Source of the DNA: an uncultured Muribaculaceae bacterium
Lineage (GTDB): Bacteria > Bacillota_I > Bacilli_A > RF39 > UBA660
Assembly: GCA_964513435.1 (NCBI GenBank)
Contig: CAZEMQ010000001.1
Span: 5,883 to 69,882 of the forward strand
Length of the DNA stretch: 64,000 nucleotides
Direction: 5' to 3'
The position numbers and the translations under genes were made by a program. Shown here piece by piece: positions 1 through 64,000 of this stretch; positions within the stretch are counted from its first letter, which is position 1; the number at the start of each line of letters is the position of its first letter. The notes beneath the pieces were generated by a model, which saw only the letters and a list, made by a program, of their open reading frames with translations, did no database searches and was not told the origin of the DNA.

Positions 1-21
1 AAGTAGCTTTTAAATAAAGGA

Positions 22-255
22 ATGTTTCCTAATGAGAAAAATAGAATATGGACAATGTGTCAAGCTACTTTACAAATGCTGGTAATGACTGTAGAGGAAG
101 CTGAAAAAGCTAAAATGACGAGTGAACAGTTCTTTTTATCATTCGAGAATGTAGTAAACAACATATCTGTAAAAGATCATAATGATACATCTAAGGGATT
201 AGATGAGTTTAAAAACAATTTGAACGATTTTAATGCCGATTCGGGAATATCCTGA
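22..255 (+). CDS. hypothetical protein
   Basis: ORF from the track; ends with TGA; no recognisable motif. Confidence 0.3.
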   Translation: MFPNEKNRIWTMCQATLQMLVMTVEEAEKAKMTSEQFFLSFENVVNNISVKDHNDTSKGLDEFKNNLNDFNADSGIS

Positions 256-273
256 ATCGGTATTTTACTTATT

Positions 274-924
274 ATGGAATTAAATAAACTTATTTCAAAA
301 CCACAATGTATTGATACTTATAAAAAAGTATCTAATTATTTAGGAAGTAAACTTGGAGAAATATTAATAGATATAGAAAAATTCTATTATAGCGATTTCT
401 GGGAATCTAGATTTAAAAGAAGATTAGCGGAAGAAGGATTAGAGTATAACCCAATTGAATTAGATAAAATATTAGGGGTTACTACTTTACTTAAAGAGAA
501 TAATGTATTTAAATTATTTGACAAAGATGAGAATAATAAAGGAGTATCTAATAAAGGTACTATGATAGCTCTTAATATAAATATGAGTATTGAATAGTCT
601 AATGATTCTCACATTAAGAATGTTATTATGCATGAATTTGGACACAGGCAATACAATTAGGAAGAGTTTCGTATAATAAAATACTTAAACAGTAAGATAT
701 TAAAATCCCCCTCCCCTATGGGTTTGGAAAGTGAATTAGATTATCAATACTTTACCAATAAAAATGAAATTCGTTAGAGAATAATTCCACTTGTTAAGGA
801 AATGTATGATAACGCATGGACACCTGAATAGATATATTATTTATCAGATAATTTAAGGCAAGATGATTTATATGATATGTATAGTAAAGCAGAAATTTTA
901 TATTGGTTAGAAAATATACTATAA
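274..924 (+). CDS. putative zinc-metallopeptidase-like protein, TAG-recoded (in-frame TAG at 595, 658, 775, 829)
   Basis: Track ORF 274..597 ends in TAG. The same frame stays open for ~110 more codons through 3 further TAGs to TAA at 922-924. It contains the HEFGH (HExxH) motif at ~630-645. Confidence 0.5.
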
Positions 925-964
925 TAGCCAGTCTTGGAATATTCCGAGATTGGCTATTTTGTTT

Positions 965-1672
965 TTATACAATATAATTATTCTGAGATTGTTCTCTTTC
1001 TTTTAAAAGTTTGTCTATTAGTTTTTGTTGTGCTTCAATCTTTTTGCTTAATTCAATAATATTTTCTGTATTTTGTTCTATCTTATTTTCATGTTCTTTT
1101 AGTTTCCAAATAATTGCTTGACCTAATTCAGCTAGTTTGAATAATTTAGTATCTGTTTTACAACCCGTTTCTATATCCCTATTTTTATTATCAACTGAAA
1201 CTAAATAATTTTCTTTTTTTAATTCCTGATTACACTTACGAATGCAAGATTCTGACATATTTATCTTATTAGCAAGATCATAATTAGAATACGAAATTTT
1301 CCCAAAGCCTTCTGTATCTTTGTACATATATTGTTGTGCAGCCACAAGATATGCTTTAGTAGTTGGAGTTAACGTTTGATTTTTTATGAATTCTGGACTA
1401 AAAGGTTCAAAAGTTTTATATTTACTAAATGTATAATAATTTCTACGTCCTTTTTTCTCTACTTTAATATAATCTTCTTTTACTAAGTTATCTATACATT
1501 TTTTAATTGTTGGAATACTAATTTTAGATTCTTCAGCAATTAAAGCTAATGATGGAAAACATCCATCTTTTCCGTTATGAGATTTAATCACTACATAAAC
1601 CAATTGATCAATTGGTTTTAAATTGTGATTTGACATTTCATTTGGTAATTGTGTGTGTTGTTTTGTTTCCAT
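965..1672 (-). CDS. tandem winged-HTH DNA-binding protein with C-terminal coiled coil (putative replication initiator or early regulator)
   Basis: Two HTH-like repeats and a K/E-rich heptad C-terminus. Divergent from the iteron/repeat region. Confidence 0.5.
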   Translation of the reverse strand: METKQHTQLPNEMSNHNLKPIDQLVYVVIKSHNGKDGCFPSLALIAEESKISIPTIKKCIDNLVKEDYIKVEKKGRRNYYTFSKYKTFEPFSPEFIKNQTLTPTTKAYLVAAQQYMYKDTEGFGKISYSNYDLANKINMSESCIRKCNQELKKENYLVSVDNKNRDIETGCKTDTKLFKLAELGQAIIWKLKEHENKIEQNTENIIELSKKIEAQQKLIDKLLKEREQSQNNYIV

Positions 1673-1675
1673 TAA

Positions 1676-1800
1676 AAATTTAAAATTTATATTCAGCTTT
1701 ACTTAGTTTTTGAGGCTTATATAGATTAGTCTTTAAATATATATTTAAAATTTTATCCTTCAAAATTTTATCAATTATTTTAACAAAATTTTTAATTATG
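1676..1800 (+). repeat. promoter/leader module copy 1 (AAATTTATATTCAGCTTTACTTAGTTTTTGAGG...TTCAAAATT...AATTATG)
   Basis: ~120-bp direct repeat shared with 2010..2170. Confidence 0.6.
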
Positions 1801-1982
1801 AAAACTGATGCGCATAGATTTTAATATACTGCGCACCAAATTGCATAATTTGCGCACCAGTTTTCAACTAACTATACTTAATACTATACTTAATCGTAAC
1901 TATACTTAAACGCCTGACGGCGATTTTTTCCTGTTTTAGTTTATCTGTAATGTACAGATTTTTACTTTATAAGGGATTTATA

Positions 1983-2330
1983 GAAAATTTTGTATGTTGT
2001 GAATGAGATTTTTAAAGTTTATATTCAGTTTTACTTAGTTTTTTCGAGGTGTGTCCCCTATCTTATTATATAGTGCCACACCCCAACTCTTATAGAGCCA
2101 AACTTAAATATATTTAAAATTTTATTCTTCAAAATTATAATATCGAATTTAACAAAAATTATGTGTTAAAAAGAGAATAAATTTTATATATGTTGTGGAT
2201 GAGGGAGTGATATATTAAAGTGCTATACGTGTTAAAAATTTTATATGTATTATAGATGTAAGAGTGCAAAATTCAATATGCATTTATATATTGAAAATTT
2301 TTATATATGTTATGGATGAAGGAGTGCATT
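1983..2330 (+). repeat. iteron array, four copies of ~AAATTTTATATATGTTGTGGATGAGGGAGTG
   Basis: Copies at ~1983, 2179, 2234 and 2294 with small variations. Confidence 0.55.
2010..2170 (+). repeat. promoter/leader module copy 2
   Basis: Near-identical ends to copy 1. Carries an internal GGTGTG..CACACC insertion. Confidence 0.6.
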
Positions 2331-2333
2331 TCT

Positions 2334-2360
2334 CCTTTGAACCCCCGGGGGTTTCAAAGG
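2334..2360. repeat. 27-bp GC-core palindrome CCTTTGAACCCCCGGGGGTTTCAAAGG
   Basis: Near-perfect inverted repeat with no loop. The only GC-rich block in the region. Confidence 0.6.
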
Positions 2361-2439
2361 GAAAATAACCTAGCCAAACGCTACTTACAACTACAAATAT
2401 TTAGGCGATATGTAAAAAATATCTGCATTACCAAGTGTT

Positions 2440-2560
2440 CAGCGTGAGCGTTCACTTGAAGAGTTCAGCGTGAAGTCGAACTATAAAAACTTCATGACTT
2501 TGTTCATTTCAAAGCAAATGAACTAAACTTGCGTGTTCACTAATGCAACACGAGACCTAA
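2440..2560 (+). promoter_or_regulatory. array of at least six GTTCA half-sites / small inverted repeats upstream of the first early gene
   Basis: GTGTTCAGCGTGAGCGTTCAC, GAGTTCAGCGTGA, GTTCATTTCAAAGCAAATGAAC, GCGTGTTCAC. Confidence 0.45.
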
Positions 2561-2572
2561 TACACTTAAATT

Positions 2573-3025
2573 ATGTTTACAGGTTTTGTTCCAGTACAAA
2601 ATGCAGAAGAAGTCGCAAAGAAATCGTTTGATTTATCGAACGGGACTTCACCGTTTCAACACGATGTTGAATTTACCGTTACGGGATGGGATATGCATTA
2701 TCGAACAGAGGACAATAGAGTAGTTCAAGGCTCGAGAGCATTACCGATTTTGAAAACTACTATCGGTGATTGTTTTATTTCAATGATTATTAAAGCGAAG
2801 GTTTCAGCAGATAGAAAGCTCGTTGAACCAAGCGGAACCTTTAATAAGAAAGTCAGAGAAATAATCATAGACAATCGAGGGAAATCTACTTACGACATTC
2901 TTAACGCGATTTGCGATGCGGCTAAAGACAAGAAAATTCGCGTTTCACGTGAATTTTATCCAGCATTGGCAAAAGACGGTAGGGAATATCCGGGCTACCT
3001 CGTTAATCTCAATTTCATAGACTAA
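2573..3025 (+). CDS. hypothetical early protein (GC-richer codon usage)
   Basis: First ORF downstream of the control region. Composition distinct from the bulk genome. Confidence 0.45.
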   Translation: MFTGFVPVQNAEEVAKKSFDLSNGTSPFQHDVEFTVTGWDMHYRTEDNRVVQGSRALPILKTTIGDCFISMIIKAKVSADRKLVEPSGTFNKKVREIIIDNRGKSTYDILNAICDAAKDKKIRVSREFYPALAKDGREYPGYLVNLNFID

Positions 3026-3091
3026 AGTCTATCGACCTAAGCAAGTCGATAAACTGCTTACTTTTAATCTAATAATCTAAATAATAAAACT

Positions 3092-3412
3092 ATGTTACTT
3101 CATACAAACACTCCGATAATAAATAGATTTTTTACCGCAGGTTACATGATTAATCATAAAATGGTAAAGAAGTTCTACAATATATTCAAAACTACTGAAT
3201 ATTTTACATTAGATGAAGATTTAATTAATATCTTAAAAGACAGCGAACTTGAAGAAGCGAAGAAAATAATTCGCTTAAATGATAGGAGGAAAGGGATAGG
3301 AATTGAATCTAATAACAGTGCTTTATATAGTTCTTCTGATGGGTTAAGAATAAACTACAATGATAAACATAGCAGACAATTACTTAATCCTGGAATTTAC
3401 TATGGAATTTAA
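3092..3412 (+). CDS. hypothetical protein
   Basis: ORF from the track. Confidence 0.35.
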   Translation: MLLHTNTPIINRFFTAGYMINHKMVKKFYNIFKTTEYFTLDEDLINILKDSELEEAKKIIRLNDRRKGIGIESNNSALYSSSDGLRINYNDKHSRQLLNPGIYYGI

Positions 3413-3418
3413 TAAAAT

Positions 3419-3456
3419 AAGGGTGTTCCTCGAAAGAGGTTCACCCCTTATCTTTT
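3419..3456 (+). terminator. rho-independent terminator
   Basis: GGGTGTTCCTC-GAAA-GAGGTTCACCC hairpin followed by a T-tract. Confidence 0.55.
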
Positions 3457-3713
3457 GAATACAAACGATACTATGTTGCACCAACTACACTATGTTGCAC
3501 CAATAACCTAGCCAAATATATTACCTAAATAACCTAGCCAAGTGTATAGGCAGCTATAATTACTTAGTGTATAAGGAATGTATACATTATACTATTATAG
3601 TATGCAACAATTTAATGATGAAATCATATATCTCACATCTAAAAAGAGAATATATCCTATTTTAATTATTAATCTTTAAAACCTTATGGTGTATAGGAAA
3701 CCGTATTTAAGAA

Positions 3714-4181
3714 ATGGCTAGTTTAGCAGTTGAAGAAAAAAGACAAATCGCAATGGGTGCAAAAGAAGTTAATTCTTTTGGTGGTGCAGTACGTTCTTTA
3801 GAGAACTCTGGTCTTGAGAAAGGTGATACATTCACTTTTCCAAAAACGTATGATAAAATTTATGAACGTGTGTTTGGAACCAATAAGGCTGCTTACATTT
3901 TAGTAGAAGTCGGTCCAGATAATGTTAAACCATTTTATCCGAGTACTTTTACAAAGTCCAGAACTATCTATAATGAGGATAAAACAAGTACTGGTCAAAG
4001 GGTGCATACAACTGGTACAGCAGCTGAGATTTTCCAGAAGTGTGCAACAATGGATGAAGGAATGCAGAAATTAGCTGGTAAAAAAGTGATTGTTTCTGAT
4101 GTTAAGACTATTCGTACTTTACGTTATGGAACAACAGATTTAATGAATGCTCAAATTCCTGTAATTGATTTAGTTGATTAA
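3714..4181 (+). CDS. hypothetical early protein (GC-richer, terminator-flanked)
   Basis: ORF, followed immediately by a strong terminator. Confidence 0.45.
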   Translation: MASLAVEEKRQIAMGAKEVNSFGGAVRSLENSGLEKGDTFTFPKTYDKIYERVFGTNKAAYILVEVGPDNVKPFYPSTFTKSRTIYNEDKTSTGQRVHTTGTAAEIFQKCATMDEGMQKLAGKKVIVSDVKTIRTLRYGTTDLMNAQIPVIDLVD

Positions 4182-4189
4182 TTATAACA

Positions 4190-4222
4190 AGAACTCCAGA
4201 TTATTCTGGAGTTCTTTTAAAC
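4190..4222 (+). terminator. rho-independent terminator
   Basis: AGAACTCCAGA-TTAT-TCTGGAGTTCT hairpin plus TTTT. Confidence 0.65.
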
Positions 4223-4230
4223 TTGCTTAA

Positions 4231-4404
4231 ACTATGATGACATTTCTTATTTTTTTATTTAAGATAATAATAAGTTGTATAATCTTATACTTTATATATT
4301 GGATGAGTGTAGGAGGTATGTTTGCTGGATTAATGGGACTTGTTATAGGTGTAGTTTTTCTTAATAATATATGGAGTGGTTCAGAAGAAGAACCTGGATT
4401 ATAA
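4231..4404 (+). CDS. small hydrophobic membrane protein (57 aa)
   Basis: Manual ORF MMTFLIFLFKIIISCIILYFIYWMSVGGMFAGLMGLVIGVVFLNN...; below the track size cutoff. Confidence 0.3.
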   Translation, partial: TMMTFLIFLFKIIISCIILYFIYWMSVGGMFAGLMGLVIGVVFLNNIWSGSEEEPGL

Positions 4405-4413
4405 CGTATTCTA

Positions 4414-4620
4414 TTGTATAGCAAAATCATGTTAATGAAGTGTATTTTAGGTCAAAAGATTGGAGATTCCTTGATTCTGGATGATGATGGGAATCTTCAA
4501 TCAATATATCCAGATGTATTTTATTCACGTAACATGTATGCTTATTGGCAATTAAAGAAAATGGGAGATTTTTGGGTAATAGTAAAGGTATTTAGGGTGA
4601 TAGATGAAAATGGCAGATAA
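4414..4620 (+). CDS. hypothetical protein
   Basis: ORF from the track. Confidence 0.3.
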   Translation: MYSKIMLMKCILGQKIGDSLILDDDGNLQSIYPDVFYSRNMYAYWQLKKMGDFWVIVKVFRVIDENGR

Positions 4621-4920
4621 AGTGTAAAATTTTGAGTTAAGCGAGCAAAATTTGAAAATTTTGAGTTTAGAGGCAGTTTTCATAATTGAGGCTGATACCT
4701 AAAGATTTGAAGTTCATGGGGGGGTGAAGTGAGAAAATTGAAGGCTAAGCCCCATCTTTAACCCTTTTCTTCAATTCAACTTTATAATTCATACGCCCTT
4801 GATAATCCCCACACATACATATCCAATTTAAAAACTTTCATCTTTAAAAAAATGTTTAACAGAATTATAAAATAGAATTATCAAAATAAAATAAGTAAAA
4901 AGTAACTATTTAAGAATAAA

Positions 4921-5136
4921 ATGAAAACTAAACAATGTTTTTATTTAATAGCTCATTGTATAGAAGCTAATAATCTTGTTGTTGATAAAATATTTCTTCA
5001 AAAATACGAAGCTGTTAAATATGGAAGAAAACTTGCTACGAATAATACTAATATATTAGTATATCTTTATGAACAAGAGATTACCCGAAAGGGAACTCTT
5101 GATTTTGTTACTGATTTAAAACCATTTGAAAAATGA
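4921..5136 (+). CDS. hypothetical protein
   Basis: ORF from the track. Confidence 0.3.
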   Translation: MKTKQCFYLIAHCIEANNLVVDKIFLQKYEAVKYGRKLATNNTNILVYLYEQEITRKGTLDFVTDLKPFEK

Positions 5137-5194
5137 ATGGATTACCAGAAAATATTTAATTAAGTAATTTAAAACCTCACAATGTATAGGATAA

Positions 5195-5413
5195 TTGTTA
5201 TATAAAATGAGACGTAGATTTAAAACATCAAGAGTTTGTAGCTCTGATAATTACAAATTATCTAGAAAACTAAGCAATGTTTCAAAACATGTACAAGTAA
5301 AAGAAAAACTTGTTATTAGAAAATATTATGTTAAGTGTTTTGACAAGTTAATAGAAATAACAGAAAACGAAGCAATTTGTATTTATAAATCTATAGAAAT
5401 TATAATAGAATGA
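5195..5413 (+). CDS. hypothetical basic protein
   Basis: ORF from the track. Confidence 0.3.
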   Translation: MLYKMRRRFKTSRVCSSDNYKLSRKLSNVSKHVQVKEKLVIRKYYVKCFDKLIEITENEAICIYKSIEIIIE

Positions 5414-5671
5414 GAACAAAAATTTATCTTACTGTTCCTGATTCATATATCCTTGGAATAGCATTTAATAAAATTGATAAAGGTTTTTCATTTGGTATTT
5501 GTCTGTTTAAAATAGCAATTGTGTTAGATTTTCAAAATAAATAAATTATGAAAGTAAATATTAGAACTGAAAAAATTGAAAGTATAACTTTAGGTACGGC
5601 TCTTGACGTAAGTACGGTAGGTATAACATTTTCCATTGGTTTATTTAAAATAGCAATCGCTTAGATATATT

Positions 5672-6046
5672 ATGGTAAATAAATATTTTAGTTATAATAG
5701 AGAGTTCAGAATTGATACAGTTAACAGTGTAGTCTTTTGTATACTACACTGTTACGTTCATTTTGATATGGAAAATGAAATAAGAAGGAAATTTCTACAA
5801 TTTGGAGATTTTGTTGTAAAGGCAAAAGCAAAATGTCATGCAAATGACAGCTTTGATCTTGAAAAAGGTAAAAGTATTGCCGAAAGTAGAGCTATTGCTA
5901 AAGCATATTCGTTAGTAATTAAATCTCTTAATTCTATATGTGAATACTATTTAAATAAATCAAATGAATTTGAAAATATAAAAAATAATTTTGAATTAGA
6001 GGAATCTAAAGAAAAATTACGTATATTTGAACTAACAAACTTGTAA
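5672..6046 (+). CDS. hypothetical protein
   Basis: ORF preceded by the repeated GTTTAAAATAGCAAT motif. Confidence 0.35.
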   Translation: MVNKYFSYNREFRIDTVNSVVFCILHCYVHFDMENEIRRKFLQFGDFVVKAKAKCHANDSFDLEKGKSIAESRAIAKAYSLVIKSLNSICEYYLNKSNEFENIKNNFELEESKEKLRIFELTNL

Positions 6047-6097
6047 CAAAAAGTTTCCTTTTATACTCAAAATATAAAAGGAAACTATTAAATAAAA

Positions 6098-6517
6098 TTG
6101 ATTATGGAATATATAAATAAAATTACATTAACATTAATGCTAATGTTAGCTACATTTAGTATATCTGCACAAACAATAAACTTTAGAACTACTAAATTTT
6201 CAAGTAATCAGTATAATACATATACACGAACATGGTCTGGATGGGAAGAATGGCAAGCATCTGATATGCTAATGACAATGGACATTAATAATGATGTTGT
6301 AATTATATATTCCCCAGTGACACAAGTGTATAAAATATACGAGATTAATAAAAACTTTTTAGATGCAAAAGGTAATTATCATGTTGAACTTAATTTTATA
6401 GACCAAGATTATGATAAAGGTATCATGCGATTAGTTCAAAGAAGTTCTGGCGCATCAGAAGTATATATAGAATTTAATAATGTCAAATGGTGTTATCGAG
6501 TAATAAAAATAAATTAA
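6098..6517 (+). CDS. secreted protein (N-terminal signal peptide)
   Basis: MIMEYINKITLTLMLMLATFSISAQ signal-like N-terminus. Confidence 0.4.
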   Translation: MIMEYINKITLTLMLMLATFSISAQTINFRTTKFSSNQYNTYTRTWSGWEEWQASDMLMTMDINNDVVIIYSPVTQVYKIYEINKNFLDAKGNYHVELNFIDQDYDKGIMRLVQRSSGASEVYIEFNNVKWCYRVIKIN

Positions 6518-6518
6518 A

Positions 6519-6992
6519 ATGAGTGCAAGTTATAATACAATAGTATACAATGTCAATTCTAACAAATTCGAGACTTACGATATTTTTCCGTATTTAATAG
6601 ATGAGTATAAAAAAGAAAGAAATAAACCTTATACATTTGAAGAATACCGAGAATTTATTTTCAGATGTGCTAAATATCAATGGTGGGGTAGATGTGAATA
6701 CGAAATAATACTTCGCGATTGGCCCAAAGGTAAAACGGAAGAAAAAATTGACGTTTATAAGCAAGTCTGTGATAACATCGACGCAATAACTGAATTATTT
6801 ATGACACACGTTGAAGAAAATCATAGATTCCTTACAAATTATCAAGTTGTAAAAGAGTCAGATTTATTATATTTGCGTAATAAACCTGGCTTTAATGAAC
6901 ATTCTTATCTTATACTCGATGAAGTAGGAATAGATGATTTTGGCGAATCTGCATATTTTGTTGATATTGAATGGTTAAATAGAAATCTATGA
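6519..6992 (+). CDS. hypothetical protein (C-terminus duplicated at 53701..53877)
   Basis: ORF; paralogous fragment elsewhere in the window. Confidence 0.4.
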   Translation: MSASYNTIVYNVNSNKFETYDIFPYLIDEYKKERNKPYTFEEYREFIFRCAKYQWWGRCEYEIILRDWPKGKTEEKIDVYKQVCDNIDAITELFMTHVEENHRFLTNYQVVKESDLLYLRNKPGFNEHSYLILDEVGIDDFGESAYFVDIEWLNRNL

Positions 6993-7014
6993 GCAAATTA
7001 TTTATTTTTGCATT

Positions 7015-7359
7015 ATGAATGTATTAACTTATATAATATCAAGAATAGTGTTCCTTTTAATAACCTTTTGGATGTTAAAAGGAACTACTTTTACAACTTA
7101 TTATGGTAAAACAATAGAAAATTCCTATGATGCGTCAGGATATTTGTTACTTATTATGTATATAATTATGTTAACACCTTATGTAGGAACATTTTTCTTT
7201 TTTATATGGATTATATGGTTTTTTATATGGTCTTTTGTTAAACCTCATGGGTGTTATAGGAGTTACATACTTATTACTCTTTCAGAAAATAATAGTCTAC
7301 ATAAAGTATTTATAATGATGCACAAAGTATTAAGATTACTAGAAAAACCAATAAAATGA
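7015..7359 (+). CDS. membrane protein (holin candidate)
   Basis: Hydrophobic helices; immediately upstream of the endolysin. Confidence 0.35.
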   Translation: MNVLTYIISRIVFLLITFWMLKGTTFTTYYGKTIENSYDASGYLLLIMYIIMLTPYVGTFFFFIWIIWFFIWSFVKPHGCYRSYILITLSENNSLHKVFIMMHKVLRLLEKPIK

Positions 7360-7847
7360 TGAGCAAATCGTTTGTTTTAATAGGCGTAATAGCATGGTTA
7401 TCAATTTCAATATGGTTATCGGTTATTACATATAAAGTATATAATCTAACTCATAAACCAGTAAATATTGAATTTGAACTAAAACTCAATGATAATTCTG
7501 AGTTTATGAAAGATTGGGAAGCTAATGTCACCAATATGCTTGCAGCTTGTACATATTATGACATTAAATGTCCCAAGATAGTTACAGCACAAGCCATATT
7601 GGAATCTGGTAACTTCAAGTCTAATGTATTTAAAAAGTATAATAACCCTTTTGGACTTTATAATAGTAAAACAAAAGATTATTTTAAGTTTGAACATTGG
7701 ACTGACGCAGTAGTAGCTTATAAAAATATGATTCAATATCGTTATAAAGAAGGAGATTATTATATATTTTTAAAAAAAACACGATACGCAGAAGATCCTA
7801 ATTATATAAATAAAGTAAAAGCAATAGAAAACAGTTTAAAAATATGA
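7356..7847 (+). CDS. endolysin, glucosaminidase domain with N-terminal signal-anchor
   Basis: AQAILESGNFKS...NNPFGL matches the mannosyl-glycoprotein endo-beta-N-acetylglucosaminidase family; N-terminal TM helix. Confidence 0.6.
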   Translation: MMSKSFVLIGVIAWLSISIWLSVITYKVYNLTHKPVNIEFELKLNDNSEFMKDWEANVTNMLAACTYYDIKCPKIVTAQAILESGNFKSNVFKKYNNPFGLYNSKTKDYFKFEHWTDAVVAYKNMIQYRYKEGDYYIFLKKTRYAEDPNYINKVKAIENSLKI

Positions 7848-8641
7848 ATGAAAATGAAATAAAAGAACTTTAGTCTATTCTAGTAGAACAAGGATTATTA
7901 AAAGAAAATGATATTGATGGAATAATGGGTCCAAAAACTAATTCAGCATTAAAAGAATATTAGAAATATAGAATACAAAACGATAAAGGATTTATTAATA
8001 ATACATTTCCTTATGGGTATAGTGATGACGATGAAGATACTGTGTTAGGAGTTATAACTAAATTAGGTAAAGCAATATTTGGAAAATCTAATAAAAGAGA
8101 AAAATTAGATGAATTTGTGTTACTTGATTTAAGTACTCCAGAAGGTATTAAAAGAGCCAAAGAATTACGATATATTTTTAATGAAAATTTTAAGGATTAG
8201 AATTTACCATTATCTTATTTACAAAATTCTGCTAGAGCCAGATATGATTTAAATGCTTTATATCAAGGAAAACCATAGATATTTTACACATTTATGATAA
8301 ATCCTGATTATAAATCTGTTTCTGCCGGAGATAGTCCAACATATATTTATAGAAATCCTATACTTCGTAAATAGCTACAAAGTGAGGCCAGAAGTTATGG
8401 TAAAAAACATGGTATTGGCATACACAATGTAGTTGGAGATCCACTTACTACATTTAATAATTATACAATAAATACCATGCACGAAGATGGATCTGGTAGA
8501 GTAATAGATATTTGGGATTTTTCTGGAGATATGTTTAATCCTTTTAAACGTAAAGTTGTAATAGGAGATACTATTCCACCTACTGCACCTTTAAAAAATA
8601 ACATCTCAATAAGAAAATCAAAGAATTAGAAATCAAATTAA
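7844..8641 (+). CDS. TAG-recoded lysis-associated protein with peptidoglycan-binding domain (6 in-frame TAG)
   Basis: ATG overlaps the upstream TGA (ATGA). 266-codon frame interrupted only by TAG. DGIMGPKTNSALKEY[TAG]KY fits PG_binding_1 with Gln at the TAG position. Confidence 0.55.
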
Positions 8642-8654
8642 AAATTTAATAGAC

Positions 8655-9140
8655 ATGGAGATTAATTTAGGTATTTTTCAGATTTTATGTGGACTTCTCT
8701 ACATTATTGGAGCACCGTTTGGATGGGATTATATGTACACATCAATCATTGTTTGTGTGTATCTTTGGCCTATCTTGTGTACATTATCGACATTGCCGAT
8801 TCTTTATTATGCGATAAGGAAATTTATACAAACTAAAAGAATTGTTTGGGGCGTTACAAGCTGTTTGTCTTTGGCATATACTTATATGTACGTTGCCTCT
8901 ACTTTTGTTTGCCACAAACTATGGGGATTAAATTATGAAGGTGGCTACAGATGGGCTTTTGCAGAAGTTGTAGATATTTTAAGACGGTGTGCAGTAATAT
9001 TACATACAACTTATGAAATGTTAAATATATTTATTTACGTAATCTTATTTGCGTTTATTATTGGTTTTAACCTGTTTATCACTTCTCTTCTAAAAAGAAG
9101 TTTTAATGAATATGAACTAAGAAATGATACTACTTTTTAA
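8655..9140 (+). CDS. multi-pass membrane protein
   Basis: Four or more hydrophobic segments. Confidence 0.4.
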   Translation: MEINLGIFQILCGLLYIIGAPFGWDYMYTSIIVCVYLWPILCTLSTLPILYYAIRKFIQTKRIVWGVTSCLSLAYTYMYVASTFVCHKLWGLNYEGGYRWAFAEVVDILRRCAVILHTTYEMLNIFIYVILFAFIIGFNLFITSLLKRSFNEYELRNDTTF

Positions 9141-9311
9141 TATATGAAAATTGATGATTATAATATACCAAATGCGTTGTTAGATGAAGAAATAATAAAT
9201 ATCTTAGAGTATGCTGAAGATGCTGAAGCTGATTATTGGATAGACTATTATAAATCTAATCCAATACAAGATTCTTAGAATTTTTAATTTATTAACTATT
9301 AATTTTTTGTT

Positions 9312-9491
9312 ATGAAAAGTTTATTATTTATTTTTGCTTTGATGTGTGGGATTTCATGTACAAATCCTACAAATTCTTCAAGTTCTGTTGAACAAACTGA
9401 TTTCTCTGAATCAACTACAATAGATTCTATTTACATCGAACCTATTGATTCAATAGTTGCAATAGATACAACTGTAGTAGATTCTCTGTAA
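9312..9491 (+). CDS. small secreted protein or lipoprotein (59 aa)
   Basis: Manual ORF MKSLLFIFALMCGISCTNPT... with signal peptide plus Cys. Confidence 0.3.
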   Translation: MKSLLFIFALMCGISCTNPTNSSSSVEQTDFSESTTIDSIYIEPIDSIVAIDTTVVDSL

Positions 9492-9663
9492 TATTTAAAA
9501 CTAGTTTATACAGAATCTGCACAAATGGTTAGTCCTTTATAGTTTTAAGGTAAACTTATCGCTATACGAACTGTATATTTATTCTCAATGTTATGTGATG
9601 CAGCTACATGAATGAGAAACTAGTTTTAAACTAATAGAGTATATAACAGATATTTTAATATAT

Positions 9664-10455
9664 AAATTATCGGGGCTGACGGGTTTTGACAGCGATAATG
9701 ATATAAGTAAGACGTGTAGAGCGCGATCTCTTTAAACGAAGAAAAACAATAAATGCAAACTACAACAAAGTAAGAATGGCTGCCTAAGCAGCTGGCTCAG
9801 TTAATGATATGTTGAGTCGGGTTACAGGAGAGACCTAGAAACAGAAGAGGTGTGCAGAAGAAGGATTATAGAGCCACTGCACTTAACTTGAAAGCCAAAG
9901 GTTAGTAAAGCTGAATCTCCTACTATTGTCTTTAAACAGAAGGGATGTGTGCCTGCGTGGTTGACTCACCACAAACACTCGTTTTCTGCTTTAGCGTTAA
10001 AAAGTAGGTGACGGAAGGTGCTTCAACGGAGCCTTCTAGTTTCTCCAAACTATAAATGGAGTGGTAGATGTTGACTGTTCTAGTCAGTCCTAGTTTGTTA
10101 ATATCATATAACTAAATAAGCTGAACCTCAACAGTTAAAAATAGAGACACACGTTATCTTATTTATTAAATATTGTTGGACGAGGGTTTAATTACGGACC
10201 AGTTAGATGGTGACATCTAATTAAAAATATCGGATGAATTCAGGGAACGCTAAAAATAAAGCTCAGAATCAGCTTTATTCATGCCAATCCTGAGCTAAGC
10301 ACAAGGTACACCTTGTGAAAGTGCAACGACTACCGGAGAAGTTTAGCCTTCTTAATCACCGGCTTGAGCGTCCGACATCTCATTTTGAGATGATGATATA
10401 GTCTAATCTTCTTCGAAAGAAGTATAAGAACATTTTGCGATTCCCTCCAGCTCCA
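9664..10455 (+). ncRNA. ssrA: tmRNA (ssrA), interrupted in the T-loop by a group I intron
   Basis: 5' GGGGCUGACGGGUUUUGACAGCG is a tRNA-like domain start. The resume codon GCA sits ~90 nt in; tag ORF GCA AAC TAC AAC AAA GTA AGA ATG GCT GCC TAA (9755-9787, ANYNKVRMAA). The 3' end GAGGG-TT/CGATT-CCCTC-CAGCTCC-A forms a T-arm and acceptor stem complementary to the 5' end. Confidence 0.7.
10189..10437 (+). other. group I intron (ORF-less, ~249 nt) within the tmRNA T-loop
   Basis: Conserved P AATTCAGGGAAC, Q AATCCTGAGC, R GCAACGACTACC and S GATATAGTCTAA elements in canonical order. The intron ends in G and the upstream exon ends in U. Confidence 0.65.
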
Positions 10456-10473
10456 CGAACTAATTATTTTAAT

Positions 10474-10857
10474 ATGACAACAATAGAAGAATTAGCTAAT
10501 AAAGCATTAGCTAAAAATCCAGAAGATAGAACATACGCAGATAGATATTATATCTGGAAATATGATCGTCTTAAAACAGGAATAAATCCCTACGATGAAG
10601 GTGAAGAAATAGAAATTTATGATGGAACCAAACTTGCTAATAATGAAATAAAGGATGGTTTTGGATGTGATTTTCCAGAGTGGTTTAGAGAATGTGGTAA
10701 ACACTTTGGAGAAAGAGTAAAACTTAAACACAGTAAAGAAGTTCAAACTCTCATAGGAATGTCTTATACGTATGTAGATTGCTATTATATCTTAGAATCT
10801 AACAATAGTAAAATATATACAAGTTGTGTAGAAAGTATAGAATTTTTAGGATATTAA
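10474..10857 (+). CDS. hypothetical protein (start moved to the internal ATG; the track ORF N-terminus overlaps the tmRNA 3' end)
   Basis: Track ORF 10435..10857. Confidence 0.4.
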   Translation: MTTIEELANKALAKNPEDRTYADRYYIWKYDRLKTGINPYDEGEEIEIYDGTKLANNEIKDGFGCDFPEWFRECGKHFGERVKLKHSKEVQTLIGMSYTYVDCYYILESNNSKIYTSCVESIEFLGY

Positions 10858-11117
10858 TTTTAAATTTATTAGAAATGAAAAAAGATTTAAGAGAAACTTG
10901 TATAAATTTGATTTTAGATAATTCTGAAATTAAAAATATTATTTGTTTAATGAGTAATGGTGAAGAATTTAGCGGAATAGTTGAAGGAATAAACGCAGAT
11001 ATTTCATGTCTTCTTTTACAAGCTATGTTAGACAGACCTTATCTTTATCCTATATTTAAAAATGCTGTAGAAACATATATAGAAATAAAATTAGAAAACA
11101 ATAATAAATTAAACTAG
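10824..11117 (+). CDS. hypothetical protein (ends in TAG, then 13 more sense codons to TAA)
   Basis: ORF; the C-terminus is ambiguous under TAG reassignment. Confidence 0.3.
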   Translation: MCRKYRIFRILILNLLEMKKDLRETCINLILDNSEIKNIICLMSNGEEFSGIVEGINADISCLLLQAMLDRPYLYPIFKNAVETYIEIKLENNNKLN

Positions 11118-11332
11118 TTGGTCAAAAGCTGCAAGATCGATTGTTAACCCACATATAGAATATTTGAGTGAGTCTCATCACTAACAAGTCCCATAGTTTT
11201 CAGTAATCTATAAACTGATGACTTTGCTCTACAGTATTTCAACAAGAAACATGTAGAAGTTGTGTCCTACTTTGAAGGATTGAATTATTATTATAAATAA
11301 AAAGGGACTGTTATTTATAAGGTAATTCTTTT

Positions 11333-11363
11333 AAGGTTCTCTATTAAGAGAACCTTTTTTTAA
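11333..11363 (+). terminator. rho-independent terminator
   Basis: AAGGTTCTC-TATTAA-GAGAACCTT plus a T7 run. Confidence 0.65.
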
Positions 11364-11379
11364 CTTTAAACTTGAAAAA

Positions 11380-11664
11380 ATGATTACATATAAAAATATT
11401 ACATTAAATGATGACAAAAAAGAATGTTTTGTTGATAAAAATCAAATAGAACTATCCAAAAATGAATATTTATTATTAAAATTTTTTATAGAAAATCAAA
11501 ACAAGATTTTTAGTAGAAGAGAATTATTAAATAACGTATGGAATAGTAATGTATCTTTAAGAGCTGTGGATACAGCTGTATCAAAATTAAGAAAAAAACT
11601 AGGAATGTCTGGTAACTTTATAAAAACAAGACTTGGATTTGGTTATGGAATTATAAATAATTAA
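11380..11664 (+). CDS. stand-alone OmpR/PhoB-type winged-helix DNA-binding domain protein
   Basis: SRRELLNNVWNSNVSLRAVDTAVSKLRKKLG...TRLGFGY matches the trans_reg_C pattern; no receiver domain. Confidence 0.55.
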   Translation: MITYKNITLNDDKKECFVDKNQIELSKNEYLLLKFFIENQNKIFSRRELLNNVWNSNVSLRAVDTAVSKLRKKLGMSGNFIKTRLGFGYGIINN

Positions 11665-11666
11665 AA

Positions 11667-11879
11667 ATGAAGAATTATAAACTTTATAATGTTGGAGATA
11701 TTGTTCAAATAATATTCTCTCATAGTGATGATCTTGGTAAAATAGGTAAAATAATAGAAGTTAGACCTTCTTTTTGTAAAATAGAAGTTGAAGGTTATCC
11801 AAAGCCGAGAAATCACACTTGGAATCAAGTTAAAAAAATCAATACAGATCAATTAGAAAAAATAGATCAACACGTTTAA
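11667..11879 (+). CDS. hypothetical protein
   Basis: ORF from the track. Confidence 0.3.
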   Translation: MKNYKLYNVGDIVQIIFSHSDDLGKIGKIIEVRPSFCKIEVEGYPKPRNHTWNQVKKINTDQLEKIDQHV

Positions 11880-11895
11880 CAATTAATTTTTTAAT

Positions 11896-13044
11896 ATGAA
11901 AAAATTTTTATTATTGTTAGTAGCAGTATTCACTGTAATTGGAATTAATGCACAAGAGTTAAGAATGCCTAAGTACAAATTTTTGGACAATTGGTCATTA
12001 TCTGCAGGAGTTGGGACAAATATGACATTTTCTGATGAGTATCAATCTATTAAACCTCAAAACTGGGGGCCAGAAATATGGCTATCTTTGAATAAAGATT
12101 GGACTCCAGTCTTAGGGAATAGATTTAGTATTGGTTGGGGACAAAATAATGTTTGTACGATTGGTGAATGGAACGGAACTAAAGATTTCTTACAACAATT
12201 AGCATTGAACCCAAATAGACTGAGTGCTAGTGTGGATTTTACTATCAACCCGTTAAATTTGTTTAGTTATAATTATGACCGAAGATTTAATGTTTTGGCG
12301 ATTGTTGGCGTAGGTTATGCTCACTTATTTGAGAAGTCAACTACAGTGGACGATGTTACTGCTTCATTAAAGAAGAATAATTTCTTAGTTCCTAAAGTTG
12401 GACTTCAAGTTAACTATAAAGTTTCCGATCCTATACTTGTATTTGTAGAGAGCAACTTCCGAGTATATGACGATAAACTGGATGGATTGGTTGCTGCAGC
12501 ACAATACGATGCTGATTTGACATTGACTGCTGGTATTACTTATAGATTCAAAAACCACGATGGATCAAGAGGATTTAATTATATTCTTTCCTATGATCAA
12601 GAACATATAGACGCGTTGAATGATGAGATAAATGACCTGAGAAAAAAGTTGGCAGCTAAACCTACAGAAGTTATAGTACATGATACAGTAACTGTAAATA
12701 CAGAAACTGTTAATAACATTTCTACCCCTATGACGATTAGATTTGTAGCTGATTCTTATGATGTTGCTGATGATCAATCAGCTAATCTAGAAAATCTTGC
12801 TACATTTCTAAAGGATAATGAATCAGTTAATGTATCTATTATAGGATATGCTGATGCTGAAACAGGAACTTCTGACTATAATCAACAACTTTCAGAAAAA
12901 AGAGCGGAAGCTGTAAAAGATATACTTGTAACAAAATATGGTATTGATTCCAGTAGATTGACAGTATCAGCTGAAGGTGATAAAGTACAACAATATTCTA
13001 CTAATAATTGGAATAGAGCTGTCATTATTACTTCCAATGTATAA
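11896..13044 (+). CDS. OmpA-family outer-membrane protein (signal peptide + C-terminal OmpA domain)
   Basis: MKKFLLLLVAVFTVIGINAQ signal. C-terminus IIGYADAETGTSDYNQQLSEKRAEAV...NRAV fits the OmpA_C consensus. Confidence 0.6.
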   Translation: MKKFLLLLVAVFTVIGINAQELRMPKYKFLDNWSLSAGVGTNMTFSDEYQSIKPQNWGPEIWLSLNKDWTPVLGNRFSIGWGQNNVCTIGEWNGTKDFLQQLALNPNRLSASVDFTINPLNLFSYNYDRRFNVLAIVGVGYAHLFEKSTTVDDVTASLKKNNFLVPKVGLQVNYKVSDPILVFVESNFRVYDDKLDGLVAAAQYDADLTLTAGITYRFKNHDGSRGFNYILSYDQEHIDALNDEINDLRKKLAAKPTEVIVHDTVTVNTETVNNISTPMTIRFVADSYDVADDQSANLENLATFLKDNESVNVSIIGYADAETGTSDYNQQLSEKRAEAVKDILVTKYGIDSSRLTVSAEGDKVQQYSTNNWNRAVIITSNV

Positions 13045-13053
13045 TGAAAATAG

Positions 13054-13081
13054 CAAGAGATGATATTTCATCTCTTGTTTT
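13054..13081 (+). terminator. terminator hairpin
   Basis: CAAGAGATGA-TATT-TCATCTCTTG plus TTTT. Confidence 0.5.
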
Positions 13082-13154
13082 GCCTCTGTGATGTAATGGA
13101 TTAGCATATTTCTCTTCTAAAGAAATCGTTAGAGTTCGAATCTCTACAGAGGTA
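13082..13154 (+). tRNA. tRNA-Arg (anticodon UCU)
   Basis: Cloverleaf: acceptor GCCTCTG/CAGAGGT, anticodon stem TTTCT/AGAAA, loop CTTCTAA, T-arm TAGAG-TTCGAAT-CTCTA. Confidence 0.75.
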
Positions 13155-13190
13155 CTTATATGTTCTAATAAATATTAAAATATAACTTAA

Positions 13191-14315
13191 ATGAATACAC
13201 CTAACGTTGTTTGGCTTAAGAATGATAGAATTCTTAAGCAGGTTGATGACACGATTCAGGTAGTTGATAAGTTACCTAAGCGTGTATACACTATGAACTT
13301 CAATCCGGATTGTCGTGAAATCTTCTTAGAGGATTTTGCTGATGAATTTCATTTTGATTTCAAGATTTACGGTATGGAATCGAGGTTGATAGAGCATATT
13401 ATGACTACCTTCGAGAATACAACCTCTAATCTTGGAATTTTGTTTAATGGAACTAAGGGAACTGGTAAAACTATCACTGCCAAGATTATAGCAAATAAAA
13501 CTAATCTTCCTGTAATTTTGATTAACGCTCCATACCCTGGACTTGCTGATTTTATTTCTAAAATTAACAGTTCTTGTGTATTATTCTTTGATGAATTTGA
13601 GAAGAATTTCGATACAGAAAAAGGGCATGATCTTGAACTTCTGTCCGTAATGGATGGTGTATTCAATAGTCCTTACAGAAGAGTGTTTCTCTTGACTGCG
13701 AATAAACTGTATATCAATGAGAACTTCATTGGTCGTCCGTCAAGAATCAGATATAAGAAGTCATTCGAAAATCTATCCACGGATGTAATCATGGAATACT
13801 TGGACGATTGTTTGAAAGACAAGAGTAAGGTACAGGAGGTACTCACCTTCATTGACTCCCTAGCTATATCTACTATTGATATTCTTAAGACTATAGTTGA
13901 GGAGCTTAACATTCACAAGTGTTCTATCAATGATTTCAAGAACTTCATAAACGTAGAACAAGCAAAATATTCCTATTTAGTTCAATATTGTTATTATGAC
14001 GTGAATGAAAAAAATTCTATTGCCATCTTCAGGAACACTTTAGCTAAGGTTGGAACTAAGGACAAAGACGGTGATGGTGGAGAATATACGCTTGATGAAA
14101 ATGATCTCGATATTTATCGTGTACGAGTAGGCTCGATGATCGCTGCAGACTTGTTAAAGATTGGAGATCCGTTTGGAGGCTACGGCTTAGTAGTCGAATC
14201 TCTTACCGCAGATGGTATCCTTGTAACCGAAACAAAAGAAGGTAGTAGGTATTACTTCAAGATATGCAACTTGGAAGACAGACCTTCACTGTATAGAGGT
14301 GGTCTTGCATTCTGA
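13191..14315 (+). CDS. AAA+ ATPase (clamp-loader-like?)
   Basis: Walker A GTKGTGKT; Walker B LFFDEFE. Confidence 0.5.
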   Translation: MNTPNVVWLKNDRILKQVDDTIQVVDKLPKRVYTMNFNPDCREIFLEDFADEFHFDFKIYGMESRLIEHIMTTFENTTSNLGILFNGTKGTGKTITAKIIANKTNLPVILINAPYPGLADFISKINSSCVLFFDEFEKNFDTEKGHDLELLSVMDGVFNSPYRRVFLLTANKLYINENFIGRPSRIRYKKSFENLSTDVIMEYLDDCLKDKSKVQEVLTFIDSLAISTIDILKTIVEELNIHKCSINDFKNFINVEQAKYSYLVQYCYYDVNEKNSIAIFRNTLAKVGTKDKDGDGGEYTLDENDLDIYRVRVGSMIAADLLKIGDPFGGYGLVVESLTADGILVTETKEGSRYYFKICNLEDRPSLYRGGLAF

Positions 14316-14353
14316 TAAATTATTAAGTGCTAGGAGTGTTCTTAGCACTTTAT

Positions 14354-14439
14354 GCTGAGATGGCGGAATTGGTAGACGCATCAGAATTAAAATCTGATGG
14401 GCAGTAATGCCCGTGTGGGTTCGAGTCCCATTCCCAGTA
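14354..14439 (+). tRNA. tRNA-Leu (anticodon UAA), long variable arm
   Basis: GCTGAGA-TG-GCGGAATTGGTAGACGC...; anticodon loop ATTAAAA; T-arm GTGGGTTCGAGTCCCAT. Confidence 0.75.
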
Positions 14440-14456
14440 CTAATACTTAAAGAATT

Positions 14457-14660
14457 ATGAATAGAATTGATGCAAATTTAAAATTGTTAGAGATTCTTAG
14501 AGAAACTCTGTGTAAAAATCCAGAACTTAGATTTATTCAAGCTCTCTGGTATTTAAACATTATAGATTTCAATTCAATGGAAAAGATGTCTGGACAAATA
14601 ATAGATAGGTTTTATGAAGAACCTGTTAATACTCTTAAAAGAATAGGATATGGTGAATAA
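14457..14660 (+). CDS. hypothetical protein
   Basis: ORF from the track. Confidence 0.3.
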   Translation: MNRIDANLKLLEILRETLCKNPELRFIQALWYLNIIDFNSMEKMSGQIIDRFYEEPVNTLKRIGYGE

Positions 14661-14814
14661 GGGTTTGTAGTAACCAGAAGCTCCACTCCTGAAACCCCTT
14701 GCCTATTTACAATGCATACGGTCCACGACGTAATGTCAAGAGCGCAGTTAGGGAGCTTATTTGAATATTGAAGTTAATTAAATAAATTATTTTTTATAAT
14801 TTAATTTAGTAAAT

Positions 14815-15078
14815 GTGAAACAGGAAACTTTTATATGTCAATGTAACAGTATAGAACATCAATTAACCTATACTTATTTTGAAGATGAAAACGGAAGTGA
14901 AATTTATGTAACAGTTCATCTAGTCCCAGATACTTTTTGGCAACGTGTGAAAAAAGGTATTAAATATATTTTTGGATACAGATCTCAATATGGAGATTTT
15001 GATGAATTTATATTTAAAAAAGAAGATGCAGATAAACTCCAAATGATTGTTGATTATCTAAAAAATAGTGGAAATTGA
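14815..15078 (+). CDS. hypothetical protein
   Basis: ORF from the track. Confidence 0.3.
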   Translation: MKQETFICQCNSIEHQLTYTYFEDENGSEIYVTVHLVPDTFWQRVKKGIKYIFGYRSQYGDFDEFIFKKEDADKLQMIVDYLKNSGN

Positions 15079-15168
15079 TATAGCTCACCATATTGTAGAA
15101 TAAAAGAGAACACATTTGGAGAAAGTAGAGATGTAGTAGAATTATTGTTGTAAATAAAGTTAATTAAA

Positions 15169-15594
15169 GTGGATTATGTAATATATACAGATGGAGCTTA
15201 TAGTTATTCTAGAGATAAAATGGGTATTGGATTAGTAATACTTAAAAAATCCAAGCTAATTCTGAAATACTCAAAAATGTTTATAGGAGGAACTAACAAT
15301 CAAGCCGAATTGCTGGCAATAATTATTAGCTTAAAACTTATAAAAAGACCTATAAATTCCTTGTTGATTATTTCTGATAGTATGTATTGCATCGGTTGTA
15401 TATCTCTAGGTTGGAAAAGAGAAAAAAATGTAAAATTCTGGGAATTATTTGATAAAGAATTTACTAGAGTTAAATTGTTATGTCCAAATATTGAGTTTAA
15501 ACATACAAGAGGGCATCAAAATAATAATTCCGATGATGGTAAATGGAATAATATTGTTGATAAACTTGCTAAAGAAGCCTCGTATCGTATATAA
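15169..15594 (+). CDS. rnhA: ribonuclease H
   Basis: YTDGA, NNQAELLA, ISDSMY and HTRGH...DKLA match RNase HI catalytic motifs. Confidence 0.6.
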   Translation: MDYVIYTDGAYSYSRDKMGIGLVILKKSKLILKYSKMFIGGTNNQAELLAIIISLKLIKRPINSLLIISDSMYCIGCISLGWKREKNVKFWELFDKEFTRVKLLCPNIEFKHTRGHQNNNSDDGKWNNIVDKLAKEASYRI

Positions 15595-15605
15595 AAATAA
15601 ATATC

Positions 15606-16001
15606 ATGAAATTAAGAAATTCTCCTAATAAAAGATTAATAAAAAAAATTATACAGTTTAAACCTTATGATTATGGTTTTCTATTAGAATTAGAAAAAGA
15701 ATGTCTTTTAAATATGTATAATTTTTTTATTAGTGATAATACACATCTTGCAAATTCAGAGGAAGTTGCTAAGGATATTAAACTTGCTTTGAAACTATTA
15801 GAAATTGTTTTAGATGATGAATCTCTAGTTAAAACTTCACAAGGATATATTTATACTAAATATGTAAACACTAGAAATCAAAAAAGATTTATTAAGTATT
15901 ATTATAATACCGCTTTTCATCAAATGAGTTTACGTGAAACTAAAGCATGGTATTTATATAATAAATTGAGATATTACAAATTATTTACATTTTGGGATTA
16001 A
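15606..16001 (+). CDS. hypothetical protein
   Basis: ORF from the track. Confidence 0.3.
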   Translation: MKLRNSPNKRLIKKIIQFKPYDYGFLLELEKECLLNMYNFFISDNTHLANSEEVAKDIKLALKLLEIVLDDESLVKTSQGYIYTKYVNTRNQKRFIKYYYNTAFHQMSLRETKAWYLYNKLRYYKLFTFWD

Positions 16002-16150
16002 AATAATTATGAAACACAAGAAACGTTTAAAAAATCTCGAACTGGCTAAAGTCTGGTGGGACAAACAAAGTGAAGAATATAAACGTGCAACTACCCGTCC
16101 TGGTGGTATAAACCAAAGAGTAGTTACTGGAAAACAATAAAGTTTGAATT

Positions 16151-16432
16151 ATGGTTATAGAAGAAAAAGATTTTAGATTAACTCCAATTAACGATCACAG
16201 TCCGTTGTTTGATTTGGAATTGTTATATACAATTAAACCAAAAAACAAAGAAATTAGAGAAGAGTTCAAAAACGTAGCTTATGGTGTAGGACTTGATTAT
16301 GCAATTCAAAAAATAGCTCATTTTCGAGTTAATAATAAGCATAGAGAAGAAGCTATAAGTTTAGTAGCATATATCGAAAAATTCAAAAAAGAACTAGAAC
16401 TGGTGAAAGACATATGCAAAGGACTGAAGTAA
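16151..16432 (+). CDS. hypothetical protein
   Basis: ORF from the track. Confidence 0.3.
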   Translation: MVIEEKDFRLTPINDHSPLFDLELLYTIKPKNKEIREEFKNVAYGVGLDYAIQKIAHFRVNNKHREEAISLVAYIEKFKKELELVKDICKGLK

Positions 16433-16887
16433 AAAATATTGTTAAACGTTTAAATCATTTATGTAAATGTTTACATGATATGTACGATATTAATTATGGA
16501 GGATGCTGTTATGTAGCATATATAATAGCAAAACATCTTGATTTACTAGGTATAAAATATAATTTAGTAGTATGTGATGATCTAAAAAGAAACGAAAAAG
16601 AAATAAATCTTGAAGTACATAATAAAGTTAAAAATTGTAATTATAAAACATCTGTAGTGAATTGCACTTGTAATCATTATTGTATTAATATAATAGGAGT
16701 TGGGCATATAAATAGAGGTAAATGTAAATATCCACATAAATATTTTATTAAAAATATTGACAATGCTCATATAAAATGGATTTACAATAATGGTTCATGG
16801 AATGAACGATATGACAAGAAAAGGAATAAAATTGTTAGTAATATGATTAATAATTTCTTTAAAGAATATGAAGAAAATAATTTATAA
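16414..16887 (+). CDS. hypothetical Cys-rich protein
   Basis: ORF with multiple Cys/His pairs. Confidence 0.3.
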   Translation: MQRTEVKNIVKRLNHLCKCLHDMYDINYGGCCYVAYIIAKHLDLLGIKYNLVVCDDLKRNEKEINLEVHNKVKNCNYKTSVVNCTCNHYCINIIGVGHINRGKCKYPHKYFIKNIDNAHIKWIYNNGSWNERYDKKRNKIVSNMINNFFKEYEENNL

Positions 16888-16987
16888 TTCTAGTAAAGTG
16901 ACGAAATGTCCAAGATGTAAAGAATCAACAAAACATTTCCTATATATATAAAATTTATAAATGTTCATTTTGTAATAATATACACGC

Positions 16988-17422
16988 ATGAAAAAGAAAA
17001 TAAAAAAAATTGATGACGACAAAGTAAATGTTTATGACGATGATTTGATGATCGAACTTGGTTTGAGATGTCCTAAATTTATTCCAAGAGATGAAAGTTT
17101 ATGGACAAAAACTGAAAAAGAGAAAAAAATCTTGAAGAAAGAACGTTGTAGACATAAAGGGAAAATGCACTTTCATTCTATACCATATAAAAGTATTCCA
17201 GTAGAAGCTAAACTTATAGTTTATCTAAAAAAGAATAACATTTTTCCTCGTACTACATACTCAACTAAATGTTTACAAAGTGATATAAATAACATCCTTT
17301 CTAAATATTATGTACAGAACAGTAAAGATAAACGTGAAGAATGTTTGATAGTTAAATATAAATATAATGATATAGAGTACAGACCAGATGAACGACCAGT
17401 CTGGACAAACTTATCTGTATAA
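16988..17422 (+). CDS. hypothetical protein
   Basis: ORF from the track. Confidence 0.3.
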   Translation: MKKKIKKIDDDKVNVYDDDLMIELGLRCPKFIPRDESLWTKTEKEKKILKKERCRHKGKMHFHSIPYKSIPVEAKLIVYLKKNNIFPRTTYSTKCLQSDINNILSKYYVQNSKDKREECLIVKYKYNDIEYRPDERPVWTNLSV

Positions 17423-17720
17423 CGGATTTAGAATATCTATTCTTCCATATTTCTTGTACGAAATATGTATAAGTAAATATTGGAAGGATAGATATTGTGT
17501 TATAGGAACTAAATTTTATAAATCGAATAAACCTCTAACAATTAAAAATTATAGAATATTTAAGCGTTACGAGGATCACATAATAGAAAAAACAATTTCT
17601 TTACTAGCAGTTCCTAATAGTTTTATAGAAGAAAATAATATACAAACTTATACAACTAAAAAGAAAAATGGAAAAAATGATAGAAGAAAAAGTAGAAGTA
17701 TTACAAGATCGCATCATTGA
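17388..17720 (+). CDS. hypothetical protein
   Basis: ORF from the track. Confidence 0.25.
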   Translation: MNDQSGQTYLYNGFRISILPYFLYEICISKYWKDRYCVIGTKFYKSNKPLTIKNYRIFKRYEDHIIEKTISLLAVPNSFIEENNIQTYTTKKKNGKNDRRKSRSITRSHH

Positions 17721-18159
17721 TTTTGCAGGAATGGAACATCCTTTTGTTTTAGCAGCTCTTGTTGAAGAACGACATCTTAGTTTAGGTTTATCTATTTGTC
17801 ATCCAGATGACAAATTTGATGAAAAAGTAGGAATATTAAAAGCTATTGGTAGAGCTAGATATAATCCAGTAGCCATTACGGTTGGTAAAAAAGGTTATCT
17901 TGAAATTACATTAATCAGGGCTTTTCTAAATCAAGAATCAGAGTACATAAAAAGAAATCCAGAAGCATTTATACCTGGATATAAAGAAGCTAAGGAAAAA
18001 TACATGAAGAAAAAGGAAATGGAATCCATTAAGAATAATTTTTCTGAAATTGAAAGAATTGTTGTAGAAAAATGTATAGAAAATCCTAAATTCCTAGATA
18101 ACGTTGATAGATATTTAACATGGATAAATCGGAAAAAATGCAAACAAAGTGGAAAGTAA
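17668..18159 (+). CDS. hypothetical protein
   Basis: ORF from the track. Confidence 0.3.
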   Translation: MEKMIEEKVEVLQDRIIDFAGMEHPFVLAALVEERHLSLGLSICHPDDKFDEKVGILKAIGRARYNPVAITVGKKGYLEITLIRAFLNQESEYIKRNPEAFIPGYKEAKEKYMKKKEMESIKNNFSEIERIVVEKCIENPKFLDNVDRYLTWINRKKCKQSGK

Positions 18160-18476
18160 TTCTAATTATATCGATAATAGTAAATCTTATTTTAATGTTC
18201 ATTTTATCTAATGTGTCAAGGGGTACTTCAGTTAGTAATCATATATATATAGAAAAAATAGATTCATTAGAAGAAGAGCTTAACGTTTTGCATAAAAAAA
18301 GAGATTCCATTAGATATATAGTTGATACTATAACTATTAAAATAAATACTAATAATGAAAATTATGAAAAAGCTCTTGATACTATTTTTTCTAATTCTGT
18401 TGACGATGACTACTTGTTTTTCACAGAATATATTGAACAAAATAAATCAAGATTCTACGATAGTAATAACGACTGA
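18120..18476 (+). CDS. membrane-anchored hypothetical protein
   Basis: N-terminal TM helix. Confidence 0.3.
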   Translation: MDKSEKMQTKWKVILIISIIVNLILMFILSNVSRGTSVSNHIYIEKIDSLEEELNVLHKKRDSIRYIVDTITIKINTNNENYEKALDTIFSNSVDDDYLFFTEYIEQNKSRFYDSNND

Positions 18477-18768
18477 ACAAGTAAAAGTTGCAAATTTAAT
18501 TTTTGTAGAACATCAAAAACTTTCAGTTGAAAATGAATTACTTTCAGAACAAATCCTAAATTATAAACAAGAAATAGAATTAACAGCAATCCAAGACTCC
18601 ATTAGAATATTAGAGTTAGATAATTATAAAGAATCCTTAAAAAATTGTAGCGTTCAGACACAGGAATTGAGGGGAGAATTAGCAAAAAAAGATAAGCAAC
18701 TTTTGATATGGAAAATTGGAGGTATTACTGTAAGTGTAGGTATGTTGATTGGATTATTATTAAAATGA
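18355..18768 (+). CDS. secreted/coiled-coil protein with C-terminal TM helix
   Basis: Signal-like N-terminus, heptad repeats, C-terminal hydrophobic segment. Confidence 0.3.
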   Translation: MKIMKKLLILFFLILLTMTTCFSQNILNKINQDSTIVITTEQVKVANLIFVEHQKLSVENELLSEQILNYKQEIELTAIQDSIRILELDNYKESLKNCSVQTQELRGELAKKDKQLLIWKIGGITVSVGMLIGLLLK

Positions 18769-18910
18769 AACAGAAAGTTAAAAAAGATGAATTTGGAGTA
18801 AAAATAAAATATCCCGATAGAACTTGTAAAAAATGTAAAAAATACCCTTGTTTTCTTGGAATAGAAAAGTGTGTTTCTAATTTTGCAGCTTATGGGTGTA
18901 GATTGTTTAT

Positions 18911-19219
18911 ATGACTACATTATGTGAATTAATGGCTAAATGCGAAGATTATGGTTATGTAAATTATATTTTTAAAATATTAGAACTTGATGAGATTAAA
19001 AGGTTGGGGACTAAATATATTTTGGTTACTCAATTTCGTAATTGGGATCATAGATCAATTAATATAGGAGAAGTTGGATATTTAACTTTCTCTGAAATTA
19101 AAGCTGGGATTGATAAATGGTTTAATGGAGCAGAAATGATTCCTTATAATTATGATATGATTCAGTTTATTAAATTCATTTCAAAACCAGTAAAAGATGA
19201 AAATAAGTATATAATATAA
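18911..19219 (+). CDS. hypothetical protein
   Basis: ORF from the track. Confidence 0.3.
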   Translation: MTTLCELMAKCEDYGYVNYIFKILELDEIKRLGTKYILVTQFRNWDHRSINIGEVGYLTFSEIKAGIDKWFNGAEMIPYNYDMIQFIKFISKPVKDENKYII

Positions 19220-19254
19220 ATAACTTTAAAGTTTAACTAAAATAAAATAGAAGT

Positions 19255-20127
19255 ATGAGTAGCGTAATGAAAGACAAAATTATGGAAGCTATAGAAGCTA
19301 AAAACAATGACATTAAATCTTTTGTTTGGAAACTTGCAAAAAAATCAGATGGAACACAAGAAGAAATTAAATTAGTAGATGCAACTTCAGAACAACTTCA
19401 ATCATTTTATGATCATTGTATTTCTATGCTTTATAGTAAAGATAAAGTAAATCCCGGTAGATATACATTACTAAAAATAATAGAAGAACAAAGAGAAAAA
19501 TGTAATTTAGAGTTATTTCTTCGTAAATTAGAATCTGGAGAATTATGCGCTGATAAAAAACCTTATCCTCGTTATCTGTATATACAAGATATTAGGACAT
19601 TAGTAAAATTTAGAAAAGATGAATTTCCAGAAGATGAATTAGATAAAATTTCTATATCAGCAGCGGCTGGGAGATTACCAAGAGAATATGAAAGAATATC
19701 TATTAAAGATATAATTGAATCTCCCGAATCACTAGGATTTATAGATACTAAACATATTACGTTTAGTTTTATTTTAAACATGGGTATTTGTTTAACTCCG
19801 TCTGAAATGAGAGAGTTTAACGAAAAAGATGAAAATGGTAATGTTAGAAATAAATTAGAAGTAGTAAAAGAACGTTTAAATCTTAAACCATCAATTCATT
19901 TAATCGTTAAACCAGCAGGATTAAATTTTAATGAACTCAGAGCGATGCTTAATCTTAAATCTAAAAAATATACAGATCTTAGTACAGATCAATTAATTGC
20001 GTTAAGAAATAAAGTATTATTTAAATTAGAAGATGAAGTGCGCTATCATATAAAACAGTGGGAATTGAGAATGTATCAAATTGAGCTTGTAGCTAAAGAA
20101 AAAGGTATTGAGCTTGAGACAAAATGA
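19255..20127 (+). CDS. hypothetical protein
   Basis: ORF from the track. Confidence 0.3.
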   Translation: MSSVMKDKIMEAIEAKNNDIKSFVWKLAKKSDGTQEEIKLVDATSEQLQSFYDHCISMLYSKDKVNPGRYTLLKIIEEQREKCNLELFLRKLESGELCADKKPYPRYLYIQDIRTLVKFRKDEFPEDELDKISISAAAGRLPREYERISIKDIIESPESLGFIDTKHITFSFILNMGICLTPSEMREFNEKDENGNVRNKLEVVKERLNLKPSIHLIVKPAGLNFNELRAMLNLKSKKYTDLSTDQLIALRNKVLFKLEDEVRYHIKQWELRMYQIELVAKEKGIELETK

Positions 20128-20274
20128 TAAAATAAAGATGTTATACTAATGTATACTCTATTTTTCTTTTATCTTTGAACAAAATGATACTCTATGTCGT
20201 TAATTGTAATAAGGATGAAATGTTTGGGAATTTTATTAGATAAACTTATAGTTAAAGAAAAGGTATTGAATTGA

Positions 20275-22619
20275 TTGAAGCGAATGAATAGAGATGAAAG
20301 ACAAACTTTATGTATTAAAAGATGGATAAACACTAAAGGACGCGCAAGCATTGTTGCAGCCACTGGATTTGGGAAGAGCTACGTTGGATTACGAATTATT
20401 CGAGGAATTATATCTAAGAAACGTGATTGCAAGGTTATAATTGTAGTTCCAACTATTACTTTAAAAGAGCAATGGACTAAATCAATTGATAAATGGGGAT
20501 TTACTCTTAATTGTGATATACAGGTTATAAATACTTCTATTAATAAAGAGCAAAATTGTGACTTATTAATAATTGATGAATGTCATACTGCGAATGCTGA
20601 TACTTTTAAACAAGTATTTGAAAAAATAAAGTATAGATGGATTCTTGGTCTTACAGCTACATTTGAGAGAATTGATGGTAAGCACGAAATATGCAGTAAG
20701 TATTGTCCAGTATGTGATACAATTTCAATAAATGAATGTTTAGAGAATGGTTGGGTTTCTCCTTTTAAGGAATATCAAGTTATTATTGATGTGGATGACA
20801 TTAATATTTATAAAGGATACAGTAAAGAATTTACTAAGTCTTTTGAATTTTTTGGGTTATGTGGCCCCTATTATTAGTAATAATAGAAAACCCTTTGAAA
20901 ATCTGAACCCCCATTTACATTTTGTTTTGTGTGTAAAATTTAGTAAATTTGTATTATAAATATTGACTAAATTTTAAAACTATGACTGAAAAAGAATTAG
21001 AAAAATTAAAAACATTAGAAAAATGGGAAACAGATAACCAAGGTTTAATTAAAGGAGATTGGAAATTACTAGAAGTATATAAAGAAATAAAAAAGCCTCA
21101 TCAAAAATATTGTATTATAGAATGTATTCATTGTGGTGAGACTAGATTAGTTTTGTATTACAATTTTCTAAAAAAAGAGTCCCCAAGACCATGTACTAAA
21201 TGTGGTGGAAAATGGATCACTTGGGGCAAATCTATGGTTGGCAAAATTGTAGGACATTATAAAATACTTAAATACATTGAGTGTATTAAAAGAATTTCTA
21301 ATAACAAGATAGATGTTTTCTTTAAAGTATAGTGTATATATTGTGGAGATATTAAAGAGAGAGAATTATATAACAAATCTAATTGGAATAGATATAAATT
21401 ATGTCCAAAATGTCCTAGAAGAAGAAACGATTATTATACTGTTAGATATAAAGAATATCAAAACGGAGCTAAATCTAGAAATTTAGCATGGAATCTTTCT
21501 TTAGAAGATTTTATTAAAATTAGTACTAGTAATTGTTTTTACTGTGGAGCAGAAGCCTAGGTACAAAATAGAGTACAACATGGTTGCTTAGTATCTTTAG
21601 AAGGAAATTTTAATGGAATTGACAGAGTAGATTCTAATTATGGATATACTGTAGATAACTGTGTTCCATGTTGTTCTCATTGTAATATGATGAAAATGCA
21701 CTATACAAAAGAAGAATTTTTATCTTAGATTTATAAAATATATCTTCATTCAATTAAACAAGGTCAAGAGACTATCGAAAACACATCTAATGATGGAAGT
21801 GAGTAGAGTACATTACAAGCTAATGGTAATGGAAGCGGAGGGTGTCCTATAAAGGATAATGAGATAGTCCAATCTATATAGTAATATATAGCAGTTCATA
21901 AGAGAACGTATATAACGTTGCGAGTTATATAGAATATAAATGTCGACTGGAACAAAGTAAATTCTTGTCTTGGTAAAGATGGATATAAATACCGTTATCA
22001 ACTAAGTAAGGAAATGTGTCCTAATGATGAGGAGAAAAGAAAAAACATGATGAAAAACATTACTTATCATGCAACTAACTTTATGCGTGTTCTTCAAGCT
22101 AGAAAATCATTTATCAATAATCATCCAAAGAAATTAGAAATAGCTAGAAAAATTATTGAAGCTAGACCTAATTCTAAAATTATTACTTTTAGTAATAGTA
22201 TAAAAATGGCTGAATCTATTGGAATAGGCCCTGTCTATTCTGGAAAAGATAGTAAGAAAAAAGGCAGAATTACGCTTGAAGAATATATTAATGGTAATTA
22301 TCAAGTTCTAAATACAATAAGAAAAGCAGATGCTGGTCTTGATATTCCGTCTATTTCTGTTGCTATAATTATAGGTACAGATAGTAGTAAAATTAGAGCA
22401 ATACAACGCCTTGGACGTACTTGTCGTTTTGAAGAAGACAAACGTGCTGAGATTTTTAACATCATTATTAATAATAGTGTGGAATTATCTTGGTTTGCTA
22501 ATTCACATCCAGATAATAACTATATTACAATAGACGAAAATGGACTTGATCAAGTCTTGAAAGGAGAAGAGCCTAAACTATATACTAAAAAGGTAAAGGA
22601 TTTTCAATTTAGATATTAA
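20275..22619 (+). CDS. SF2 (DEAD/DEAH-like) DNA helicase, interrupted: exon 1 20275..~20860, exon 2 ~21990..22619
   Basis: N part carries motif I ATGFGKS, motif II IIDECH and motif III LTATFER. C part carries motif V TIRKADAGLDIP and motif VI QRLGRTCR. A ~1.1-kb insertion lies between them. Confidence 0.6.
20861..21990 (+). mobile_element. putative group I intron carrying an HNH homing-endonuclease gene
   Basis: Splits the helicase. An R-like element TATTGACTAAA lies upstream of the HEG and an S-like element AATGAGATAGTCC downstream. Boundaries approximate. Confidence 0.5.
20982..21884 (+). CDS. HNH homing endonuclease, TAG-recoded (5 in-frame TAG)
   Basis: Track ORF 20982..21332 ends in TAG and the frame continues. 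CxxC...CxxC zinc ribbon, then NGIDRVDSNYGYTVDNCVPCCSHCNMMK as in the HNH_3 family. Confidence 0.6.
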
Positions 22620-22731
22620 ATTTATAACAAAATACCAGAACTTTTAAAGCCGTATGTAATTAATAAAGATTCGAGAGAATCATACACTATTGCAGTTTGT
22701 AGATATATTTAACTATATAACTATAAACTGA

Positions 22732-23349
22732 ATGTTAAATCTTACAACTAATTTAGAAAATGAAATCTCTTTATTAAAGAAGTATAAAATTACTTCTAAT
22801 GAATTAATGTTTATAAGAACTCTTCTTATTTTACAAGATGAGGAAAATGAGAACCTATTTAAAGATTATATAGAAAGTTTAAGAGAATGTAATATAAAGT
22901 TAAGAGATATATTAATTTCATTACAACAGAAAGGAATTATATTAAAAAGTTTTAAAATTCCAACGGAAGGAACAAGATTTAACCCACATGAAATACCAAT
23001 TAATAAAATATTTATAAAAACATTGTATAAAAGTTCTTTTAAACTCGGAAAAGAATTATTTGAAAAATATCCACAATCGTGCATTATAAATGGAAATATT
23101 GTCATGCTGAGATCAGTATCTAAACATTTTAATTCGTTAGAGGATTGTTATTATAGATATGGAAAAAACATCGGATGGAATGAAGAAAAACATAAAAAGA
23201 TAATAGAACTTCTAGAATGGGGTAAAGAAAATAATATAATTCAACAGTCATTATCATCATTTGTTATAAATAATGCTTGGTTAGATTTAGAAGCTATTAA
23301 AAATGGCAATTCTAGTAATTATAACTTTGAAAACATTAAGATGCTATGA
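22732..23349 (+). CDS. hypothetical protein
   Basis: ORF from the track. Confidence 0.3.
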   Translation: MLNLTTNLENEISLLKKYKITSNELMFIRTLLILQDEENENLFKDYIESLRECNIKLRDILISLQQKGIILKSFKIPTEGTRFNPHEIPINKIFIKTLYKSSFKLGKELFEKYPQSCIINGNIVMLRSVSKHFNSLEDCYYRYGKNIGWNEEKHKKIIELLEWGKENNIIQQSLSSFVINNAWLDLEAIKNGNSSNYNFENIKML

Positions 23350-24419
23350 TTACTGAGTCGTTAATAGAAGCTATCGACAGAGGACGTGAGGGGAAAGAAC
23401 AAGGTATTAGTATCGGACTACCAAAATTGGAACAATATATAGATGGAGTATGTAAAGGAGTATACACACTTACTATGGCTGAAAGTGGAGTAGGTAAATC
23501 CAGTTTTATGCTTTATTCTTATGTGTATAGACCTCTTATTGATCATTTGGATGATAATAAACTGCGAATAAGTATATTCTCATTAGAAATGAATGCAAAT
23601 ATGCTTATGGCTAAATTACTTTCTACTTATATATTTGAACATTATAATGTTAGATTAAGTATAAAACAATTATTATCTGTACAAAGAGGTTTTAGATTAA
23701 ATGACAATTGTTATAAAATTGTACAAGAGTGTATTCCTTGGATGAAAAAAGTTGAATCTGTACTTACCATCTATGATAAAAGTGCTACAGCAAACTTTAT
23801 ATATAAAAGTTTGTTAAATGAACTTAATAATAGAGGTAAGTTTATAGAAACTGAACATCGAAAAATATATATTCCGAATGATCCTAATTTAACCCATATT
23901 GTTATTGTTGATCATATTGGTAGAATTATGCCTAGTGCAGGTTCTACATTAAAACAAGAAATGGATTTAGCTTCTAAGTATTTATATTCTTTAAAAAATA
24001 GATGTAATATTACTCCTATTGTCATTCAACAGATGAATAGAAGTATTCAAAGCATGGATCGTAGGAAAGAATCAATGATAACACCTTTAACCTCGGATGC
24101 AAAGGATACTAATGCTACAATTGAAGATGCAGAATCAATATTAGCTATATTTTCTCCAGATAAAGCTAAACTTAGTACATATAAAGGATATGACATAAAA
24201 GAGTTAGGCGATTCGTTTAGAAGTATTCATGTATTGAAATCTAGATATGGTGAAGCTAATGTTGAAGATGCTGTTTACTACGATGGTAAATGTAACAAAT
24301 GGATTGAATTACCACGAGCTAATGAAATTAATGATTACGAAAAGTATAAAAATCCTAGATGGTATTTAGAAAAAGATAAAGAAGATAATGAAAAACAAAA
24401 TTTTGATTTTACAATATGA
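23346..24419 (+). CDS. DnaB-family replicative helicase (RecA-like domain)
   Basis: Walker A ESGVGKSSF, Walker B IVIVDHIG, arginine finger region. Confidence 0.55.
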   Translation: MITESLIEAIDRGREGKEQGISIGLPKLEQYIDGVCKGVYTLTMAESGVGKSSFMLYSYVYRPLIDHLDDNKLRISIFSLEMNANMLMAKLLSTYIFEHYNVRLSIKQLLSVQRGFRLNDNCYKIVQECIPWMKKVESVLTIYDKSATANFIYKSLLNELNNRGKFIETEHRKIYIPNDPNLTHIVIVDHIGRIMPSAGSTLKQEMDLASKYLYSLKNRCNITPIVIQQMNRSIQSMDRRKESMITPLTSDAKDTNATIEDAESILAIFSPDKAKLSTYKGYDIKELGDSFRSIHVLKSRYGEANVEDAVYYDGKCNKWIELPRANEINDYEKYKNPRWYLEKDKEDNEKQNFDFTI

Positions 24420-26670
24420 GTATAGTATTACCAAGTAAACCTATTCCTAGTGTTACACAAGATCCTAAGAATTTGATAATATATGGTATGCCAAAGATTA
24501 ATACTAGTCGAGCAGTTTAGGAATAAACTGTGTTAAATGGGCAAAAACGGTGAACCTCTTATATTTCTTTTTTAACATAATTTACCTACTATAATTCACT
24601 ATAAATATTTAAATTTGTATAATTAAATTTTTAATTATGCAAATAAATAGAAATAAGTATTCAATTGAATTTTATAACGAATGTGCGAAATATATTAATG
24701 AAGGACATTCGTTAAAGGAATGTGCAAATAAGTATAATATAAATTATACTACACTTAGATAGAATTTAACAAAATTAGGTCTAAGAAAACCCAATAGAGT
24801 AGGGAAGATTAATAAAACGGTTAGTTTTAATGAAAATTATTTTGATAATATAGATAATCATAATAAAGCATATTATCTAGGATTATTAATGTCTGACGGA
24901 TATATTTGCAAAACACCATATTCATTTCAAGTTGGAATTTCTTTACAAAAAGAAGATTCTTACATTTTAGAGAAATTAAAGGAAGAAATGAAATCTACTG
25001 CTAAAATATCTGAATATAAAAATTCTAATAAAATTGTATTTACAGGTAGTGAACATTTATTCAATGTGCTAAAATCTTATGGTTTTAGTGAAAATAAATC
25101 TCATAAAGATTATACAATTCCTAACATACCTAGACAATTTATTAATTCTTTTGTTAGAGGATATTTTGACGGAGATGGTTGTATTACTATTAAGTCTACT
25201 GGTTATGTTGTCATATCCATATGTTGTAATTCTAAAATATTTTTAGATTCTTTATGTAATGTATTAACTAATGAGTTTGATATTCCTGACATTAGAGTGA
25301 AACAAGAGCAAGGAAAAAGAAAAATCCATTATATGTTCTATATATTACAAAAAAGAGTAATCAACTATTGTTTAAAGACTTTATATATCAAAGTGATGAA
25401 ATAAAACTAATTAGAAAATATGAGAAATTTAAGAAAATACCGTGCTAACTTAAATAATTGCGAAAGGTATTTAAGTAGTGTAACGCGTAGTAGTTGAATA
25501 AATATAATACTGCCAAGAGTGTCCACATCCCAACTGAAATAAGTGGATGAAAATGTACGCTGAGCTGGTCTGAATTGACAGACGTATCTTTTTAAAAGTA
25601 TGAGAGAAATCTCCAGAATTTAGAGATAAAAAGCTCTAAAGATAACATAACTGTGGAAAGACAACCATTTTATCAACATTAGAAGATAATTTATTATTAG
25701 ATTTTGAAGATGGATCTGATTATGTAAATGCACTTAAAGTTAAAATACATAATCTTAATGAATTTGGAGAATTATGTAAAGCATTAAATGAATCTGAACA
25801 TAAATATAGATTCATTACAATTGATACAGTAACTGCATTGGAAGATTTTGTAAAACCATTGGCATTAAATATGTACAAAAAAACTCCTGCTGGAGCGGGA
25901 TATGTTGGCGATATTATAAATGCACCAATGGGAGCAGGCTATGGATTTATAAGACAGGCTATTGAATACGTAATAGACAAATTAGCATCATATACAACTA
26001 ATATTATATTAGTAGGACACGTAAAAGACAAAACTATTACTTCATTAGAAGGTAAGGAGCTAGGCTCTGTTAAAGATTTCGACTTAACTGGTAGAATGTT
26101 AAAATAATTTTGCCGTTCTTAAAAGTGATTTTAAGAATAATGACGGGGTAATATCGGAGAAGGCTAAAAATTGGATAGATTTACATAAAAATGTAGATTT
26201 CACAATTCATGCTAATTCCGAGATAAGTACAGAAACTAAAGAGTCTGTACCATCGTAACGCATAGGTATTGAATCTGAAAAATCAGAATATAATATACCC
26301 AAGAGTATCCCGCATCTTTCATATAAGATGAAAATATATGCTGAGCTGGTCTGAATTGACAGAAGGTAAGTTAATTACGGGTTAATTAACCATGAGAGAA
26401 ATCTCCAGAATTTAGAGATAAAAAACTCTAAAGATAACATAACTGAAAACAGGTCGAATATTAGCTAGTAAGAGCGATGCTATCGGGTTTGTGTATCGCG
26501 ATTCAGAGAGTAATTTATGTATTAATTTTGAAACTAATGGTATTGCTTCAGCGGGTGCGAGACCTGCACATTTAGCAAATAAAAAAATAGTTGTAGCAGA
26601 AAGACAGGAAGATGGAAGTTTTATTTCACATTGGGAAAGAATTTATCCAAGTCTTAAAAGTGATAAATAA
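24416..26670 (+). CDS. Sak4-like (AAA_24) recombination ATPase, three exons (24416..24498, 25654..~26092, 26446..26670)
   Basis: Spliced Walker A ...LIIYGMPKI|GKTTIL is reconstituted across intron 1. Exon 3 gives ...ARPAHLANKKIVV...; SSB gene downstream. Confidence 0.55.
24499..25653 (+). mobile_element. group I intron 1 in the Sak4-like gene, carrying a LAGLIDADG HEG
   Basis: Exon 1 ends in U and the intron ends in G. P-like AATAATTGCGAAAGG; 3' core shared with intron 2. Confidence 0.55.
24637..25404 (+). CDS. LAGLIDADG homing endonuclease with N-terminal HTH, TAG-recoded (TAG at 24760)
   Basis: LGLLMSDGY and RGYFDGDGCI are the two LAGLIDADG motifs. The frame is continuous from ATG 24637 through the TAG. 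Confidence 0.6.
26093..26445 (+). other. group I intron 2 in the Sak4-like gene (ORF-less)
   Basis: A ~170-bp 3' core near-identical to 25480..25653 (...ATGCTGAGCTGGTCTGAATTGACAGA...GAGAGAAATCTCCAGAATTTAGAGATAAAAA.CTCTAAAGATAACATAACTG). The 5' boundary is uncertain. Confidence 0.5.
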
Positions 26671-27254
26671 TGATTAAGGAAACGTTTACAGTAAAATTAA
26701 CTTATGAAATGTCGGTAGATTCTGACACTGGTAATATTATAGAAACAAAATTAATAAGTAGAGAAATAGATAACTCTGATATAAAACCAAAAACTTCTAA
26801 AAAGAAAATAGAAGATTCTGATACAGAACCTAAGTTATATATAGAAAATAATAAATATAGACTTAATAATGCTGCTATTAAATTAATGAATATTAATAGT
26901 GGTGATAAATTGTCTATAACTTATGAACAAGGAAAAAATGAAGTTTTCCCTATTATAGCACTAAGTGAGGTTTTAGGAGAACGAGATGGTAATAAATTAA
27001 CTAAATCTAATACTGTTATATTGAAAGGCGCAAAGTATGAAGCTCTTTCAAAATATGGTACAGAATTTACAATACTTACTCATCCAAACAAAGAGAATGT
27101 ATTCATACTAAATTCAGGGAAAATTCCAGAAGTTTTAGAAGGTGATGAAAATATATATGCTGAAGATGATATTTTCGATTTAGATATTAAAGATATGGTA
27201 GAAGATGAATCAGATATAACTGAAATTGATTCAAATTTTTTTAAACTAGACTAA
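26670..27254 (+). CDS. hypothetical acidic protein
   Basis: ORF from the track. Confidence 0.3.
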   Translation: MIKETFTVKLTYEMSVDSDTGNIIETKLISREIDNSDIKPKTSKKKIEDSDTEPKLYIENNKYRLNNAAIKLMNINSGDKLSITYEQGKNEVFPIIALSEVLGERDGNKLTKSNTVILKGAKYEALSKYGTEFTILTHPNKENVFILNSGKIPEVLEGDENIYAEDDIFDLDIKDMVEDESDITEIDSNFFKLD

Positions 27255-27257
27255 TTT

Positions 27258-27956
27258 ATGAGTGAATTTAATTTTTCGTTGGATAATGCACAAATTTCTT
27301 CAAAATCTGGTAATTATTTTAAATTTTATACTATTAACAAGATTAATAAAATTAGTGCCGAAATGGCTAACGGTACCACTTCTGACGGAAAAGAATGGAA
27401 AGCAGTAGATATTACTTTTAAAGGTGATGAAGGAGAGCATAGAGAAAGATATTTTATACCAGCTACTGTAGATGAAGGTGTTACCAGAGCTACTTTTGCC
27501 AATGGAGGTGAATCTCCATCGCCTTATGAAATATTGAAACAATTAGCTGTTCATGTTCTTGGAACTTATTCAACAGAAGCATACGATAAGTTTGTATTGT
27601 ATTGTAAGAAGATAAAAAATATGGATCAATTCGTTAGTGGATTTATAAAACTATTGAATGATGCGCCATCTAAAGAATTGTATTTAAAAGTAGTTGGTAA
27701 AAATTCTAAAGGAACTATATATGCAAAACTTCCAAAACCATGTGGTATTGAAAAAGATGCAGATGGAAATTTCACGGATAAAACTTTTCCTATTAACTTT
27801 TTAAGTGAAAAACCATTAACTTTTACTGCTTACGAAGAAAAAGAAAGAGCAAAATTAAGTAATGCTAAGCCAACTGAAATGGACTCAAATGTGGAAACGA
27901 ATACTGATACTAATGAAAATAATGATGATGAAGAAATAGATTTTAGTCTTTTATAA
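27258..27956 (+). CDS. single-stranded DNA-binding protein
   Basis: Acidic C-terminal tail DDEEIDFSLL resembles the SSB DDDIPF tip; position next to the annealing ATPase. Confidence 0.45.
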   Translation: MSEFNFSLDNAQISSKSGNYFKFYTINKINKISAEMANGTTSDGKEWKAVDITFKGDEGEHRERYFIPATVDEGVTRATFANGGESPSPYEILKQLAVHVLGTYSTEAYDKFVLYCKKIKNMDQFVSGFIKLLNDAPSKELYLKVVGKNSKGTIYAKLPKPCGIEKDADGNFTDKTFPINFLSEKPLTFTAYEEKERAKLSNAKPTEMDSNVETNTDTNENNDDEEIDFSLL

Positions 27957-27976
27957 TAAAATAAATCAAAACTTAT

Positions 27977-29011
27977 ATGGGTTTTGATTTTAAAATACAC
28001 CCTATACTTTCTTCCGAATATATATTGTCTAAAATTTCGGAAGAGAGTATATTTAGTTTTTATTTAGGAATCAGTTTGTATAAAAAAGGGTTATTCTGTA
28101 GTCCTTTACGTAATGATAAACACCCTACTTGTTCTATATATAGAAATAGAAAAGGTAAATTAATTTTTAAGGATTTTGGAACTGGACAATATTTGGATTG
28201 CTGGAATTTAGTAATGACTTTGTTTAATTGTAGTTATCATGAAGCATTAAAAATTATAGCAAAAGATTTCGGATTAACAAGTGAATCTGAAGTTAAAAGA
28301 AAAGCAGTTCCTACAAATATTAAAATAAAGAAAAATGAAATTGCTAAAATACAAGTTCAAATTAAAGATTTTTCTGATATAGAATTAAAATGGTGGAAAA
28401 AATATGGAATTACACTAGATATACTTAAAAAGTTTAACGTTTACTCATGTAAATATGTTTTTTTAAATGGTAATATCATATCTGAATCTAAACAACATTG
28501 TCCAATATATGGTTATTATGGAGGTAAAATAAATAAAAATGGTGAAAAAATTGAATTATGGAGATGTTATTTCCCAAAGAGAAAAGAATATAGATTTATT
28601 GGAAATTATCCGTCAAAGAAAATACAAGGTTATAATCAACTTCCTAAAAACGGAAAATTGTGTGTAATTACAAAAAGTATGAAAGATTGTTTATCAATGT
28701 ATTCTTGTGGAATAACAGCCATCGCACCATGTTCAGAAAATTCATTTATTTCGGATACGGTATTGAAAGATTTAAAAAAGAGATTTAAGTATATTGTGGT
28801 TTTTTACGATAACGATATTCCTGGAATCCTTAATATGAGAAAAATTAGAAAAAAATATCCAGAATTAAATTTTTTTTTCATACCTAAAAAATATGAAGCT
28901 AAGGATTTTTCTGACTTTTATGCAAAATATGGAAGAAAAAAAACTTTAGAAATGATTAAATATTATATTCAAGAATTAAAAATATCAGGAAATAAAAATC
29001 TTGAAAATTAA
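27977..29011 (+). CDS. DNA primase (zinc-binding N-terminus + TOPRIM)
   Basis: CSPLRNDKHPTCS zinc-finger-like segment; TOPRIM signature GKLCVITKSMKDCL...VFYDNDIPG. Confidence 0.5.
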   Translation: MGFDFKIHPILSSEYILSKISEESIFSFYLGISLYKKGLFCSPLRNDKHPTCSIYRNRKGKLIFKDFGTGQYLDCWNLVMTLFNCSYHEALKIIAKDFGLTSESEVKRKAVPTNIKIKKNEIAKIQVQIKDFSDIELKWWKKYGITLDILKKFNVYSCKYVFLNGNIISESKQHCPIYGYYGGKINKNGEKIELWRCYFPKRKEYRFIGNYPSKKIQGYNQLPKNGKLCVITKSMKDCLSMYSCGITAIAPCSENSFISDTVLKDLKKRFKYIVVFYDNDIPGILNMRKIRKKYPELNFFFIPKKYEAKDFSDFYAKYGRKKTLEMIKYYIQELKISGNKNLEN

Positions 29012-29894
29012 AATAAATAAATGTAAAATGATTATTCTCAACCCTAAAATAGAACTGTTAGAACAAGGAGATAACATCGTTTCCCACGTTGCTCGTTGTG
29101 CCCGTGTTTGTTATGATAAAGAAACTGGTAATAATGATGAAAGATTATATAACGATTTGATTAAAAGAAAGCATTTCAGCGTCTTTAGGCACGTAAGTTA
29201 TTATGCCATTGTGCCCGCTGATAATATGTATAGTAGAACACATATGACCACAATGTGTGAAAGATACCTATCATGCCCTTATATAAGCATTAAATATCAC
29301 AATAGCGCATATTATATTGCTACTAATGGTAATTTCGTGCTTGACAACAAAGGAGCTGTAATATATGATATATTAAATAGGTATCAAGTTTCTCCTGAAG
29401 AGTTTGCTAATACAGAAGTAGGTCACTCCATGATGCGCTATACTTTTAAAATTATCACTCAAATTAGTACTTCTCGTGAGTTAAATCGCGTATCTCCTAA
29501 TAATATCACTGAACTTTCAAGCAGGTACGTTGATCTAAAGAATGGAACTATATGTAGACCACACTGGATGACAGAAGAAGAAGCTAACGATTGGAATAAA
29601 GGCAACTATAGCCTATTAAAACAAGCTACATGTTATTATGCAATACAATGTGCTTCAGTTTTTGAAAGTTATGAAGAATTAATAAACGAATATAATTTCA
29701 AGCGTGAAGATGCTCGTGGTGTTCTTCCTCTTGATACTGCTACTAAAGTTATCTATACATATTCTATTGAAGAATGGACAGACATTATTAATAAACGCGT
29801 CAATATGATTACTGGTCGTGCTCACGAAAATGCTAAAATTGTTATCAATATGGTTAAAAGTGAACTTGAAGGATTAGGTTATGAATTTAAATAA
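29001..29894 (+). CDS. thyX: flavin-dependent thymidylate synthase ThyX
   Basis: FRHVSYY and ISTSRELNRVSP...SSRY resemble the ThyX RHR/SxR motifs. Confidence 0.55.
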   Translation: MKIKINKCKMIILNPKIELLEQGDNIVSHVARCARVCYDKETGNNDERLYNDLIKRKHFSVFRHVSYYAIVPADNMYSRTHMTTMCERYLSCPYISIKYHNSAYYIATNGNFVLDNKGAVIYDILNRYQVSPEEFANTEVGHSMMRYTFKIITQISTSRELNRVSPNNITELSSRYVDLKNGTICRPHWMTEEEANDWNKGNYSLLKQATCYYAIQCASVFESYEELINEYNFKREDARGVLPLDTATKVIYTYSIEEWTDIINKRVNMITGRAHENAKIVINMVKSELEGLGYEFK

Positions 29895-29899
29895 AAAAT

Positions 29900-30046
29900 A
29901 TGTATAAGAATTTATATAAACCAGCAGGTTCTGAGACTACATTTTCTTTAGTCGCTTCTTATGTTTATGACACAATAGAACTTCTTGAAACTTATACTGA
30001 TAAAAATGGGCGTATTGCTATTAAAGAAATTGAATGGGAGGAATAG
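29900..30046 (+). CDS. small protein (48 aa), paralog of ~56880..56970
   Basis: Shares ...IAIKEIEWEE with the second copy; ends TAG..TAG-TAA. Confidence 0.3.
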   Translation: MYKNLYKPAGSETTFSLVASYVYDTIELLETYTDKNGRIAIKEIEWEE

Positions 30047-30226
30047 ATATGTGGATAGTAAGAGATAGAAAAGGTATTTTATATCTATATGAAAATAAAC
30101 CAACAAAGATAAATGAACTGTGGATTTCCTATGGTGGTTCTAGAATGAAACTTTTCTTGGGTTATCCTTGTTTTTCTGATGTTAAGTATGAAGATGAAGA
30201 ACCAAAAGAAGTAATATTGAAAGTCG

Positions 30227-30814
30227 TTGAGAATCATGAAAGTAATATTTCTTGATTTCGATGGAGTCATCTCAACACAACGGATGAGATATCACCTGGA
30301 TGAAGAGAAAATGCTTCTCGTAAAAGAGATATGCGATAAGACGGGTGCTAAGATTGTAATTACTTCAAGCTGGAGAAGACACACACTTGAAGATACTATA
30401 AGGCATATCACTTCAAAAGAGGAAGAAAAAGGACGCATTCCATTTCTTATGCCTGAACTTATAGTAGGTATAACAGAACGGATATATGCTTTTCCATATA
30501 CTAACAAAGAAAAGCATTATAGAGTTCCACGAGGAGTTGAGATAGACATCTATCTAAAGAACAACAGGGATATAGAAAATTATGTCATCTTGGACGATGA
30601 TAATGATATGCTTGTTGAACAACTTCCTCATTTTATCCAAACTCATCCTATTAAAGGAATATTGAAAGAGGATGTGGAAAAAGCTATACGCTTATTAACA
30701 CAAAAAATAGAAGTTGATAAAATAAAGTTTTCGGGTGAATTTCCAAAAACTGAATGGTATAAAGAATTTTACGAAAATAAAAGTTTAGGTGAAATTATAG
30801 AAATAAAGGATTAA
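30227..30814 (+). CDS. HAD-superfamily hydrolase (nucleotidase-like)
   Basis: FLDFDGVI motif I; KIVITSSW. Confidence 0.45.
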   Translation: MRIMKVIFLDFDGVISTQRMRYHLDEEKMLLVKEICDKTGAKIVITSSWRRHTLEDTIRHITSKEEEKGRIPFLMPELIVGITERIYAFPYTNKEKHYRVPRGVEIDIYLKNNRDIENYVILDDDNDMLVEQLPHFIQTHPIKGILKEDVEKAIRLLTQKIEVDKIKFSGEFPKTEWYKEFYENKSLGEIIEIKD

Positions 30815-30850
30815 AGTTCTGTTAAGAGATTTTTAACTGATTGATTTATA

Positions 30851-31441
30851 ATGGAAAGAAAGATAGGAGAGATGTTTACCATGAATTGTAAAATTTATAT
30901 TGTGAAAGAAGGACATGGTTGCTTGGATTGTGCTTTCTACACCAACCCTTTGTCGTGTCGCGAATTTTACAAAGAAATAGGAAATTGTTCTTGTATAAAA
31001 AGAAAAGATGGAAGAAGTCTGAATTTTGAAGAAGTATTAAAAATAAAAGATATTGTTATGAAACCATTTAATTTAGAAAAAGCGAAAGCAGGTAAACCTG
31101 TATGTACAAGGAAAGGGTATCCTGTAAGGATTATTTGTTTTGACAGGGTTAATGATGAAAGTCCTATAGTCGCACTTATAACAACGGATGACGGTACAGA
31201 AACTATTGTTTGTTATAATAAGAATGGGATGGCTTATGGTACACTTGATAAAAAACATTCGCTTAATTTGATGATGAAACCTGAAAAGAAACAAGGGTGG
31301 ATAAATGTGTATCGGATTAAAAAAGTAGGTAGTGAACTTGCCTCTTTTACATATATTTATCCTACAAAGGAAGAGGCATTAGAATGTGCAGCTGAAAACA
31401 ATAGATATATAGGCACATTTCCGTTTGAATGGGAGGAGTAA
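30851..31441 (+). CDS. hypothetical Cys-rich protein
   Basis: ORF from the track. Confidence 0.3.
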   Translation: MERKIGEMFTMNCKIYIVKEGHGCLDCAFYTNPLSCREFYKEIGNCSCIKRKDGRSLNFEEVLKIKDIVMKPFNLEKAKAGKPVCTRKGYPVRIICFDRVNDESPIVALITTDDGTETIVCYNKNGMAYGTLDKKHSLNLMMKPEKKQGWINVYRIKKVGSELASFTYIYPTKEEALECAAENNRYIGTFPFEWEE

Positions 31442-31483
31442 ATTATAACAAACGAACAAATAGAAGAAGCAGCAATTAATTGT

Positions 31484-31726
31484 ATGAATAATCCTATATA
31501 TAATTCTGCCTTTATATTTTTTAAAGAAGGTGTAAAATGGGGATTGACGCATCAATGGATAAATATCAAAGACGAACTCCCAACTGAGGGTAAATATGTT
31601 TTAATTACAGATAAATTTTATAGAATTCACATAGGATATAGGGTAGAAAATACATGGGAAGATAGATATGGTAACGATATCGACGCTACTCATTGGATGC
31701 CTATACCAAAACTTATGGAAAGTTAA
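31484..31726 (+). CDS. hypothetical protein
   Basis: ORF from the track. Confidence 0.3.
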   Translation: MNNPIYNSAFIFFKEGVKWGLTHQWINIKDELPTEGKYVLITDKFYRIHIGYRVENTWEDRYGNDIDATHWMPIPKLMES

Positions 31727-32021
31727 GAATATGAGTAATATATGCAATAATACATTTTTTGCTTGTTCGGAAGACAGACAAAATATTGATACGATAATTA
31801 ACTTCTTCCATGATTGGCACTTTGCCGATATAGAAGATTCTGGAGATAGTGTAGATGTTTATTTTGAATCTAAATGGTATTTTCCAGAAGAAGAAATGGA
31901 AAAACTATATGAAGCTATCCCTAATAAAGAAGATATTTATATGCGATGTTTAAGTGTAGAATATGGTGTAATGTATCATTCTCTATGGGAATGTGGTACG
32001 GATGGATGGAAAGAAGTTTAA
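31668..32021 (+). CDS. hypothetical protein
   Basis: ORF from the track. Confidence 0.3.
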   Translation: MVTISTLLIGCLYQNLWKVKNMSNICNNTFFACSEDRQNIDTIINFFHDWHFADIEDSGDSVDVYFESKWYFPEEEMEKLYEAIPNKEDIYMRCLSVEYGVMYHSLWECGTDGWKEV

Positions 32022-32256
32022 AATGAATAATATTGTTATATGTCCAGATGGATTTATTTGGTTTATTATAGGAAAAGATTTAGCCAAAGCTGTATATGAT
32101 GTTAGTGATATAATATTATTTAAAATATATCCTGATGGAAGTGATGCGATGGTAGAAAACTATGAAGATTTTATAAAACATGATGGAGATTTTGGTATAG
32201 AAATCGGTTATATACAAGATCTACAAAATAAATTACAAAATATTTTATCAAAATGA
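31993..32256 (+). CDS. hypothetical protein
   Basis: ORF from the track. Confidence 0.3.
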   Translation: MVRMDGKKFKMNNIVICPDGFIWFIIGKDLAKAVYDVSDIILFKIYPDGSDAMVENYEDFIKHDGDFGIEIGYIQDLQNKLQNILSK

Positions 32257-33389
32257 CATTAGAAGAAAAATATAATGGATGGAAAGAAATATTTAATAAA
32301 TATTTCATTTACCTGGGAGAATCTAGTGAACGTGCATCTTATATACCATTAGAAAGTGTAAATTTTGATAACAAAACTGGCACAGTTGGAGACGGCACTA
32401 TTAATCTATCTGTTTATCTTCAGTATGCTTATACAAGTTTGCTATTAGATGAAGATGATGGAACAAATTTAGCAAATGGTCTATTGACATTACAAAGGCT
32501 TATAGATAGTTGTTATGATTATTTTGTTGAAAAAGAGCCTAATGTTTATTTTGTAAAAGAACCTGGATTCTTTTTAAGAGATGACATTAAGTCATCAGAT
32601 GCTAATTTGTTTAATCTTGATTCTATAGTTGGAAGTTATAGTAGATGTATTGAGGGTATAGAAGAAGATCCCTGTCATTCAGCTTTTACATCACAAGATC
32701 AGAATTGGTGGTTATTGCCAATTTTGAGTTTTTTAAAGGAAGAGTATCCTATTGCTAATGATATTGGATATAATATATTTAAATTTGTAGTGGACAATAA
32801 ACATACAATATATAATCCGTATTATAGTGCCATATATCACAATTGGACTTATGTTCCAGATTTGAATAGTAATTATTGGGAACGTATAGATGACAGAAAT
32901 AATAATTTGAAATACAAAGTAAAAGTAAAAAGAGGAGCAAACAATTGGTATTTTTCATATGGGTTTAAAAAGGCTTTTAACACATTTGGAGGAGATTCCA
33001 AAACATTTTGGAGTAGTTTGTGGTATAAACCTTTTATTTTCTTAGCAGATCACATTTGGGAACCTATATTAAATTTATTCAATGGTACTATTAAAAATAC
33101 ATCATATTACTCAATGGCTATAGGTGCAAATGCTTGGTATGACTTTTCTAATCATGACAAAAGAATAGTCAAAAGGTTTAATAAAGCATTAAAAAACGGA
33201 GAAGTTTTCATGCCACAATTAGTATTTTTAACAGATCGTGTAGAAGATATTGATTGTGATTTGTTGAAAGATTGGTTATGTAATTATTCTGAACCGACTG
33301 AAAATGGTACTATAGAAAGTCCTTTGACGTTTATGCTACTTTATAATTGGTATAAATATTATACAACAGGTTTTAGTATGATAAAGTAA
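32253..33389 (+). CDS. hypothetical protein (378 aa)
   Basis: ORF from the track. Confidence 0.35.
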   Translation: MTLEEKYNGWKEIFNKYFIYLGESSERASYIPLESVNFDNKTGTVGDGTINLSVYLQYAYTSLLLDEDDGTNLANGLLTLQRLIDSCYDYFVEKEPNVYFVKEPGFFLRDDIKSSDANLFNLDSIVGSYSRCIEGIEEDPCHSAFTSQDQNWWLLPILSFLKEEYPIANDIGYNIFKFVVDNKHTIYNPYYSAIYHNWTYVPDLNSNYWERIDDRNNNLKYKVKVKRGANNWYFSYGFKKAFNTFGGDSKTFWSSLWYKPFIFLADHIWEPILNLFNGTIKNTSYYSMAIGANAWYDFSNHDKRIVKRFNKALKNGEVFMPQLVFLTDRVEDIDCDLLKDWLCNYSEPTENGTIESPLTFMLLYNWYKYYTTGFSMIK

Positions 33390-33391
33390 AT

Positions 33392-33679
33392 ATGGCTGAA
33401 TTAAAAGAACTTTACTTAAAGGTAATAAATCAACAATCTACTACAATAGAAGATTTGACAGAACTTATAGGACAGATTAGTGAAAAAATGAATTTAAATG
33501 TAGATATAAGTAAAACTGTACAAGCTATATTGGGAGGATTACCTATATTAGATTGTATAATAGAAATAATAGAGAAAAATCCAACTAAAATGGGATTTCA
33601 AGTAATAAAAATCTACGATAAAGCTAGCCAGTATACTATGGGTAGAAAATTATTAAAAATAATATGTCATGATATATAA
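33392..33679 (+). CDS. hypothetical protein
   Basis: ORF from the track. Confidence 0.3.
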   Translation: MAELKELYLKVINQQSTTIEDLTELIGQISEKMNLNVDISKTVQAILGGLPILDCIIEIIEKNPTKMGFQVIKIYDKASQYTMGRKLLKIICHDI

Positions 33680-33777
33680 ATTAAACATACCTACATTTAT
33701 AGGTTTTATAACAGCAATTCCGAAATGGAAATATTACTACACTAGTACAAGAAATATAAAATTTAATGATTATTTGA

Positions 33778-34557
33778 ATGATACGAGTGATTACAATAAG
33801 TGATCTTCACGGTAATCTACCAAAAATAGATGATTCTGCAGATATAATGATAATTGCTGGAGACATTAGTCCGTTAAATATTCAAGGTTTTGATAACTTA
33901 ATGAAAGAATGGATATATGATGAATTTATTTCTTGGATAAATGATCTAAATGTAGAAAAAGTATTTTTAGTAGCTGGAAATCACGATTTTTTCTTTAGAA
34001 AGATTAAAAAGAAAGAGTTAGATAAATTACAGAGTATAACTAATTCTAAATTAATTTATCTAGAAAATACAACTATCGAATATATAGATAAAAATAAAGA
34101 AGTGTGGACTATATTTGGAACACCATATTGTCATAAATTCGGTAATTGGCCTTTTATGATAAGTGATGAATTACTGGCAGAAAAATTTAAAGAAATTCCA
34201 AATAAAATTGATATTATAATATCTCACGATCCTCCTTATGGAGTAGGTTTACACGATTGTAGTCTACAAAATCCTTATTCTAGTGCAGTAGGGCCACTAC
34301 ATCTTGGAAATAAACCATTACGTAATAGGATTAGTGAAATTGATTTTGGAATTTTAATAGCTGGACATATTCATTCTGGAGATAAAAATATTACAGAATT
34401 TGGAAAAGGTAGAGTTGTTAATGTAAGTATATTAGATGAACATTATAATTTAAACTACCCAGCATTAATAATGGAAATAGAGAAACATGATGGTCATATC
34501 TCTTGTATTAACAGTAGTTCTTACGATATTAAAGGTATATTTAAAAGTACCAATTAA
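33778..34557 (+). CDS. calcineurin-like metallophosphoesterase
   Basis: DLHG, GDIS, GNHD and GHIH motifs. Confidence 0.55.
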   Translation: MIRVITISDLHGNLPKIDDSADIMIIAGDISPLNIQGFDNLMKEWIYDEFISWINDLNVEKVFLVAGNHDFFFRKIKKKELDKLQSITNSKLIYLENTTIEYIDKNKEVWTIFGTPYCHKFGNWPFMISDELLAEKFKEIPNKIDIIISHDPPYGVGLHDCSLQNPYSSAVGPLHLGNKPLRNRISEIDFGILIAGHIHSGDKNITEFGKGRVVNVSILDEHYNLNYPALIMEIEKHDGHISCINSSSYDIKGIFKSTN

Positions 34558-34907
34558 TTGGATTTTAGTATTTAGTCCATTGTTAATAACAATACTTATA
34601 TATTTTGCAATAATATTAATTTTATTTATAGGATTTTTATTTATATTTTAAAAATGAACAAAGAACAAATACTCAATACTATAAAAAAGTTAGGTAGAAG
34701 TCAAGGATTTTATTCTAGATTATATAATGCTCTTATAAATGGAGAAGGTGATGACTTTTTAAATGAATTAGAAAAACAAAATTTTAAAGATTCTGTCGAT
34801 TTAGTTTTATATCTTGAATCATAAAAATTTTAACTTATAAAATTATATAAGTAGATAAGAAGTAATTTTTTAGTAACTTACTGATTTTCAACAAATTACG
34901 TGATTTT

Positions 34908-34948
34908 TTAGTCTGTGTACACAGATACGTAGTCTGTCCAGACAGACT
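34908..34948. promoter_or_regulatory. tandem palindromic operator (TCTGTGTACACAGA and AGTCTGTCCAGACAGACT)
   Basis: Perfect 14-bp palindrome and adjacent hairpin sharing AGTCTGT, ~90 bp upstream of winged-helix paralog A. Confidence 0.45.
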
Positions 34949-35033
34949 TTGAGTTTTTCCAAAAAGATTCGTAGTACTTATTTTTTAGACTACCAAAAAA
35001 TTTAGTATCTTTGTAATATAAAATTTAAGTATT

Positions 35034-35474
35034 ATGATAACAAGGGAAAATATCGTTTTAGGAGAAGGTGGTGAAATCATATCAGCAGACATAACCACTA
35101 TAAAGAAAGTTTCTTCAGAGGAATTTTGTCAAGTCTATTTAGAAGATAACGCAGATTTTTATAAACTAACTAAGGCTGAGTCAAACGTTTTAGCTGTCTG
35201 TTGGTATGTATCAACTTATTATGAAGATAATAAACAATTACCAGGAAATAAAGTGTATTGTGATAAATCTTTTGTAGATTTGTGTATAAGAAAAACAGGA
35301 TTGAAACAAAGTACAATAAAAAACGCTTTAACTAGTTTAGTTAAAAAGGAAATGCTTTGGAAGGATAAAGAATATAAATCAATATATTATTTAAATCCAA
35401 AACTATTTTTCAAAGGTAAGTTGTCTGATAGAACAAAAGTTATTAAACATTATGTTGAATATCGAATTGCATAG
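35034..35474 (+). CDS. winged-helix DNA-binding protein, paralog A (paralog B at 59256..59735 on the minus strand)
   Basis: ~45% identity to paralog B (EEFCQVYL..., YYLNPK.FFKGKL.DRTK); ends TAG-AAA-TAA. Confidence 0.5.
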   Translation: MITRENIVLGEGGEIISADITTIKKVSSEEFCQVYLEDNADFYKLTKAESNVLAVCWYVSTYYEDNKQLPGNKVYCDKSFVDLCIRKTGLKQSTIKNALTSLVKKEMLWKDKEYKSIYYLNPKLFFKGKLSDRTKVIKHYVEYRIA

Positions 35475-35550
35475 AAATAAAAGTTAAACTAGAAGAATTA
35501 AAAAAGAAACTTGAAACTAAAAATACTTATATAATATGAAAAAGAATTAG

Positions 35551-36096
35551 ATGCTTGATACATCGGTAAGAATAACTTACAAATCCGGAGAAGTAAAAGA
35601 ATTTCCAACATTAGAAGAAGCTAGTAAAATAACAGGATTGTCTACATCAGCTATCAAAATCAGATGCAATAAATCCAGACAAGGAGGTTCAAATAAGAAA
35701 GATGGAATTACTTGTATGTGGATAGATGATCATACATTTAGGCATTATCAAGCCAAAAAAAGCAAAAATAAAGGAAATTCGTGGGAAACTGAAATAGTTG
35801 AAAATTTAAACTCAATAGGATATAAAGTTTGCCGTAGTGCTGGAGAATCAAAAAGACTTGATAACAATAAAGTTGATATTTCAAGTTTAGAAGGTGATTT
35901 AGAAATAGCAATTCAAGCCAAATATACTCAAAATTTACCAAATTATTTTAAATTAAGAGAAAGTTGCACTGATCCTAGACCTTTTTGTCTTTTATGGAAA
36001 AAAGTAGGAGATATTGGAAGTATAAGCGAAGGAAGTGTAGCAATTGTTCCAATTAATTTTTTCTATGAATTATTAAAAACATATCACAATAAATGA
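35551..36096 (+). CDS. putative free-standing homing-endonuclease-like protein (NUMOD/IENR-type DNA-binding N-terminus + PD-(D/E)xK-like C-terminus)
   Basis: N-terminus VRITYKSGEVKEFPTLEEASKITGLSTSAIKIRCNKSRQGG resembles HEG DNA-binding modules; VDI...EGDLEIAIQAK is a D..ExK motif. Confidence 0.35.
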   Translation: MLDTSVRITYKSGEVKEFPTLEEASKITGLSTSAIKIRCNKSRQGGSNKKDGITCMWIDDHTFRHYQAKKSKNKGNSWETEIVENLNSIGYKVCRSAGESKRLDNNKVDISSLEGDLEIAIQAKYTQNLPNYFKLRESCTDPRPFCLLWKKVGDIGSISEGSVAIVPINFFYELLKTYHNK

Positions 36097-36289
36097 ATGA
36101 ATATATAATTCCGATTTATAATAAGAATTCGGAGAAAGTCTTTATTAAAAAATATTTAGCAAGATCCCTTAGTAATTGTAAAGACAAAGTAATGGAGGAT
36201 TTTCAATGTTATGATTTAGATTGGGATGATTTTGTTGATGAAATGAGTAATGAATATGTGTTTGGAAAAATACAAGATATAGAAGAATT

Positions 36290-36832
36290 ATGAAATTAAA
36301 AATAAGTCTAGATATTGATGATACAATATGTGATTGGCGAGGGGAATATTTAAATAAATTTGGTAATCCAAAAACAGATACGGAAATTACCAAAAATGTA
36401 CGTAATAAACTCATGAGTGATAAAACGTTTTGGTTAAATTTACCAGTAATAAGACGACCTGATTTTACACCGAGACAATATACTACATCAAGATCAATTC
36501 GTAAAACTTGGACTAAAGAATATTTAAAGAATAATAATTTTCCAACTGCTCCTGTATATCAAGTACTAAGTTATAATCTAAGTAAAATGTCAAAAATAAG
36601 AATGGGAGGATGTGATGTACATGTTGACGATTCTATTAATGTATTCATTGATTTAAACTTAAATGGAGTTCCTTGTCTTTTAATAGATTCTAAGAATAAC
36701 CAAAATTGGGGTCCAATCGGAAGAATCTTTAGTCTTAATAAAGACGAAATAGAGGATTGTTATTTTTTATTCAAAAATACAATGTTTAAATATTTTAAAG
36801 ATATTGTTGATGAATTTAGAAGAATTGAATAA
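36290..36832 (+). CDS. 5'(3')-deoxyribonucleotidase-like HAD hydrolase
   Basis: ISLDIDDTICDW motif I. Confidence 0.45.
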   Translation: MKLKISLDIDDTICDWRGEYLNKFGNPKTDTEITKNVRNKLMSDKTFWLNLPVIRRPDFTPRQYTTSRSIRKTWTKEYLKNNNFPTAPVYQVLSYNLSKMSKIRMGGCDVHVDDSINVFIDLNLNGVPCLLIDSKNNQNWGPIGRIFSLNKDEIEDCYFLFKNTMFKYFKDIVDEFRRIE

Positions 36833-37838
36833 AATAAAGATAGTTCCTTTACTTGATACTTTAAGATTGGAAAAAATAGATGATGAGGTTTATTTTAGTC
36901 CAATGTATAAAAACTATATAAGTAATTCAAGATTATCATTAATAGATCCGAAGAAAGATGGTTCACCTGAAAAATTTTTTAACGGATTTCAATCTACATA
37001 TAATGCTAGCTTTCAATTAGGTGACGCTATACATAAATTAGTATTACAACCTGAAAGATATAAATTAGCAGAAGGTATATATAAGCCAACAGCCAAATTA
37101 GGATTGTTAGCGGATAGAATATATAATATATGTAAAGGAGAACTACCCACAGTAGATATAATAAACAGAGAAGCAAAAGTAGTTGATTATTATAAAGGAA
37201 ATTTAAATGAAGAACAAATAAAAAATGTTCTCAATAAAAGTTCTGTTTATTGGCAACAAAGAAGGCTTTTTGAGAGTACTTATGATGAGAGTAAGGAATT
37301 GATATATTTAGACGAAAAAATGTCTCAGACTGTACTAAATTGTGTTATACAAGTGAATTATAATAAGTATTTTCAAGAGTTATTACAACCAACGGGATTA
37401 ATAAAAAATCCAATTTCTGAAAATGAACAAGCATTTTTGTTAGACATTAAAATAGAAATGCCTAATAAAGATGATTTTACACTTAGATTTAAAGCTAAAA
37501 TTGATAATTTTACTGTAGATCTTGAATCAAATTCAGCTGTAGTAAATGATTTAAAAAGTATTGGACGAATTTTATCAGAATTTGATAATAATGTAATAAA
37601 GTACAATTACACAAGGGAGATAGCGATATATTCTTGGTTATTGAATCTATATTGTCAAAAAGAGTATAATATATCTCCAAATATGTTTGGAAATTTCTTG
37701 GTAGTATCAACTATACCTAATTACTATACTAAGATAAGAAAAATGACTAAGACAGATTTTAAAAATGGATGGAATGAGTTTAAATACCTACTTAGGTTAG
37801 TAAGTTACTATTATAGTAAAGGATATGAATTTGTTTGA
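36804..37838 (+). CDS. hypothetical protein (344 aa)
   Basis: ORF from the track. Confidence 0.3.
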   Translation: MLMNLEELNKIKIVPLLDTLRLEKIDDEVYFSPMYKNYISNSRLSLIDPKKDGSPEKFFNGFQSTYNASFQLGDAIHKLVLQPERYKLAEGIYKPTAKLGLLADRIYNICKGELPTVDIINREAKVVDYYKGNLNEEQIKNVLNKSSVYWQQRRLFESTYDESKELIYLDEKMSQTVLNCVIQVNYNKYFQELLQPTGLIKNPISENEQAFLLDIKIEMPNKDDFTLRFKAKIDNFTVDLESNSAVVNDLKSIGRILSEFDNNVIKYNYTREIAIYSWLLNLYCQKEYNISPNMFGNFLVVSTIPNYYTKIRKMTKTDFKNGWNEFKYLLRLVSYYYSKGYEFV

Positions 37839-38172
37839 TGAAGAAAATTTGTCATACGAAAAACTTAAATACATATATGAGAAATATTTTAGTTTAGGAA
37901 ACTTAAATGTGGACGGTAACAATAAACTGGCTTTAATTTCTTTAATATGTTATTTGACAGAAAAGTTAAAATCAAAAAGTCCGAATGTCACCCATTATAA
38001 AGTGATTTATAAAATAGCATCTAAAAAACTTCCAGATGATATAATAGAACGTTTAGCAATTATATGTGAAGATTTTTCATATAATACTAAACAATTTCCA
38101 AATTTTGGAGTTGAGGATAAAAAAATACCAGAGAAAATAGAAGAAATTCTATTAACTTGGACACCGTTTTAA
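37825..38172 (+). CDS. hypothetical protein
   Basis: ORF from the track. Confidence 0.3.
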   Translation: MNLFDEENLSYEKLKYIYEKYFSLGNLNVDGNNKLALISLICYLTEKLKSKSPNVTHYKVIYKIASKKLPDDIIERLAIICEDFSYNTKQFPNFGVEDKKIPEKIEEILLTWTPF

Positions 38173-38334
38173 AATAGACAAATCGTTAACATTTTTTAAT
38201 GAAATAACAAATACTAACGATTTGGTGTATTTTGTAAAGTCGATATATTTGCAGTACAAAATAGAAGAGATTAATGATAGATTAAAAGATGATAATATGA
38301 ATTAATGTTTTAATAAATAAAAATACTGATAAAT

Positions 38335-38886
38335 ATGACACAAATTTTGAATTTTAAGAAAATGGAAGTAGTTGGAGCAAGTAAAGAAGAAGCATTAGCG
38401 AAAGCTCCGTTTGACATTATGGGTGACGCAACACAGGCATATAAAAATTGGTTGAAGAAACAAACCAATGGTGTAACAGATTATGATAAGAAACAGTTTA
38501 TGATTGACTATCTTGGTAAGAAATCTAAAAATGTAGCCGGTGTTGGATTTTCAATTACTGTTGATCCAGCAGTAGCCGATACAAGGGAACGTCCTTATCA
38601 AATCAGTGATCACAAAAATACACAAGGTGCTCGTGAATGGAAAACCATCTATCAAATTAAAGATGATGTTACAGGTGCTGTGATAGCAGAAACTGATGAA
38701 ACTAAAGCTAAAGCAAAAGAAATTGCTAAGAAGCTATATGTAGAACAAGGATATAAAGGAAATGCAACTTGCTACTATACTAAGCAAGTAGTTAAAGGTG
38801 AACCTGTTGCATTTAAAATTGATTATACACCATCTAAAAGTTCTCGCGCAGGTACGTACATTGTGTTTGGCATAACGCGAGACTAA
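38335..38886 (+). CDS. hypothetical abundant protein (GC-richer, strong terminator)
   Basis: ORF with atypical composition; terminator immediately downstream. Confidence 0.4.
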   Translation: MTQILNFKKMEVVGASKEEALAKAPFDIMGDATQAYKNWLKKQTNGVTDYDKKQFMIDYLGKKSKNVAGVGFSITVDPAVADTRERPYQISDHKNTQGAREWKTIYQIKDDVTGAVIAETDETKAKAKEIAKKLYVEQGYKGNATCYYTKQVVKGEPVAFKIDYTPSKSSRAGTYIVFGITRD

Positions 38887-38909
38887 TAAAAATATTATAT
38901 AAATTTTCT

Positions 38910-38946
38910 ATAGCTATCTGTTTTAATAAACAGATAGCTATTTTTG
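38910..38946 (+). terminator. rho-independent terminator
   Basis: ATAGCTATCTGTT-TTAATAA-ACAGATAGCTAT plus TTTTT. Confidence 0.65.
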
Positions 38947-38976
38947 TTTTAAAGGTGTAACAACTTAATTTTAAAA

Positions 38977-40479
38977 TTGTATAGGACAATAAAAAGTATG
39001 AAACATAAAACCGTAAATAAATATATTAAAATTTTAAAAGAAATAAAGAGTAGTGGTAAGAATATTACAGGGTATTGTAAGGGTAATAAACAATTATACA
39101 ATGCAATAACAACTGCGATTTATAATGCCAAAAAGAATACAACTGTAGAGAATGTAAAAGAATTAATAGACTTATATGACAGTGTAAGGAAACACAAAGC
39201 ATATGAAGTTGATTATATTAGAGATAATGATGGTAAAATAAAAGAATATCGAGTAACTGTAAATGTACAAGATAGTATTCCTTTTACCACAATATTATCG
39301 AGAAGTGATGCGGAAACAATATTTGGACTTTATACCTATTATGGTAGTAATATAACTGCACGTAATGTAACTAATGAATTTCCAAAATATACACTAGCTG
39401 AAATTAAGAAGATATTTAGAGCCTTTCGCTTATATAAAGATTCTATTTGGGCACCACCTCATCTTATAGAAGAATATACTGTAGAAGAATTAGCTAATTA
39501 TAGAATGCAGTTGAAAGAAAGAGCTGCATTTAAATATGCTGATTATAGACAAGAGAGAGACTTTAAGAATGTGATTAATAAGTTAGCTGACAAAATTAAT
39601 AAATTAGAAGATACTAGAAGTTTTGTTAAAAACTTAATTGATAATAAAATAGATTTTGAAAAATCTGAAATAATTACAAATCATAGTGAATTTCATACTA
39701 CTGGAATTATTTGTTTAAGTGATTTGCATATCGGAGCATTTAATCAACCAGAAGGATATTTAGATTTACCAGCATACACCGAAAATGAAATTAATAGAAG
39801 ATTAGATTATATAGTAAATGTAATCAATCTAAAAAATTGGGATAAAATAATTATTTTAAATCTTGGTGATAATATAGATTCTTATAGAAAGATGACCACT
39901 TCAATGACACATGAATTACCATGTGTATATACTGATAGAGAAATTGGAAATATGTATCTTAGAATTATGATGCGATTTTTCAATAGCATTAAAAATAGAA
40001 ATGTAGAATATATTTCTATAGGAAGTGGAAATCATTCTGGATCAGTAGGATATTTATTAGATGTAGCTTTAGCTTATCAACTCAAATCCGAATTTAAAAT
40101 CAATGGATATGTATCTGATAAAGAAATAAATTCATTCGATGTAAACGGTATTTCGTTTATTTATTTACACGGACGTAGTGAAGCAATTAAAGGACAAAAG
40201 AAACCATTTCCCTTAAATTTAGATATGAAAACACAATGTTGGTTTAATGATTTCTTTTCTGAAACAGATCTTCAATTAAATAAACGAAAAGTTATACTTA
40301 AAGGAGATTTACATCAATATTCCATAAATAGCGTAGCATCATTTGATTATATCAATTGTCCAAGCATTTATGGAAGTAGTACATACATCGTCAGTAATTA
40401 TGGAAATACACCTTGGGGGTGTGTATATATCGAAATAGATCAACAAGGAAATTATACAACTGGTTTAATTAGAGAATAA
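38977..40479 (+). CDS. metallophosphoesterase-family protein (Mre11/SbcD-like nuclease?)
   Basis: LSDLHIG, GDNID and GSGNHSG motifs within a 500-aa protein. Confidence 0.4.
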   Translation: MYRTIKSMKHKTVNKYIKILKEIKSSGKNITGYCKGNKQLYNAITTAIYNAKKNTTVENVKELIDLYDSVRKHKAYEVDYIRDNDGKIKEYRVTVNVQDSIPFTTILSRSDAETIFGLYTYYGSNITARNVTNEFPKYTLAEIKKIFRAFRLYKDSIWAPPHLIEEYTVEELANYRMQLKERAAFKYADYRQERDFKNVINKLADKINKLEDTRSFVKNLIDNKIDFEKSEIITNHSEFHTTGIICLSDLHIGAFNQPEGYLDLPAYTENEINRRLDYIVNVINLKNWDKIIILNLGDNIDSYRKMTTSMTHELPCVYTDREIGNMYLRIMMRFFNSIKNRNVEYISIGSGNHSGSVGYLLDVALAYQLKSEFKINGYVSDKEINSFDVNGISFIYLHGRSEAIKGQKKPFPLNLDMKTQCWFNDFFSETDLQLNKRKVILKGDLHQYSINSVASFDYINCPSIYGSSTYIVSNYGNTPWGCVYIEIDQQGNYTTGLIRE

Positions 40480-40496
40480 ATTAAAACATTTACATT

Positions 40497-40691
40497 ATGA
40501 AAACTAAAAAGTCAACAAAAAATTTAAAGAATTCTAAGAATTTTTATTCATTTGAAAATTATAAGCCAAATAAAAACTCAGTTCCCGTAACTTATAAAGG
40601 AACTAAGTATTTATCTAAAGCTCAATGTATGGCATTAGAAGGAATTACTCGTAAAGAATTAGATGCTTATTTAAAAGAAGAAACCGTCTAA
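40497..40691 (+). CDS. hypothetical basic protein
   Basis: ORF from the track. Confidence 0.3.
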   Translation: MKTKKSTKNLKNSKNFYSFENYKPNKNSVPVTYKGTKYLSKAQCMALEGITRKELDAYLKEETV

Positions 40692-40702
40692 TCCTGTTAA
40701 TA

Positions 40703-41080
40703 ATGAATTCTGAAGTTTACGCTGTAATAGAATACGGAGGGGAATATGAAGATAAATGGGAACATATTGTTGGAATATGTTCTACTTTTGAAGTAGCTAA
40801 TGAACTAAAAAATAAAGTTGAAGAAATTCACAATCCTGTTTCAACAATTAGTATGGAAGAATGGGAAGATATGATGGATCGTTTGTGCGAAGCTGAAGAG
40901 GATGGATTTCAATATGAGGACTTAGCTAGTGGATTAAAAGCGTTATTTCCAGAATATTCTGAAGAAGAACTTAGAAATGCTGTAAATAAATACGATTATT
41001 ATCGAAGTTGGTGTGGAGTTAAAATACAAGAAGTAGATTTTTATCATGAATTACCTAATACGATTGATACATGGAGCTAA
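40703..41080 (+). CDS. hypothetical acidic protein
   Basis: ORF from the track. Confidence 0.3.
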   Translation: MNSEVYAVIEYGGEYEDKWEHIVGICSTFEVANELKNKVEEIHNPVSTISMEEWEDMMDRLCEAEEDGFQYEDLASGLKALFPEYSEEELRNAVNKYDYYRSWCGVKIQEVDFYHELPNTIDTWS

Positions 41081-41841
41081 CAATTAATGAACTTTTGCAA
41101 GGAAAACCGACGATTATAAAGGATAAAGAATATTTTAGTACTGAACAATACGTTACTCCTTTTTTAGAAAGGATGTCTAAGTTTACTGATAATTTTATTA
41201 TACAAGCTAAGACTCCTAATCAAATAAGTCTTACAGAAAAAGAAAAAGATGTTATATTCAATAGAGTATGGATTCAAGCTGTATTACCGGATGAATATGC
41301 TTTTGAAAATCATAAAGAAAGTATAAGTTTGTTATATGCTCTTGATACTCGTAAGCCAGTAGTGAAAATTTTCAGAAATGCCTTAAACTCAGCGTGTCTC
41401 AACATGTGTGTCTGGAATCCTGACTTTATGAGTGTTCAAGAATTAGAACCAGAGCGTCCCATTAAGTATAAGTCGTTAGATAGATTGCTCGAATTAACAG
41501 ATAATACAAAAAGTATATTAACGAATTTATCAAATACAGAAGTGCCTTATAATACAGAGTACATTAATGAGATGTTAGGATCTTGGATAAGAAAATCCAT
41601 GAATTTACATTATGATAATGGATTTGGTAAGGTAAAACTTGCAACTAGTTCTTCTATAGATGCGTATAAATTGCTATATGAAGATGATAAATCTCAATAT
41701 TATGTAAAACCTGGTAATTCAACATCTATGTTTAACGTGTATAATGCACATACACAAGTTCTTACTAATGATACTCGTGATATTGTAAATAAATTTGAGA
41801 AATGTTATTTAATAGGTAGAATTTTAGGTATTTTAAATTAA
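41071..41841 (+). CDS. hypothetical protein
   Basis: ORF from the track. Confidence 0.3.
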   Translation: MELTINELLQGKPTIIKDKEYFSTEQYVTPFLERMSKFTDNFIIQAKTPNQISLTEKEKDVIFNRVWIQAVLPDEYAFENHKESISLLYALDTRKPVVKIFRNALNSACLNMCVWNPDFMSVQELEPERPIKYKSLDRLLELTDNTKSILTNLSNTEVPYNTEYINEMLGSWIRKSMNLHYDNGFGKVKLATSSSIDAYKLLYEDDKSQYYVKPGNSTSMFNVYNAHTQVLTNDTRDIVNKFEKCYLIGRILGILN

Positions 41842-41885
41842 TTTGATACATTCGTAAATTAATCTTATCTTTGTAAGATTAATTA

Positions 41886-43184
41886 ATGAAATATTGTATG
41901 ATAAAAGTAAGAAAAAGAAATGGAAATCTTGTACCTTTTGAAGTGCATAAAATAGAAAATGCCCTTCAAAAGGCTTTTCTATCTTGTAATTATAAGATAG
42001 ATAAATCTATAATAGAAGAAATTGCAAGCAATGTTAGTATCTGGAATGAGATCAGTGTAGAGGATATTCAAGATCAAGTAGAGGAGCTGTTGATGGATTA
42101 TGATTTCCCATCAGTTGCTAAGTCTTATATTCTTTATAGAGCTAAACATAGTGAAGCTAGATTTATTAAAGAGAGAATAGATTATATGAATAAATATAGT
42201 CTATCTAGTGATAATGCAGCTACTTCTTCAGAGACAGATGCCAACGCTAATGTTACTATGAAGAATGTTGCTAATCTAGAAGGAGAAGTATACAAGACTA
42301 CTAATAGAATTATTCAAAGACAAAGAATAAAGGATAAGTTATCTGAACTCTTTCCAGAGATAGCTAAGCAATATGAAAAAGATCTTGAAAACTATATAAT
42401 TTACGCACATGATGAGTCGCAGACTCCTACCCCGAAGGCATATTGTATGGCTGCGACTTTATATCCTTTAATGCTTGAAGGAACAGGCAGTATTGATGGG
42501 ATAACCCCTTCAGCACCTAATGACATTCAATCTTTTAGTGGACAAGTAACCAATTTAATGTTTCTACTGTCTTCACAAGTTCGTGGAGCAGTGGCAATGG
42601 GTGACTATATAATAGCTTTAAATTATTATGTAATTAAAGAGTTTGGAACTAGTTGGTATGAAAAACTAAATGCTATAGTAACCTCAGAGTATTCTATAAA
42701 TAAACGTACTATTAAAGATAGTATTAGGAAAGGAATGAAACAATTTATTTATGGAATAAATCAACCAGCTGGTAATAGAAGCTACAATAGTCCTTTCAGT
42801 AATTTAAACTTCTTTGATAAATATTATTATGAAGCTCTTTTTGATGAATTTTATTATCCTGACGGAACAAAACCTGAATGGAAAGCAATAGACTGTTTAC
42901 AAAGAATGTTTATGGAATTACTTAGAGAGTTAAGATTAATTAAACCCCTTACATTTCCTGTAACTTCTGTATGTATGTTACATGATAATCATGATTGTTT
43001 AGATCAAGAATGTAAGAAATGGGTTGCTGAAGAATGGGCTAAAGGTAGTAGTTTCTTTCTATATCTAAGCAATAATCCAAATTCAGTATCTAGTTGTTGT
43101 AGAGTACAAAATGAAATAACTGAGAATACATTTAGCTCTACTACAGGAATGACTGGGGTCAAGTCATGGCCCTTATGTGCTTAA
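41886..43184 (+). CDS. nrdD: anaerobic ribonucleotide reductase NrdD, N-terminal piece (ATP-cone + core)
   Basis: VRKRNGNLVPFEVHKIENAL is an ATP-cone; this piece ends ...TGMTGVKSWPLCA-TAA. Confidence 0.6.
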   Translation: MKYCMIKVRKRNGNLVPFEVHKIENALQKAFLSCNYKIDKSIIEEIASNVSIWNEISVEDIQDQVEELLMDYDFPSVAKSYILYRAKHSEARFIKERIDYMNKYSLSSDNAATSSETDANANVTMKNVANLEGEVYKTTNRIIQRQRIKDKLSELFPEIAKQYEKDLENYIIYAHDESQTPTPKAYCMAATLYPLMLEGTGSIDGITPSAPNDIQSFSGQVTNLMFLLSSQVRGAVAMGDYIIALNYYVIKEFGTSWYEKLNAIVTSEYSINKRTIKDSIRKGMKQFIYGINQPAGNRSYNSPFSNLNFFDKYYYEALFDEFYYPDGTKPEWKAIDCLQRMFMELLRELRLIKPLTFPVTSVCMLHDNHDCLDQECKKWVAEEWAKGSSFFLYLSNNPNSVSSCCRVQNEITENTFSSTTGMTGVKSWPLCA

Positions 43185-43787
43185 TTGTCAAATCGGACAA
43201 TGTTACAAAGAAATAATTTTATTTATATTACTTTGGTAGTTATAATATTTTATTACCTTTGTAGCATCGGTGAAGCCTAAGTTAGAAGTAATATGGTAAT
43301 ACCGAGCTAAATTAAAGAAGGTATGGATAAAACGGGTAGAAGGAGTTAAAATGAAAGACATATGGGAATCTTATAAAGAGTTATACTCGTTAAGTAGGTT
43401 TAGAAAAGTAGTATTAGGTTATATTTATACTAATATTCCTATGCCCAAGAGAACTAATAAATGTCAAAAAAGAAAGATACTGACAAAAGATGAAGTATCG
43501 TTTATAAGACAGAAATACAGTGATGGTTATAAAATAATGGAAATTATAAGAAAGTGGTTTCCTAATATTTCCGAATCTACTGTAAGTCAAATAGTTCATA
43601 ATAAAAGCTATACCAAAATTTAATATGCGTGGAGGTCATTCCCTAAGTGATGAGCAGGGAAGTAGGGCTACTATTGATACGTAGCAGAGTTTTAAGAAAT
43701 GAAGCTCTTGAAAACCGAAATAGCACACCTATATGTTATATAGGAAGATATGACCCATATTTTATAGAAATATAAAAAGTACTATGT
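43185..43787 (+). other. intervening sequence 1 in nrdD (intron or HEG-mediated gene split), with a degenerate HEG remnant
   Basis: ATGACTGG is duplicated at both junctions. The S-like element AGATATGACCC is present. Confidence 0.4.
43351..43623 (+). CDS. HEG-remnant DNA-binding protein (NUMOD/HTH-like)
   Basis: ILTKDEVSFIRQKYSDGYKIMEIIRKWFPNISESTVSQIV resembles homing-endonuclease C-terminal DNA-binding modules. Confidence 0.35.
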   Translation: MKDIWESYKELYSLSRFRKVVLGYIYTNIPMPKRTNKCQKRKILTKDEVSFIRQKYSDGYKIMEIIRKWFPNISESTVSQIVHNKSYTKI

Positions 43788-44333
43788 ATGACTGGTAGTT
43801 GTAATGTGATTACTCTTAATATTAATAGGATTATTCAAGACTTTTGCAGAACAAATATGCTGGTAAATCTTGATGGAGAACTTGTTTCTCCTATTAATAA
43901 TGTTTATAAGTGGGAAGATGAACTCAAAAGGTATTTGACTACTATACTGGAGAGAGTCTACAAATACCATATAGCCTTCAAGACTATACTCTATGAACTT
44001 GAAGATAGAGGAATGTATAGCAGTTCTAATGCTGGATATATATTTTTAAAGAAACTATATTGTACAATAGGAGTTATAGGGTATTGTGAAGCTGCAGAAT
44101 TTCTCGGGTATGAAATAAATAATAATCCCGAGTACAAGAGCTTTCTAAAGTTAATATTTGAGACTATACAAGAGCAGAATAAGAAAAATTCTATACACGA
44201 TAAGAAACGTCCTTTTGTATTCAATTTGGAAGCGATCCCTAAACTCTCTGGGGATGTAAAATCTCTTTTGATTGACTCGGAACTCCTTTTAAGAGGACAA
44301 CGAGGCGCAAGCAACTTAATGTGTGCAGCGTGA
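43788..44333 (+). CDS. nrdD: NrdD middle piece
   Basis: MTGSCNVITLNINRI resembles the NrdD (G)xxxxTLNLPRI motif. The frame opens at 43776. Confidence 0.55.
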   Translation: MTGSCNVITLNINRIIQDFCRTNMLVNLDGELVSPINNVYKWEDELKRYLTTILERVYKYHIAFKTILYELEDRGMYSSSNAGYIFLKKLYCTIGVIGYCEAAEFLGYEINNNPEYKSFLKLIFETIQEQNKKNSIHDKKRPFVFNLEAIPKLSGDVKSLLIDSELLLRGQRGASNLMCAA

Positions 44334-44529
44334 CAGACTAAGTAAAGAGAATCTTATTAAATATATGTGAATATGTTTATAATAAGGTATGCAATAGTCG
44401 AGACTTGATAGTAATATCAAGAGATTAATAGAAATATTAATCCGTCTAACATAAATATAATTTTTACTTTGAATTATGTGTTAGATCATCCTTCACCGAT
44501 TGAAGAATAAGAAATATAATAAATAAATT
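44334..44529 (+). other. intervening sequence 2 in nrdD (~200 nt, ORF-less)
   Basis: The C-terminal exon frame opens after TAA at ~44528, with no canonical start codon until TTG 44695. Confidence 0.35.
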
Positions 44530-45030
44530 TAATTCTTCAGAAGGAGCGTAATAGAATCGGGAGAAAATTTAGCAGTCAAACTGTATCAGAAAGACAAAGA
44601 AGATGGCTACTGGGTTCCAGAAGATCAAAACTTATATAGCAGTTACTTCTTTAAGCAATGGGATCCAGATATATCTGTTCTTGATAAGTTAAATTTGCAT
44701 GGCAGAGACATAAATATGTATTGTGGAGGAGGTCAGGCATGTCATTTACATTTAGATGAACATTTAAGTTATCAGCAATATATCAAATTGATAGATTATG
44801 CTGTAAATATTGGATGTAATTACTTTACGTTTAATATACCTATGTCTGAATGTAAGGATTGTGGGCATGTTATAAATGCTCCCATACAAGAATGTCCTAA
44901 ATGTCATAGTAAAAATATAGACTGGTGGGTACGAATAATCGGGTTTTTAAGGCCTATAAGTTCTTATAGTAAGGAAAGACGAATAGAAGCAAGCCACCGT
45001 GTATATAATCATGGAATAACAGAAGTATAA
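44530..45030 (+). CDS. nrdD: NrdD C-terminal piece (zinc ribbon + glycyl-radical motif)
   Basis: CKDCGH...CPKCHS followed by RIIGFLRPIS (glycyl radical). Confidence 0.55.
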
Positions 45031-45530
45031 TGCTTAAATACATTGAAACTCAAGTCACATTCAGTGAGGTTCCAGATGAAATTACTCTCTGTATAAATAT
45101 TACAGGATGTAAAATAGGATGCAAGGGATGCCACTCGCCTTATTTAGCAGAAGATATAGGAAAACCTTTAAATAAAAATGAAATAGAAGAGTTAATTAAA
45201 AGAAATGATGGAATTACCTGTATAGCTTTTATGGGTGGTGATTCCGATCCATTTTTAGTAGATTGTCTTGCTGAACATATTAAAACTTGGTATTATCCTA
45301 TAAAAACAGTTTGGTATAGTGGAAAACAAGAACTTAGTGATAAAATTCATTTACAATGGTGGGATTTCATTAAACTTGGACCTTATATTAAAGAACTAGG
45401 GCCTTTAACTAGTAAAACAACTAATCAAAGATTTTATAGTGTAGAACACAGAGAAGATAAGCATTGGTTAATAGATAGGACTGGGGAATTATTTTGGAAC
45501 GAATTTAAAACTCAACTATATGAAATATAA
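45030..45530 (+). CDS. nrdG: anaerobic RNR activating enzyme NrdG (radical SAM)
   Basis: CKIGCKGCHSPY is a CxxxCxxC cluster. Confidence 0.6.
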   Translation: MLKYIETQVTFSEVPDEITLCINITGCKIGCKGCHSPYLAEDIGKPLNKNEIEELIKRNDGITCIAFMGGDSDPFLVDCLAEHIKTWYYPIKTVWYSGKQELSDKIHLQWWDFIKLGPYIKELGPLTSKTTNQRFYSVEHREDKHWLIDRTGELFWNEFKTQLYEI

Positions 45531-46008
45531 AGTAGTAATGTATAAAGACGCAGTAAAATTAGAAAAAGGATTAAATGAGATGTATAATGATGGGTACACA
45601 CCTGAATTTGTAATGCGCTCATCGAACGGATATATAACTGTAGTATATAGTAAATCATGAAAGAAGGTACAGTTTTATCATTAAAAATAAAAGATGTGGA
45701 AGTAAAAGCTATATTGCCATATTCAGATGTTGATCTTAACGAATTATTCGACTTGTTTAAAGGTTTATTAGTAGCTCATACTTTTACAGAGGAACAAATT
45801 GATAAATTTTTAAATAATAGCGATAGTTAATTATGAAAATAATAGCAGAAATGTTATTATTATTTTCCTTTATTAAGTTTATTGTATTTCTAAGATGTTA
45901 TGATATTGTAAATAAAAATCCAGATTTATATAAGAAAGATACATTGGTTATTGCTACAATATTATCAGATATAGCATTAGGGATAATATGTAGCTTAAAT
46001 ATAATACT

Positions 46009-46281
46009 ATGACAGAAGTATTTATTGTATATAACGATGATAAACAAATCGAAAAGGTTAAGGAGATTCATAATGAATCCTTAACCTTTCATTTTATAAA
46101 CACAAATGACGGAAAAGGGAAAAAGGAAGGATTAAAATTAAAGAATTACTGGGCAGCTAAACTAGAACCTTTTGCTATAATCTTACAAAATGGAAAACCA
46201 ATTAAGGCATTCTATTCAGAGTATGAAAATATAATAGATAAACTATATAACTATTTAGTAAATAAAAAATATGAGACATAA
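46009..46281 (+). CDS. hypothetical protein
   Basis: ORF from the track. Confidence 0.3.
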   Translation: MTEVFIVYNDDKQIEKVKEIHNESLTFHFINTNDGKGKKEGLKLKNYWAAKLEPFAIILQNGKPIKAFYSEYENIIDKLYNYLVNKKYET

Positions 46282-46477
46282 TTTATCAGGAATTTATATA
46301 TTTGATCAATTAGAAGGAGATAATAAAAAGAAACCAACTTGTATAGAAGATTGTAATAAAGATACTAGACAAGAATGGTTAGAATCTTTAGATAGAGAAG
46401 GTTTAATTAGAGTTATTGATAGACTTTGTGAAGTTGTACATGGTCTCGGAGAACAATTTCAAATTTACGGAGAATGA
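46271..46477 (+). CDS. hypothetical protein
   Basis: ORF from the track. Confidence 0.3.
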   Translation: MRHNLSGIYIFDQLEGDNKKKPTCIEDCNKDTRQEWLESLDREGLIRVIDRLCEVVHGLGEQFQIYGE

Positions 46478-46523
46478 GATATTTAGTAATAGATAATATA
46501 TTTCAACCCAAAACTTATATTGT

Positions 46524-46781
46524 ATGATAAATTGTACACCTAAACCAGTAAAAAGAAAAGCAATACAATTCAAGTCTGAAAATATTCTAGAAATTACTAA
46601 TTTAATTGGTAATAAAAACTTAAATTATCATTTAAATCAGTGTTTAGTTAATACAAAAAGACATGATTGGCAGAATGTAAATGATGGTGACTATTTAATA
46701 TTTGATGAAGATAACAGACTTTTAAAAGTATTGAATTATAAAGATTTTATTGATAACTATAATATAGAAGAAAGTTTATGA
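46524..46781 (+). CDS. hypothetical protein
   Basis: ORF from the track. Confidence 0.3.
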   Translation: MINCTPKPVKRKAIQFKSENILEITNLIGNKNLNYHLNQCLVNTKRHDWQNVNDGDYLIFDEDNRLLKVLNYKDFIDNYNIEESL

Positions 46782-47296
46782 TTATACCTATTTATAACAA
46801 TTCTAATAACAAGAATCCGGAATACGTCTGCTCAACTGACGCTGGATGTGATTTAAGAGCAGATTTTAGTAGAATATCTCCAGACAAACCTTTAAAAATC
46901 TATGGTGAAGGTGAAATAATTTTTAAAGGAGAGGAGCATTCTACTACTTTACTTAGATTAGAACCAATGGCTAGAGCAATAATTCCAACAGGATTATTTG
47001 TAGCCATTCCAGAAGGATATGAAATCCAGATTAGACCTAGAAGTGGACTTGCTATAAAGAAAGGATTAAATTTAATTAACTGTATAGGCACTATTGATAG
47101 TGGGTTTAGGTCTGAGATTGGAATTCCTGTTGTAAATCAAGGGTTTGAAACAATTTGGATTGAAGATGGGGAAAGAATTGCTCAAGCTGTACTTAATAAA
47201 TTTGAAAAAATTGAATGGCAAAATAAAAGTTTAGGTGAAATTCAGTCTATTGGTATTGATAGAGGTGGTGGATTCGGAAGTTCTGGGACAAAATAA
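46778..47296 (+). CDS. dut: dUTP diphosphatase
   Basis: STDAGCDL (motif 1), PRSGLA (motif 2), GTIDSGFRSEIG (motif 3). Confidence 0.6.
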   Translation: MIIPIYNNSNNKNPEYVCSTDAGCDLRADFSRISPDKPLKIYGEGEIIFKGEEHSTTLLRLEPMARAIIPTGLFVAIPEGYEIQIRPRSGLAIKKGLNLINCIGTIDSGFRSEIGIPVVNQGFETIWIEDGERIAQAVLNKFEKIEWQNKSLGEIQSIGIDRGGGFGSSGTK

Positions 47297-47304
47297 TTGT
47301 TAAT

Positions 47305-47670
47305 ATGGGATTAGATTTATTTTTCTATAAGATGAAAACCAAAGAAGTTGGATATTTTAACAAAGTGAATTTCCTAATTCCCTTCTTTGAAAGTCAACTT
47401 GGGTATAAGATAAGGAATTTTTGTAAGGTGAAGATTTACAAGGAGGATGCTGAAGAACTTCTGAGAAGATGTAACACTATACTGGATGACCATAGTAAAG
47501 CTGAAGAACTACTTCCTACACAGGAGGGATTCTTCTTTGGAAGTACTGATTATGATGAGTACTATTTTGAGGATGTTGAAAGTGTTAGAGATTACGTGAA
47601 GGATACTTTGCTTCCAGAGTTTGATAAGTTAGGCTCTAATGAAAGTATTCAATTTGAAATTTGGTACTAA
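47305..47670 (+). CDS. hypothetical protein
   Basis: ORF from the track. Confidence 0.3.
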   Translation: MGLDLFFYKMKTKEVGYFNKVNFLIPFFESQLGYKIRNFCKVKIYKEDAEELLRRCNTILDDHSKAEELLPTQEGFFFGSTDYDEYYFEDVESVRDYVKDTLLPEFDKLGSNESIQFEIWY

Positions 47671-47673
47671 ACA

Positions 47674-47970
47674 ATGATAACAGAAGAACAATTCGTTGAA
47701 CTTATTTTAAATTATATAAAACAATATAAAAGAATAAACGAAGTTGAAAAGACACTTAGAATACCAATATGGGAATGTGATATAATGGAATATGGTGATA
47801 AATTATTTGACACAATTATACAATTTTCGTTTAAAGAGTATGCTAGAAATGAAATTTATTCTTGGTTATTTAAAATATTATATTCCCATTTTAGCATTTC
47901 TGATACAAACGAAACTTTAATTGAAAATATAAAAGGTTTTTGGGAAATAGTAAAAAACTACAGAAAATGA
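47674..47970 (+). CDS. hypothetical protein
   Basis: ORF from the track. Confidence 0.3.
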   Translation: MITEEQFVELILNYIKQYKRINEVEKTLRIPIWECDIMEYGDKLFDTIIQFSFKEYARNEIYSWLFKILYSHFSISDTNETLIENIKGFWEIVKNYRK

Positions 47971-48383
47971 AAAATTACGCTGTTATTTTTGACTGTCTAG
48001 CAAAAGATGGAGCTGATATAGACGCAATTTATGTAATGAACGAATCGGAATTAGATGAGTTGAAAAATGAACTCAAAGTAATTCAAAAGTTAAGGAAAAG
48101 TTATGCTGATTATTTTCCAGAGGGGGTGTTTGGAGATTTAGCTGATTGGAATGTTATTAGAGATGTACTTTATCAGGCTTCATACGTTGATGAAGCAAGT
48201 AAAAATTCATTCAATGATAAATTACATAAAGATTGGATTGATTCTTTATCAGATGATGATTTTCAAATGTTTGAAAGTTTTAATGATAGGCTTCCTTATG
48301 ATCTTTTTAGTGATACCGATTCTATATTATCTATAAGATTGTATGAATTAAAAGATACACCTCCAATCAATTTATATGATTAA
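47940..48383 (+). CDS. hypothetical acidic protein
   Basis: ORF from the track. Confidence 0.3.
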   Translation: MGNSKKLQKMKNYAVIFDCLAKDGADIDAIYVMNESELDELKNELKVIQKLRKSYADYFPEGVFGDLADWNVIRDVLYQASYVDEASKNSFNDKLHKDWIDSLSDDDFQMFESFNDRLPYDLFSDTDSILSIRLYELKDTPPINLYD

Positions 48384-48389
48384 AAATTA

Positions 48390-49598
48390 ATGATTACTTA
48401 TTTATTAGGAAAATCATCTACTGGAAAATTTAGATTTGCTGTAATTACTTGGGATGAAGAATGGAAAGAACCTGAACATGGATTTCTTATTATTAGAGAA
48501 TATGGCCAAGTGAAAGGTAAAACTACAAAAGCTCCAGAAATATGGATAAAAGTAGGAAAAGCAGGAAGAACTCACAGAGAGCAAACTATTTTACAATATA
48601 ATCATTTAGTTAAAGAATATACAGATAAGGCATACAAAATTGTAGAAAAACATCCAAATGAATACTCTTTAGAAGAACTTAATGAGATTTATGGTGATGT
48701 TAAAATGCGTGGAGATACTGTAAAACCCATGTTAGCCAAACAAGAATCGGCTGTAACAAATCGTAAAATCTTTGAAGATAGAGATTGGTACGGAAGTCGA
48801 AAAGTAAATGGAGTTAGAGCTTTAATATTTTATGATGGGGAAAGAATAAGAACTGCTTCTAGAGGTGCTACTAATTATGATTTAGCTATATATCATATTA
48901 TAACTCATCCGTTATTAATACAATTTTTTAAAAATCATCCCAACGTAATATTAGATGGCGAAATTTATAAATATGGAGAAAGTCTTAATAAAATTTCTGG
49001 AATATGTAGATCCCAGAAAACAATAGAAGATGGAAAAGATTTAGAATTTTATTGGTATGATATAGCCGATTTAGAACTCTCATTTTCCGAAAGATATATT
49101 CTTATGCAAAAATGGAGTAAAGAGCTACAACTGTCTGAATTTAATCCAGAAAGACATCTTTCAGATGATACTCTTCATATACAATTTCTGCCACACGTAC
49201 TTACAAGAGGATTTGATAATATGAAAAAATTACATGATGGATATGTTTCTGAAGGGTGGGAAGGTTTGGTAATCAGACAAGCTGAATCTAAGTATAAACC
49301 AGGTACACGTTCTAATGATTGGATTAAGATAAAAGAGTATTTTGAAGCAGAATATCCGATAGTAGGTCTTTCCGAAGGATTAAGAGAAGAAGATATGTGT
49401 TTTATATTAGAAACTCCGAATGGTCAAAGATTTAATTGTAAACCTATGGGTGACAGAGAACAAAAACAATGGTATCGAAAACATTTAGATAAACTTATAG
49501 GTAAACTTTTAACAATAAAATATTTTGAAATGTCAGGTGTTGAAGGTTCTGAGATTCCCCAACAGCCTGTTGGAATTTGCATACGTGATTATGAATAA
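48390..49598 (+). CDS. ATP-dependent DNA (or RNA) ligase
   Basis: Motif I SRKVNGVR, III ILDGEIY, IV EGLVIRQ, V DWIKIK. Confidence 0.5.
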   Translation: MITYLLGKSSTGKFRFAVITWDEEWKEPEHGFLIIREYGQVKGKTTKAPEIWIKVGKAGRTHREQTILQYNHLVKEYTDKAYKIVEKHPNEYSLEELNEIYGDVKMRGDTVKPMLAKQESAVTNRKIFEDRDWYGSRKVNGVRALIFYDGERIRTASRGATNYDLAIYHIITHPLLIQFFKNHPNVILDGEIYKYGESLNKISGICRSQKTIEDGKDLEFYWYDIADLELSFSERYILMQKWSKELQLSEFNPERHLSDDTLHIQFLPHVLTRGFDNMKKLHDGYVSEGWEGLVIRQAESKYKPGTRSNDWIKIKEYFEAEYPIVGLSEGLREEDMCFILETPNGQRFNCKPMGDREQKQWYRKHLDKLIGKLLTIKYFEMSGVEGSEIPQQPVGICIRDYE

Positions 49599-49615
49599 TA
49601 AATATATTATAAATT

Positions 49616-49921
49616 ATGGTAACTAAAACATTTTATAACGTTAAAATTGGACACATTAAGGATTTTTATATAGATGAAATAATAACAGCCAAAGAATTGG
49701 ATGTATTGTGTCCAGAATATGAGAAACCTATTACTGAAAATAATTCTTTTGATAGTATGCACAAATACATGGATATTGTAACCCTTAATGTGTTTGTTAC
49801 TGCAATTAAAAAGGCACTGTCATCTAACGTGATAGAAAACTATGTAGAAGGTGAGTGGGTTCTGATAGAATATCTAGATGATCTTAATTATGAATTTAAA
49901 AATAAGAATAGTGATTTTTAA
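49616..49921 (+). CDS. hypothetical protein
   Basis: ORF from the track. Confidence 0.3.
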   Translation: MVTKTFYNVKIGHIKDFYIDEIITAKELDVLCPEYEKPITENNSFDSMHKYMDIVTLNVFVTAIKKALSSNVIENYVEGEWVLIEYLDDLNYEFKNKNSDF

Positions 49922-50778
49922 TGAAAAGTTTTAAAATCACTCAATCTATAACTGATAGACAAGATGCCTCTTTGGGATTATATTTCAAAGAGGTATCCAA
50001 ATTATCAATGTTGGATCCTGAAGAGGAAATTGTAGTTGCCAGAAGAGCAAAAAATGGAGATGAAAAAGCTATACAAGAATTAGTGAAAGCAAATCTTAGA
50101 TTTGTTATATCCGTTGCTAAACAATATCAAGGGAAAGGTTTACCCTTAGTAGATTTAATACAAGAGGGAACTATTGGATGTGTTCAAGCAGCTAAAATGT
50201 TCGATCCCGATAGAGGATTCAGATTTATCTCTTATGCTGTGTGGTGGATAAGACAATCTATAATGAAAGCATTATCGGATTATCGAAATCTTGTTAGACT
50301 TCCAACAAATCAAATCTCACATTTAAATAAACTAAATAGAGTTAGTGAAAAATTTGAACAATTAAATGGAAGAATTCCATCGACAACGGAATTAGAAAAA
50401 GAAACAAACATAGACTCAAGTAAAATAAATAAAATATTATCATTTAATAAAAAAACAGTTTCGTTAGAAAAATCCCTCAGTTGTGATGAAAATGTAACAC
50501 TGTTAGATATAATTCCTAACGATGATGTAATTGATCCAGACGATTCGTTAAATCAAACTGATCTTGAAAATATATTTGAGTTTATACTAACTAAACTTTC
50601 ATACAGAGAAAGAGATATTTTGAGAATGTCTTTTGGTATAGGGATAGAACCGTTATCAAATAAAGAAATAGCTGAACGCTTTGATCTTGGAACAGAAAGA
50701 GTTCGACAAATATTACAAGATTCTTTGAGTTATATTAGAAAACACTATTCAAAGGAATTAAAAATATATTGTGAATAA
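49921..50778 (+). CDS. sigma-70 family RNA polymerase sigma factor
   Basis: Region 2 DLIQEGTIGCVQAAKMFDPDRGFRFISYAVWWIRQSI; region 4 HTH at the C-terminus. Confidence 0.55.
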   Translation: MKSFKITQSITDRQDASLGLYFKEVSKLSMLDPEEEIVVARRAKNGDEKAIQELVKANLRFVISVAKQYQGKGLPLVDLIQEGTIGCVQAAKMFDPDRGFRFISYAVWWIRQSIMKALSDYRNLVRLPTNQISHLNKLNRVSEKFEQLNGRIPSTTELEKETNIDSSKINKILSFNKKTVSLEKSLSCDENVTLLDIIPNDDVIDPDDSLNQTDLENIFEFILTKLSYRERDILRMSFGIGIEPLSNKEIAERFDLGTERVRQILQDSLSYIRKHYSKELKIYCE

Positions 50779-51133
50779 AATGAACTTAAATGAATTTAGA
50801 ACATTAAGAAAACCTTTTTATATCCATCCAGAAACTTTATTAATTAAGTTTCCCAGACAAAAACATCTGGATAGTTCTTGCGCGGAATGGTTCAGTGACG
50901 AAAATATTCCTTTTTTACATACAATTAGAGGATATTATAATGAAGAGGATAATTATGTAATGTTATATACTAATGATTTTGAAACACCAGATATTAGTAT
51001 AAAATTCTTAACATACATTTTTGAATATTTTCCTAATATAGATTGGATTGGTATAGGGTGTATTAAAGGAAAGGAAGGTGAAATATGGAGTCCAAAAATG
51101 AAAATACAAAGAACAAATGTTAATAAGAAATAA
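50771..51133 (+). CDS. hypothetical protein
   Basis: ORF from the track. Confidence 0.3.
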   Translation: MNKMNLNEFRTLRKPFYIHPETLLIKFPRQKHLDSSCAEWFSDENIPFLHTIRGYYNEEDNYVMLYTNDFETPDISIKFLTYIFEYFPNIDWIGIGCIKGKEGEIWSPKMKIQRTNVNKK

Positions 51134-53673
51134 GATTGTTATTGTATATGATATAGAATTATTTCCCAATGTTTTTTATTGCACATTAAAAGAAACAGAA
51201 TCAAATAAAAATGTTTCATTAGAAATTTCAAATCGAAAAAACGACATACACAAAATAATTAATTTTTTTCATAGAGTTAAAACAAAAGTAAACTCTAGAA
51301 AAGAAATTAAAGATAAATATATATTTTGTGGATATAATAATATACACTACGATAATGTTATAATTAATTATATAATTGCTAATCGAGAACGATTAATAAA
51401 TTGTAATTATGCACAAATATGTGCTGAATTATTTGAATTAAGTAATCAAATTGTTAATTCTGGAGACGGTATTCAATCTTGGTATAAATGGAAACATCTT
51501 ATTTATTTTGACACTTTAGATTTACTCACAATGTTGTTTTCTCAAAAACTTAGAGTAGGTTTAAAATCTATGCAAGTAACAATGCAATATTCAAATGTTC
51601 AAGAATATGAAGGTGATTTCAGTAAACCATTACCAGATTCTGAAATTCCAAAGATGGCTGCATACAATATCAATGACGTTGAGAGTACAACAGAATTATT
51701 AAACAGATGTAAATCGGATATTGATTTAAGACTTAATATTGAAGAAGAATACAATATTGATGTTTTAAATAAAGATGGGGTGAATATTGGAATGCAAATT
51801 ATTGCACAAAAATATTTGGAAAAAACTAAATTAAAATGGAAAGATATTAAAGATTTACGAGATCCGTGTGATGTTATAGATCTTAATCAAATAATTTTAC
51901 CATTTATCAAATTTGATAATCCGATTTTACAAGATGTATTAATAGAACTTAAAAAACAAAAAGTATCTCCAGGTAGAAAAGGTTACGAACGACATTTTCT
52001 ACTAGATAATGTTGAATATACCATAGGAGTGGGTGGTATTCATAGTGTAAATACACCTGATATATTCAAATCTGATGAAAATTGGGTAATTTCAGATATT
52101 GATGTTGCGTTAATACATTGGCGCAAGTAAAACAAACTAAATTGCGGGAACATTCTTAGAGCTTTTGTTACCAACTTATAATAGTAATATATAAGGGCAA
52201 AACTAATCACTTTGATAAGGTAAAAAGACAAAAGATTGGATAATCCGCAGCCAAGTTACCTATTTTAGGTAAAAGGTTCACAGACTATTCCTTTATGGAA
52301 GTAGGGTATAAGTGACGTTTATATCCGAAAAAGTTTGAATTTATTTTGGGAGCTAGCATTACATACTTTTAGATAAAGACGAACTAGCCTTAAAAGGAAT
52401 GTATCAAAATAAATTATGATATAGTCGATAATGAGTCGAAAGATTCATACACACGAGTAAACGTCTTAGTGTGTGAGAAAAGCGATGTATCCCAGTCTTA
52501 TAATAGAACATAAATTTTATCCACCTCAATTAGGAGAAGCGTTTTTACATATTTATTCTAAAATTAGAGAAGAAAGAGTAGAAGCTAAACATAAAGGATT
52601 TAAAACAAAAGATGCTACATTGAAGTTAGCCTTAAACGGGTTGAATTTTCGTTTCAGCTCCTTCATCCAGGGATGGATGATGTAAACAAACCAAAATCGG
52701 TGAAAGTCTGGAATGATAATACCGAGGTAATTGTAGAAACTAAAGAGTCTACAACACCGTACAGCATAGAGACTGAACCTGATTAGTCAGAATAAAATGT
52801 CTCCACGAGTGGTTTGATCTAGAACAGAATAAAATATATGCGGATCTATAACGAATTAATAAGTTATAGAAGTATGGGATAAAAAACCTGTACGATAACA
52901 ACAATGTGAGTGGCATGCTTCAAAATGAGTATAGCTTTTGTTATTCTCCCATTACAGCTATGAAAGTTAGAATAAATGGACAATTAATGTTATTAATGTT
53001 AGCAGAACGGTTAATTAACATTGGTTGTAAGGTCTTAAACGCAAATACGGATGGAATCTTTGTATTAAGATCTCGTTCTGAAGAAAAAATGTTTCAACAG
53101 GTTTGTAGGGAATGGGAAAAATTAACCAAACTTACACTTGAAGAAGATAAATTTGAAGCCTTTTATCAATTTGCTATTAATGATTATCTTGCGATTAAAG
53201 AAGGATATAGTAAAACTAAAAATCCAAAACTATTAAAGAAAAAAGGATTATTTATAGATACTGTATCTTTAGGGAAAGGAATGAATGCAATAATTATTCC
53301 AGAGGCAATTAATAAATATCTTGCAGATAATATTCCGTTAAAAGAAACCATATATAATTGTAAAGATATTAGTAAATTTTTAACTTTTCAGAAAGTGGCA
53401 AAAACCTTTTCTGTGGAATATAATGGTAAATTAATTACTCATATAAATAGATATTATGTATCAACTGATGGGTATAGTCTTTATAAATGTAAAGTCAATA
53501 CAAAAGGAGAAAGAAGTGGATATATAAATATGTTAAAAGGATATGGAGTAACTATAACAAACAATCTTGATGAAATAAAAGAATTTCCGAATAACGTTAA
53601 TTATAATTATTATATCACAGAAGCTAATAAAATAATCACAAAACTTAAACAAAAACAGTTAAGTTTGTTTTAA
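51117..53673 (+). CDS. family-B DNA polymerase, three exons (51117..52110, 52483..~52640, ~52888..53673)
   Basis: Exo motifs YDIELFPN, YNNIHYDNV and YNINDVES. Spliced motif A DIDVA|SMYPSLII; motif B region KLALNG|LYD; DTDG motif C variant in exon 3. Confidence 0.6.
52111..52482 (+). other. group I intron (ORF-less, 372 nt) in the DNA polymerase
   Basis: P AAATTGCGGGAAC, Q AATCCGCAGCC, R GGTTCACAGACTAT and S ATGATATAGTCG are all near-consensus. Exon 1 ends in U, the intron ends in G, and splicing restores motif A. Confidence 0.7.
52641..52890 (+). other. second intervening sequence in the DNA polymerase (~250 nt, type unresolved)
   Basis: Exon 2 terminates at TAA 52683 after motif B begins. 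The exon 3 frame opens at ~52870 and completes motif B. Core intron elements are not clear. Confidence 0.35.
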
Positions 53674-53700
53674 AACCTATTAATTAATAAAAAGTTTAAA

Positions 53701-53877
53701 TATGAAGGGAATAGAAAGAACCAATTACAATATAATAAGGTGGCCTGAAAGCCAACTTCTAATGGACAAGCCCGGATTCGAAGAACATTCATACCTGATA
53801 AATGACGAGAAAGGTTTGGATGATTTCGGCAGCTCTGCTTTCTTCGTTGAAAGCGAATGACTTGCCCCAACAAGAAA
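53701..53877 (+). pseudogene. duplicated C-terminal fragment of the 6519..6992 gene
   Basis: KPGFEEHSYLINDEKGLDDFGSSAFFVESE versus KPGFNEHSYLILDEVGIDDFGESAYFVDIE. Confidence 0.4.
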
Positions 53878-53909
53878 GGGAAGGAATTACCAACTAAAAA
53901 GAAATAAAT

Positions 53910-54695
53910 ATGGAAAAGAAATTTGAGATGACCGACAAATTTATTGTCAATTCTTTTGGCATCAAACTGTTTCAGATTAAATGTATTCGCAAAATCAAGT
54001 ATGCTGAAGCAGGTGAGTTGGGCGGATATATTGAGCATGAAGATAATTTGAGCCATGATGGAAATGCCTGGATTTGTAATGACGCACAGGTTTTTGACAA
54101 TGCAAAGGTTTACAACAATGCACTAATTCACGGTCGTGCAATGATTTATGGCAATGCAAGGGTCAGTGGCAATGTAGGGGTTTATGACAATGCACAGGTT
54201 TTTGGACGTGCAGATGTTTATGGCAATGTAACAATCTGTAATACTGCACAAGTCTTTGATCAAGCAGAGGTTTATAGTTACACAAATGTTCTTGATTCTG
54301 CGAAAATATATGGTCATGCTAGTGTGGGAGGTATTACAATCATCTATGAATTCGCAAATATCTGCGGTAATGCGATTGTAAAAGGTAATGCACGCATATG
54401 TGGTAATGCAAATATCTGTGGTAATGCGATTATAAACGGCAACGCACACATATGTGGTAATGCAAATATCGAAAATAATGACCAACATTGTGGCTTTGAT
54501 TATTTTGGCAGTCAGCTAAGGCACACCCATGCTTATATCACCAAAGACAAAGGAGTAGAGGTGAAATGTGGATGTTTTTGTGGTAGTATAGAAGAATTTG
54601 AACGAAGGGTTGAAGAAACGCATGGGGACTCAAAGTATGGGCGTGAATACAAGGCAATGATAAATCTTATTAAGATAAAATTTAACTTAAAATAA
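53910..54695 (+). CDS. hexapeptide-repeat (left-handed beta-helix-like) protein with C-terminal Cys-rich tail
   Basis: ~25 tandem xGNAxV hexads; GC-richer than the surrounding sequence. Confidence 0.5.
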   Translation: MEKKFEMTDKFIVNSFGIKLFQIKCIRKIKYAEAGELGGYIEHEDNLSHDGNAWICNDAQVFDNAKVYNNALIHGRAMIYGNARVSGNVGVYDNAQVFGRADVYGNVTICNTAQVFDQAEVYSYTNVLDSAKIYGHASVGGITIIYEFANICGNAIVKGNARICGNANICGNAIINGNAHICGNANIENNDQHCGFDYFGSQLRHTHAYITKDKGVEVKCGCFCGSIEEFERRVEETHGDSKYGREYKAMINLIKIKFNLK

Positions 54696-54699
54696 GAAA

Positions 54700-55002
54700 A
54701 TGTTAACAGAACAACAATTAAATCAAATAGATAATATAATGGACAATTTTGATTTTCATAAAGTGTACAAAGTTATGAAATATCTTAATTGGGAGTGGTA
54801 TAATTCAAAAATTGAAATGACGTTAATACCAAATGAATGTGATATTAGAATTCATGCTAGAGAAATGTTAAAATCTTTATTTGAAAAAGAATTATGTTCT
54901 GTTGAATGTGGTGGATTCCGTGCAACAAAATATGATGAATTTGTTAAATTAGAGTTTATAATTACTAGTTGTGAAAGTTATAATGAATTATGGTACACTT
55001 GA
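54700..55002 (+). CDS. hypothetical protein
   Basis: ORF from the track. Confidence 0.3.
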   Translation: MLTEQQLNQIDNIMDNFDFHKVYKVMKYLNWEWYNSKIEMTLIPNECDIRIHAREMLKSLFEKELCSVECGGFRATKYDEFVKLEFIITSCESYNELWYT

Positions 55003-55577
55003 GAACTTGGGGAAACAAATGGTATAAAAATCTTATAGCAGTATCTATAGAAAATCCATTTAAAACTTGGTGGAGAGCTAAAAAATATTTTAAATTTCCA
55101 GATATAACTATTAATTTTGGTTGGCATCCATACCACTATCCATATGCTACTTCTTATTGGAGAGGAAAAATACTCGATATAAACATACATGATTTATATT
55201 GGAAAGATAAATTTAATAGTCCAAGACATGAGAGAAATCCACTAATCTATATTTGTTTATTTAGTAGAATTTCTTTATGGATTGTATTTGGAAAACACTA
55301 TTATAATGAATTTGGAAAAAAACAAGATGGATCTTTAGAATATTGGGAATATATTTTAAAACATCTTTACTACGCTAAGAATAAAAACTTAAAATGTTAT
55401 TCTTGTTGGACAACTGATTCTAGATTGTATAAACATATATCTAAATACGGAAATAAAAAAGATGGTAGTGAAGACGAAATTGTACCATATAAAATGATAG
55501 TACCTACTGTGTCGATGTCTTTAAACAAGAAAGGGATTAAAAAATTAATGGAAGAATTAAACTTATACGTGAAATGA
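54990..55577 (+). CDS. hypothetical Trp/Tyr-rich protein
   Basis: ORF from the track. Confidence 0.3.
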   Translation: MVHLRTWGNKWYKNLIAVSIENPFKTWWRAKKYFKFPDITINFGWHPYHYPYATSYWRGKILDINIHDLYWKDKFNSPRHERNPLIYICLFSRISLWIVFGKHYYNEFGKKQDGSLEYWEYILKHLYYAKNKNLKCYSCWTTDSRLYKHISKYGNKKDGSEDEIVPYKMIVPTVSMSLNKKGIKKLMEELNLYVK

Positions 55578-55792
55578 ATTTTAGTTTAAATGAACAAGAG
55601 TGCAAAGAATGGAAACAGTTCTACGAAAAACATAAAGACTGTTGTTCAAAACTTTTAGGCAAAGATTCGTATTCTACTATTGGTGGAGAGTTTTCATTTA
55701 GATTCACTCCAACTGGATTGGGAGATCTTATTGAAATACAATGTAATTCTTGTAAAGAAACTAAAGACATAACTGATGTAAGTAACTGGTAA
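55574..55792 (+). CDS. small Cys-rich (zinc-ribbon-like) protein
   Basis: CKEW...CC...C..C pattern. Confidence 0.3.
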   Translation: MNFSLNEQECKEWKQFYEKHKDCCSKLLGKDSYSTIGGEFSFRFTPTGLGDLIEIQCNSCKETKDITDVSNW

Positions 55793-55797
55793 TATTT

Positions 55798-56115
55798 ATG
55801 AATAACTATGATTATCCAGTAGGAGCTGATACTCCTGATGCACCTTGGAACCAAAAAGATAATTCTGAGAAGGAAATTGAAGTCACAGTAAGTATAACTC
55901 TGAGCAAAACTCTTAAGATTAGAGTTAATGATTATCAGATTATAGATTCTGGAAAAGATGAAGATGGAGAGTATTTCGAGGATATTGATTATTCTTGCTG
56001 TGACCTTAAGAAAGCAGTTAAAGAACAGATACTTTTACCACAGCTTCAAGAAACTAAGGCATGGAAAGATCTCAAGGATTGGAATGTTGATGATTTTGAA
56101 GTAATACAAGAATAA
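55798..56115 (+). CDS. hypothetical acidic protein
   Basis: ORF from the track. Confidence 0.3.
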   Translation: MNNYDYPVGADTPDAPWNQKDNSEKEIEVTVSITLSKTLKIRVNDYQIIDSGKDEDGEYFEDIDYSCCDLKKAVKEQILLPQLQETKAWKDLKDWNVDDFEVIQE

Positions 56116-56127
56116 TTTGAAAATTAA

Positions 56128-56847
56128 ATGATAACAATAAAGATTAACCATAGTTATAAAAGTTTTAAGGAAGGAGAGGAGTTCAATCTGGACGTTTCTC
56201 CTTCTCACGTATTATTTATAACTGGTAATAATAGGACAGGAAAATCATCCATACTTAGAGGTATCAGAGGAATTAAAGATACTCTTAAAGAAGTTAATAA
56301 AGACTGTTGGGATGGTATGTGCTCGTCAGTTAATAAAAATGCTGCTTTAGAATTTCAAGCTAATGTTAGTATAGAGGGATTAGATCAATTTGATGAAGTA
56401 TTCTGTTTGGATAGAGTCACTGATGATCCTAATTCTTTTGAAGTTGCAGCTACCGCTAGTGGTTTAGTTGGTGGAGGGGGATTGTATTGTCAGAGAACAT
56501 CTGGAGGAGAAAAATCTCTAATAATGCTAGGTATGTTTGTTAAGAAAATTGCTAAGCATCATAAGCAAGGTAACAAAGCTCTAATTATTTTGGACGAAAT
56601 AGATAATGGACTTGACGTTAATTTACAAATAAAATTTGTTAAGGGTGTTAAGGATGCATTAGATAAAGTTATAAAAGAAGAATATTCTTTATTAATTGTT
56701 ACACATAACCCTCTTACAATTCTATCTAAAGATAATCAATTTAAATATAAGATATATGACATGAACCATAAATATACATTTGACTCAGGAGAGATGTGGT
56801 TTTATCTTAACACTGAAATGAAAATATCTTATAACGAGACTGATTAA
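56128..56847 (+). CDS. ABC/SMC-type ATPase (minimal Rad50/RecF-like NTPase)
   Basis: Walker A GNNRTGKSS, signature-like TSGGEKS, Walker B LIILDEID. Confidence 0.45.
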   Translation: MITIKINHSYKSFKEGEEFNLDVSPSHVLFITGNNRTGKSSILRGIRGIKDTLKEVNKDCWDGMCSSVNKNAALEFQANVSIEGLDQFDEVFCLDRVTDDPNSFEVAATASGLVGGGGLYCQRTSGGEKSLIMLGMFVKKIAKHHKQGNKALIILDEIDNGLDVNLQIKFVKGVKDALDKVIKEEYSLLIVTHNPLTILSKDNQFKYKIYDMNHKYTFDSGEMWFYLNTEMKISYNETD

Positions 56848-56991
56848 AACGTCTTTTGAAATAATTGAACAGCAACCTAAATTAGTTTTTGACTCGATAG
56901 AATTTCTTGAAACTTGTACTAACAATATGGAACAATACATTGCTATTAAAGAAATTGAATGGGAAGAATAAATTATAAATAAACAAGTATT

Positions 56992-57198
56992 ATGAAGTTT
57001 ACTAACAGAAAATCAGTACACGATGACCTAAAGAAGTACGATTACACAGCTAAAGATAATGACTTCATAGAGGTCACTGAATGGACTAATGGAGAGGGAA
57101 TTGATGTTACCGTAAATGACGATACTATAATATCTCTCACCTATGGACAGTTGGATGCAATAAATCATTTGCAGAACGTATTAAAATATAATGAATGA
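56992..57198 (+). CDS. hypothetical protein
   Basis: ORF from the track. Confidence 0.3.
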   Translation: MKFTNRKSVHDDLKKYDYTAKDNDFIEVTEWTNGEGIDVTVNDDTIISLTYGQLDAINHLQNVLKYNE

Positions 57199-57240
57199 GA
57201 CAATTTAATGTAATTGTAGAGGACATAAACTCCAAGCAGT

Positions 57241-57510
57241 TTGTGCCTTACGACGTTATTCCTTAAATTGATAAATAATGTAGAATCAAATATTATGGGA
57301 AGATATATAACAGAGATATTCTTATTTACACTGACAATAATTCTTTTATTACTAAAGGTATTTAATATAATAGTAATTGATTGGATATGGGTATTTAGTC
57401 CAATATGGATTCCTATATCAGTGATTACAGGAATGATATTAGTGTTTAGTATATTTTTTATTTTAATGTTGTTAGTTAGTGTAGCAATATCTATAATTAA
57501 AGGAGTATAA
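57241..57510 (+). CDS. small membrane protein (3 TM)
   Basis: Hydrophobic throughout. Confidence 0.35.
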   Translation: MCLTTLFLKLINNVESNIMGRYITEIFLFTLTIILLLLKVFNIIVIDWIWVFSPIWIPISVITGMILVFSIFFILMLLVSVAISIIKGV

Positions 57511-57570
57511 TAATTATTAATAGGAATTTAGATTTTTAAAATTAGTTAATTCTGTAAATAAATAATAAAT

Positions 57571-57762
57571 ATGTATATAGTAAGAGACGAAGGAAGCAAT
57601 AAATTATTCTTGTATGAAAAATTTCCAGAAAAATACATAGGTGCTGATAAAAAGATAAGATGGAGGGTTAAATTCTGTAGTGCTATGGAATTAAATAAAG
57701 AACTTTTTCCAGAAGTAGATCATCTTACTCCAGTAAAAGTAAAACTTACATTAGACCGTTAA
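57571..57762 (+). CDS. hypothetical protein
   Basis: ORF from the track. Confidence 0.3.
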   Translation: MYIVRDEGSNKLFLYEKFPEKYIGADKKIRWRVKFCSAMELNKELFPEVDHLTPVKVKLTLDR

Positions 57763-57775
57763 AATTGTTTATAAC

Positions 57776-58267
57776 ATGCTGATAAACATCGATGAGTTAA
57801 TTAAAGAAGTTATGAAGTCAAAAAATAAAGATGAACTTCGTGCTTATAAAAATTTAAAAGCTGAAATTCAGCTTTTAAAGACAGCTAAGAATGCTAAACC
57901 CTACGATGAAGCATCTGAAATTCAATTAATCTCCAAAATGTGTAAACGACTAGAGGAGGATATTAAAGGCTTCTCTGAGGCGCATAGAGAGGACTTGGAG
58001 TTGGAATGTAGGAATGAATTGGAAGTGCTGAAAAAATTGCTTCCAGAGCCTGCAAATGAGTCAGATATATATTCTTTTATAGAGGACGATGAAGAATATT
58101 TTGAAAAATATTGGGTTACTGATTTTATTGATGATGGTGAAGCTACTTATATGAAAATACAGATCCCTAAAAAAGAAATGGGAAACGCAATTAAATATTT
58201 AAAATCTATATTTCCTCAAGCAGATGGTAAATTAATTTCTAATATTGTTAAGAAATATGTCTTCTGA
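57776..58267 (+). CDS. hypothetical protein
   Basis: ORF from the track. Confidence 0.3.
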   Translation: MLINIDELIKEVMKSKNKDELRAYKNLKAEIQLLKTAKNAKPYDEASEIQLISKMCKRLEEDIKGFSEAHREDLELECRNELEVLKKLLPEPANESDIYSFIEDDEEYFEKYWVTDFIDDGEATYMKIQIPKKEMGNAIKYLKSIFPQADGKLISNIVKKYVF

Positions 58268-58574
58268 AAAAATTCCCGTGATCAGTATTCCCAAAGAATT
58301 ATTTTATAAACTTAGAAAAATTGGAATCATAGATGATAGTAATACAAGGGATTATAATGTTGGAACAAGTAATTATAGTAATCATATAATACAACCTTGG
58401 TCTATATGGAAGGATTATAACTTAAATCCTTGGGATGCTGACATTATTAAAAGAGTTCTTAGAACTAAAAAAGAATCTGGAAAGAGTGAGATTGAATCCA
58501 GAATTATGGACTATGAGAAAATAATACACATCTGTAAAGAAAGAATACGTCAATTAAACTTAAAAATGGAATAA
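58245..58574 (+). CDS. hypothetical protein
   Basis: Last gene of the plus block. Confidence 0.3.
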   Translation: MLRNMSSEKIPVISIPKELFYKLRKIGIIDDSNTRDYNVGTSNYSNHIIQPWSIWKDYNLNPWDADIIKRVLRTKKESGKSEIESRIMDYEKIIHICKERIRQLNLKME

Positions 58575-58623
58575 AATATAGATATCGGATTAAGTGATAC
58601 AATAACTTATATAATTAATACTG

Positions 58624-58671
58624 AAGCCTCGAAAATTAGGATTCGTCCTAAGTTTCGAGGCTTATTTTTTT
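58624..58671. terminator. bidirectional rho-independent terminator between convergent blocks
   Basis: GAAGCCTCGAAA...TTTCGAGGCTT with a T8 run on the plus strand and an A-run on the minus strand. Confidence 0.65.
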
Positions 58672-59275
58672 AAATTATATAAGGGTTTGGTTTAGTCTGA
58701 TTTTTCAAATTATTTAATTCTCTTTGTAAAGATTCTATTAATTTGTTTTTCTGTTTATCTTCTTCTTTCCATTTTCGTAATTCTTCTTTTATTTCTTCAT
58801 TATTTTCGTCCTGTTTTCGTAATTTTTCTTCCATTTGTCTGATTTGTTCAGTATTACTGTTAATTCGATCTTCATGATTTAAATATTCTTGTTCTAAGTT
58901 TCTGTTTTTTATTTCTAAATTTGTTATGTAACATTTTAAACTATTATTATCATCCTTTAATTTTTTAATAATATTTTCTTTTTCCATTTCACTAGGTAAT
59001 TGAATATTATTAAACAATTCAATTATAAATTCGTCATACAACATCCATTCTCTATGATGAATTTTAGAAGAAAGTAAATTATGCAAATAAGATTCATCTT
59101 GTCTGTTACCTTCTCTTGTAGAAATAAATTCAAAATCTGGATTTTCAGTGTGATAACTATTTTCTCTATTTTCTAAATTATTTGTGAAACCTATTTTAAG
59201 ATATTCTCTTGATTTTATAAGATATAACATAATATTAGTAATTTTATTATATATTTTAACTAAATTGATATTCAA
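58670..59275 (-). CDS. coiled-coil protein
   Basis: Long heptad/charged C-terminus. Confidence 0.35.
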   Translation of the reverse strand: MNINLVKIYNKITNIMLYLIKSREYLKIGFTNNLENRENSYHTENPDFEFISTREGNRQDESYLHNLLSSKIHHREWMLYDEFIIELFNNIQLPSEMEKENIIKKLKDDNNSLKCYITNLEIKNRNLEQEYLNHEDRINSNTEQIRQMEEKLRKQDENNEEIKEELRKWKEEDKQKNKLIESLQRELNNLKNQTKPNPYII

Positions 59276-59735
59276 TAGTTCTCTTTATTAGTTTAGTTCT
59301 ATCTCCTAATTTACCTTTAAAGAAATATTTTGGATTTAAATAATATACTCCTTTACTTTTATCTTTAATCAACATACCTTTTTTAACTAATGAACTTATT
59401 GCATTTTTAATAGTTCCTTCTTTTAATCCAGTACGTTGAATTACTTGTTCTTTAAAAAATCCATTATAAGTAATCATATTCCCAATCATATCTGTTTTTT
59501 CATCTTTATAATAATTAGAAAATAACCAACATTGAATAAGAACTCTATATTCAGAACCAGTTAAATTACTAAAATCTTCACTATCTTTCAAATATACTTG
59601 GCAAAATTCTTCCGCGTTTACTTTTTTAACTATAGTTTGTTCTGCCGTTATAATTTCTCCAAATTCATTTACTTTAACATTTTCCTTAGTAATCATATCA
59701 ATACCTTTTATTTTTACAAATATAACATTAATCAC
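59256..59735 (-). CDS. winged-helix DNA-binding protein, paralog B
   Basis: Paralog of 35034..35474. Confidence 0.5.
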   Translation of the reverse strand: MINVIFVKIKGIDMITKENVKVNEFGEIITAEQTIVKKVNAEEFCQVYLKDSEDFSNLTGSEYRVLIQCWLFSNYYKDEKTDMIGNMITYNGFFKEQVIQRTGLKEGTIKNAISSLVKKGMLIKDKSKGVYYLNPKYFFKGKLGDRTKLIKRTIEYQFS

Positions 59736-59990
59736 AAAAATAATTACTACAAGTAATGTTAAAAAGTCTTAATAATCATATTTATCTGTGTCAGTAATTA
59801 TATAATGACTAACTACTCATTTAAATACACACTTAGTCATTATATAATGACTTAAAAACAATCTAATTTATTGATTATCAATGAGTTATAAACAATTCTC
59901 TTCTTATCTTTTCTAATGAATTATTATGAAAATTGTCATCTTATTTTGAGAACTATAATATACAAGTTTTAGTACACAACTAAACTTAAA

Positions 59991-60024
59991 CCGTCTGACA
60001 CTATTTCAGACGATCTCAGACACT
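59991..60024. promoter_or_regulatory. GTCTGA..TCAGAC palindromic operator upstream (minus-strand sense) of paralog B
   Basis: CCGTCTGACACTATTTCAGACGATCTCAGACAC. Half-site related to the GTCTGT..ACAGAC sites upstream of paralog A. Confidence 0.4.
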
Positions 60025-60111
60025 TTCATACCAAAGTTGATAACTTCATTATTTTCAATAATAAATGTCTAAAACAGTCTAAAAATAAGTCAAAAATATT
60101 TATAAAAATTT

Positions 60112-60168
60112 AGCCCTTTATTTACATTTTACATTACGTAATTTGTAGATAAAGGGCTTATTTTTTTT
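60112..60168. terminator. terminator-like hairpin with T-run
   Basis: AGCCCTTTA...TAAAGGGCT plus T8; long loop. Confidence 0.3.
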
Positions 60169-60357
60169 AAATTATATAGTAAAAATCTGTTCTATCTTGG
60201 ATATTTAAATCTTTTGCATTACACTAGAAATCTCCATTGTAAAATATAAGATTATTAATAGCATAATCCCATTTAAAATATCCTTCAAAATTAGGAAGTT
60301 TTCCTAATTTTCCTTCTTTAGTTTTATTACATAATTCAGTGTATGTCATAACTAATT

Positions 60358-63300
60358 TTATGTTCCAAATGTACCACCTTCTCTCTTAGTTCTAAACATA
60401 TCTGGTTTAATTGCATCTAATACAGGTTTAATCTATTTTAAACCTCCTGATGTTTTAACTATTCCATCCCAGAGATCTTCTTCACCTGTAAGAACTTTTA
60501 TACCTTGGTTAGTCATTCTAGCTCCCCATTCAAAAGAAAAAGGTGTCCATTGTCCAAGTGGTCCACCGATAGATTCTATCGCATTAAAATCCATAAATGA
60601 ATTTTTTACAGCCATTACAGCAATATTTGCAGCAGTAATACCTAGACCAGTAACAACATCTCTATTTTTTATATTATCTTCTTTTAATTCTTTTAACCAA
60701 TCTGCTAATAATGCACCGATTATTGATCCTCCTATCAACCACATTGTTAAATCATAACCAGCCTATTTTATGTTACTTCTGTATGCTCTTCTGAGGTTTT
60801 CATCCTGATTATTCCAAGTAGCATCCCAACCTTGTTTAAAAGATCCAGCATTTTTACTATTTATAACTAATTCCGCAAATGTAGCCATAATTCCTTCTTG
60901 CCAAAGCCCTTTCCACTACATTACAGGAGCTATAGTTTGCATTCCTCTTCTGATTATTTCATCTTCACTTAAAGGAGGTTCATTATAAAGGATATTACCA
61001 CTCTAGTCTACCTGATAGTAATATTTTACAGTTTTTCTTTCTCCTGTATTTCTATCAATTATTGTTTCAGTATAATGTTCCCAGTTTCCTCTAAGACGTA
61101 CACCTCCAGATTGTAAATACTAATTCTTTTTACCAGACCAATATGTTTTAAATTGCAACCACATACTTCCTGCTAATGTAGACATTATTAAGGATCTTTT
61201 TTCGTGAGAATAATATCCATAAATATCATCAGCAAGTGATTTCATACTTTCAGCTTCTTTATTAGTATATGCTCTAGGTAGAGGTTGTGGATTAGACATA
61301 TCTAATTTAAATAAAGTTCCGTCTTTGTTTCTGGTACGCTCTGCTTCAAATTGTTTTGCTACAGCGTAATATAACGATCTCTATTCGTTATACTTGGGAT
61401 CAGATACCCTACCGTTAGCAAATGCCTCAAATCTTTTATCCTTTTTCCAGTCGTATATCAACTCTCCTTTTTCATTTATATGATGCGCATAATAACAGCC
61501 ATCTCCTAACATCTAAGCAATAAAAATAGTCATTCTATTATAATAATCTGGTCTAGAAGCAAATTTAAATAACATATTTGTAAAATTCCAAATACCTTTT
61601 CTAGAAGTACTTATTTTATCCACATAAGTATTCATATCTATGTCATTTAATCCGAATAATTCATTAAATGCAGAACATAAAGTTGGAGTATCTGAAAAGT
61701 GACTTAAATCAGAATAAACTATCTTTAATGCTTTTTTGAAATTATTAAAAGTAAAAGAATCTTTTCCATCGGGTTTTCTAATCATTAAACTTATATCGAC
61801 CCATAATCCTTGTAAAGGCTAATAAATAGCTTGTACTGGAGCAAATGCTAAGGTAGCTTTTGATGCTGCGGATTTAATCAATCCTAGTTTGTTAGCAAGA
61901 CCTTGCAATTTTGGATCTACTATAGATTGATTAAAGATCTTATTTCTAATATAATTATTAATGTATTCCATATCTTTACTGAATACATTGTTCTATATAG
62001 ATCCTTGTGTTGCAAGATGAATCATAGCTGCTTTTATCATAGGAAATACTCCATCTACATTATCTTTTATAGAATATGCAAACAAGTGTTTATATAATAA
62101 TGTTTCTAGATTGTGTTCAAGATTTTCAATACCTAATGACTTAATTTTATCTAATCTTCGAGCTTCATTTTCTCCTCCATCAAATAAATTAGTCATAGTA
62201 AATAATATTTGTGAATCTTGCTAGTCACTAGTCTCAACTTCGGCATTGAAAATTCCCTCTAACTTTTCCCTAGCTTTTTTAAATGCAACAGATGGCATAA
62301 GATACCTTAATTTACCTTTTAATGCAGATAATAATCCTACTGTAGAAACCAATGAATCATCACTACCCCTAGCTAATGGAACTCGATAATATCTTACATC
62401 ATCTGTTTCTTTCATTTTCTAAAGCTCTTCATCTGTCATAAGGGGATACCTATTTTTATTTATCTTATATAGACAATACTCTAAAAATTCTCTTTCAGCT
62501 CCTTGTAACCTATTAGGATTTTTAAACATAAAATCTCCATCAGCTGTTACTTCTGTCATATTTTCATATAATGAAACTTGATTTCCTATCGTCCTTTCTT
62601 CTAACTTACCAAAACTTTTCTATCTTTTTAAGTTTCTTATTAGCCTAGTAATTTCCACTTTTTCTTTTTGCATTTCATCACGTACATTTTGATAAGCCTA
62701 CGTTGTAAGCTAAGTAACTAAATTTAAAGTTTCACTGTTCATGTTTCCTGGATTATCAAAATATGTTCCAGACCAACCATCTTTAAATATCATGATACTT
62801 TCAATCCATTTATCATGGTCAGACAACTACTGTCTAAATTTTATTCCATTAGCTTCAGCGATTGCAAATAAAATTGCATTATGTAAAGAAACTTCTTTGG
62901 AGTTTATTTCTGCTTGATTTGTGTATATTTTGTCTAGATAATTATATCCAGTTCTACTAGTTGTTACAGTGTTAAGTATTGATAATACTTTATTCAAAGC
63001 TGCTATTTTATCAGGAGCACTAGCATCTATATTTTCATCAAGAACTGTTCTACATTCTCTTAAAGATGATAATTTTCGATAACTATCTCTCCATCCATAA
63101 TTATCACCCTCTGTCATTATATGATCGAATAACATTCTACACTATTCGTACATTGTAGCAAATTTGATAGTTCCATCAGAAATCTTATTATTCTAAACTC
63201 TATGGTGTTTGTTTAACTCCGTCCAACAGTATAATAACTATTCATTTGTTACCAATAATCCATCACCAAATTTAGGATTAACTATACGTACATTACCAAC

Positions 63301-64000
63301 TGTATATCCTTCTATACCAGACATCTAATTAATTAGAAGTAATGTTTCCATTAATTCTATGTTCCCATTTACTGCTTCTAACATCATTGAATTAGATCTG
63401 GATTTTTGTGCAACATCGGGTTCATAAGATCCTGTTAATAAAGTTCTATTCTTCAATGGATTATCTTTACTTAGATATTTTCTATAATTAGTTTTTAAGT
63501 TATTAGTACTAACTCTAATAAAATCTATTTGTTTAGGATAAAATCCATCTTTTGTTTTTAATGTTAATATTCCGAATGATTCTAACAGTTCGTTATCTAA
63601 AATTTCCCAAGTTCCATTACAATACGGAGATAAGTTATCACGTAACCAATACATTTCTCTATCAGTAGATCTAAACTTAGGAGAAGGGAAGTCTACACTT
63701 TTTATTCCATTTTTTATAGCTTCGTTTATAGCACGCTTAATATCTGCTGTATATCTAAGTCTATTAGCAGGCTAACTTTGCATAAATTTTGTTACTTTCT
63801 AAACAAACTCAGGTTCTGAATTAGCTGTTATAGGACTACTACCATCAGATAAAGATAATGTGAATATATTATTTTCGTCAGGAGTCAATTTTTTCCACTG
63901 TTTAAGCATTTTAATTACTTCATCTTGTGTAATTTCACGAACAGATGAATAATCAGGAAACCATTCACTCATAATATCTTTAACTTGCTACGTAGCTTCT
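60358..64000 (-). CDS. very large TAG-recoded late/virion protein (partial, continues past the window end; possibly tape-measure or injection protein)
   Basis: One continuous minus-strand frame >1200 codons long. It is broken only by TAG (>20 in-frame, e.g. revcomp CTA at 60433, 60763, 60916, 61003, 61120, 61381, 61513, 61819, 61993, 62221, 62419, 62620, 62698, 62710, 62827). It ends with TAA at 60358-60360. The six minus-strand track ORFs are consecutive segments of it. Confidence 0.55.

Follow-up and report, generated by a model that had tools for sequence, protein, structure and literature searches.

Two Related Group I Introns Predicted in the Sak4-Like ATPase Gene of a crAss-Like Phage

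Introduction

Group I introns have been described in core genes (MCP, PolB, primase, as well as ATP_43b) of crAss-like phages of the Delta and Zeta groups, with the introns in ATP_43b belonging to Delta-group phages (Yutin et al. 2021, PMC7886860). The survey in which they were described located introns by way of the protein domains of their endonucleases, and it reported LAGLIDADG ORFs within introns, the reading of TAG as Gln in late genes, and intron ORFs with recoded stop codons. Exon skipping has been mentioned in connection with the introns of Twort orf142 (PMC10136302).

Here, we consider an ATP_43b gene with two insertions in a stretch of 64,000 nucleotides, called the window in what follows, from an AT-rich, crAss-like (Crassvirales-related) phage. 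The coordinates of all features are collected in Table 1.

Results

A Conserved ATPase Encoded by Three Predicted Exons

The interrupted gene encodes a replication-module AAA_24/Sak4-like ATPase of a gut phage, "ATP_43b" in the crAss nomenclature. It adjoins the DnaB and primase genes of the module, and its ATG overlaps the stop codon of the upstream DnaB-like helicase gene (ATGA). When nucleotides 24499-25653 and 26093-26445 are removed, a 248-aa AAA_24/Sak4-like protein results, which aligns without gaps to uninterrupted homologues of 246 aa at 81-86% identity. Residues 1-28 of these homologues match exon 1, the joined exons 1 and 2 read ...GMPKI/GKTT (slash, junction), and the residues at the second junction, G174 and K175, are invariant among homologues. 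Pfam AAA_24 covers residues 18-196 of the spliced protein unbroken across both junctions (E = 2.4e-27; 96.5 bits with a cut-off of 27), and PHROG 124 ("Sak4-like") matches it with E = 1.4e-25. The spliced protein has a single RecA-like core of about 250 aa, in which the Walker A (GMPKIGKTT) and Walker B (FITIDT) motifs are conserved.

Both sites are empty in a syntenic, intron-less relative (L081), and the DNA alignment to this relative (blastn) breaks at 24498/25655 and at 26091/26437: exon 1 aligns until 24498, exon 2 aligns to L081 positions 3086-3521, and exon 3 aligns from about position 3512 on. A first-pass annotation, made from the letters of the window, had let exon 1 end in U and the first insertion in G with Walker A restored, and had let the C-terminal part resume at 26446. 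Both placements hold, with exon 2 likewise ending in U, the second insertion in G, and exon 3 running to its TAA, and the family matches bear out the proposal that the three pieces align as one protein to the AAA_24 and Sak4 families. Gene callers give the ATPase as fragments of 34, 89, and 59 aa together with a truncated endonuclease, and it is the exact splice sites that restore a conserved replication and recombination protein.

The nearest crAss-like ATPases in GenBank are only about 40% identical to the spliced protein, and the labels that the crAss homologues have there range over RecA, Sak4-like, and nucleotide-binding. With 22700-29000 as query, Megablast found one 33-nt match and nothing else in GenBank phages, a PDB sequence search with the spliced ATPase gave no meaningful match and hence no solved structure detectable by sequence, and a literature search for "Sak4" and "intron" found nothing relevant.

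Table 1. Features of the interrupted ATPase locus (window coordinates; a slash within a sequence marks a splice site)
Feature	Position	Strand	Remarks
Exon 1 of ATPase	24416..24498	+	27 2/3 codons; ends U24498, mid-Walker A
Intron 1	24499..25653	+	predicted group I (IA-like), 1155 nt; terminal G25653
Intron 1 P1	24496-24500/24505-24509	+	U24498·G24507; GAU/UA pairs with UAGUC
Intron 1 P2	24513-24519/24524-24530	+	GGAA loop
Intron 1 P3	24538-24542/25521-25525	+	
Intron 1 P4	24547-24551/25439-25443	+	
Intron 1 P5	24557-24568/25423-25434	+	closes ORF-holding loop
LAGLIDADG homing-endonuclease gene	24637..25448	+	loop L5 of intron 1
Intron 1 P6	25448-25456/25468-25476	+	
Intron 1 P7	25485-25489/25556-25560	+	
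Intron 1 P7.1-like hairpin	25490-25494/25509-25513	+	
Intron 1 P8	25526-25530/25545-25549	+	
Intron 1 extended P9 domain	25561-25640	+	hairpins 25568-25583, 25588-25598, 25602-25613 (GAAA loop), 25619-25640
Exon 2 of ATPase	25654..26092	+	residues 29-174, including Walker B ...FITIDTV; ends U26092
Intron 2	26093..26445	+	predicted group I, family of intron 1, 353 nt, without ORF; terminal G26445
Intron 2 P1	26089-26097/26107-26115	+	U26092·G26112; UGGU/AGAAU pairs with AUUUUGCCG
Intron 2 P2	26116-26124/26129-26137	+	GUGA loop
Intron 2 P3	26144-26149/26307-26312	+	
Intron 2 P4	26154-26158/26217-26221	+	
Intron 2 P5	26169-26173/26203-26207	+	
Intron 2 P5a	26177-26186/26191-26200	+	
Intron 2 P6	26227-26233/26244-26250	+	
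Intron 2 P7	26260-26264/26337-26341	+	
Intron 2 P7.1-like hairpin	26265-26269/26295-26299	+	inner stem 26274-26278/26283-26287
Intron 2 P8	26313-26318/26325-26330	+	
Intron 2 P9 domain	26342-26432	+	intron-1 type
Exon 3 of ATPase	26446..26670	+	residues 175-248 and TAA stop at 26668-26670

Group I Anatomy of the Two Insertions

Judged by their sequences, both insertions are group I introns. In each, the 5' splice site has a U·G pair, the last nucleotide is a G, and helices P1-P9 and the P3/P7 pseudoknot are present; pairing is complete in all proposed helices except for one mismatch in P5 of intron 1 and one in the first P9 hairpin of intron 2. In an alignment of 19 sequences, 97% of the cells that belong to P6, P7, the P7.1-like hairpin, or the P9 helices are paired, and both sides have changed in 25 of 30 pairs. 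The covariation score is 0.772, compared with at most 0.196 for controls where the strands were slid. The 5-bp P7.1-like hairpin, which directly follows the 5' strand of P7 and precedes the conserved CCAMGAGU segment and P3', is itself covarying, with both-side changes in four of its five pairs. All P3 pairs (6/6) are formed in 10 of 14 introns, with 12 distinct strands, a result that swapped controls give in 5.8% of cases, and P4 has all its pairs (5/5) in 12 of these 14 introns, in four strand versions. The first P7 pair is G-C in all 19 sequences, and the end of J6/7 reads AAC or AGA; the rest of P7 departs from the common GACUA/UAGUC and is GCRUA/UAYGC in most members.

One family member (L029) has canonical R/S elements, CAACGACUAG...AAGAUAUAGUC, at the P7 positions. 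An assignment by hand of GCGUA/UACGC as P3 was rejected on this ground, and is also ruled out by the covarying true P3, which starts upstream of P4 and pairs just after CCAMGAGU.

When intron 1 is compared with its orthologue at the same site in L085, compensatory changes are found in P1, P2, P7.1, and the last P9 hairpin. For intron 2, an unconstrained minimum free energy fold has z = -5.2 and recovers P1-P6, P7.1, P8, and the last P9 hairpin. Both match the family profile (nhmmer; E = 3e-34 for intron 1 and 4e-37 for intron 2), and the earlier suggestion of two related group I introns in a Sak4-like ATPase gene is in this way supported by helices and by covariation in the family.

The Rfam model RF00028 has no match to either intron at E <= 10 (searched over 24380-26720), nor at the gathering threshold over the whole window, and it does match 10180-10425 of the same window with 95 bits. 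A canonical-looking group I intron at about 52116-52485 is also missed. It has been reported that Rfam and GISSD models miss phage variants of group I introns (PMC11878797). Since the anatomy and the covariation are clear, and since the model also misses the intron at 52.1-52.5 kb, the lack of a match is not counted against group I.

A Widespread Intron Family

To find further members, the 3' ends were described by the pattern ATAAAAAR-N7-GATAACA-N1-2-AAYTG. A search with this motif gave 76 viral loci or contigs, all with a 7-bp hairpin and all (76/76) ending in ...AAYUG. Specific to the family are the CCAMGAGU segment before P3', a terminal hairpin whose loop is GAUAAAAAGC, and a tail that reads GAUAACAnnAAYUG. 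Copies were also sought with alignment A4 and nhmmer, that is, with a sequence profile rather than with a covariance model, and only three were found in the window. The intron core has weak blastn similarity to loci in phages of Mammaliicoccus, Bacillus, and Clostridioides, while an exact IMG/VR search for the 5' end of intron 2 (AGAATGTTAAAATAATTTTGCCG) returned no matches.

The presence or absence of introns differs among relatives of the phage, as expected for mobile introns. As a small gene in which four or more insertion sites can be occupied or empty, the ATPase locus is a compact example of the turnover of introns. Neither screens for protein domains nor Rfam pick up the ORF-less group I introns of this widespread phage family, and the 3' motif together with A4 is a practical means of detecting them. 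From the fact that the family is invisible to Rfam and yet widespread in gut phages follows that ORF-less introns are probably under-annotated systematically in crAss-like genomes.

The Endonuclease Gene of Intron 1

After correction of its frame, the LAGLIDADG gene encodes 270 aa, which match phrog_4645 from end to end (E = 3e-43) and Pfam LAGLIDADG_3 (E = 8.8e-13) and align to intact homologues of 265-270 aa. An uninterrupted ORF with two LAGLIDADG domains is absent here: the domains are present, and the frame is broken by an in-frame TAG at 24760-24762 and by a 1-nt deletion in the A run at 25320-25324, which has five As compared with six in the relative L085. By this deletion the final 44 conserved codons come to lie in the -1 frame, so that the frame-0 ORF stops at 25404 and the homologous C-terminus runs on in the -1 frame to a TAA at 25446-25448, its end overlapping the 3' strands of P5 and P4. 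The five As are reproduced in a contig (L080) that is 100% identical, which possibly comes from the same or a related sample, and so is perhaps no independent instance. Over 22000-25462, the window is 100% identical to contig SRR7039262_2236.

Elsewhere in the window, a late gene on the minus strand, 60358-63999 (-), has 1213 codons with 22 in-frame TAGs and neither TAA nor TGA, and its TAGs occupy all three invariant Gln columns of the homologues. By this pattern, TAG is read as sense, most likely as Gln, in at least one late gene. No suppressor tRNA(CUA) is found in the 64-kb window, where only tRNA-Arg(TCT) and tRNA-Leu(TAA) are present. For the endonuclease itself, such recoding is only plausible, with a TAG column that is variable among homologues (Q, S, T, C, Y, I, K) and has Gln as its commonest residue (5/13). 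The first-pass annotation had described a complete, recoded LAGLIDADG gene containing one in-frame TAG. The gene and its TAG are there, and at least one late gene of this genome does use TAG as a sense codon, but "complete, recoded" was too generous for a gene that is frameshifted.

Because its synthesis needs both read-through of the TAG and a -1 shift in the A5 run, the endonuclease is most likely inactive or decaying, and would be made at best in trace amounts late in infection. It probably once moved intron 1 into empty alleles. Alternatively, the protein could be functional and deliberately gated, with TAG read as Gln by a late-phase suppressor tRNA and a -1 slip on A-AAA-A, so that small amounts are made late. 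Several observations agree with such gating: TAG is a sense codon in a late gene of the same genome, Gln leads at the aligned position, the slip would restore exactly the conserved ...GKRK-NPLYVLY..., the 44 downstream codons are free of stops and, by eye rather than by computation, conserved to much the same degree as the other parts of the protein, and for crAss-like phages intron ORFs with recoded stops are on record (PMC7886860). Against this, the site departs from the canonical slippery heptamer X XXY YYZ, one recent deletion is a simpler explanation of the same data, and the variability of the TAG column leaves room for a nonsense mutation. We therefore hold deliberate gating to be unlikely, though it is the alternative that fares best.

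A more far-reaching proposal is that the endonuclease is alive and doubly gated, by late TAG-as-Gln and by the -1 slip on A5, giving trace homing late in infection, and that skipping of exon 2 in addition tunes the output of ATPase. The near-identical 3' ends of the introns, which are taken below to result from a swap of P9 domains, would allow regulated skipping, and since the product of exons 1 and 3 is out of frame, skipping would affect how much ATPase is made. In combination, these suppositions are considerably less likely still than gating by itself.

Two Probable Intron Lineages and a Shared 3' Domain

It had been pointed out in the first-pass annotation that both insertions have the same ending, and they do indeed both end in ...CTCTAAAGATAACATAACTG. 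The 3' part of about 170 bp was in addition called near-identical. Over 165 nt the identity is 78%, and near-identity is limited to the last 54 nt (98%) and to a 37-nt block (95%). From these similarities a duplication of the intron within the gene had been proposed, and this part did not survive the comparison with relatives.

Relatives down to 51-67% protein identity have orthologues of their own at the two sites: L102 at both, L101 at site 2, and L084-86 and L089 at site 1. In its 5' part, intron 2 has 81% identity with the site-2 intron in L102, and in its core 74-82% with the cores of L102, L101, and the helicase intron of L085 (81-82% for the latter two), while the corresponding values against intron 1 are 55% (5' part) and 66% (core). 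After P7' the relation is reversed: here intron 2 is 84% identical to intron 1 and only 49-51% to its own orthologues, which have a short 3' domain. Introns 1 and 2 are thus, by these segment identities, most likely separate, long-resident, and site-specific lineages of one family. As the match of intron 2 to intron 1 is confined to the 3' P9 domain, the pattern of segments indicates a domain swap, by which the P9 domain of intron 2 would have been replaced by that of intron 1 in the lineage of the window, probably through recombination between the two copies, about 0.8 kb apart. If two adjacent introns have in this way exchanged a peripheral RNA domain, they are a compact example of modular recombination.

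Under duplication, intron 1 would instead have given rise to intron 2 by transposition of a copy to a place about 0.8 kb downstream in the gene, with subsequent loss of the endonuclease ORF. The common family and the similar 3' ends are what this account explains. It does not explain why, upstream of P7', the similarity between the two introns is no greater than that of either to unrelated members of the family, nor why in distant relatives sites 1 and 2 are already occupied by introns of their own, whose 3' domains are short and dissimilar. Duplication is for these reasons very unlikely, and separate lineages with a swapped P9 domain are the preferred reading.

Predicted Splicing of the ATPase Pre-mRNA

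According to the proposed mechanism, the ATPase gene is transcribed as a single pre-mRNA that holds both group I introns. Each would fold with P1 presenting the U·G pair at the cleavage site, a P4-P6 domain, a P3-P8/P7 pseudoknot, and peripheral helices capped by GNRA loops, and each would be excised by guanosine-initiated, two-step transesterification, so that joining of exons 1, 2, and 3 yields the mRNA of the 248-aa ATPase.

Suppose, on the other hand, that intron 2 no longer splices. The ATPase gene would then be a pseudogene or give a truncated product of 178 aa, ending ...DLTGRMLK*. Intron 2 does lack a maturase or endonuclease, and its chimeric 3' domain could disturb folding. Yet its core helices are all intact, every family-invariant nucleotide of alignment A4 is present, and the long P9 domain apparently also works with other cores of the family (intron 1, L085, and L003); moreover, the frame of exon 3 is open with conserved residues that match those of uninterrupted homologues, and site-2 introns have been kept in distant relatives. 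Loss of splicing is on this evidence even less probable than duplication.

A group II intron, an intein, and separately translated fragments were considered as well, and were rejected on size, on stops in all frames, and on the absence of starts; with stops in all frames, the insertions are not inteins. The idea that there is no RNA splicing, and that the products of three ORF fragments are made one by one and assemble or that the insertions are taken out of the DNA or the protein, can practically be dismissed: phage genes split into separately made, assembling polypeptides are known, nothing specific favours the idea here, at its 5' end neither exon 2 nor exon 3 has a start codon or a context for ribosome binding, Walker A is cut between codon positions, and both insertions have a full group I fold.

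Discussion

Taken as a whole, the explanation in terms of a two-intron ATPase pre-mRNA, an inactive or decaying endonuclease, separate intron lineages, and a swapped P9 domain appears highly probable. It leaves the current understanding of group I introns and of crAss-like phages unchanged.

The ATPase resembles the Sak4-type annealing ATPases (AAA_24; PHROG 124) in its core, its Walker motifs, and its place in the module, and annealing activity and dependence on SSB are putative here. The introns, in turn, may be called IA-like, a subgroup assigned from the architecture of td and Twort. With subgroup IA (IA2-type; T4 td, nrdB, and sunY, and Twort orf142) they share the U·G pair at the 5' splice site, the terminal G, helices P1-P9, and the P3/P7 pseudoknot. 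They also share an extra hairpin between P7 and P3', at what we take to be the position of P7.1/P7.2 in td and Twort, the J6/7-P7 context "AAC-G...", and an ORF in a peripheral loop. They differ from the td and Twort introns in their P7 (GCRUA/UAYGC), in the CCAMGAGU segment, in the GAUAAAAAGC-loop terminal hairpin and the GAUAACAnnAAYUG tail, and in having no RF00028 match. Staphylococcus phage Twort has several related introns in one gene, orf142, just as the window has in its ATPase gene.

Also close are the introns in the survey of crAss-like phages (PMC7886860), where the gene class (AAA-domain ATPase ATP_43b) and the phage assemblage are the same. The survey does not describe the ORF-less intron 2, nor does it cover the RNA structures, the exact position of the splice sites, or the exchange of a 3' domain. 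The interruption of this ATPase by introns has, in other words, already been reported in crAss-like phages, and the window is a well-documented example of it.

Gene Structure and Predicted Splice Junctions

The ATPase gene starts with an ATG at 24416 that overlaps the stop codon of the DnaB-like helicase gene, and its frame runs up to ...GGTATGCCAAAGAT before it meets a stop. When U24498 is joined to T25654, the Walker A motif GMPKI/GKTT is formed (slash, junction), after which the frame of exon 2 reaches ...GACTTAACTGGT (U26092), restarts at A26446 and ends with the TAA at 26668-26670. The joined 248-aa product gives one continuous Pfam AAA_24 match (residues 18-196, 96.5 bits at a cut-off of 27) and matches PHROG 124, "Sak4-like ssDNA annealing protein" (E 1.4e-25), in agreement with the Sak4-like identity proposed in the first-pass annotation. 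Uninterrupted homologues of 244-250 aa are many among the 5.8 billion proteins searched (top identity 86%), and their alignment is gapless at both junctions, with G174 and K175 at junction 2 invariant. In the syntenic relative L081 (SNF2 helicase, DnaB, AAA_24, primase) the ATPase gene is uninterrupted, and the DNA alignment of L081 and the window is broken off at 24498/25655 and again at 26091/26437. From the junction-spanning Pfam match, the gapless homologues and the intron-less L081 it follows that the coordinates and junctions originally read from the sequence, with the restored Walker A motif and a C-terminal part resuming at 26446, are exact.

Coordinates of introns, genes and reading frames in the window and in relatives
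Feature	Sequence	Position (strand)	Remarks
ATPase exons 1, 2, 3	window	24416-24498, 25654-26092, 26446-26670 (+)	
Intron 1	window	24499-25653 (+)	LAGLIDADG gene
Intron 2	window	26093-26445 (+)	no ORF
tmRNA gene	window	9672-10455 (+)	phage-encoded; split in the T-loop by a canonical group I intron
DNA polymerase intron, first	window	~52116-52485 (+)	family-B polymerase
DNA polymerase intron, second	window	~52642-52906 (+)	family-B polymerase
tRNA-Arg(TCT)	window	13082-13155	
tRNA-Leu(TAA)	window	14354-14440	
Read-through frame, 305 codons	window	20967-21884 (+)	5 TAGs
Read-through frame, 275 codons	window	7814-8641 (+)	6 TAGs
ATPase intron, further site (residues 36-45)	L101	1633-3000	
ATPase intron, further site	L098/L099	1898-3000	
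ATPase intron, SDAIG/F	L082	3571-4647	305-aa ORF
SNF2-type helicase intron	L085	~60-341	
LAGLIDADG_2 ORF splitting DnaB	L084	1695-2822	

Group I Anatomy and Covariation

In each intron, P1 pairs the final exon U with a G (U24498·G24507 in intron 1, U26092·G26112 in intron 2), and is followed by a GNRA-capped P2, P3, a J3/4 of four A/U residues, P4 and then GAA, P5 and P6. J6/7 ends in AAC, P7 is GCGUA/UACGC or GCAUA/UAUGC, and between P7 and P3' (primes denote 3' strands) there is a hairpin and then a conserved CCAAGAGU; after P3' come P8, a purine-rich J8/7 (GAAAAUR), P7', P9 hairpins and a terminal G. When intron 2 is folded without constraints (z = -5.2), P1-P6, the P7.1-like hairpin and P8 all form, as does the last hairpin of P9. 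Judged by the T4 td sequence, the element between P7 and P3' lies at the position of P7.1/P7.2 in subgroup IA phage introns. The Rfam alignment of another intron in the window, at 10180-10425, has an insertion at the same place. The Rfam group I model matches that intron, but neither intron 1 nor intron 2, even at E <= 10; according to a recent survey, the Rfam and GISSD models overlook phage group I variants (PMC11878797).

A search pattern that describes the intron 3' terminus by its loop (AUAAAAAR), 7-nt stem and GAUAACA..AAYUG tail found 76 IMG/VR loci with 32 distinct 3' domains, and the 7-nt stem is complementary in 76 of 76 although the sequences differ. When 19 family members are aligned, 97% of the cells in the named helices are paired and both sides have changed in 25 of 30 pairs, and the covariation score is 0.772; sliding the partners by 1-3 columns leaves no more than 0.196. 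The group I pseudoknot is formed by P7 together with the long-range helix P3. By our own count, the 6 nt that precede J3/4-P4 pair without a mismatch with the 6 nt that follow CCAMGAGN in 10 of 14 introns, with 12 different strands; with partners exchanged from intron to intron, the share is 5.8%. One family member, L029, has R and S elements of textbook form (CAACGACUAG ... AAGAUAUAGUC) where we place P7, which connects this family with the canonical group I introns. The full anatomy and the family covariation thus bear out the earlier assignment of group I introns to the ATPase gene: we regard both insertions as members of an IA-like family, predicted to be self-splicing. In practical terms, this intron family is widespread yet invisible to Rfam.

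Two introns likewise split the gene for the family-B DNA polymerase. The second is a third family member in the window (nhmmer E 7e-34), whose central part and the corresponding stretch of intron 2 share 75.5% identity over 98 nt; the first looks canonical (UUGCGGGAA...AAUCCGCAGC...GUUCACAGACUA...AUGAUAUAGUC) and is also unreported by Rfam. In the split tmRNA gene, Rfam gives 46.1 bits for tmRNA (gathering 47) at 9679-10194 and 95.4 bits for Intron_gpI at 10180-10425. The acceptor stem is formed by GGGGCUG (9672-9678) and CAGCUCC (10447-10453), the third pair being G·U, the T stem is GAGGG/CCCUC, and the tag reading frame (9756-9788) encodes ANYNKVRMAA followed by a stop. ARAGORN does not report this tmRNA.

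Endonuclease Gene and TAG Recoding

The LAGLIDADG ORF of intron 1 (24637-24762) halts at a TAG, and the same frame goes on to 25404. Its C-terminal 30 residues do not look like part of a LAGLIDADG protein. Read in the -1 frame from about 25314, the sequence gives ...NPLYVLYITKKSNQLLFKDFIYQSDEIKLIRKYEKFKKIPC and a stop. With the frame corrected, the 270-aa protein matches phrog_4645 over the full length (E 3e-43) and aligns with intact homologues (265-270 aa), which read ...EQGKRKNPLYVLY.... Comparison of GGAAAAAGAAAAAATCC in the relative L085 with GGAAAAAGAAAAATCC in the window shows that one A has been lost from an A6 run in the window. What had been described as a complete LAGLIDADG gene with one TAG is, therefore, a LAGLIDADG gene with an in-frame TAG, but an incomplete one, shifted in frame by a 1-nt deletion. 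The contig L080 (run SRR7039262) is 100% identical to the window over 3463 nt, TAG and deletion included, so that the lesion is reproducible, though the two samples are possibly not independent. The corrected ORF ends at 25448 and overlaps the 3' strands of P5 and P4.

A minus-strand ORF of 1213 codons that runs off the window end (60358-63999) contains 22 TAGs and no TAA or TGA. TAG occupies all three invariant Gln columns covered in the homologue alignment (FRQ-Q-L, AIY-Q-P, FIA-Q-M), while the remaining TAGs fall in variable E/K/L/Q columns. Because TAG aligns to invariant Gln, we consider it recoded in this genome, with late genes predicted to read it as Gln. In the column to which the endonuclease TAG aligns, residues vary and Gln occurs most often (5 of 13), which makes read-through to Gln plausible. 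No suppressor tRNA was found in the 64-kb window, which has only two tRNAs. Two plus-strand frames are long only with TAG read-through; the 305-codon frame has fragments of helicase genes on either side (20275-20877 and 22014-22619) and is possibly a further ORF of a mobile element.

Origin of the Two Introns

The 3' parts of introns 1 and 2 had been described as near-identical over about 170 bp, which holds for the final 54 nt (98%); over the whole 165 nt the identity is only 78%. Nor does the proposed duplication of an intron within one gene fit the distribution of introns among relatives. The ATPase gene has no intron in L081, an intron at site 1 only in L084-86 and L089, and, in L102 (51-67% protein identity), an intron with an intact LAGLIDADG gene at site 1 and an ORF-less one at site 2. 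In L101, site 2 is occupied together with another site between residues 36 and 45, and a further site, SDAIG/F, holds a different, canonical group I intron in L082/L083. With these two further sites, insertion sites in the small ATPase gene number at least four over the clade as a whole, and the relatives show that sites 1 and 2 have separate histories.

The same conclusion is suggested by intron 2 itself. Its 5' part is 81% identical to the site-2 intron of L102 and 55% to intron 1, and its core 74-82% identical to those of L102, L101 and the L085 helicase-gene intron, and 66% to intron 1. After P7' the order is reversed: 49-51% to the site-2 orthologues, which have a short domain of 57-59 nt, and 84% to intron 1, the L085 orthologue of which has the long 3' domain (85% identity). 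On the simplest reading, intron 2 acquired the intron 1 P9 domain in place of its own when the two neighbours recombined, rather than arising as a duplicate of a whole intron.

An intron of the same family, with a core 82% identical to that of intron 2, interrupts the SNF2-type helicase gene of L085, and the DnaB gene of L084 is split by a LAGLIDADG_2 ORF; the family therefore occupies different replication genes in different genomes. Since introns 1 and 2 have nearly identical 3' ends, exon-2 skipping is conceivable: use of the 5' splice site of intron 1 with the 3' splice site of intron 2 (24498/26446) would join 83 to 225 nt out of frame. Earlier cases of exon skipping where a gene holds two group I introns are mentioned in PMC10136302.

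Comparison with Known Systems

The nearest GenBank relatives of the ATPase are from crAss-like phages (about 40% identity), and homologues from the protein search include some labelled Crassvirales. Twort orf142 is a known example of one phage gene that holds several related group I introns. Yutin et al. report group I introns in ATP_43b, the AAA-domain ATPase, of crAss-like phages; in the same work, TAG has come to encode glutamine, chiefly in late genes, and intron ORFs may hold recoded stops (PMC7886860). In view of these precedents, the split ATPase is an instance of a known phenomenon, nicely resolved; the new elements are confined to the structures in exact detail, a second intron that has no ORF and the apparent swap of the 3' domain.

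Follow-up and report, generated by a model that had tools for sequence, protein, structure and literature searches.

The anaerobic ribonucleotide reductase gene nrdD of a crAss-like phage, which appears as three separate pieces in the 64-kb stretch of DNA analysed here (the window), is very probably a single gene interrupted by two group I introns, which we infer to be self-splicing. Both intervening sequences follow the rules for group I introns, with a U-G pair in P1, a terminal G, a P10 pairing and a preserved reading frame. In the proposed pathway, nrdD would be transcribed as one pre-mRNA, probably together with the activase gene nrdG, and each intron would fold into a group I core and leave by two guanosine-initiated transesterifications. 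Splicing would join U43159 to U43787 and U44240 to G44560, giving the predicted junctions ACUGGGGU to UAUGACUGG and GCGAUCCCU to GGAGAAAAU, and the mature mRNA would be translated into one 732-aa class III reductase that is activated by NrdG.

The nrdD-nrdG locus and its exon boundaries

The recognisable parts of nrdD are carried by three open reading frames (ORFs), 41886..43184 (432 aa, with Pfam matches to the ATP-cone and NRDD), 43788..44333 (181 aa, covering positions 276-415 of the Pfam NRDD profile) and 44695..45030 (NRDD profile 463-560), which bears out the preliminary description of one NrdD in three collinear pieces. The gaps of 603 and ~200 nt given there are correct as ORF-to-ORF distances, but the true intervening sequences, at 627 and 319 nt, exceed these distances because the upstream ORFs run into the introns before stopping. 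The exon junctions were set by gapless alignment to the intact NrdD of four related crAss-like phages, in which nrdD is uninterrupted, and exon 3 was also aligned to the NrdD of T. maritima. All features lie on the plus strand. Exon 1 (41886..43159) encodes the ATP-cone and the N-terminal two thirds of the core and ends in ACU GGG GU; exon 2 (43787..44240) runs from U AUG ACU GGU to AUC CCU and covers NRDD 276-415; and exon 3 (44560..45030) begins with GGA GAA AAU, encodes the zinc ribbon and the glycyl-radical C-terminus (..WWVRIIGFLRPISSYSKERR..), covers NRDD 463-560 and ends with the stop codon at 45028-45030. They are separated by intron 1 (43160..43786, 627 nt), a group I intron of the IA type, with P7.1 and P7.2 present and an ORF in its P6 loop, and by intron 2 (44241..44559, 319 nt), which is compact, likewise of group I, and has no ORF.

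The first junction lies next to a short repeat, ATGACTGG, which had been described at both borders of the first gap and is found in exactly two copies in the window, at 43149 and 43788. Junction 1 follows the first copy at a distance of 5 nt and precedes the second by 1 nt (GGG GU/U AUG ACU). The repeat codes for a conserved G(L/M)TG-V-MTG motif that is also found in uninterrupted genes, and an origin as an insertion scar was ruled out because intact relatives encode SG(L/M)TGVMTGS without an interruption. A junction inside the repeat was dropped as well, the intact relatives having the extra V-M-T-G. The preliminary description had placed the junction inside ATGACTGG, hence judged that simple group I splice rules could not be satisfied at this gap, and for this reason raised a genes-in-pieces arrangement. 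The alignment to intact NrdD that it had suggested instead places the junctions outside the repeat, and the aligned junction obeys all three rules and also has a P1 and a P10 of 6 bp.

Conceptual splicing yields an ORF of 2199 nt with no internal stop, the 732-aa product of which is gapless across both junctions when compared with the four uninterrupted crAss-like relatives. It scores above the curated cut-offs of TIGR02827 (NCBIfam; 581.8 vs 568.3) and NF006127 (555.5 vs 545), and its alignment with the NrdD of T. maritima (4COI) spans residues 114-726 and takes in the RI.G(Y/F)L loop. Based on these matches, the predicted spliced product is a class III (anaerobic) ribonucleotide reductase NrdD. 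The downstream gene, nrdG (45030..45530), codes for a probable radical-SAM activase of 166 aa and its start codon overlaps the nrdD stop codon (TAATG). Its earlier identification agrees with matches to TIGR02826 (143.5 bits, just below the cut-off of 151.7), PHROG 626 (4.9e-8) and Fer4_12, and with a CX3CX2C radical-SAM motif (C-KIG-C-KG-C), and its position agrees with that of a 4Fe-4S gene after nrdD in IAS virus. The anaerobic host that had been deduced from the presence of NrdD and NrdG is probable. The closest relatives are crAss-like phages from stool and faeces. Such phages have been assigned to Bacteroidetes hosts (PMC7886860).

Structure and covariation of the two introns

In intron 1, P1 is formed by 43155-59 (GGGGU) and 43169-73 (GCCCU), with U43159 paired to G43169, and a P10 of 6 bp (43163-68 GUCAUG with 43787-92 UAUGAC) lies directly beside it. 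The last base is G43786 (omega-G) and the exons join in frame. P2 (43185-89/43196-200) is followed by P4 (43268-72/43300-04) and P6 (43308-13/43617-22), the latter two read by hand from the sequence. The 3' catalytic core (43628..43759), which was identified with a covariance model and by family covariation, contains P7 (43634-39 GGUCAU/43750-55 AUGACC), P7.1 (43640-44/43656-60), P7.2 (43667-71/43681-85), P8 (43728-34/43738-44) and an extra helix (43686-90/43704-08). These core helices were verified by script except for P7.1, whose 3' strand was set by hand, while P3 of this intron has no confident placement. A GCUA/UAGC helix that had been considered as P7 was rejected; this helix is P7.2. 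The true P7 is GGUCAU/AUGACC, in which three base pairs differ from the family model on both strands.

Intron 2 has a conserved group I core with all of P3 to P8 present. Its P1 consists of 44235-40 (AUCCCU) and 44250-55 (GGGGAU), with U44240 paired to G44250, and its P10 of 5 bp (44245-49 UCUCU with 44560-64 GGAGA) is again directly beside P1. The catalytic core (44257..44404), detected with a covariance model, a sub-threshold match to Rfam RF00028 and family covariation, comprises P3 (44262-68/44344-50), P4 (44276-79/44301-04), P5 (44284-88/44293-97), P6 (44305-08/44328-31), P7 (44336-40 GACUA/44395-99 UAGUC) and P8 (44353-59/44380-86), of which P4, P5, P7 and P8 were verified by script, and P3 and P6 by hand from the model alignment and the sequence. 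The minimum free energy fold (z = -4.89) recovers P1, P4-P6, P8 and P9 hairpins.

The last base of intron 2 is G44559 (omega-G), from which the exons join in frame. This 3' splice site rests on two related contigs only (L217 and L256), P10 and the protein length, which led to the replacement of G44544 as the 3' end. Use of G44544 by the same splicing mechanism, giving EAIP/SVIESGENLAV and a protein longer by five residues, is unlikely. Like G44559, this base is a G that preserves the frame, the longer protein remains above the TIGR02827 cut-off (572.6 bits), and tblastn homology with L217 runs through (S/G)VIES. However, when compared with the four crAss-like relatives and with T. maritima NrdD, this protein has 5 extra residues at this site, and it scores 9 bits lower against TIGR02827 than the G44559 version, and its P10 would have just 2-3 bp as compared to 5 bp. 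In addition, G44544 is part of a helix, UCCUUC/GAAGGA, and the outer pair of this helix covaries with L217 (CCCUUC/GAAGGG). The DNA of the window and that of L217 are the same at GUAAUAGAAUCG, as would be expected of an intron rather than of an exon.

Both cores belong to larger families of phage introns. In intron 1, 43628-43759 is matched with 108.7 bits (E 7.5e-25) by covariance model R2, for which 33 other phage introns were used, and in intron 2, 44257-44404 is matched with 87.6 bits (E 1.4e-17) by model R1, for which 41 were used; both models leave out the window and its closest relatives. In the intron 2 family, 99% of cells are paired and 14 pairs are changed on both sides, with none of 500 shuffles as high and with P3 and P8 fully covarying. 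In the intron 1 family, 94% of cells are paired and 14 pairs are changed on both sides. Here, the paired fraction, the number of doubly changed cells and the covariation score were matched by none of 500 shuffles and the number of doubly changed pairs was reached by 9 of 500, while the count of further pair types was not above that of the shuffles. Covariation of intron 1 is seen in the 3' half; the 5' half is comparable with only three relatives, and an automatic alignment of these four sequences was too poor to provide covariation evidence. Slid controls reduced the paired fraction to 33-52% in both families.

The Rfam group I model (RF00028, Intron_gpI) aligns to intron 2 from P3 to P9 with 37.8 bits (E 2.5e-8 in a search of 351 nt), below the gathering score of 50. 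Neither intron 1 nor 17 other loci of its family were matched by this model, and a scan of the 4.5-kb region and related loci returned no group I match, intron 2 being recovered only in the 351-nt scan. The Intron_gpI model is weak for ORF-bearing IA introns. BLAST searches of the family consensus sequences against cultured phages retrieved no experimentally studied reference intron; the introns may be linked to the IA2 introns of Twort and T4. Relatives of the two cores also break other phage genes, namely those encoding a DNA polymerase in Enterococcus phage EF1 and a P22-type coat protein (MW202674).

That the insertions are dead and unspliced, leaving nrdD a decaying, non-functional pseudogene, is very improbable. 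While both introns are without their endonuclease genes, the three exons are open, with neither frameshift nor stop, and retain the SCCR and VITLN motifs, the zinc ribbon and the RIIGF glycyl-radical loop. The ribozyme helices are also intact, with changes that are compensatory rather than disruptive (for example in P7 of intron 1), and nrdG downstream is intact. We consider it slightly less probable still that each of the three ORFs yields its own polypeptide and that these combine into a split NrdD, similar to the mobE-split nrdA of Aeromonas phage Aeh1. Functional split reductase and polymerase genes do exist in T4-like phages (PMC2988022), an ORF related to homing endonucleases lies within the first gap, and piece 2 happens to start with an ATG (43788). 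Yet this ATG is the conserved Met codon of VMTGS, which is found in uninterrupted genes too, and the arrangement fails at the second gap because piece 3 has no ATG, GTG or TTG from the upstream stop (44530) to the TTG at 44695, so that 45 conserved residues would be missing. Separate translation would also append non-homologous tails (VKSWPLCA and KLSGDVKSLL...MCAA) at conserved core positions, and ribozyme cores, P1, P10 and a terminal G are present in both gaps exactly where the intact protein is restored. Inteins or sites of translational bypassing can practically be dismissed: although Lak phages carry an intein 20 codons upstream in nrdD, the exon frame meets a stop after 25 nt of gap 1 and after 93 nt of gap 2, with the other frames also closed, no Hint or intein motifs are present, and 627 and 319 nt far exceed known bypass gaps.

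Homing sites and endonuclease remnants

Site 1 is occupied by a homologous intron at the same codon position in Lak-B1, Lak-A1 and contig L162, and is common to the crAss-like phage, the ~540-kb Prevotella Lak megaphages and a 178-kb contig. The intron P1 changes in step with the exon (GGGGU/GCCCU in the window and GGGAU/GUCCU in Lak), both P1 and P10 of the Lak-B1 intron co-vary with the exon sequence, and the equivalents of P10 in Lak-B1 and L217 are preserved with different sequences. At site 2, a homologous intron with an HNH_3 ORF inside is present at the same position in L217 and L256, this site being common to the crAss-like phage and contigs of 168 and 225 kb. The closest NrdD relatives are those of Steigviridae genomes, in which nrdD is uninterrupted. 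An IMG/VR search for closer relatives or an intron-less allele gave a best protein identity of 65%, and an exact-protein look-up for an intron-less copy of the same phage returned one other copy, in Logan SRR7039262, with the same arrangement.

The 90-aa ORF of intron 1 (43351..43623), preceded by AAGGAG 7 nt upstream of its ATG, had been proposed to be the remnant of a homing-endonuclease DNA-binding region, and this assignment stands. It matches PHROG 517 (HTH) and PHROG 20467 (HNH endonuclease C-terminus), and over residues 3-65 it shares 44% identity with residues 211-274 of the GIY-YIG endonuclease of the Lak-A1 intron, an ORF with a recognisable GIY-YIG domain (PF01541, 26.8 bits vs a cut-off of 22.6). 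The window ORF has no match to PF01541, its alignment to the Lak enzyme is limited to the C-terminal third of that protein, and the L162 intron encodes a longer version that extends upstream of the start codon used in the window. Judged by sequence, it is a C-terminal DNA-binding remnant that has lost the catalytic domain and not itself a member of the GIY-YIG homing endonucleases. Intron 2 keeps just the last ~11 codons of an HNH enzyme. Both introns would descend from mobile introns that home to these two positions of nrdD in other gut phages, with the homing-endonuclease genes deleted in this phage except for the 90 codons of GIY-YIG and the ~11 codons of HNH origin. Since the endonuclease genes appear to be deleted, the introns are probably no longer mobile by themselves. 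The presence of homologous introns at the same two sites in unrelated lineages also raises the possibility, which we put forward tentatively, that the introns move between very different phages co-infecting Bacteroidota, and that this genome represents a late, endonuclease-less homing stage for both introns. Equally tentatively, the 90-aa HTH fragment may have been kept as a DNA-binding regulator rather than as debris.

Comparison with known systems

In terms of annotation, what look like three 'NrdD fragments' and two 'hypothetical' stretches become one 732-aa gene with two introns, and a DNA polymerase gene 6 kb downstream needs the same re-annotation. The two intron families are very abundant, with more than 120 IMG/VR matches each, and go practically undetected by the Rfam group I model; hence, intron-split genes are likely under-called in gut viromes. 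The case is of an already known kind, group I introns in phage nrdD, and leaves the knowledge of how such introns work unchanged, while adding an example with nucleotide-exact boundaries from the reductase gene of a crAss-like phage.

Group I introns have been described in nrdD of T4 (PMC2988022) and in crAss-like phages (Delta/Zeta) (PMC7886860). Among 104 genomes of Bacteroides Jug phages, 95 have an nrdD split by such introns, and metatranscriptome reads confirm their splicing (PMC12880540). The nrdD (sunY) intron of T4 with I-TevII is likewise a group I intron in the anaerobic reductase gene of a lytic phage with nrdG nearby, and I-TevII belongs to the GIY-YIG family, from which the remnant ORF of intron 1 also derives. 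However, T4 is of another phage lineage and has one intron instead of two, and its NrdD is of the TIGR02487 type found in T4 and E. coli, whereas that of the window is of the TIGR02827 type. The T4 nrdB intron, with a truncated I-TevIII, similarly lost its endonuclease activity by a large deletion (PMC2988022). The Jug jumbo phages (PMC12880540) and the Delta/Zeta crAss-like introns (PMC7886860) share the ecosystem, the host phylum and the target nrdD with the window, and have small group I introns with or without an HNH or GIY-YIG ORF.

In the Prevotella Lak megaphages (MK250015-28; unannotated records), nrdD is split at the same point, after the second base of the Val/Ile codon that precedes (M/Q)TGS. 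Their intron is homologous to intron 1 at its 5' end (UAUGUGCUUAAUUG..) and in its 3' core (76-87% identity over 110-170 nt), the unusual P7 GGUCAU/AUGACC is shared, and the C-termini of the ORFs are homologous. In contrast, the Lak intron is ~1.2 kb long and encodes a full GIY-YIG ORF of 298-299 aa with in-frame TAG codons, of which the window keeps the last 90 codons, its P2.1 and P8 are unlike those of the window, and the Lak gene also contains the intein. The HEG-split nrdA-a/nrdA-b of the T4-like phage Aeh1, with mobE, resembles the window in that a reductase gene is present as several ORFs with endonuclease-related sequence between them. There, no ribozyme is involved and each piece has its own translation signals, whereas the window has ribozyme cores together with pairings at the splice sites, and its piece 3 is without a start codon.

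Organization of the interrupted nrdD gene

The nrdD gene of this crAss-like gut phage is very probably interrupted by two group I introns, whose splicing is predicted. Three NrdD ORFs, a 90-aa ORF and nrdG had been noted in the preliminary description, and all are present as described on the forward strand. Piece 1 (41886..43184, 432 aa) carries the ATP-cone and positions 8-274 of the NRDD profile, piece 2 (43788..44333, 181 aa) covers positions 276-415 and piece 3 (44695..45030) positions 463-560. The 90-aa ORF lies in gap 1 (43351..43623), and the radical-SAM protein NrdG (166 aa) is encoded downstream of nrdD (45030..45530). The nrdD stop overlaps the nrdG start in TAATG at 45028-45032, which suggests that reductase and activase may be translationally coupled. 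The crAss-like phages bajarodcaudo virus 1, IAS virus, cr111_1 and cr85_1 share 67-70% identity with the region (BLASTN), and in all four nrdD is uninterrupted (717-748 codons) and has a 4Fe-4S/NrdG-like gene after it. Part of gap 1, 110-230 nt long, also matches Prevotella Lak megaphages and Enterococcus phage EF1 (BLASTN), an initial hint that a conserved non-coding element lies there. The only other assembly with an identical NrdG, Logan SRR7039262_51336 (5588 nt), has the same three-piece nrdD and the same 90-aa ORF; the nrdD pieces are called as separate genes there too.

Ribozyme cores of the two probable introns

The 17-mer CTACTATTGATACGTAG of intron 1 (43160-43786) and the pattern GCAGCGTGANNGACTAAG of intron 2 (44241-44559) each matched at least 120 IMG/VR stretches; both core motifs are very common across viral contigs. 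Family alignments of diverse relatives, 33 for intron 1 and 41 for intron 2, were built without the window and its closest kin. For the intron 2 family, RNAalifold recovered P3, P4, P5, P6 and P8, and once the invariant P7 pseudoknot is included, pairing extends to 99.0% of cells and 14 pairs are changed on both sides; these values were reached by none of 500 shuffles, and pairing falls to 36-52% when the partners are slid. In the intron 1 family, P7, P7.1/7.1a, P7.2, an extra helix and P8 were assigned, with 94.2% of cells paired and 14 pairs doubly changed. Here the paired fraction, the doubly changed cells and the covariation score were each reached by 0/500 shuffles, the count of doubly changed pairs was equalled in 9/500, and further pair types did not rise above the shuffles. 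The GACUAU-hairpin-AGUAGGG motif of this family probably also forms the IA2 core in the ribozymes of Twort and T4 td.

Covariance models built from the two alignments were run over the whole window. The intron 2 model (R1) matched at 44257-44404 (87.6 bits, E 1.4e-17) and nowhere else, and the intron 1 model (R2) matched at 43628-43759 (108.7 bits, E 7.5e-25), where three P7 base pairs are changed on both strands (GGUCAU/AUGACC vs GACUAU/AUAGUC in the family). The MFE fold of intron 2 (z = -4.89) contains P1, P4-P6 and P8 together with four P9 hairpins, half of which have GNRA loops. The Rfam model RF00028 gave no match in wide scans of the region; when limited to 351 nt, it covered P3 to P9 of intron 2 with a score of 37.8 bits (E 2.5e-8), which stays under the gathering score of 50. 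Intron 1 was never matched by RF00028, which is the main formal weakness of its assignment. None of 17 intron 1 family loci reached the gathering score, and two also gave no match at E<=1. The Rfam model is nearly blind to both of these abundant intron families, and group I introns of both core types are probably under-annotated. That nrdD is a pseudogene that does not splice is unlikely, since the exons and nrdG are intact and the changes in the ribozyme helices are compensatory rather than disruptive.

Splice sites and the predicted product

In intact relatives, the first junction reads ...NTFNPTSGLTG-V-MTGSCNVITLNINR; exon 1 of the window closes with ...TTGMTG-V (continuing KSWPLCA to a stop) and piece 2 opens with MTGSCNVITLNINR. 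The sequence ATGACTGG occurs, as had been noted, at both borders of the gap (43149 and 43788), these being its only two copies in the whole window; they encode the two halves of the conserved motif G(L/M)TG-V-MTG. A duplication made by insertion was rejected as the origin of the pair, because intact relatives code for the same motif. The junction is GGG GU joined to U AUG, with U43159 the last base of exon 1, G43786 the last of the intron and U43787 the first of exon 2, and removal of the 627-nt interval keeps the frame.

A script check placed P1 of intron 1 at 43155-59 (GGGGU) and 43169-73 (GCCCU), with U43159 paired to G43169, and P10 at 43163-68 (GUCAUG), directly 5' of the P1 3' strand, and 43787-92 (UAUGAC). 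For intron 2, it placed P1 at 44235-40 (AUCCCU) and 44250-55 (GGGGAU), and P10 at 44245-49 (UCUCU) and 44560-64 (GGAGA), all on the forward strand. In the Lak-B1 phage locus, exon and guide sequence are both changed (P1 GGGAU/GUCCU, P10 UUGG/UCAA), and P10 of IMG/VR contig L217 is UCUCU/GGGGA. The earlier objection that a U before the intron, a G at its end and a kept frame cannot be combined at gap 1 is therefore incorrect.

At junction 2, relatives read FNSEVVP followed by AESLGGKNYRWDKEDGYW, and the window reads FNLEAIP(KLSG...) and (...SVIES)GENLAVKLYQKDKEDGYW. A homologous intron, entered from GAAGCCAUCCCU into AAAUCUCUGGGGAUG..., occupies the identical position in the IMG/VR contigs L217 and L256, and its 3' boundary, ...GAAGGGGUGUAAUAGAAUCG to GGGGAAGGA, matches ...GAAGGAGCGUAAUAGAAUCG to GGAGAAAAU in the window base for base. 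An earlier choice of G44544 as the intron end (CCCU joined to AGCGUAAUAG) was dropped after this comparison, together with protein length and TIGR02827 score. Splicing after AAUCG (G44559) gives EAIP joined to GENLAVK..., a product of the same length as in every intact relative and a TIGR02827 score raised from 572.6 to 581.8 bits; intron 2 is therefore set at 44241-44559 (319 nt).

Joining 41886-43159, 43787-44240 and 44560-45030 gives an ORF of 2199 nt (732 aa) that aligns with the four relatives with no gap across either junction. This alignment to intact NrdD, proposed in the preliminary description, places the junctions outside the ATGACTGG repeat and restores a continuous protein. The spliced protein passes two curated NrdD equivalog cut-offs, and T. 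maritima NrdD, which has a solved structure, aligns to residues 114-726, C-terminal glycyl-radical loop included. The mature mRNA would be predicted to read ...AUGACUGGGGU joined to UAUGACUGGUAGU... at junction 1 and ...GAAGCGAUCCCU joined to GGAGAAAAUUUAGCA... at junction 2, and a single NrdD of ~84 kDa would span them as TGMTGVMTGSCNVITLNINR and FVFNLEAIPGENLAVK.

The observation of a split nrdD is hence confirmed, and its earlier interpretation is partly supported. The proposal that the three ORFs are separate genes fails, as both gaps are filled by ribozymes with correctly placed splice-site pairings, and piece 3 has no start codon before 44695, so that 45 conserved residues would be lost; two group I introns are preferred. 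Inteins or translational bypassing at the gaps are excluded, since the exon frame meets stops soon after each junction.

Related introns and lost endonucleases

Relatives of intron 1 in Lak-A and Lak-B phages and in locus L162 occupy the same nrdD codon position as in the window, and the EF1 relative interrupts a DNA polymerase gene beside annotated 'phage intron' endonucleases. A member of the intron 2 family that has no ORF (~238 nt, 2474-2711) interrupts the P22-type coat protein gene of MW202674.1, whose annotation consists of two CDS (2192-2494, 2712-3707) flanking a 'hypothetical protein'. The relatives of both introns act as mobile introns interrupting conserved phage genes, and the two nrdD sites are common to the window phage and very different gut phage lineages. 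Insertions of 200-1260 nt are seen in about 21 of 80 related IMG/VR crAss-like nrdD genes, at residues ~305-313, 359/361, 401-405 and 597/599 (numbered on a provisional 737-aa splice of the window NrdD); none of these insertions coincides with either of the two window sites. Among these phages, nrdD looks like an insertion hot spot, with at least six different positions used. An apparent intein lies in Lak nrdD (Lak-B1 and Lak-A1 loci, 830-1400) between SSC and C (CFDGDT....ITHN, then CRLKN), ~20 codons upstream of the intron.

Another gene in three pieces lies at 51117-53673 (+). The motifs ..DIDVA-S-MYPSLII.. and ..KLALNG-L-SGML.. suggest a family-B-type DNA polymerase, but the pieces had no match in Pfam. 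Intron A of this gene (52111-52482, +, 372 nt) keeps the frame and ends in G52482; its P1, UUGCGU/GCGCAA, includes a U-G pair, and R2 matches within the intron at 52277-52430 (20.3 bits, E 0.0057; elements GACUAUUCC..GGAAGUAGGG and GAUAUAGUC). Intron B (52642-52906, +, 265 nt) is tentative. If both are true, the number of group I introns in the window would be four or more.

The Lak intron protein (298-299 aa) has a GIY-YIG domain (PF01541, 26.8 bits vs a cut-off of 22.6, TAG read as sense); TAG codons lie in frame within its ORF, in line with a recoding of TAG by Lak phages. Over residues 3-65, the window's 90-aa ORF shares 44% identity with this protein (its residues 211-274), and L162 has a longer version extending upstream of the window's start codon. 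The ORF, situated in the P6 loop, is therefore what remains of a GIY-YIG enzyme, its C-terminal, DNA-binding third, in agreement with the homing-endonuclease remnant suggested earlier for gap 1. In L217 and L256, the intron 2 relatives carry a gene for an HNH_3 endonuclease (34.3 bits vs a cut-off of 24.8), of which window intron 2 keeps only ...NYVLDHPSPIEE before a stop, matching ...YYVLNHPSPIKEL at the end of the HNH_3 ORF. Because only ORF ends remain in each, both window introns are endonuclease-less derivatives.

Group I introns in phage nrdD are already known. Those of T4 are classical (PMC2988022), a survey of phage genomes found nrdD to be split more often than any other RNR gene (PMC3653736), Delta and Zeta crAss-like phages are reported to have group I introns (PMC7886860), and in Bacteroides Jug phages nrdD is split by group I introns in 95 of 104 genomes, with splicing proven by metatranscriptomics (PMC12880540). 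The window locus therefore adds another case to a known kind. With their endonuclease genes gone, both of its introns resemble the T4 nrdB intron with a deleted I-TevIII (PMC2988022).

Follow-up and report, generated by a model that had tools for sequence, protein, structure and literature searches.

Two insertions divide the family-B DNA polymerase gene of a crAss-like phage, and both are very probably group I self-splicing introns, one related to the known phage introns of subgroup IA2 and the other belonging to a different, very widespread subfamily. That they would splice themselves we infer from their anatomy and junctions, from covariation, and from homology to curated group I introns. 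The gene lies at 51117..53673 on the + strand of the window (the whole stretch of 64,000 nt that was analyzed; all features of the gene given below are on this strand) and appears in the ORF list as three open pieces, as a sequence-only reading of this DNA had described it, separated by two spacers rich in stop codons. The predicted annotation is join(51117..52110, 52483..52641, 52907..53673), with a 639-aa product. Exon 1 (51117..52110) encodes amino acids 1-331 and the first base of the codon for S332; it contains the exonuclease motif DIE, ends with ...DIDVA, and is colinear with 18 uninterrupted homologues. Exon 2 (52483..52641) comprises 53 codons and runs from motif A (...SMYPSLII) to KLALNG and the first base of L385, and exon 3 (52907..53673) provides the last two bases of L385, the continuation SGMLQNE..., motif C (NANTDG), and the C-terminal domain, stop codon included. 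The spliced polymerase aligns to the 18 homologues without gaps at 57-69% identity, and this alignment reveals no frame damage in the exons.

The identity proposed by the sequence-only reading, a family-B DNA polymerase, also held. Assignment to family B was based on the motifs Exo I (DxE), A (DxxSLYPS), B (KxxxNxxxG), and C (DTD) in this order, together with the fold. DIE, D.DVASLYPS (DVASMYPS in the window), KLALNGLSG, and NTDG are invariant across the polymerase family and occur in the family-B order. A profile search of the PDB with 19 members of the family matched almost only family-B polymerases, the best being E. coli Pol II (E 0.0018) with an alignment spanning motifs B and C. For an uninterrupted homologue with 69% identity (P0001), an AlphaFold model (pLDDT 77) was compared with the PDB using Foldseek, and all 50 of the top 50 matches were family-B polymerases (E ~4e-9). 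PHROG 1252, annotated as "DNA polymerase", matched the spliced protein from end to end (E 2e-144), and a Pfam search with the same protein matched no family. On the basis of these motifs, profile matches, and the fold of the homologue, we conclude that the split gene encodes a family-B DNA polymerase.

DNA polymerases of Suoliviridae (cr10_1, cr4_1, and others) match the assembled polymerase at 42-56% identity in tblastn, and there are thousands of uninterrupted metagenomic homologues with identities up to 69%, many of them on contigs of 160-180 kb. The window is DNA of a crAss-like phage. No other polymerase was noted in it, and this one appears to be the replicative enzyme of the phage. Eighty further uninterrupted relatives were found in IMG/VR, and among the related loci that a search with the polymerase retrieved, every gene was uninterrupted and none had an intron at the same sites. 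The polymerase genes of cr53_1 and cr118_1 carry inserts at amino acids 405/406, and those of loci L159 and L120 near amino acid 331; none of these four inserts matched an Rfam family at E <= 0.001, and the insert of L159 is, by eye, a group I intron with P, Q, R, and S elements and a GIY-YIG ORF.

Intron 1 (52111..52482, 372 nt) is an ORF-less, IA2-like group I intron whose junctions are set by the homologues. Both the coordinates and the elements quoted in the sequence-only reading were correct: P (52139-52151), Q (52242-52252), R (52275-52287), and S (52416-52427) can be read directly in the sequence. P1 forms between the exon end UUGCGU (52105-52110) and GCGCAA (52121-52126), a helix of 6 bp that places U52110 opposite G52121, and a P10 of 6 bp can be drawn between the 3' exon (CGAUGU, 52483-52488) and 52115-52120. 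P3 (52133-52137/52333-52337), P4 (52143-52148/52244-52249), P6 (52250-52252/52275-52277), and P7 (52283-52287/52422-52426) were likewise read from the sequence. Between the 5' strand of P7 and P3', two hairpins (P7.1 and P7.2) lie within 52288-52326; such extra helices at this position define subgroup IA. The intron ends with the terminal G at position 52482 (omegaG).

Splicing at U52110 and after G52482 yields DIDVA-S-MYPSLII. At this junction all 18 uninterrupted homologues read D.DV[AT]S[LM]YPS without a gap, in agreement with the earlier proposal that splicing would fuse DIDVA to SMYPSLII and restore motif A. The predicted spliced junction of exons 1 and 2 reads ...GAUGUUGCGU|CGAUGUAU.... 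The intron therefore combines a 5' exon U paired to G in P1, a terminal G, a possible P10, and a restored host ORF.

The first insertion was also recognized by a covariance model, a check that the sequence-only reading had proposed. When 51900..53100 was searched alone, RF00028 aligned to 52101..52448 over the full model (1-253) with 46.1 bits (E 2.7e-10), a significant match, although it falls below the curated gathering score of 50 bits because of long extensions in P5 (L5) and P8. Intron 1 is absent from the RF00028 matches of the whole-window Rfam searches, which were run in a faster mode. Taken together, these features would make it a conventional phage group I intron of the IA2 type. The same covariance-model check was divided in its outcome, since the second insertion matched no Rfam family at E <= 10.

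For the second insertion, the sequence-only reading had placed the gap at 52641..52890, continued the protein with LYD..., and noted that the exon 2 side did not end in U. The homologues place the intron at 52642..52906 instead. Across this site the 18 uninterrupted homologues read ...KLALNGLSGNLQNE..., and at the protein level LKL[AS][LI]NGLSGNLQ, in which N383, G384, L385, S386, and G387 are invariant. Because NGLSG is invariant, AAC GGG U (..52641) must be joined to UG AGU GGC AUG (52907..), which gives NGLSGMLQNE and the predicted spliced junction ...AACGGGU|UGAGUGGC.... The last base of exon 2 is thus U52641, and that of the intron is G52906. The earlier continuation would add YDNNNV, six residues found in no homologue, and LYDNNNV is intron sequence. 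The objection concerning the missing U arose because the junction had been misplaced, by 1 nt on the 5' side and by 16 nt too early on the 3' side.

Intron 2 thus defined has 265 nt and no ORF, and was assigned with the family HMM to a group I subfamily characterized by a GCRUA P7 and a single P7.1 arm. Its P1 pairs exon nucleotides GGGU (52638-52641) together with 52642-52645 to 52653-52660: the exon GGGU pairs with GCUC (52657-52660), with U52641 opposite G52657, and the hairpin extends into the intron as UGAA/UUCA. P1 has just four exon base pairs, two of which are G.U. In P10, UGAG of the 3' exon (52907-52910) can displace UGAA and pair with UUCA (52653-52656). P2 (52663-52669/52674-52680) follows, and the hairpins of P1 and P2 are present in both the MFE and the centroid folds. 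As the MFE fold is non-pseudoknotted, it cannot show P7.

The remaining helices show covariation in relatives: P3 (52687-52693/52810-52816), P4 (52697-52702/52720-52725), P5 (52706-52708/52715-52717), P6 (52726-52728/52756-52758), P6a (52731-52737/52748-52754), P7 (52764-52768/52837-52841), P7.1 (52769-52773/52799-52803; 5 bp, four of them covarying), P7.1a (52779-52782/52787-52790), P9 (52846-52852/52863-52869), and P9.1 (52872-52878/52887-52893). P8 (52818-52820/52826-52828) is weak, with 3 bp and columns that align poorly across the family. The 3' tail GAUAACAACAAUG (52894-52906) ends with omegaG at 52906. As in intron 1, the U.G pair at the 5' splice site, a terminal G, a P10 (UGAG/UUCA), and restoration of the host ORF are all present. 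The P7.1 arm between P7 and P3' corresponds to subgroup IA, and IA1 seems to be the closest subgroup, judging by the P7.1/P7.1a arm. One other candidate for R and S (P7) of this insertion, AGACUGA...UUAGUCAG, was ruled out; its strands are only 10 nt apart, and the comparative data assign them to P7.1/P7.1a.

To evaluate these helices, which were proposed from six sequences, we used two structure-blind alignments: an nhmmer alignment of 133 distinct sequences and a MAFFT alignment of 61 distinct full-length ORF-less sequences. In the MAFFT alignment, 99.2% of the cells of 42 pairs were paired and 34 of the 42 pairs had compensatory changes; P8, which is weakly aligned, was left out of this formal count. 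The covariation score was 0.689 compared with 0.18 in shuffles, and none of 500 shuffles reached the observed values. Sliding the partners by 1-3 columns reduced covariation to 0.05-0.15 and pairing to 31-45%. The 133-sequence HMM alignment gave the same helices.

The order of elements in the family is P3 - J3/4 (AAA) - P4 - P5 - P4' - P6/P6a - J6/7 - P7 - P7.1/P7.1a, followed by CACGAG - P3' - P8 - J8/7 (AAAAUR) - P7' - P9 - P9.1 - GAUAACA-N5-6-G. The five base pairs of P7 (GCRUA/UAYGC) are paired in 100% of the sequences, with two covarying positions, and P7 crosses P3, which gives the pseudoknot topology of group I introns. The additional arm between P7 and P3' occupies the position of P7.1/P7.2 in subgroup IA. 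The subfamily is marked by the GCRUA/UAYGC P7, the single P7.1-P7.1a arm, a CCAMGAGUG segment preceding P3', and a GAUAACA tail after P9.1. Intron 2 keeps the invariant positions, namely G123-C200 of P7 (G52764 and C52841 in the window), CCACGAGUG, and GAUAACA, and all of its covarying helices are intact. The earlier impression that this insertion lacked clear core elements was accordingly mistaken, as every core helix of a group I intron is present with covariation in relatives.

Sequence comparison with RF00028 connects the family to curated group I introns. RF00028, applied at thresholds from E <= 10 to 0.001, matched none of 28 of the 29 family members searched, intron 2 included. The sole exception was L045 (1013..1256), which scored 54.4 bits, above the gathering score. 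In this locus, R (GGUUCAGAGACUA) and S (GAAGAUAUAGUCC) are of the canonical form and are accompanied by the family-specific parts, namely the P7.1 module (GGUAUUGAA...AGAAUAUAAUAUACC), CACGAGUG, P9.1, and the GAUAACA tail, and the family HMM scores it at 77 bits. The hybrid character of L045 therefore indicates that the subfamily is homologous to curated group I introns, beyond a likeness in shape. Corresponding segments can also be recognized in the consensus sequences: around P4, AAA-UCGGUG-AA and AAU-ACCGA-GG of the family resemble AAUU-GCGGG-AAA and UAA-UCCGCA-GC of RF00028, with AAA as J3/4; in J6/7 and P7, GUAAC-GCRUA resembles UCAAA-GACUA; and in J8/7 and P7', AAAAUR-UAYGC resembles AAGAUA-UAGUC. 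The main difference from the RF00028 consensus (P7 GACUA/UAGUC) is that the two central pairs of P7 are exchanged in the family, and the P7.1 of the family is single-armed. RF00028 probably misses 28 of 29 members because it models R and S as two conserved sequences and not as pairing partners. Considering the covariation and this homology to curated introns, we conclude that the second insertion is a group I intron with its structure intact, from a different subfamily than intron 1.

In a sensitive blastn search, insertion 2 matched non-coding stretches in split genes of unrelated phages (65-84% identity). Relatives were found in a split RecD-like helicase gene of Bacillus phage PJN02 and in split tape-measure genes of B. 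thuringiensis phage BMBtp13 and Streptococcus phage Javan355; in all three, the stretch lies directly after an HNH/homing-endonuclease ORF and directly before the gene resumes. The collections were scanned with the pattern AATAWAAT-N4-CCAMGAGTG. The 17-base core motif occurred in at least 120 IMG/VR contigs and in at least 118 stretches of bacterial or archaeal genomes, 81 of the 118 listed having matches to the family HMM. Thirty-four loci collected with an N5-spacer pattern (L009-L042) were mostly chance-like and were not relied on, with four of them (L015, L022, L027, and L034) holding HMM matches. A search with the family consensus returned 116 GenBank phage records, including Staphylococcus, Bacillus, Clostridium, crAss-like, and Lak phages. 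The family HMM, built from seed sequences, gave 159 matches among the collected loci, and its match to intron 2 (142 bits, E 7e-42) was among the best of them.

Host genes sampled from the family include terL, a DnaB-like helicase gene, and a Nostoc ribonucleotide reductase gene cut at NPCG|E, all of which are typical homing sites. Members in terL, tape-measure, helicase, and ribonucleotide reductase genes have the same core (65-80% identical over ~230 nt), covarying helices, and 3' tail as intron 2, and they extend over phages of Staphylococcus, Bacillus, Clostridium, and Streptococcus, crAss-like and Lak phages, and the genomes of Nostoc and Firmicutes. Many relatives carry an HNH, LAGLIDADG, or GIY-YIG ORF in L5 or upstream of P3, whereas intron 2 has none. 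In the records inspected, stretches of the family were unannotated or labelled "none", and a literature search for the subfamily returned nothing specific on a published structure or splicing assay. We tentatively consider it possible that these introns constitute a distinct group I subclass that is uncurated in Rfam, ranks with the most common phage introns, and also occurs often in genomes of Nostoc and Firmicutes. If this is true, Rfam censuses, being blind to the family through RF00028, substantially undercount the group I introns of phages and bacteria.

The sequence-only reading had suggested that the second insertion might be degenerate or of a different intron class, and neither suggestion was supported. 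A decayed remnant incapable of self-splicing, in a gene that would then be a pseudogene or would depend wholly on protein cofactors for splicing, might be suspected from the absence of an endonuclease or maturase ORF, the P8 of just 3 bp, and the lack of an RF00028 match. We consider this very unlikely, given that the family HMM match of intron 2 (142 bits) is one of the best among 159, and that the intron retains all covarying helices and invariant positions and is flanked by polymerase exons without frame damage. Moreover, the insertion cuts an invariant motif of what is apparently the only replicase, so that loss of splicing would be lethal. A group II fragment, a new ribozyme class, or a signal for translational bypass ("hop") is the least credible of the alternatives. 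It would account for the absence of an Rfam match at E <= 10 and for the earlier failure to see P, Q, R, and S in this insertion. However, 265 nt is far too small for a group II intron and no match to domains V/VI was obtained, while bypass is contradicted by the different frames of exons 2 and 3 and by the length of the spacer, which is five times that of the T4 gene 60 gap. Each helix has its counterpart among P1-P10 of group I introns; the P3/P7 pseudoknot, the A-rich J3/4, the U.G pair at the 5' splice site, and the terminal G are all in place, and RF00028 recognizes the hybrid L045.

Alternatively, the polymerase might be translated as two or three separate polypeptides that assemble, with the spacer DNA remaining in the RNA. 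Split polymerases are known in some phages, and pieces 2 and 3 have GTG codons close to their starts (52473 and 52906). This arrangement is improbable in the extreme, because the breaks bisect the codons of S332 and L385 within motifs A and B. No homologue has the additional residues that read-through or a GTG start would produce. Each spacer is a conserved, structured RNA built like a group I intron, and relatives of spacer 2 occur in many unrelated genes, always at positions where their removal restores the host ORF.

Under the preferred reading, that of two group I introns, the primary transcript of the polymerase gene would fold into two ribozymes. In each intron, the internal guide sequence would pair with the end of the upstream exon to form P1, in which a U.G wobble lies at the splice site. 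The 5' splice site would be attacked by an exogenous guanosine docked in P7, and the terminal G of the intron would then take over this position, after which the freed 3'-OH of the exon would attack the 3' splice site, with P10 keeping the register. The outcome would be a single mRNA for the 639-aa polymerase, in which both motif A and motif B are made whole again. Neither intron carries a homing-endonuclease gene, and therefore both are probably immobile remnants or reliant on endonucleases acting in trans.

Group I introns at high density have been reported in the Delta and Zeta groups of crAss-like phages, where they interrupt PolB, MCP, primase, and ATP_43b genes and where one PolB was shown in four fragments (Yutin et al. 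2021, PMC7886860). The present case agrees with that report in the phage group, in the host genes (PolB and the RecA-like/AAA ATPase gene at 24416..26670), and in the presence of several introns per gene. In this respect it is an ordinary, well-resolved instance, as group I introns in crAss PolB are already published. In that study the introns were detected through their endonuclease domains (PMC7886860), so that ORF-less introns such as these two would be visible only as unexplained gaps, and the RNA structures of the two ORF-less polymerase introns are not described there. Intron 1 shares with the phage IA2 introns (T4 td/nrdB/nrdD and orf142 of Staphylococcus phage Twort) the P, Q, R, and S elements, P7.1/P7.2 between P7 and P3', the U.G pair, the terminal G, and an insertion site at a catalytic motif of a DNA-metabolism gene; it differs in having no ORF and long extensions of P5 and P8. 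The features of the IA2 family are taken in part from PMC3984707. What is modestly new here is the RNA-level description of the subfamily of intron 2 and the finding that the Rfam model overlooks it.

These results do not change what is known of how group I introns work. Their value is practical, as neither protein-domain searches nor the Rfam group I model detect ORF-less introns of crAss-like phages. A model of covariance for the intron 2 family would recover hundreds of split phage and bacterial genes and would better estimate the intron load of phage and bacterial genomes.

Within the window, the family accounts for at least two further gene breaks. Two additional copies of the core motif were found, both in the RecA-like/AAA ATPase gene (24416..26670). 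One intron of this gene (24499..25653) interrupts Walker A (GMPKI|GKT) and has a LAGLIDADG ORF within L5, and the other (26093..26445) has no ORF; both would splice as U...G, with junctions set by the protein homologues of cr7_1 and cr55_1. A separate intron (10180..10425) matches RF00028 with 95 bits and lies in the T-loop of a phage-encoded tmRNA gene. This tmRNA gene, which ARAGORN misses, matches RF00023 with 46.1 bits (E 4e-15), and the "intron form" of tmRNA is a known type (PMC11915505).

The polymerase intron at 52642..52906 typifies a group I intron subfamily, hereafter the insertion 2 family, that recurs in the window. A RecA-like/AAA ATPase gene (24416..26670, forward strand) was interrupted by two more introns of this family. 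The upstream copy (24499..25653) lies within the Walker A motif, between GMPKI and GKTT, and its L5 contains an ORF of LAGLIDADG type (24889..25404); the downstream copy (26093..26445) is without an ORF. With the junctions set from crAss homologues, both introns are predicted to have U...G splice ends.

The features of this family were also found in an intron that matches RF00028, the Rfam group I intron model. This hybrid intron (L045, IMGVR_UViG_3300045988_111291, 1013..1293) scored 54.4 bits and has canonical R and S elements with a P7 of GACUA/UAGUC, together with features of the insertion 2 family, namely its P7.1 module, CACGAGUG, P9.1 and the GAUAACA tail.

The insertion 2 family was frequent in bacterial genomes as well. 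Nostoc contained it in L250 and in at least about 25 other loci, and its host there was a ribonucleotide-reductase-like gene broken between NPCG and E. Other hosts (L322, L270 and L304) included a DnaB-like helicase, where a LAGLIDADG ORF was also present, and prophage terminase large subunits. In Bacillus phage BMBtp13 (L007), the tape-measure gene contained two introns, an RF00028 intron (3..221; 97 bits) followed by an HNH-bearing insertion 2 family intron (~1459..1670), and resembles the window polymerase in having both intron types within a single gene.

Family-B DNA polymerase (PolB) genes of other loci were interrupted at or adjoining the motif A site used in the window (aa ~331), in L159 (~2823..3746, minus strand of the locus) and L120 (4790..5766). 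The L159 insertion point is 3-4 nt upstream of the site in the window polymerase, and inspection of the sequence by eye suggests a group I intron with P, Q, R and S elements and a GIY-YIG ORF. Neither insert had an Rfam match at E <= 0.001. A third insertion site, at aa 405/406, was occupied in the reference crAss genomes cr53_1 (L002, 1537..2369) and cr118_1 (L003, 1477..1862), where PolB is annotated as two CDSs with the break at this position. An HNH endonuclease is encoded in one of these inserts and an ORF of 48 aa in the other, and no match to RF00028 or the insertion 2 family was obtained for either.

The window also encodes an intron-form phage tmRNA gene (~9672..10455, forward strand), which matched RF00023 at 46.1 bits (E = 4e-15; gathering score, 47) and received no call from ARAGORN. 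Its tag reading frame is ANYNKVRMAA*, the acceptor pair G3.U70 is retained, and a group I intron (10180..10425; RF00028, 95.4 bits) splits the T-loop.

Directly 3' of the polymerase, an ORF at 53910..54695 (forward strand) encodes a product composed mostly of [GN]NA.[IV].G.A.[IV] repeats, such as GNARICGNANICGNAIINGNAHICGNANI, and resembling a beta-helix-type repeat protein.
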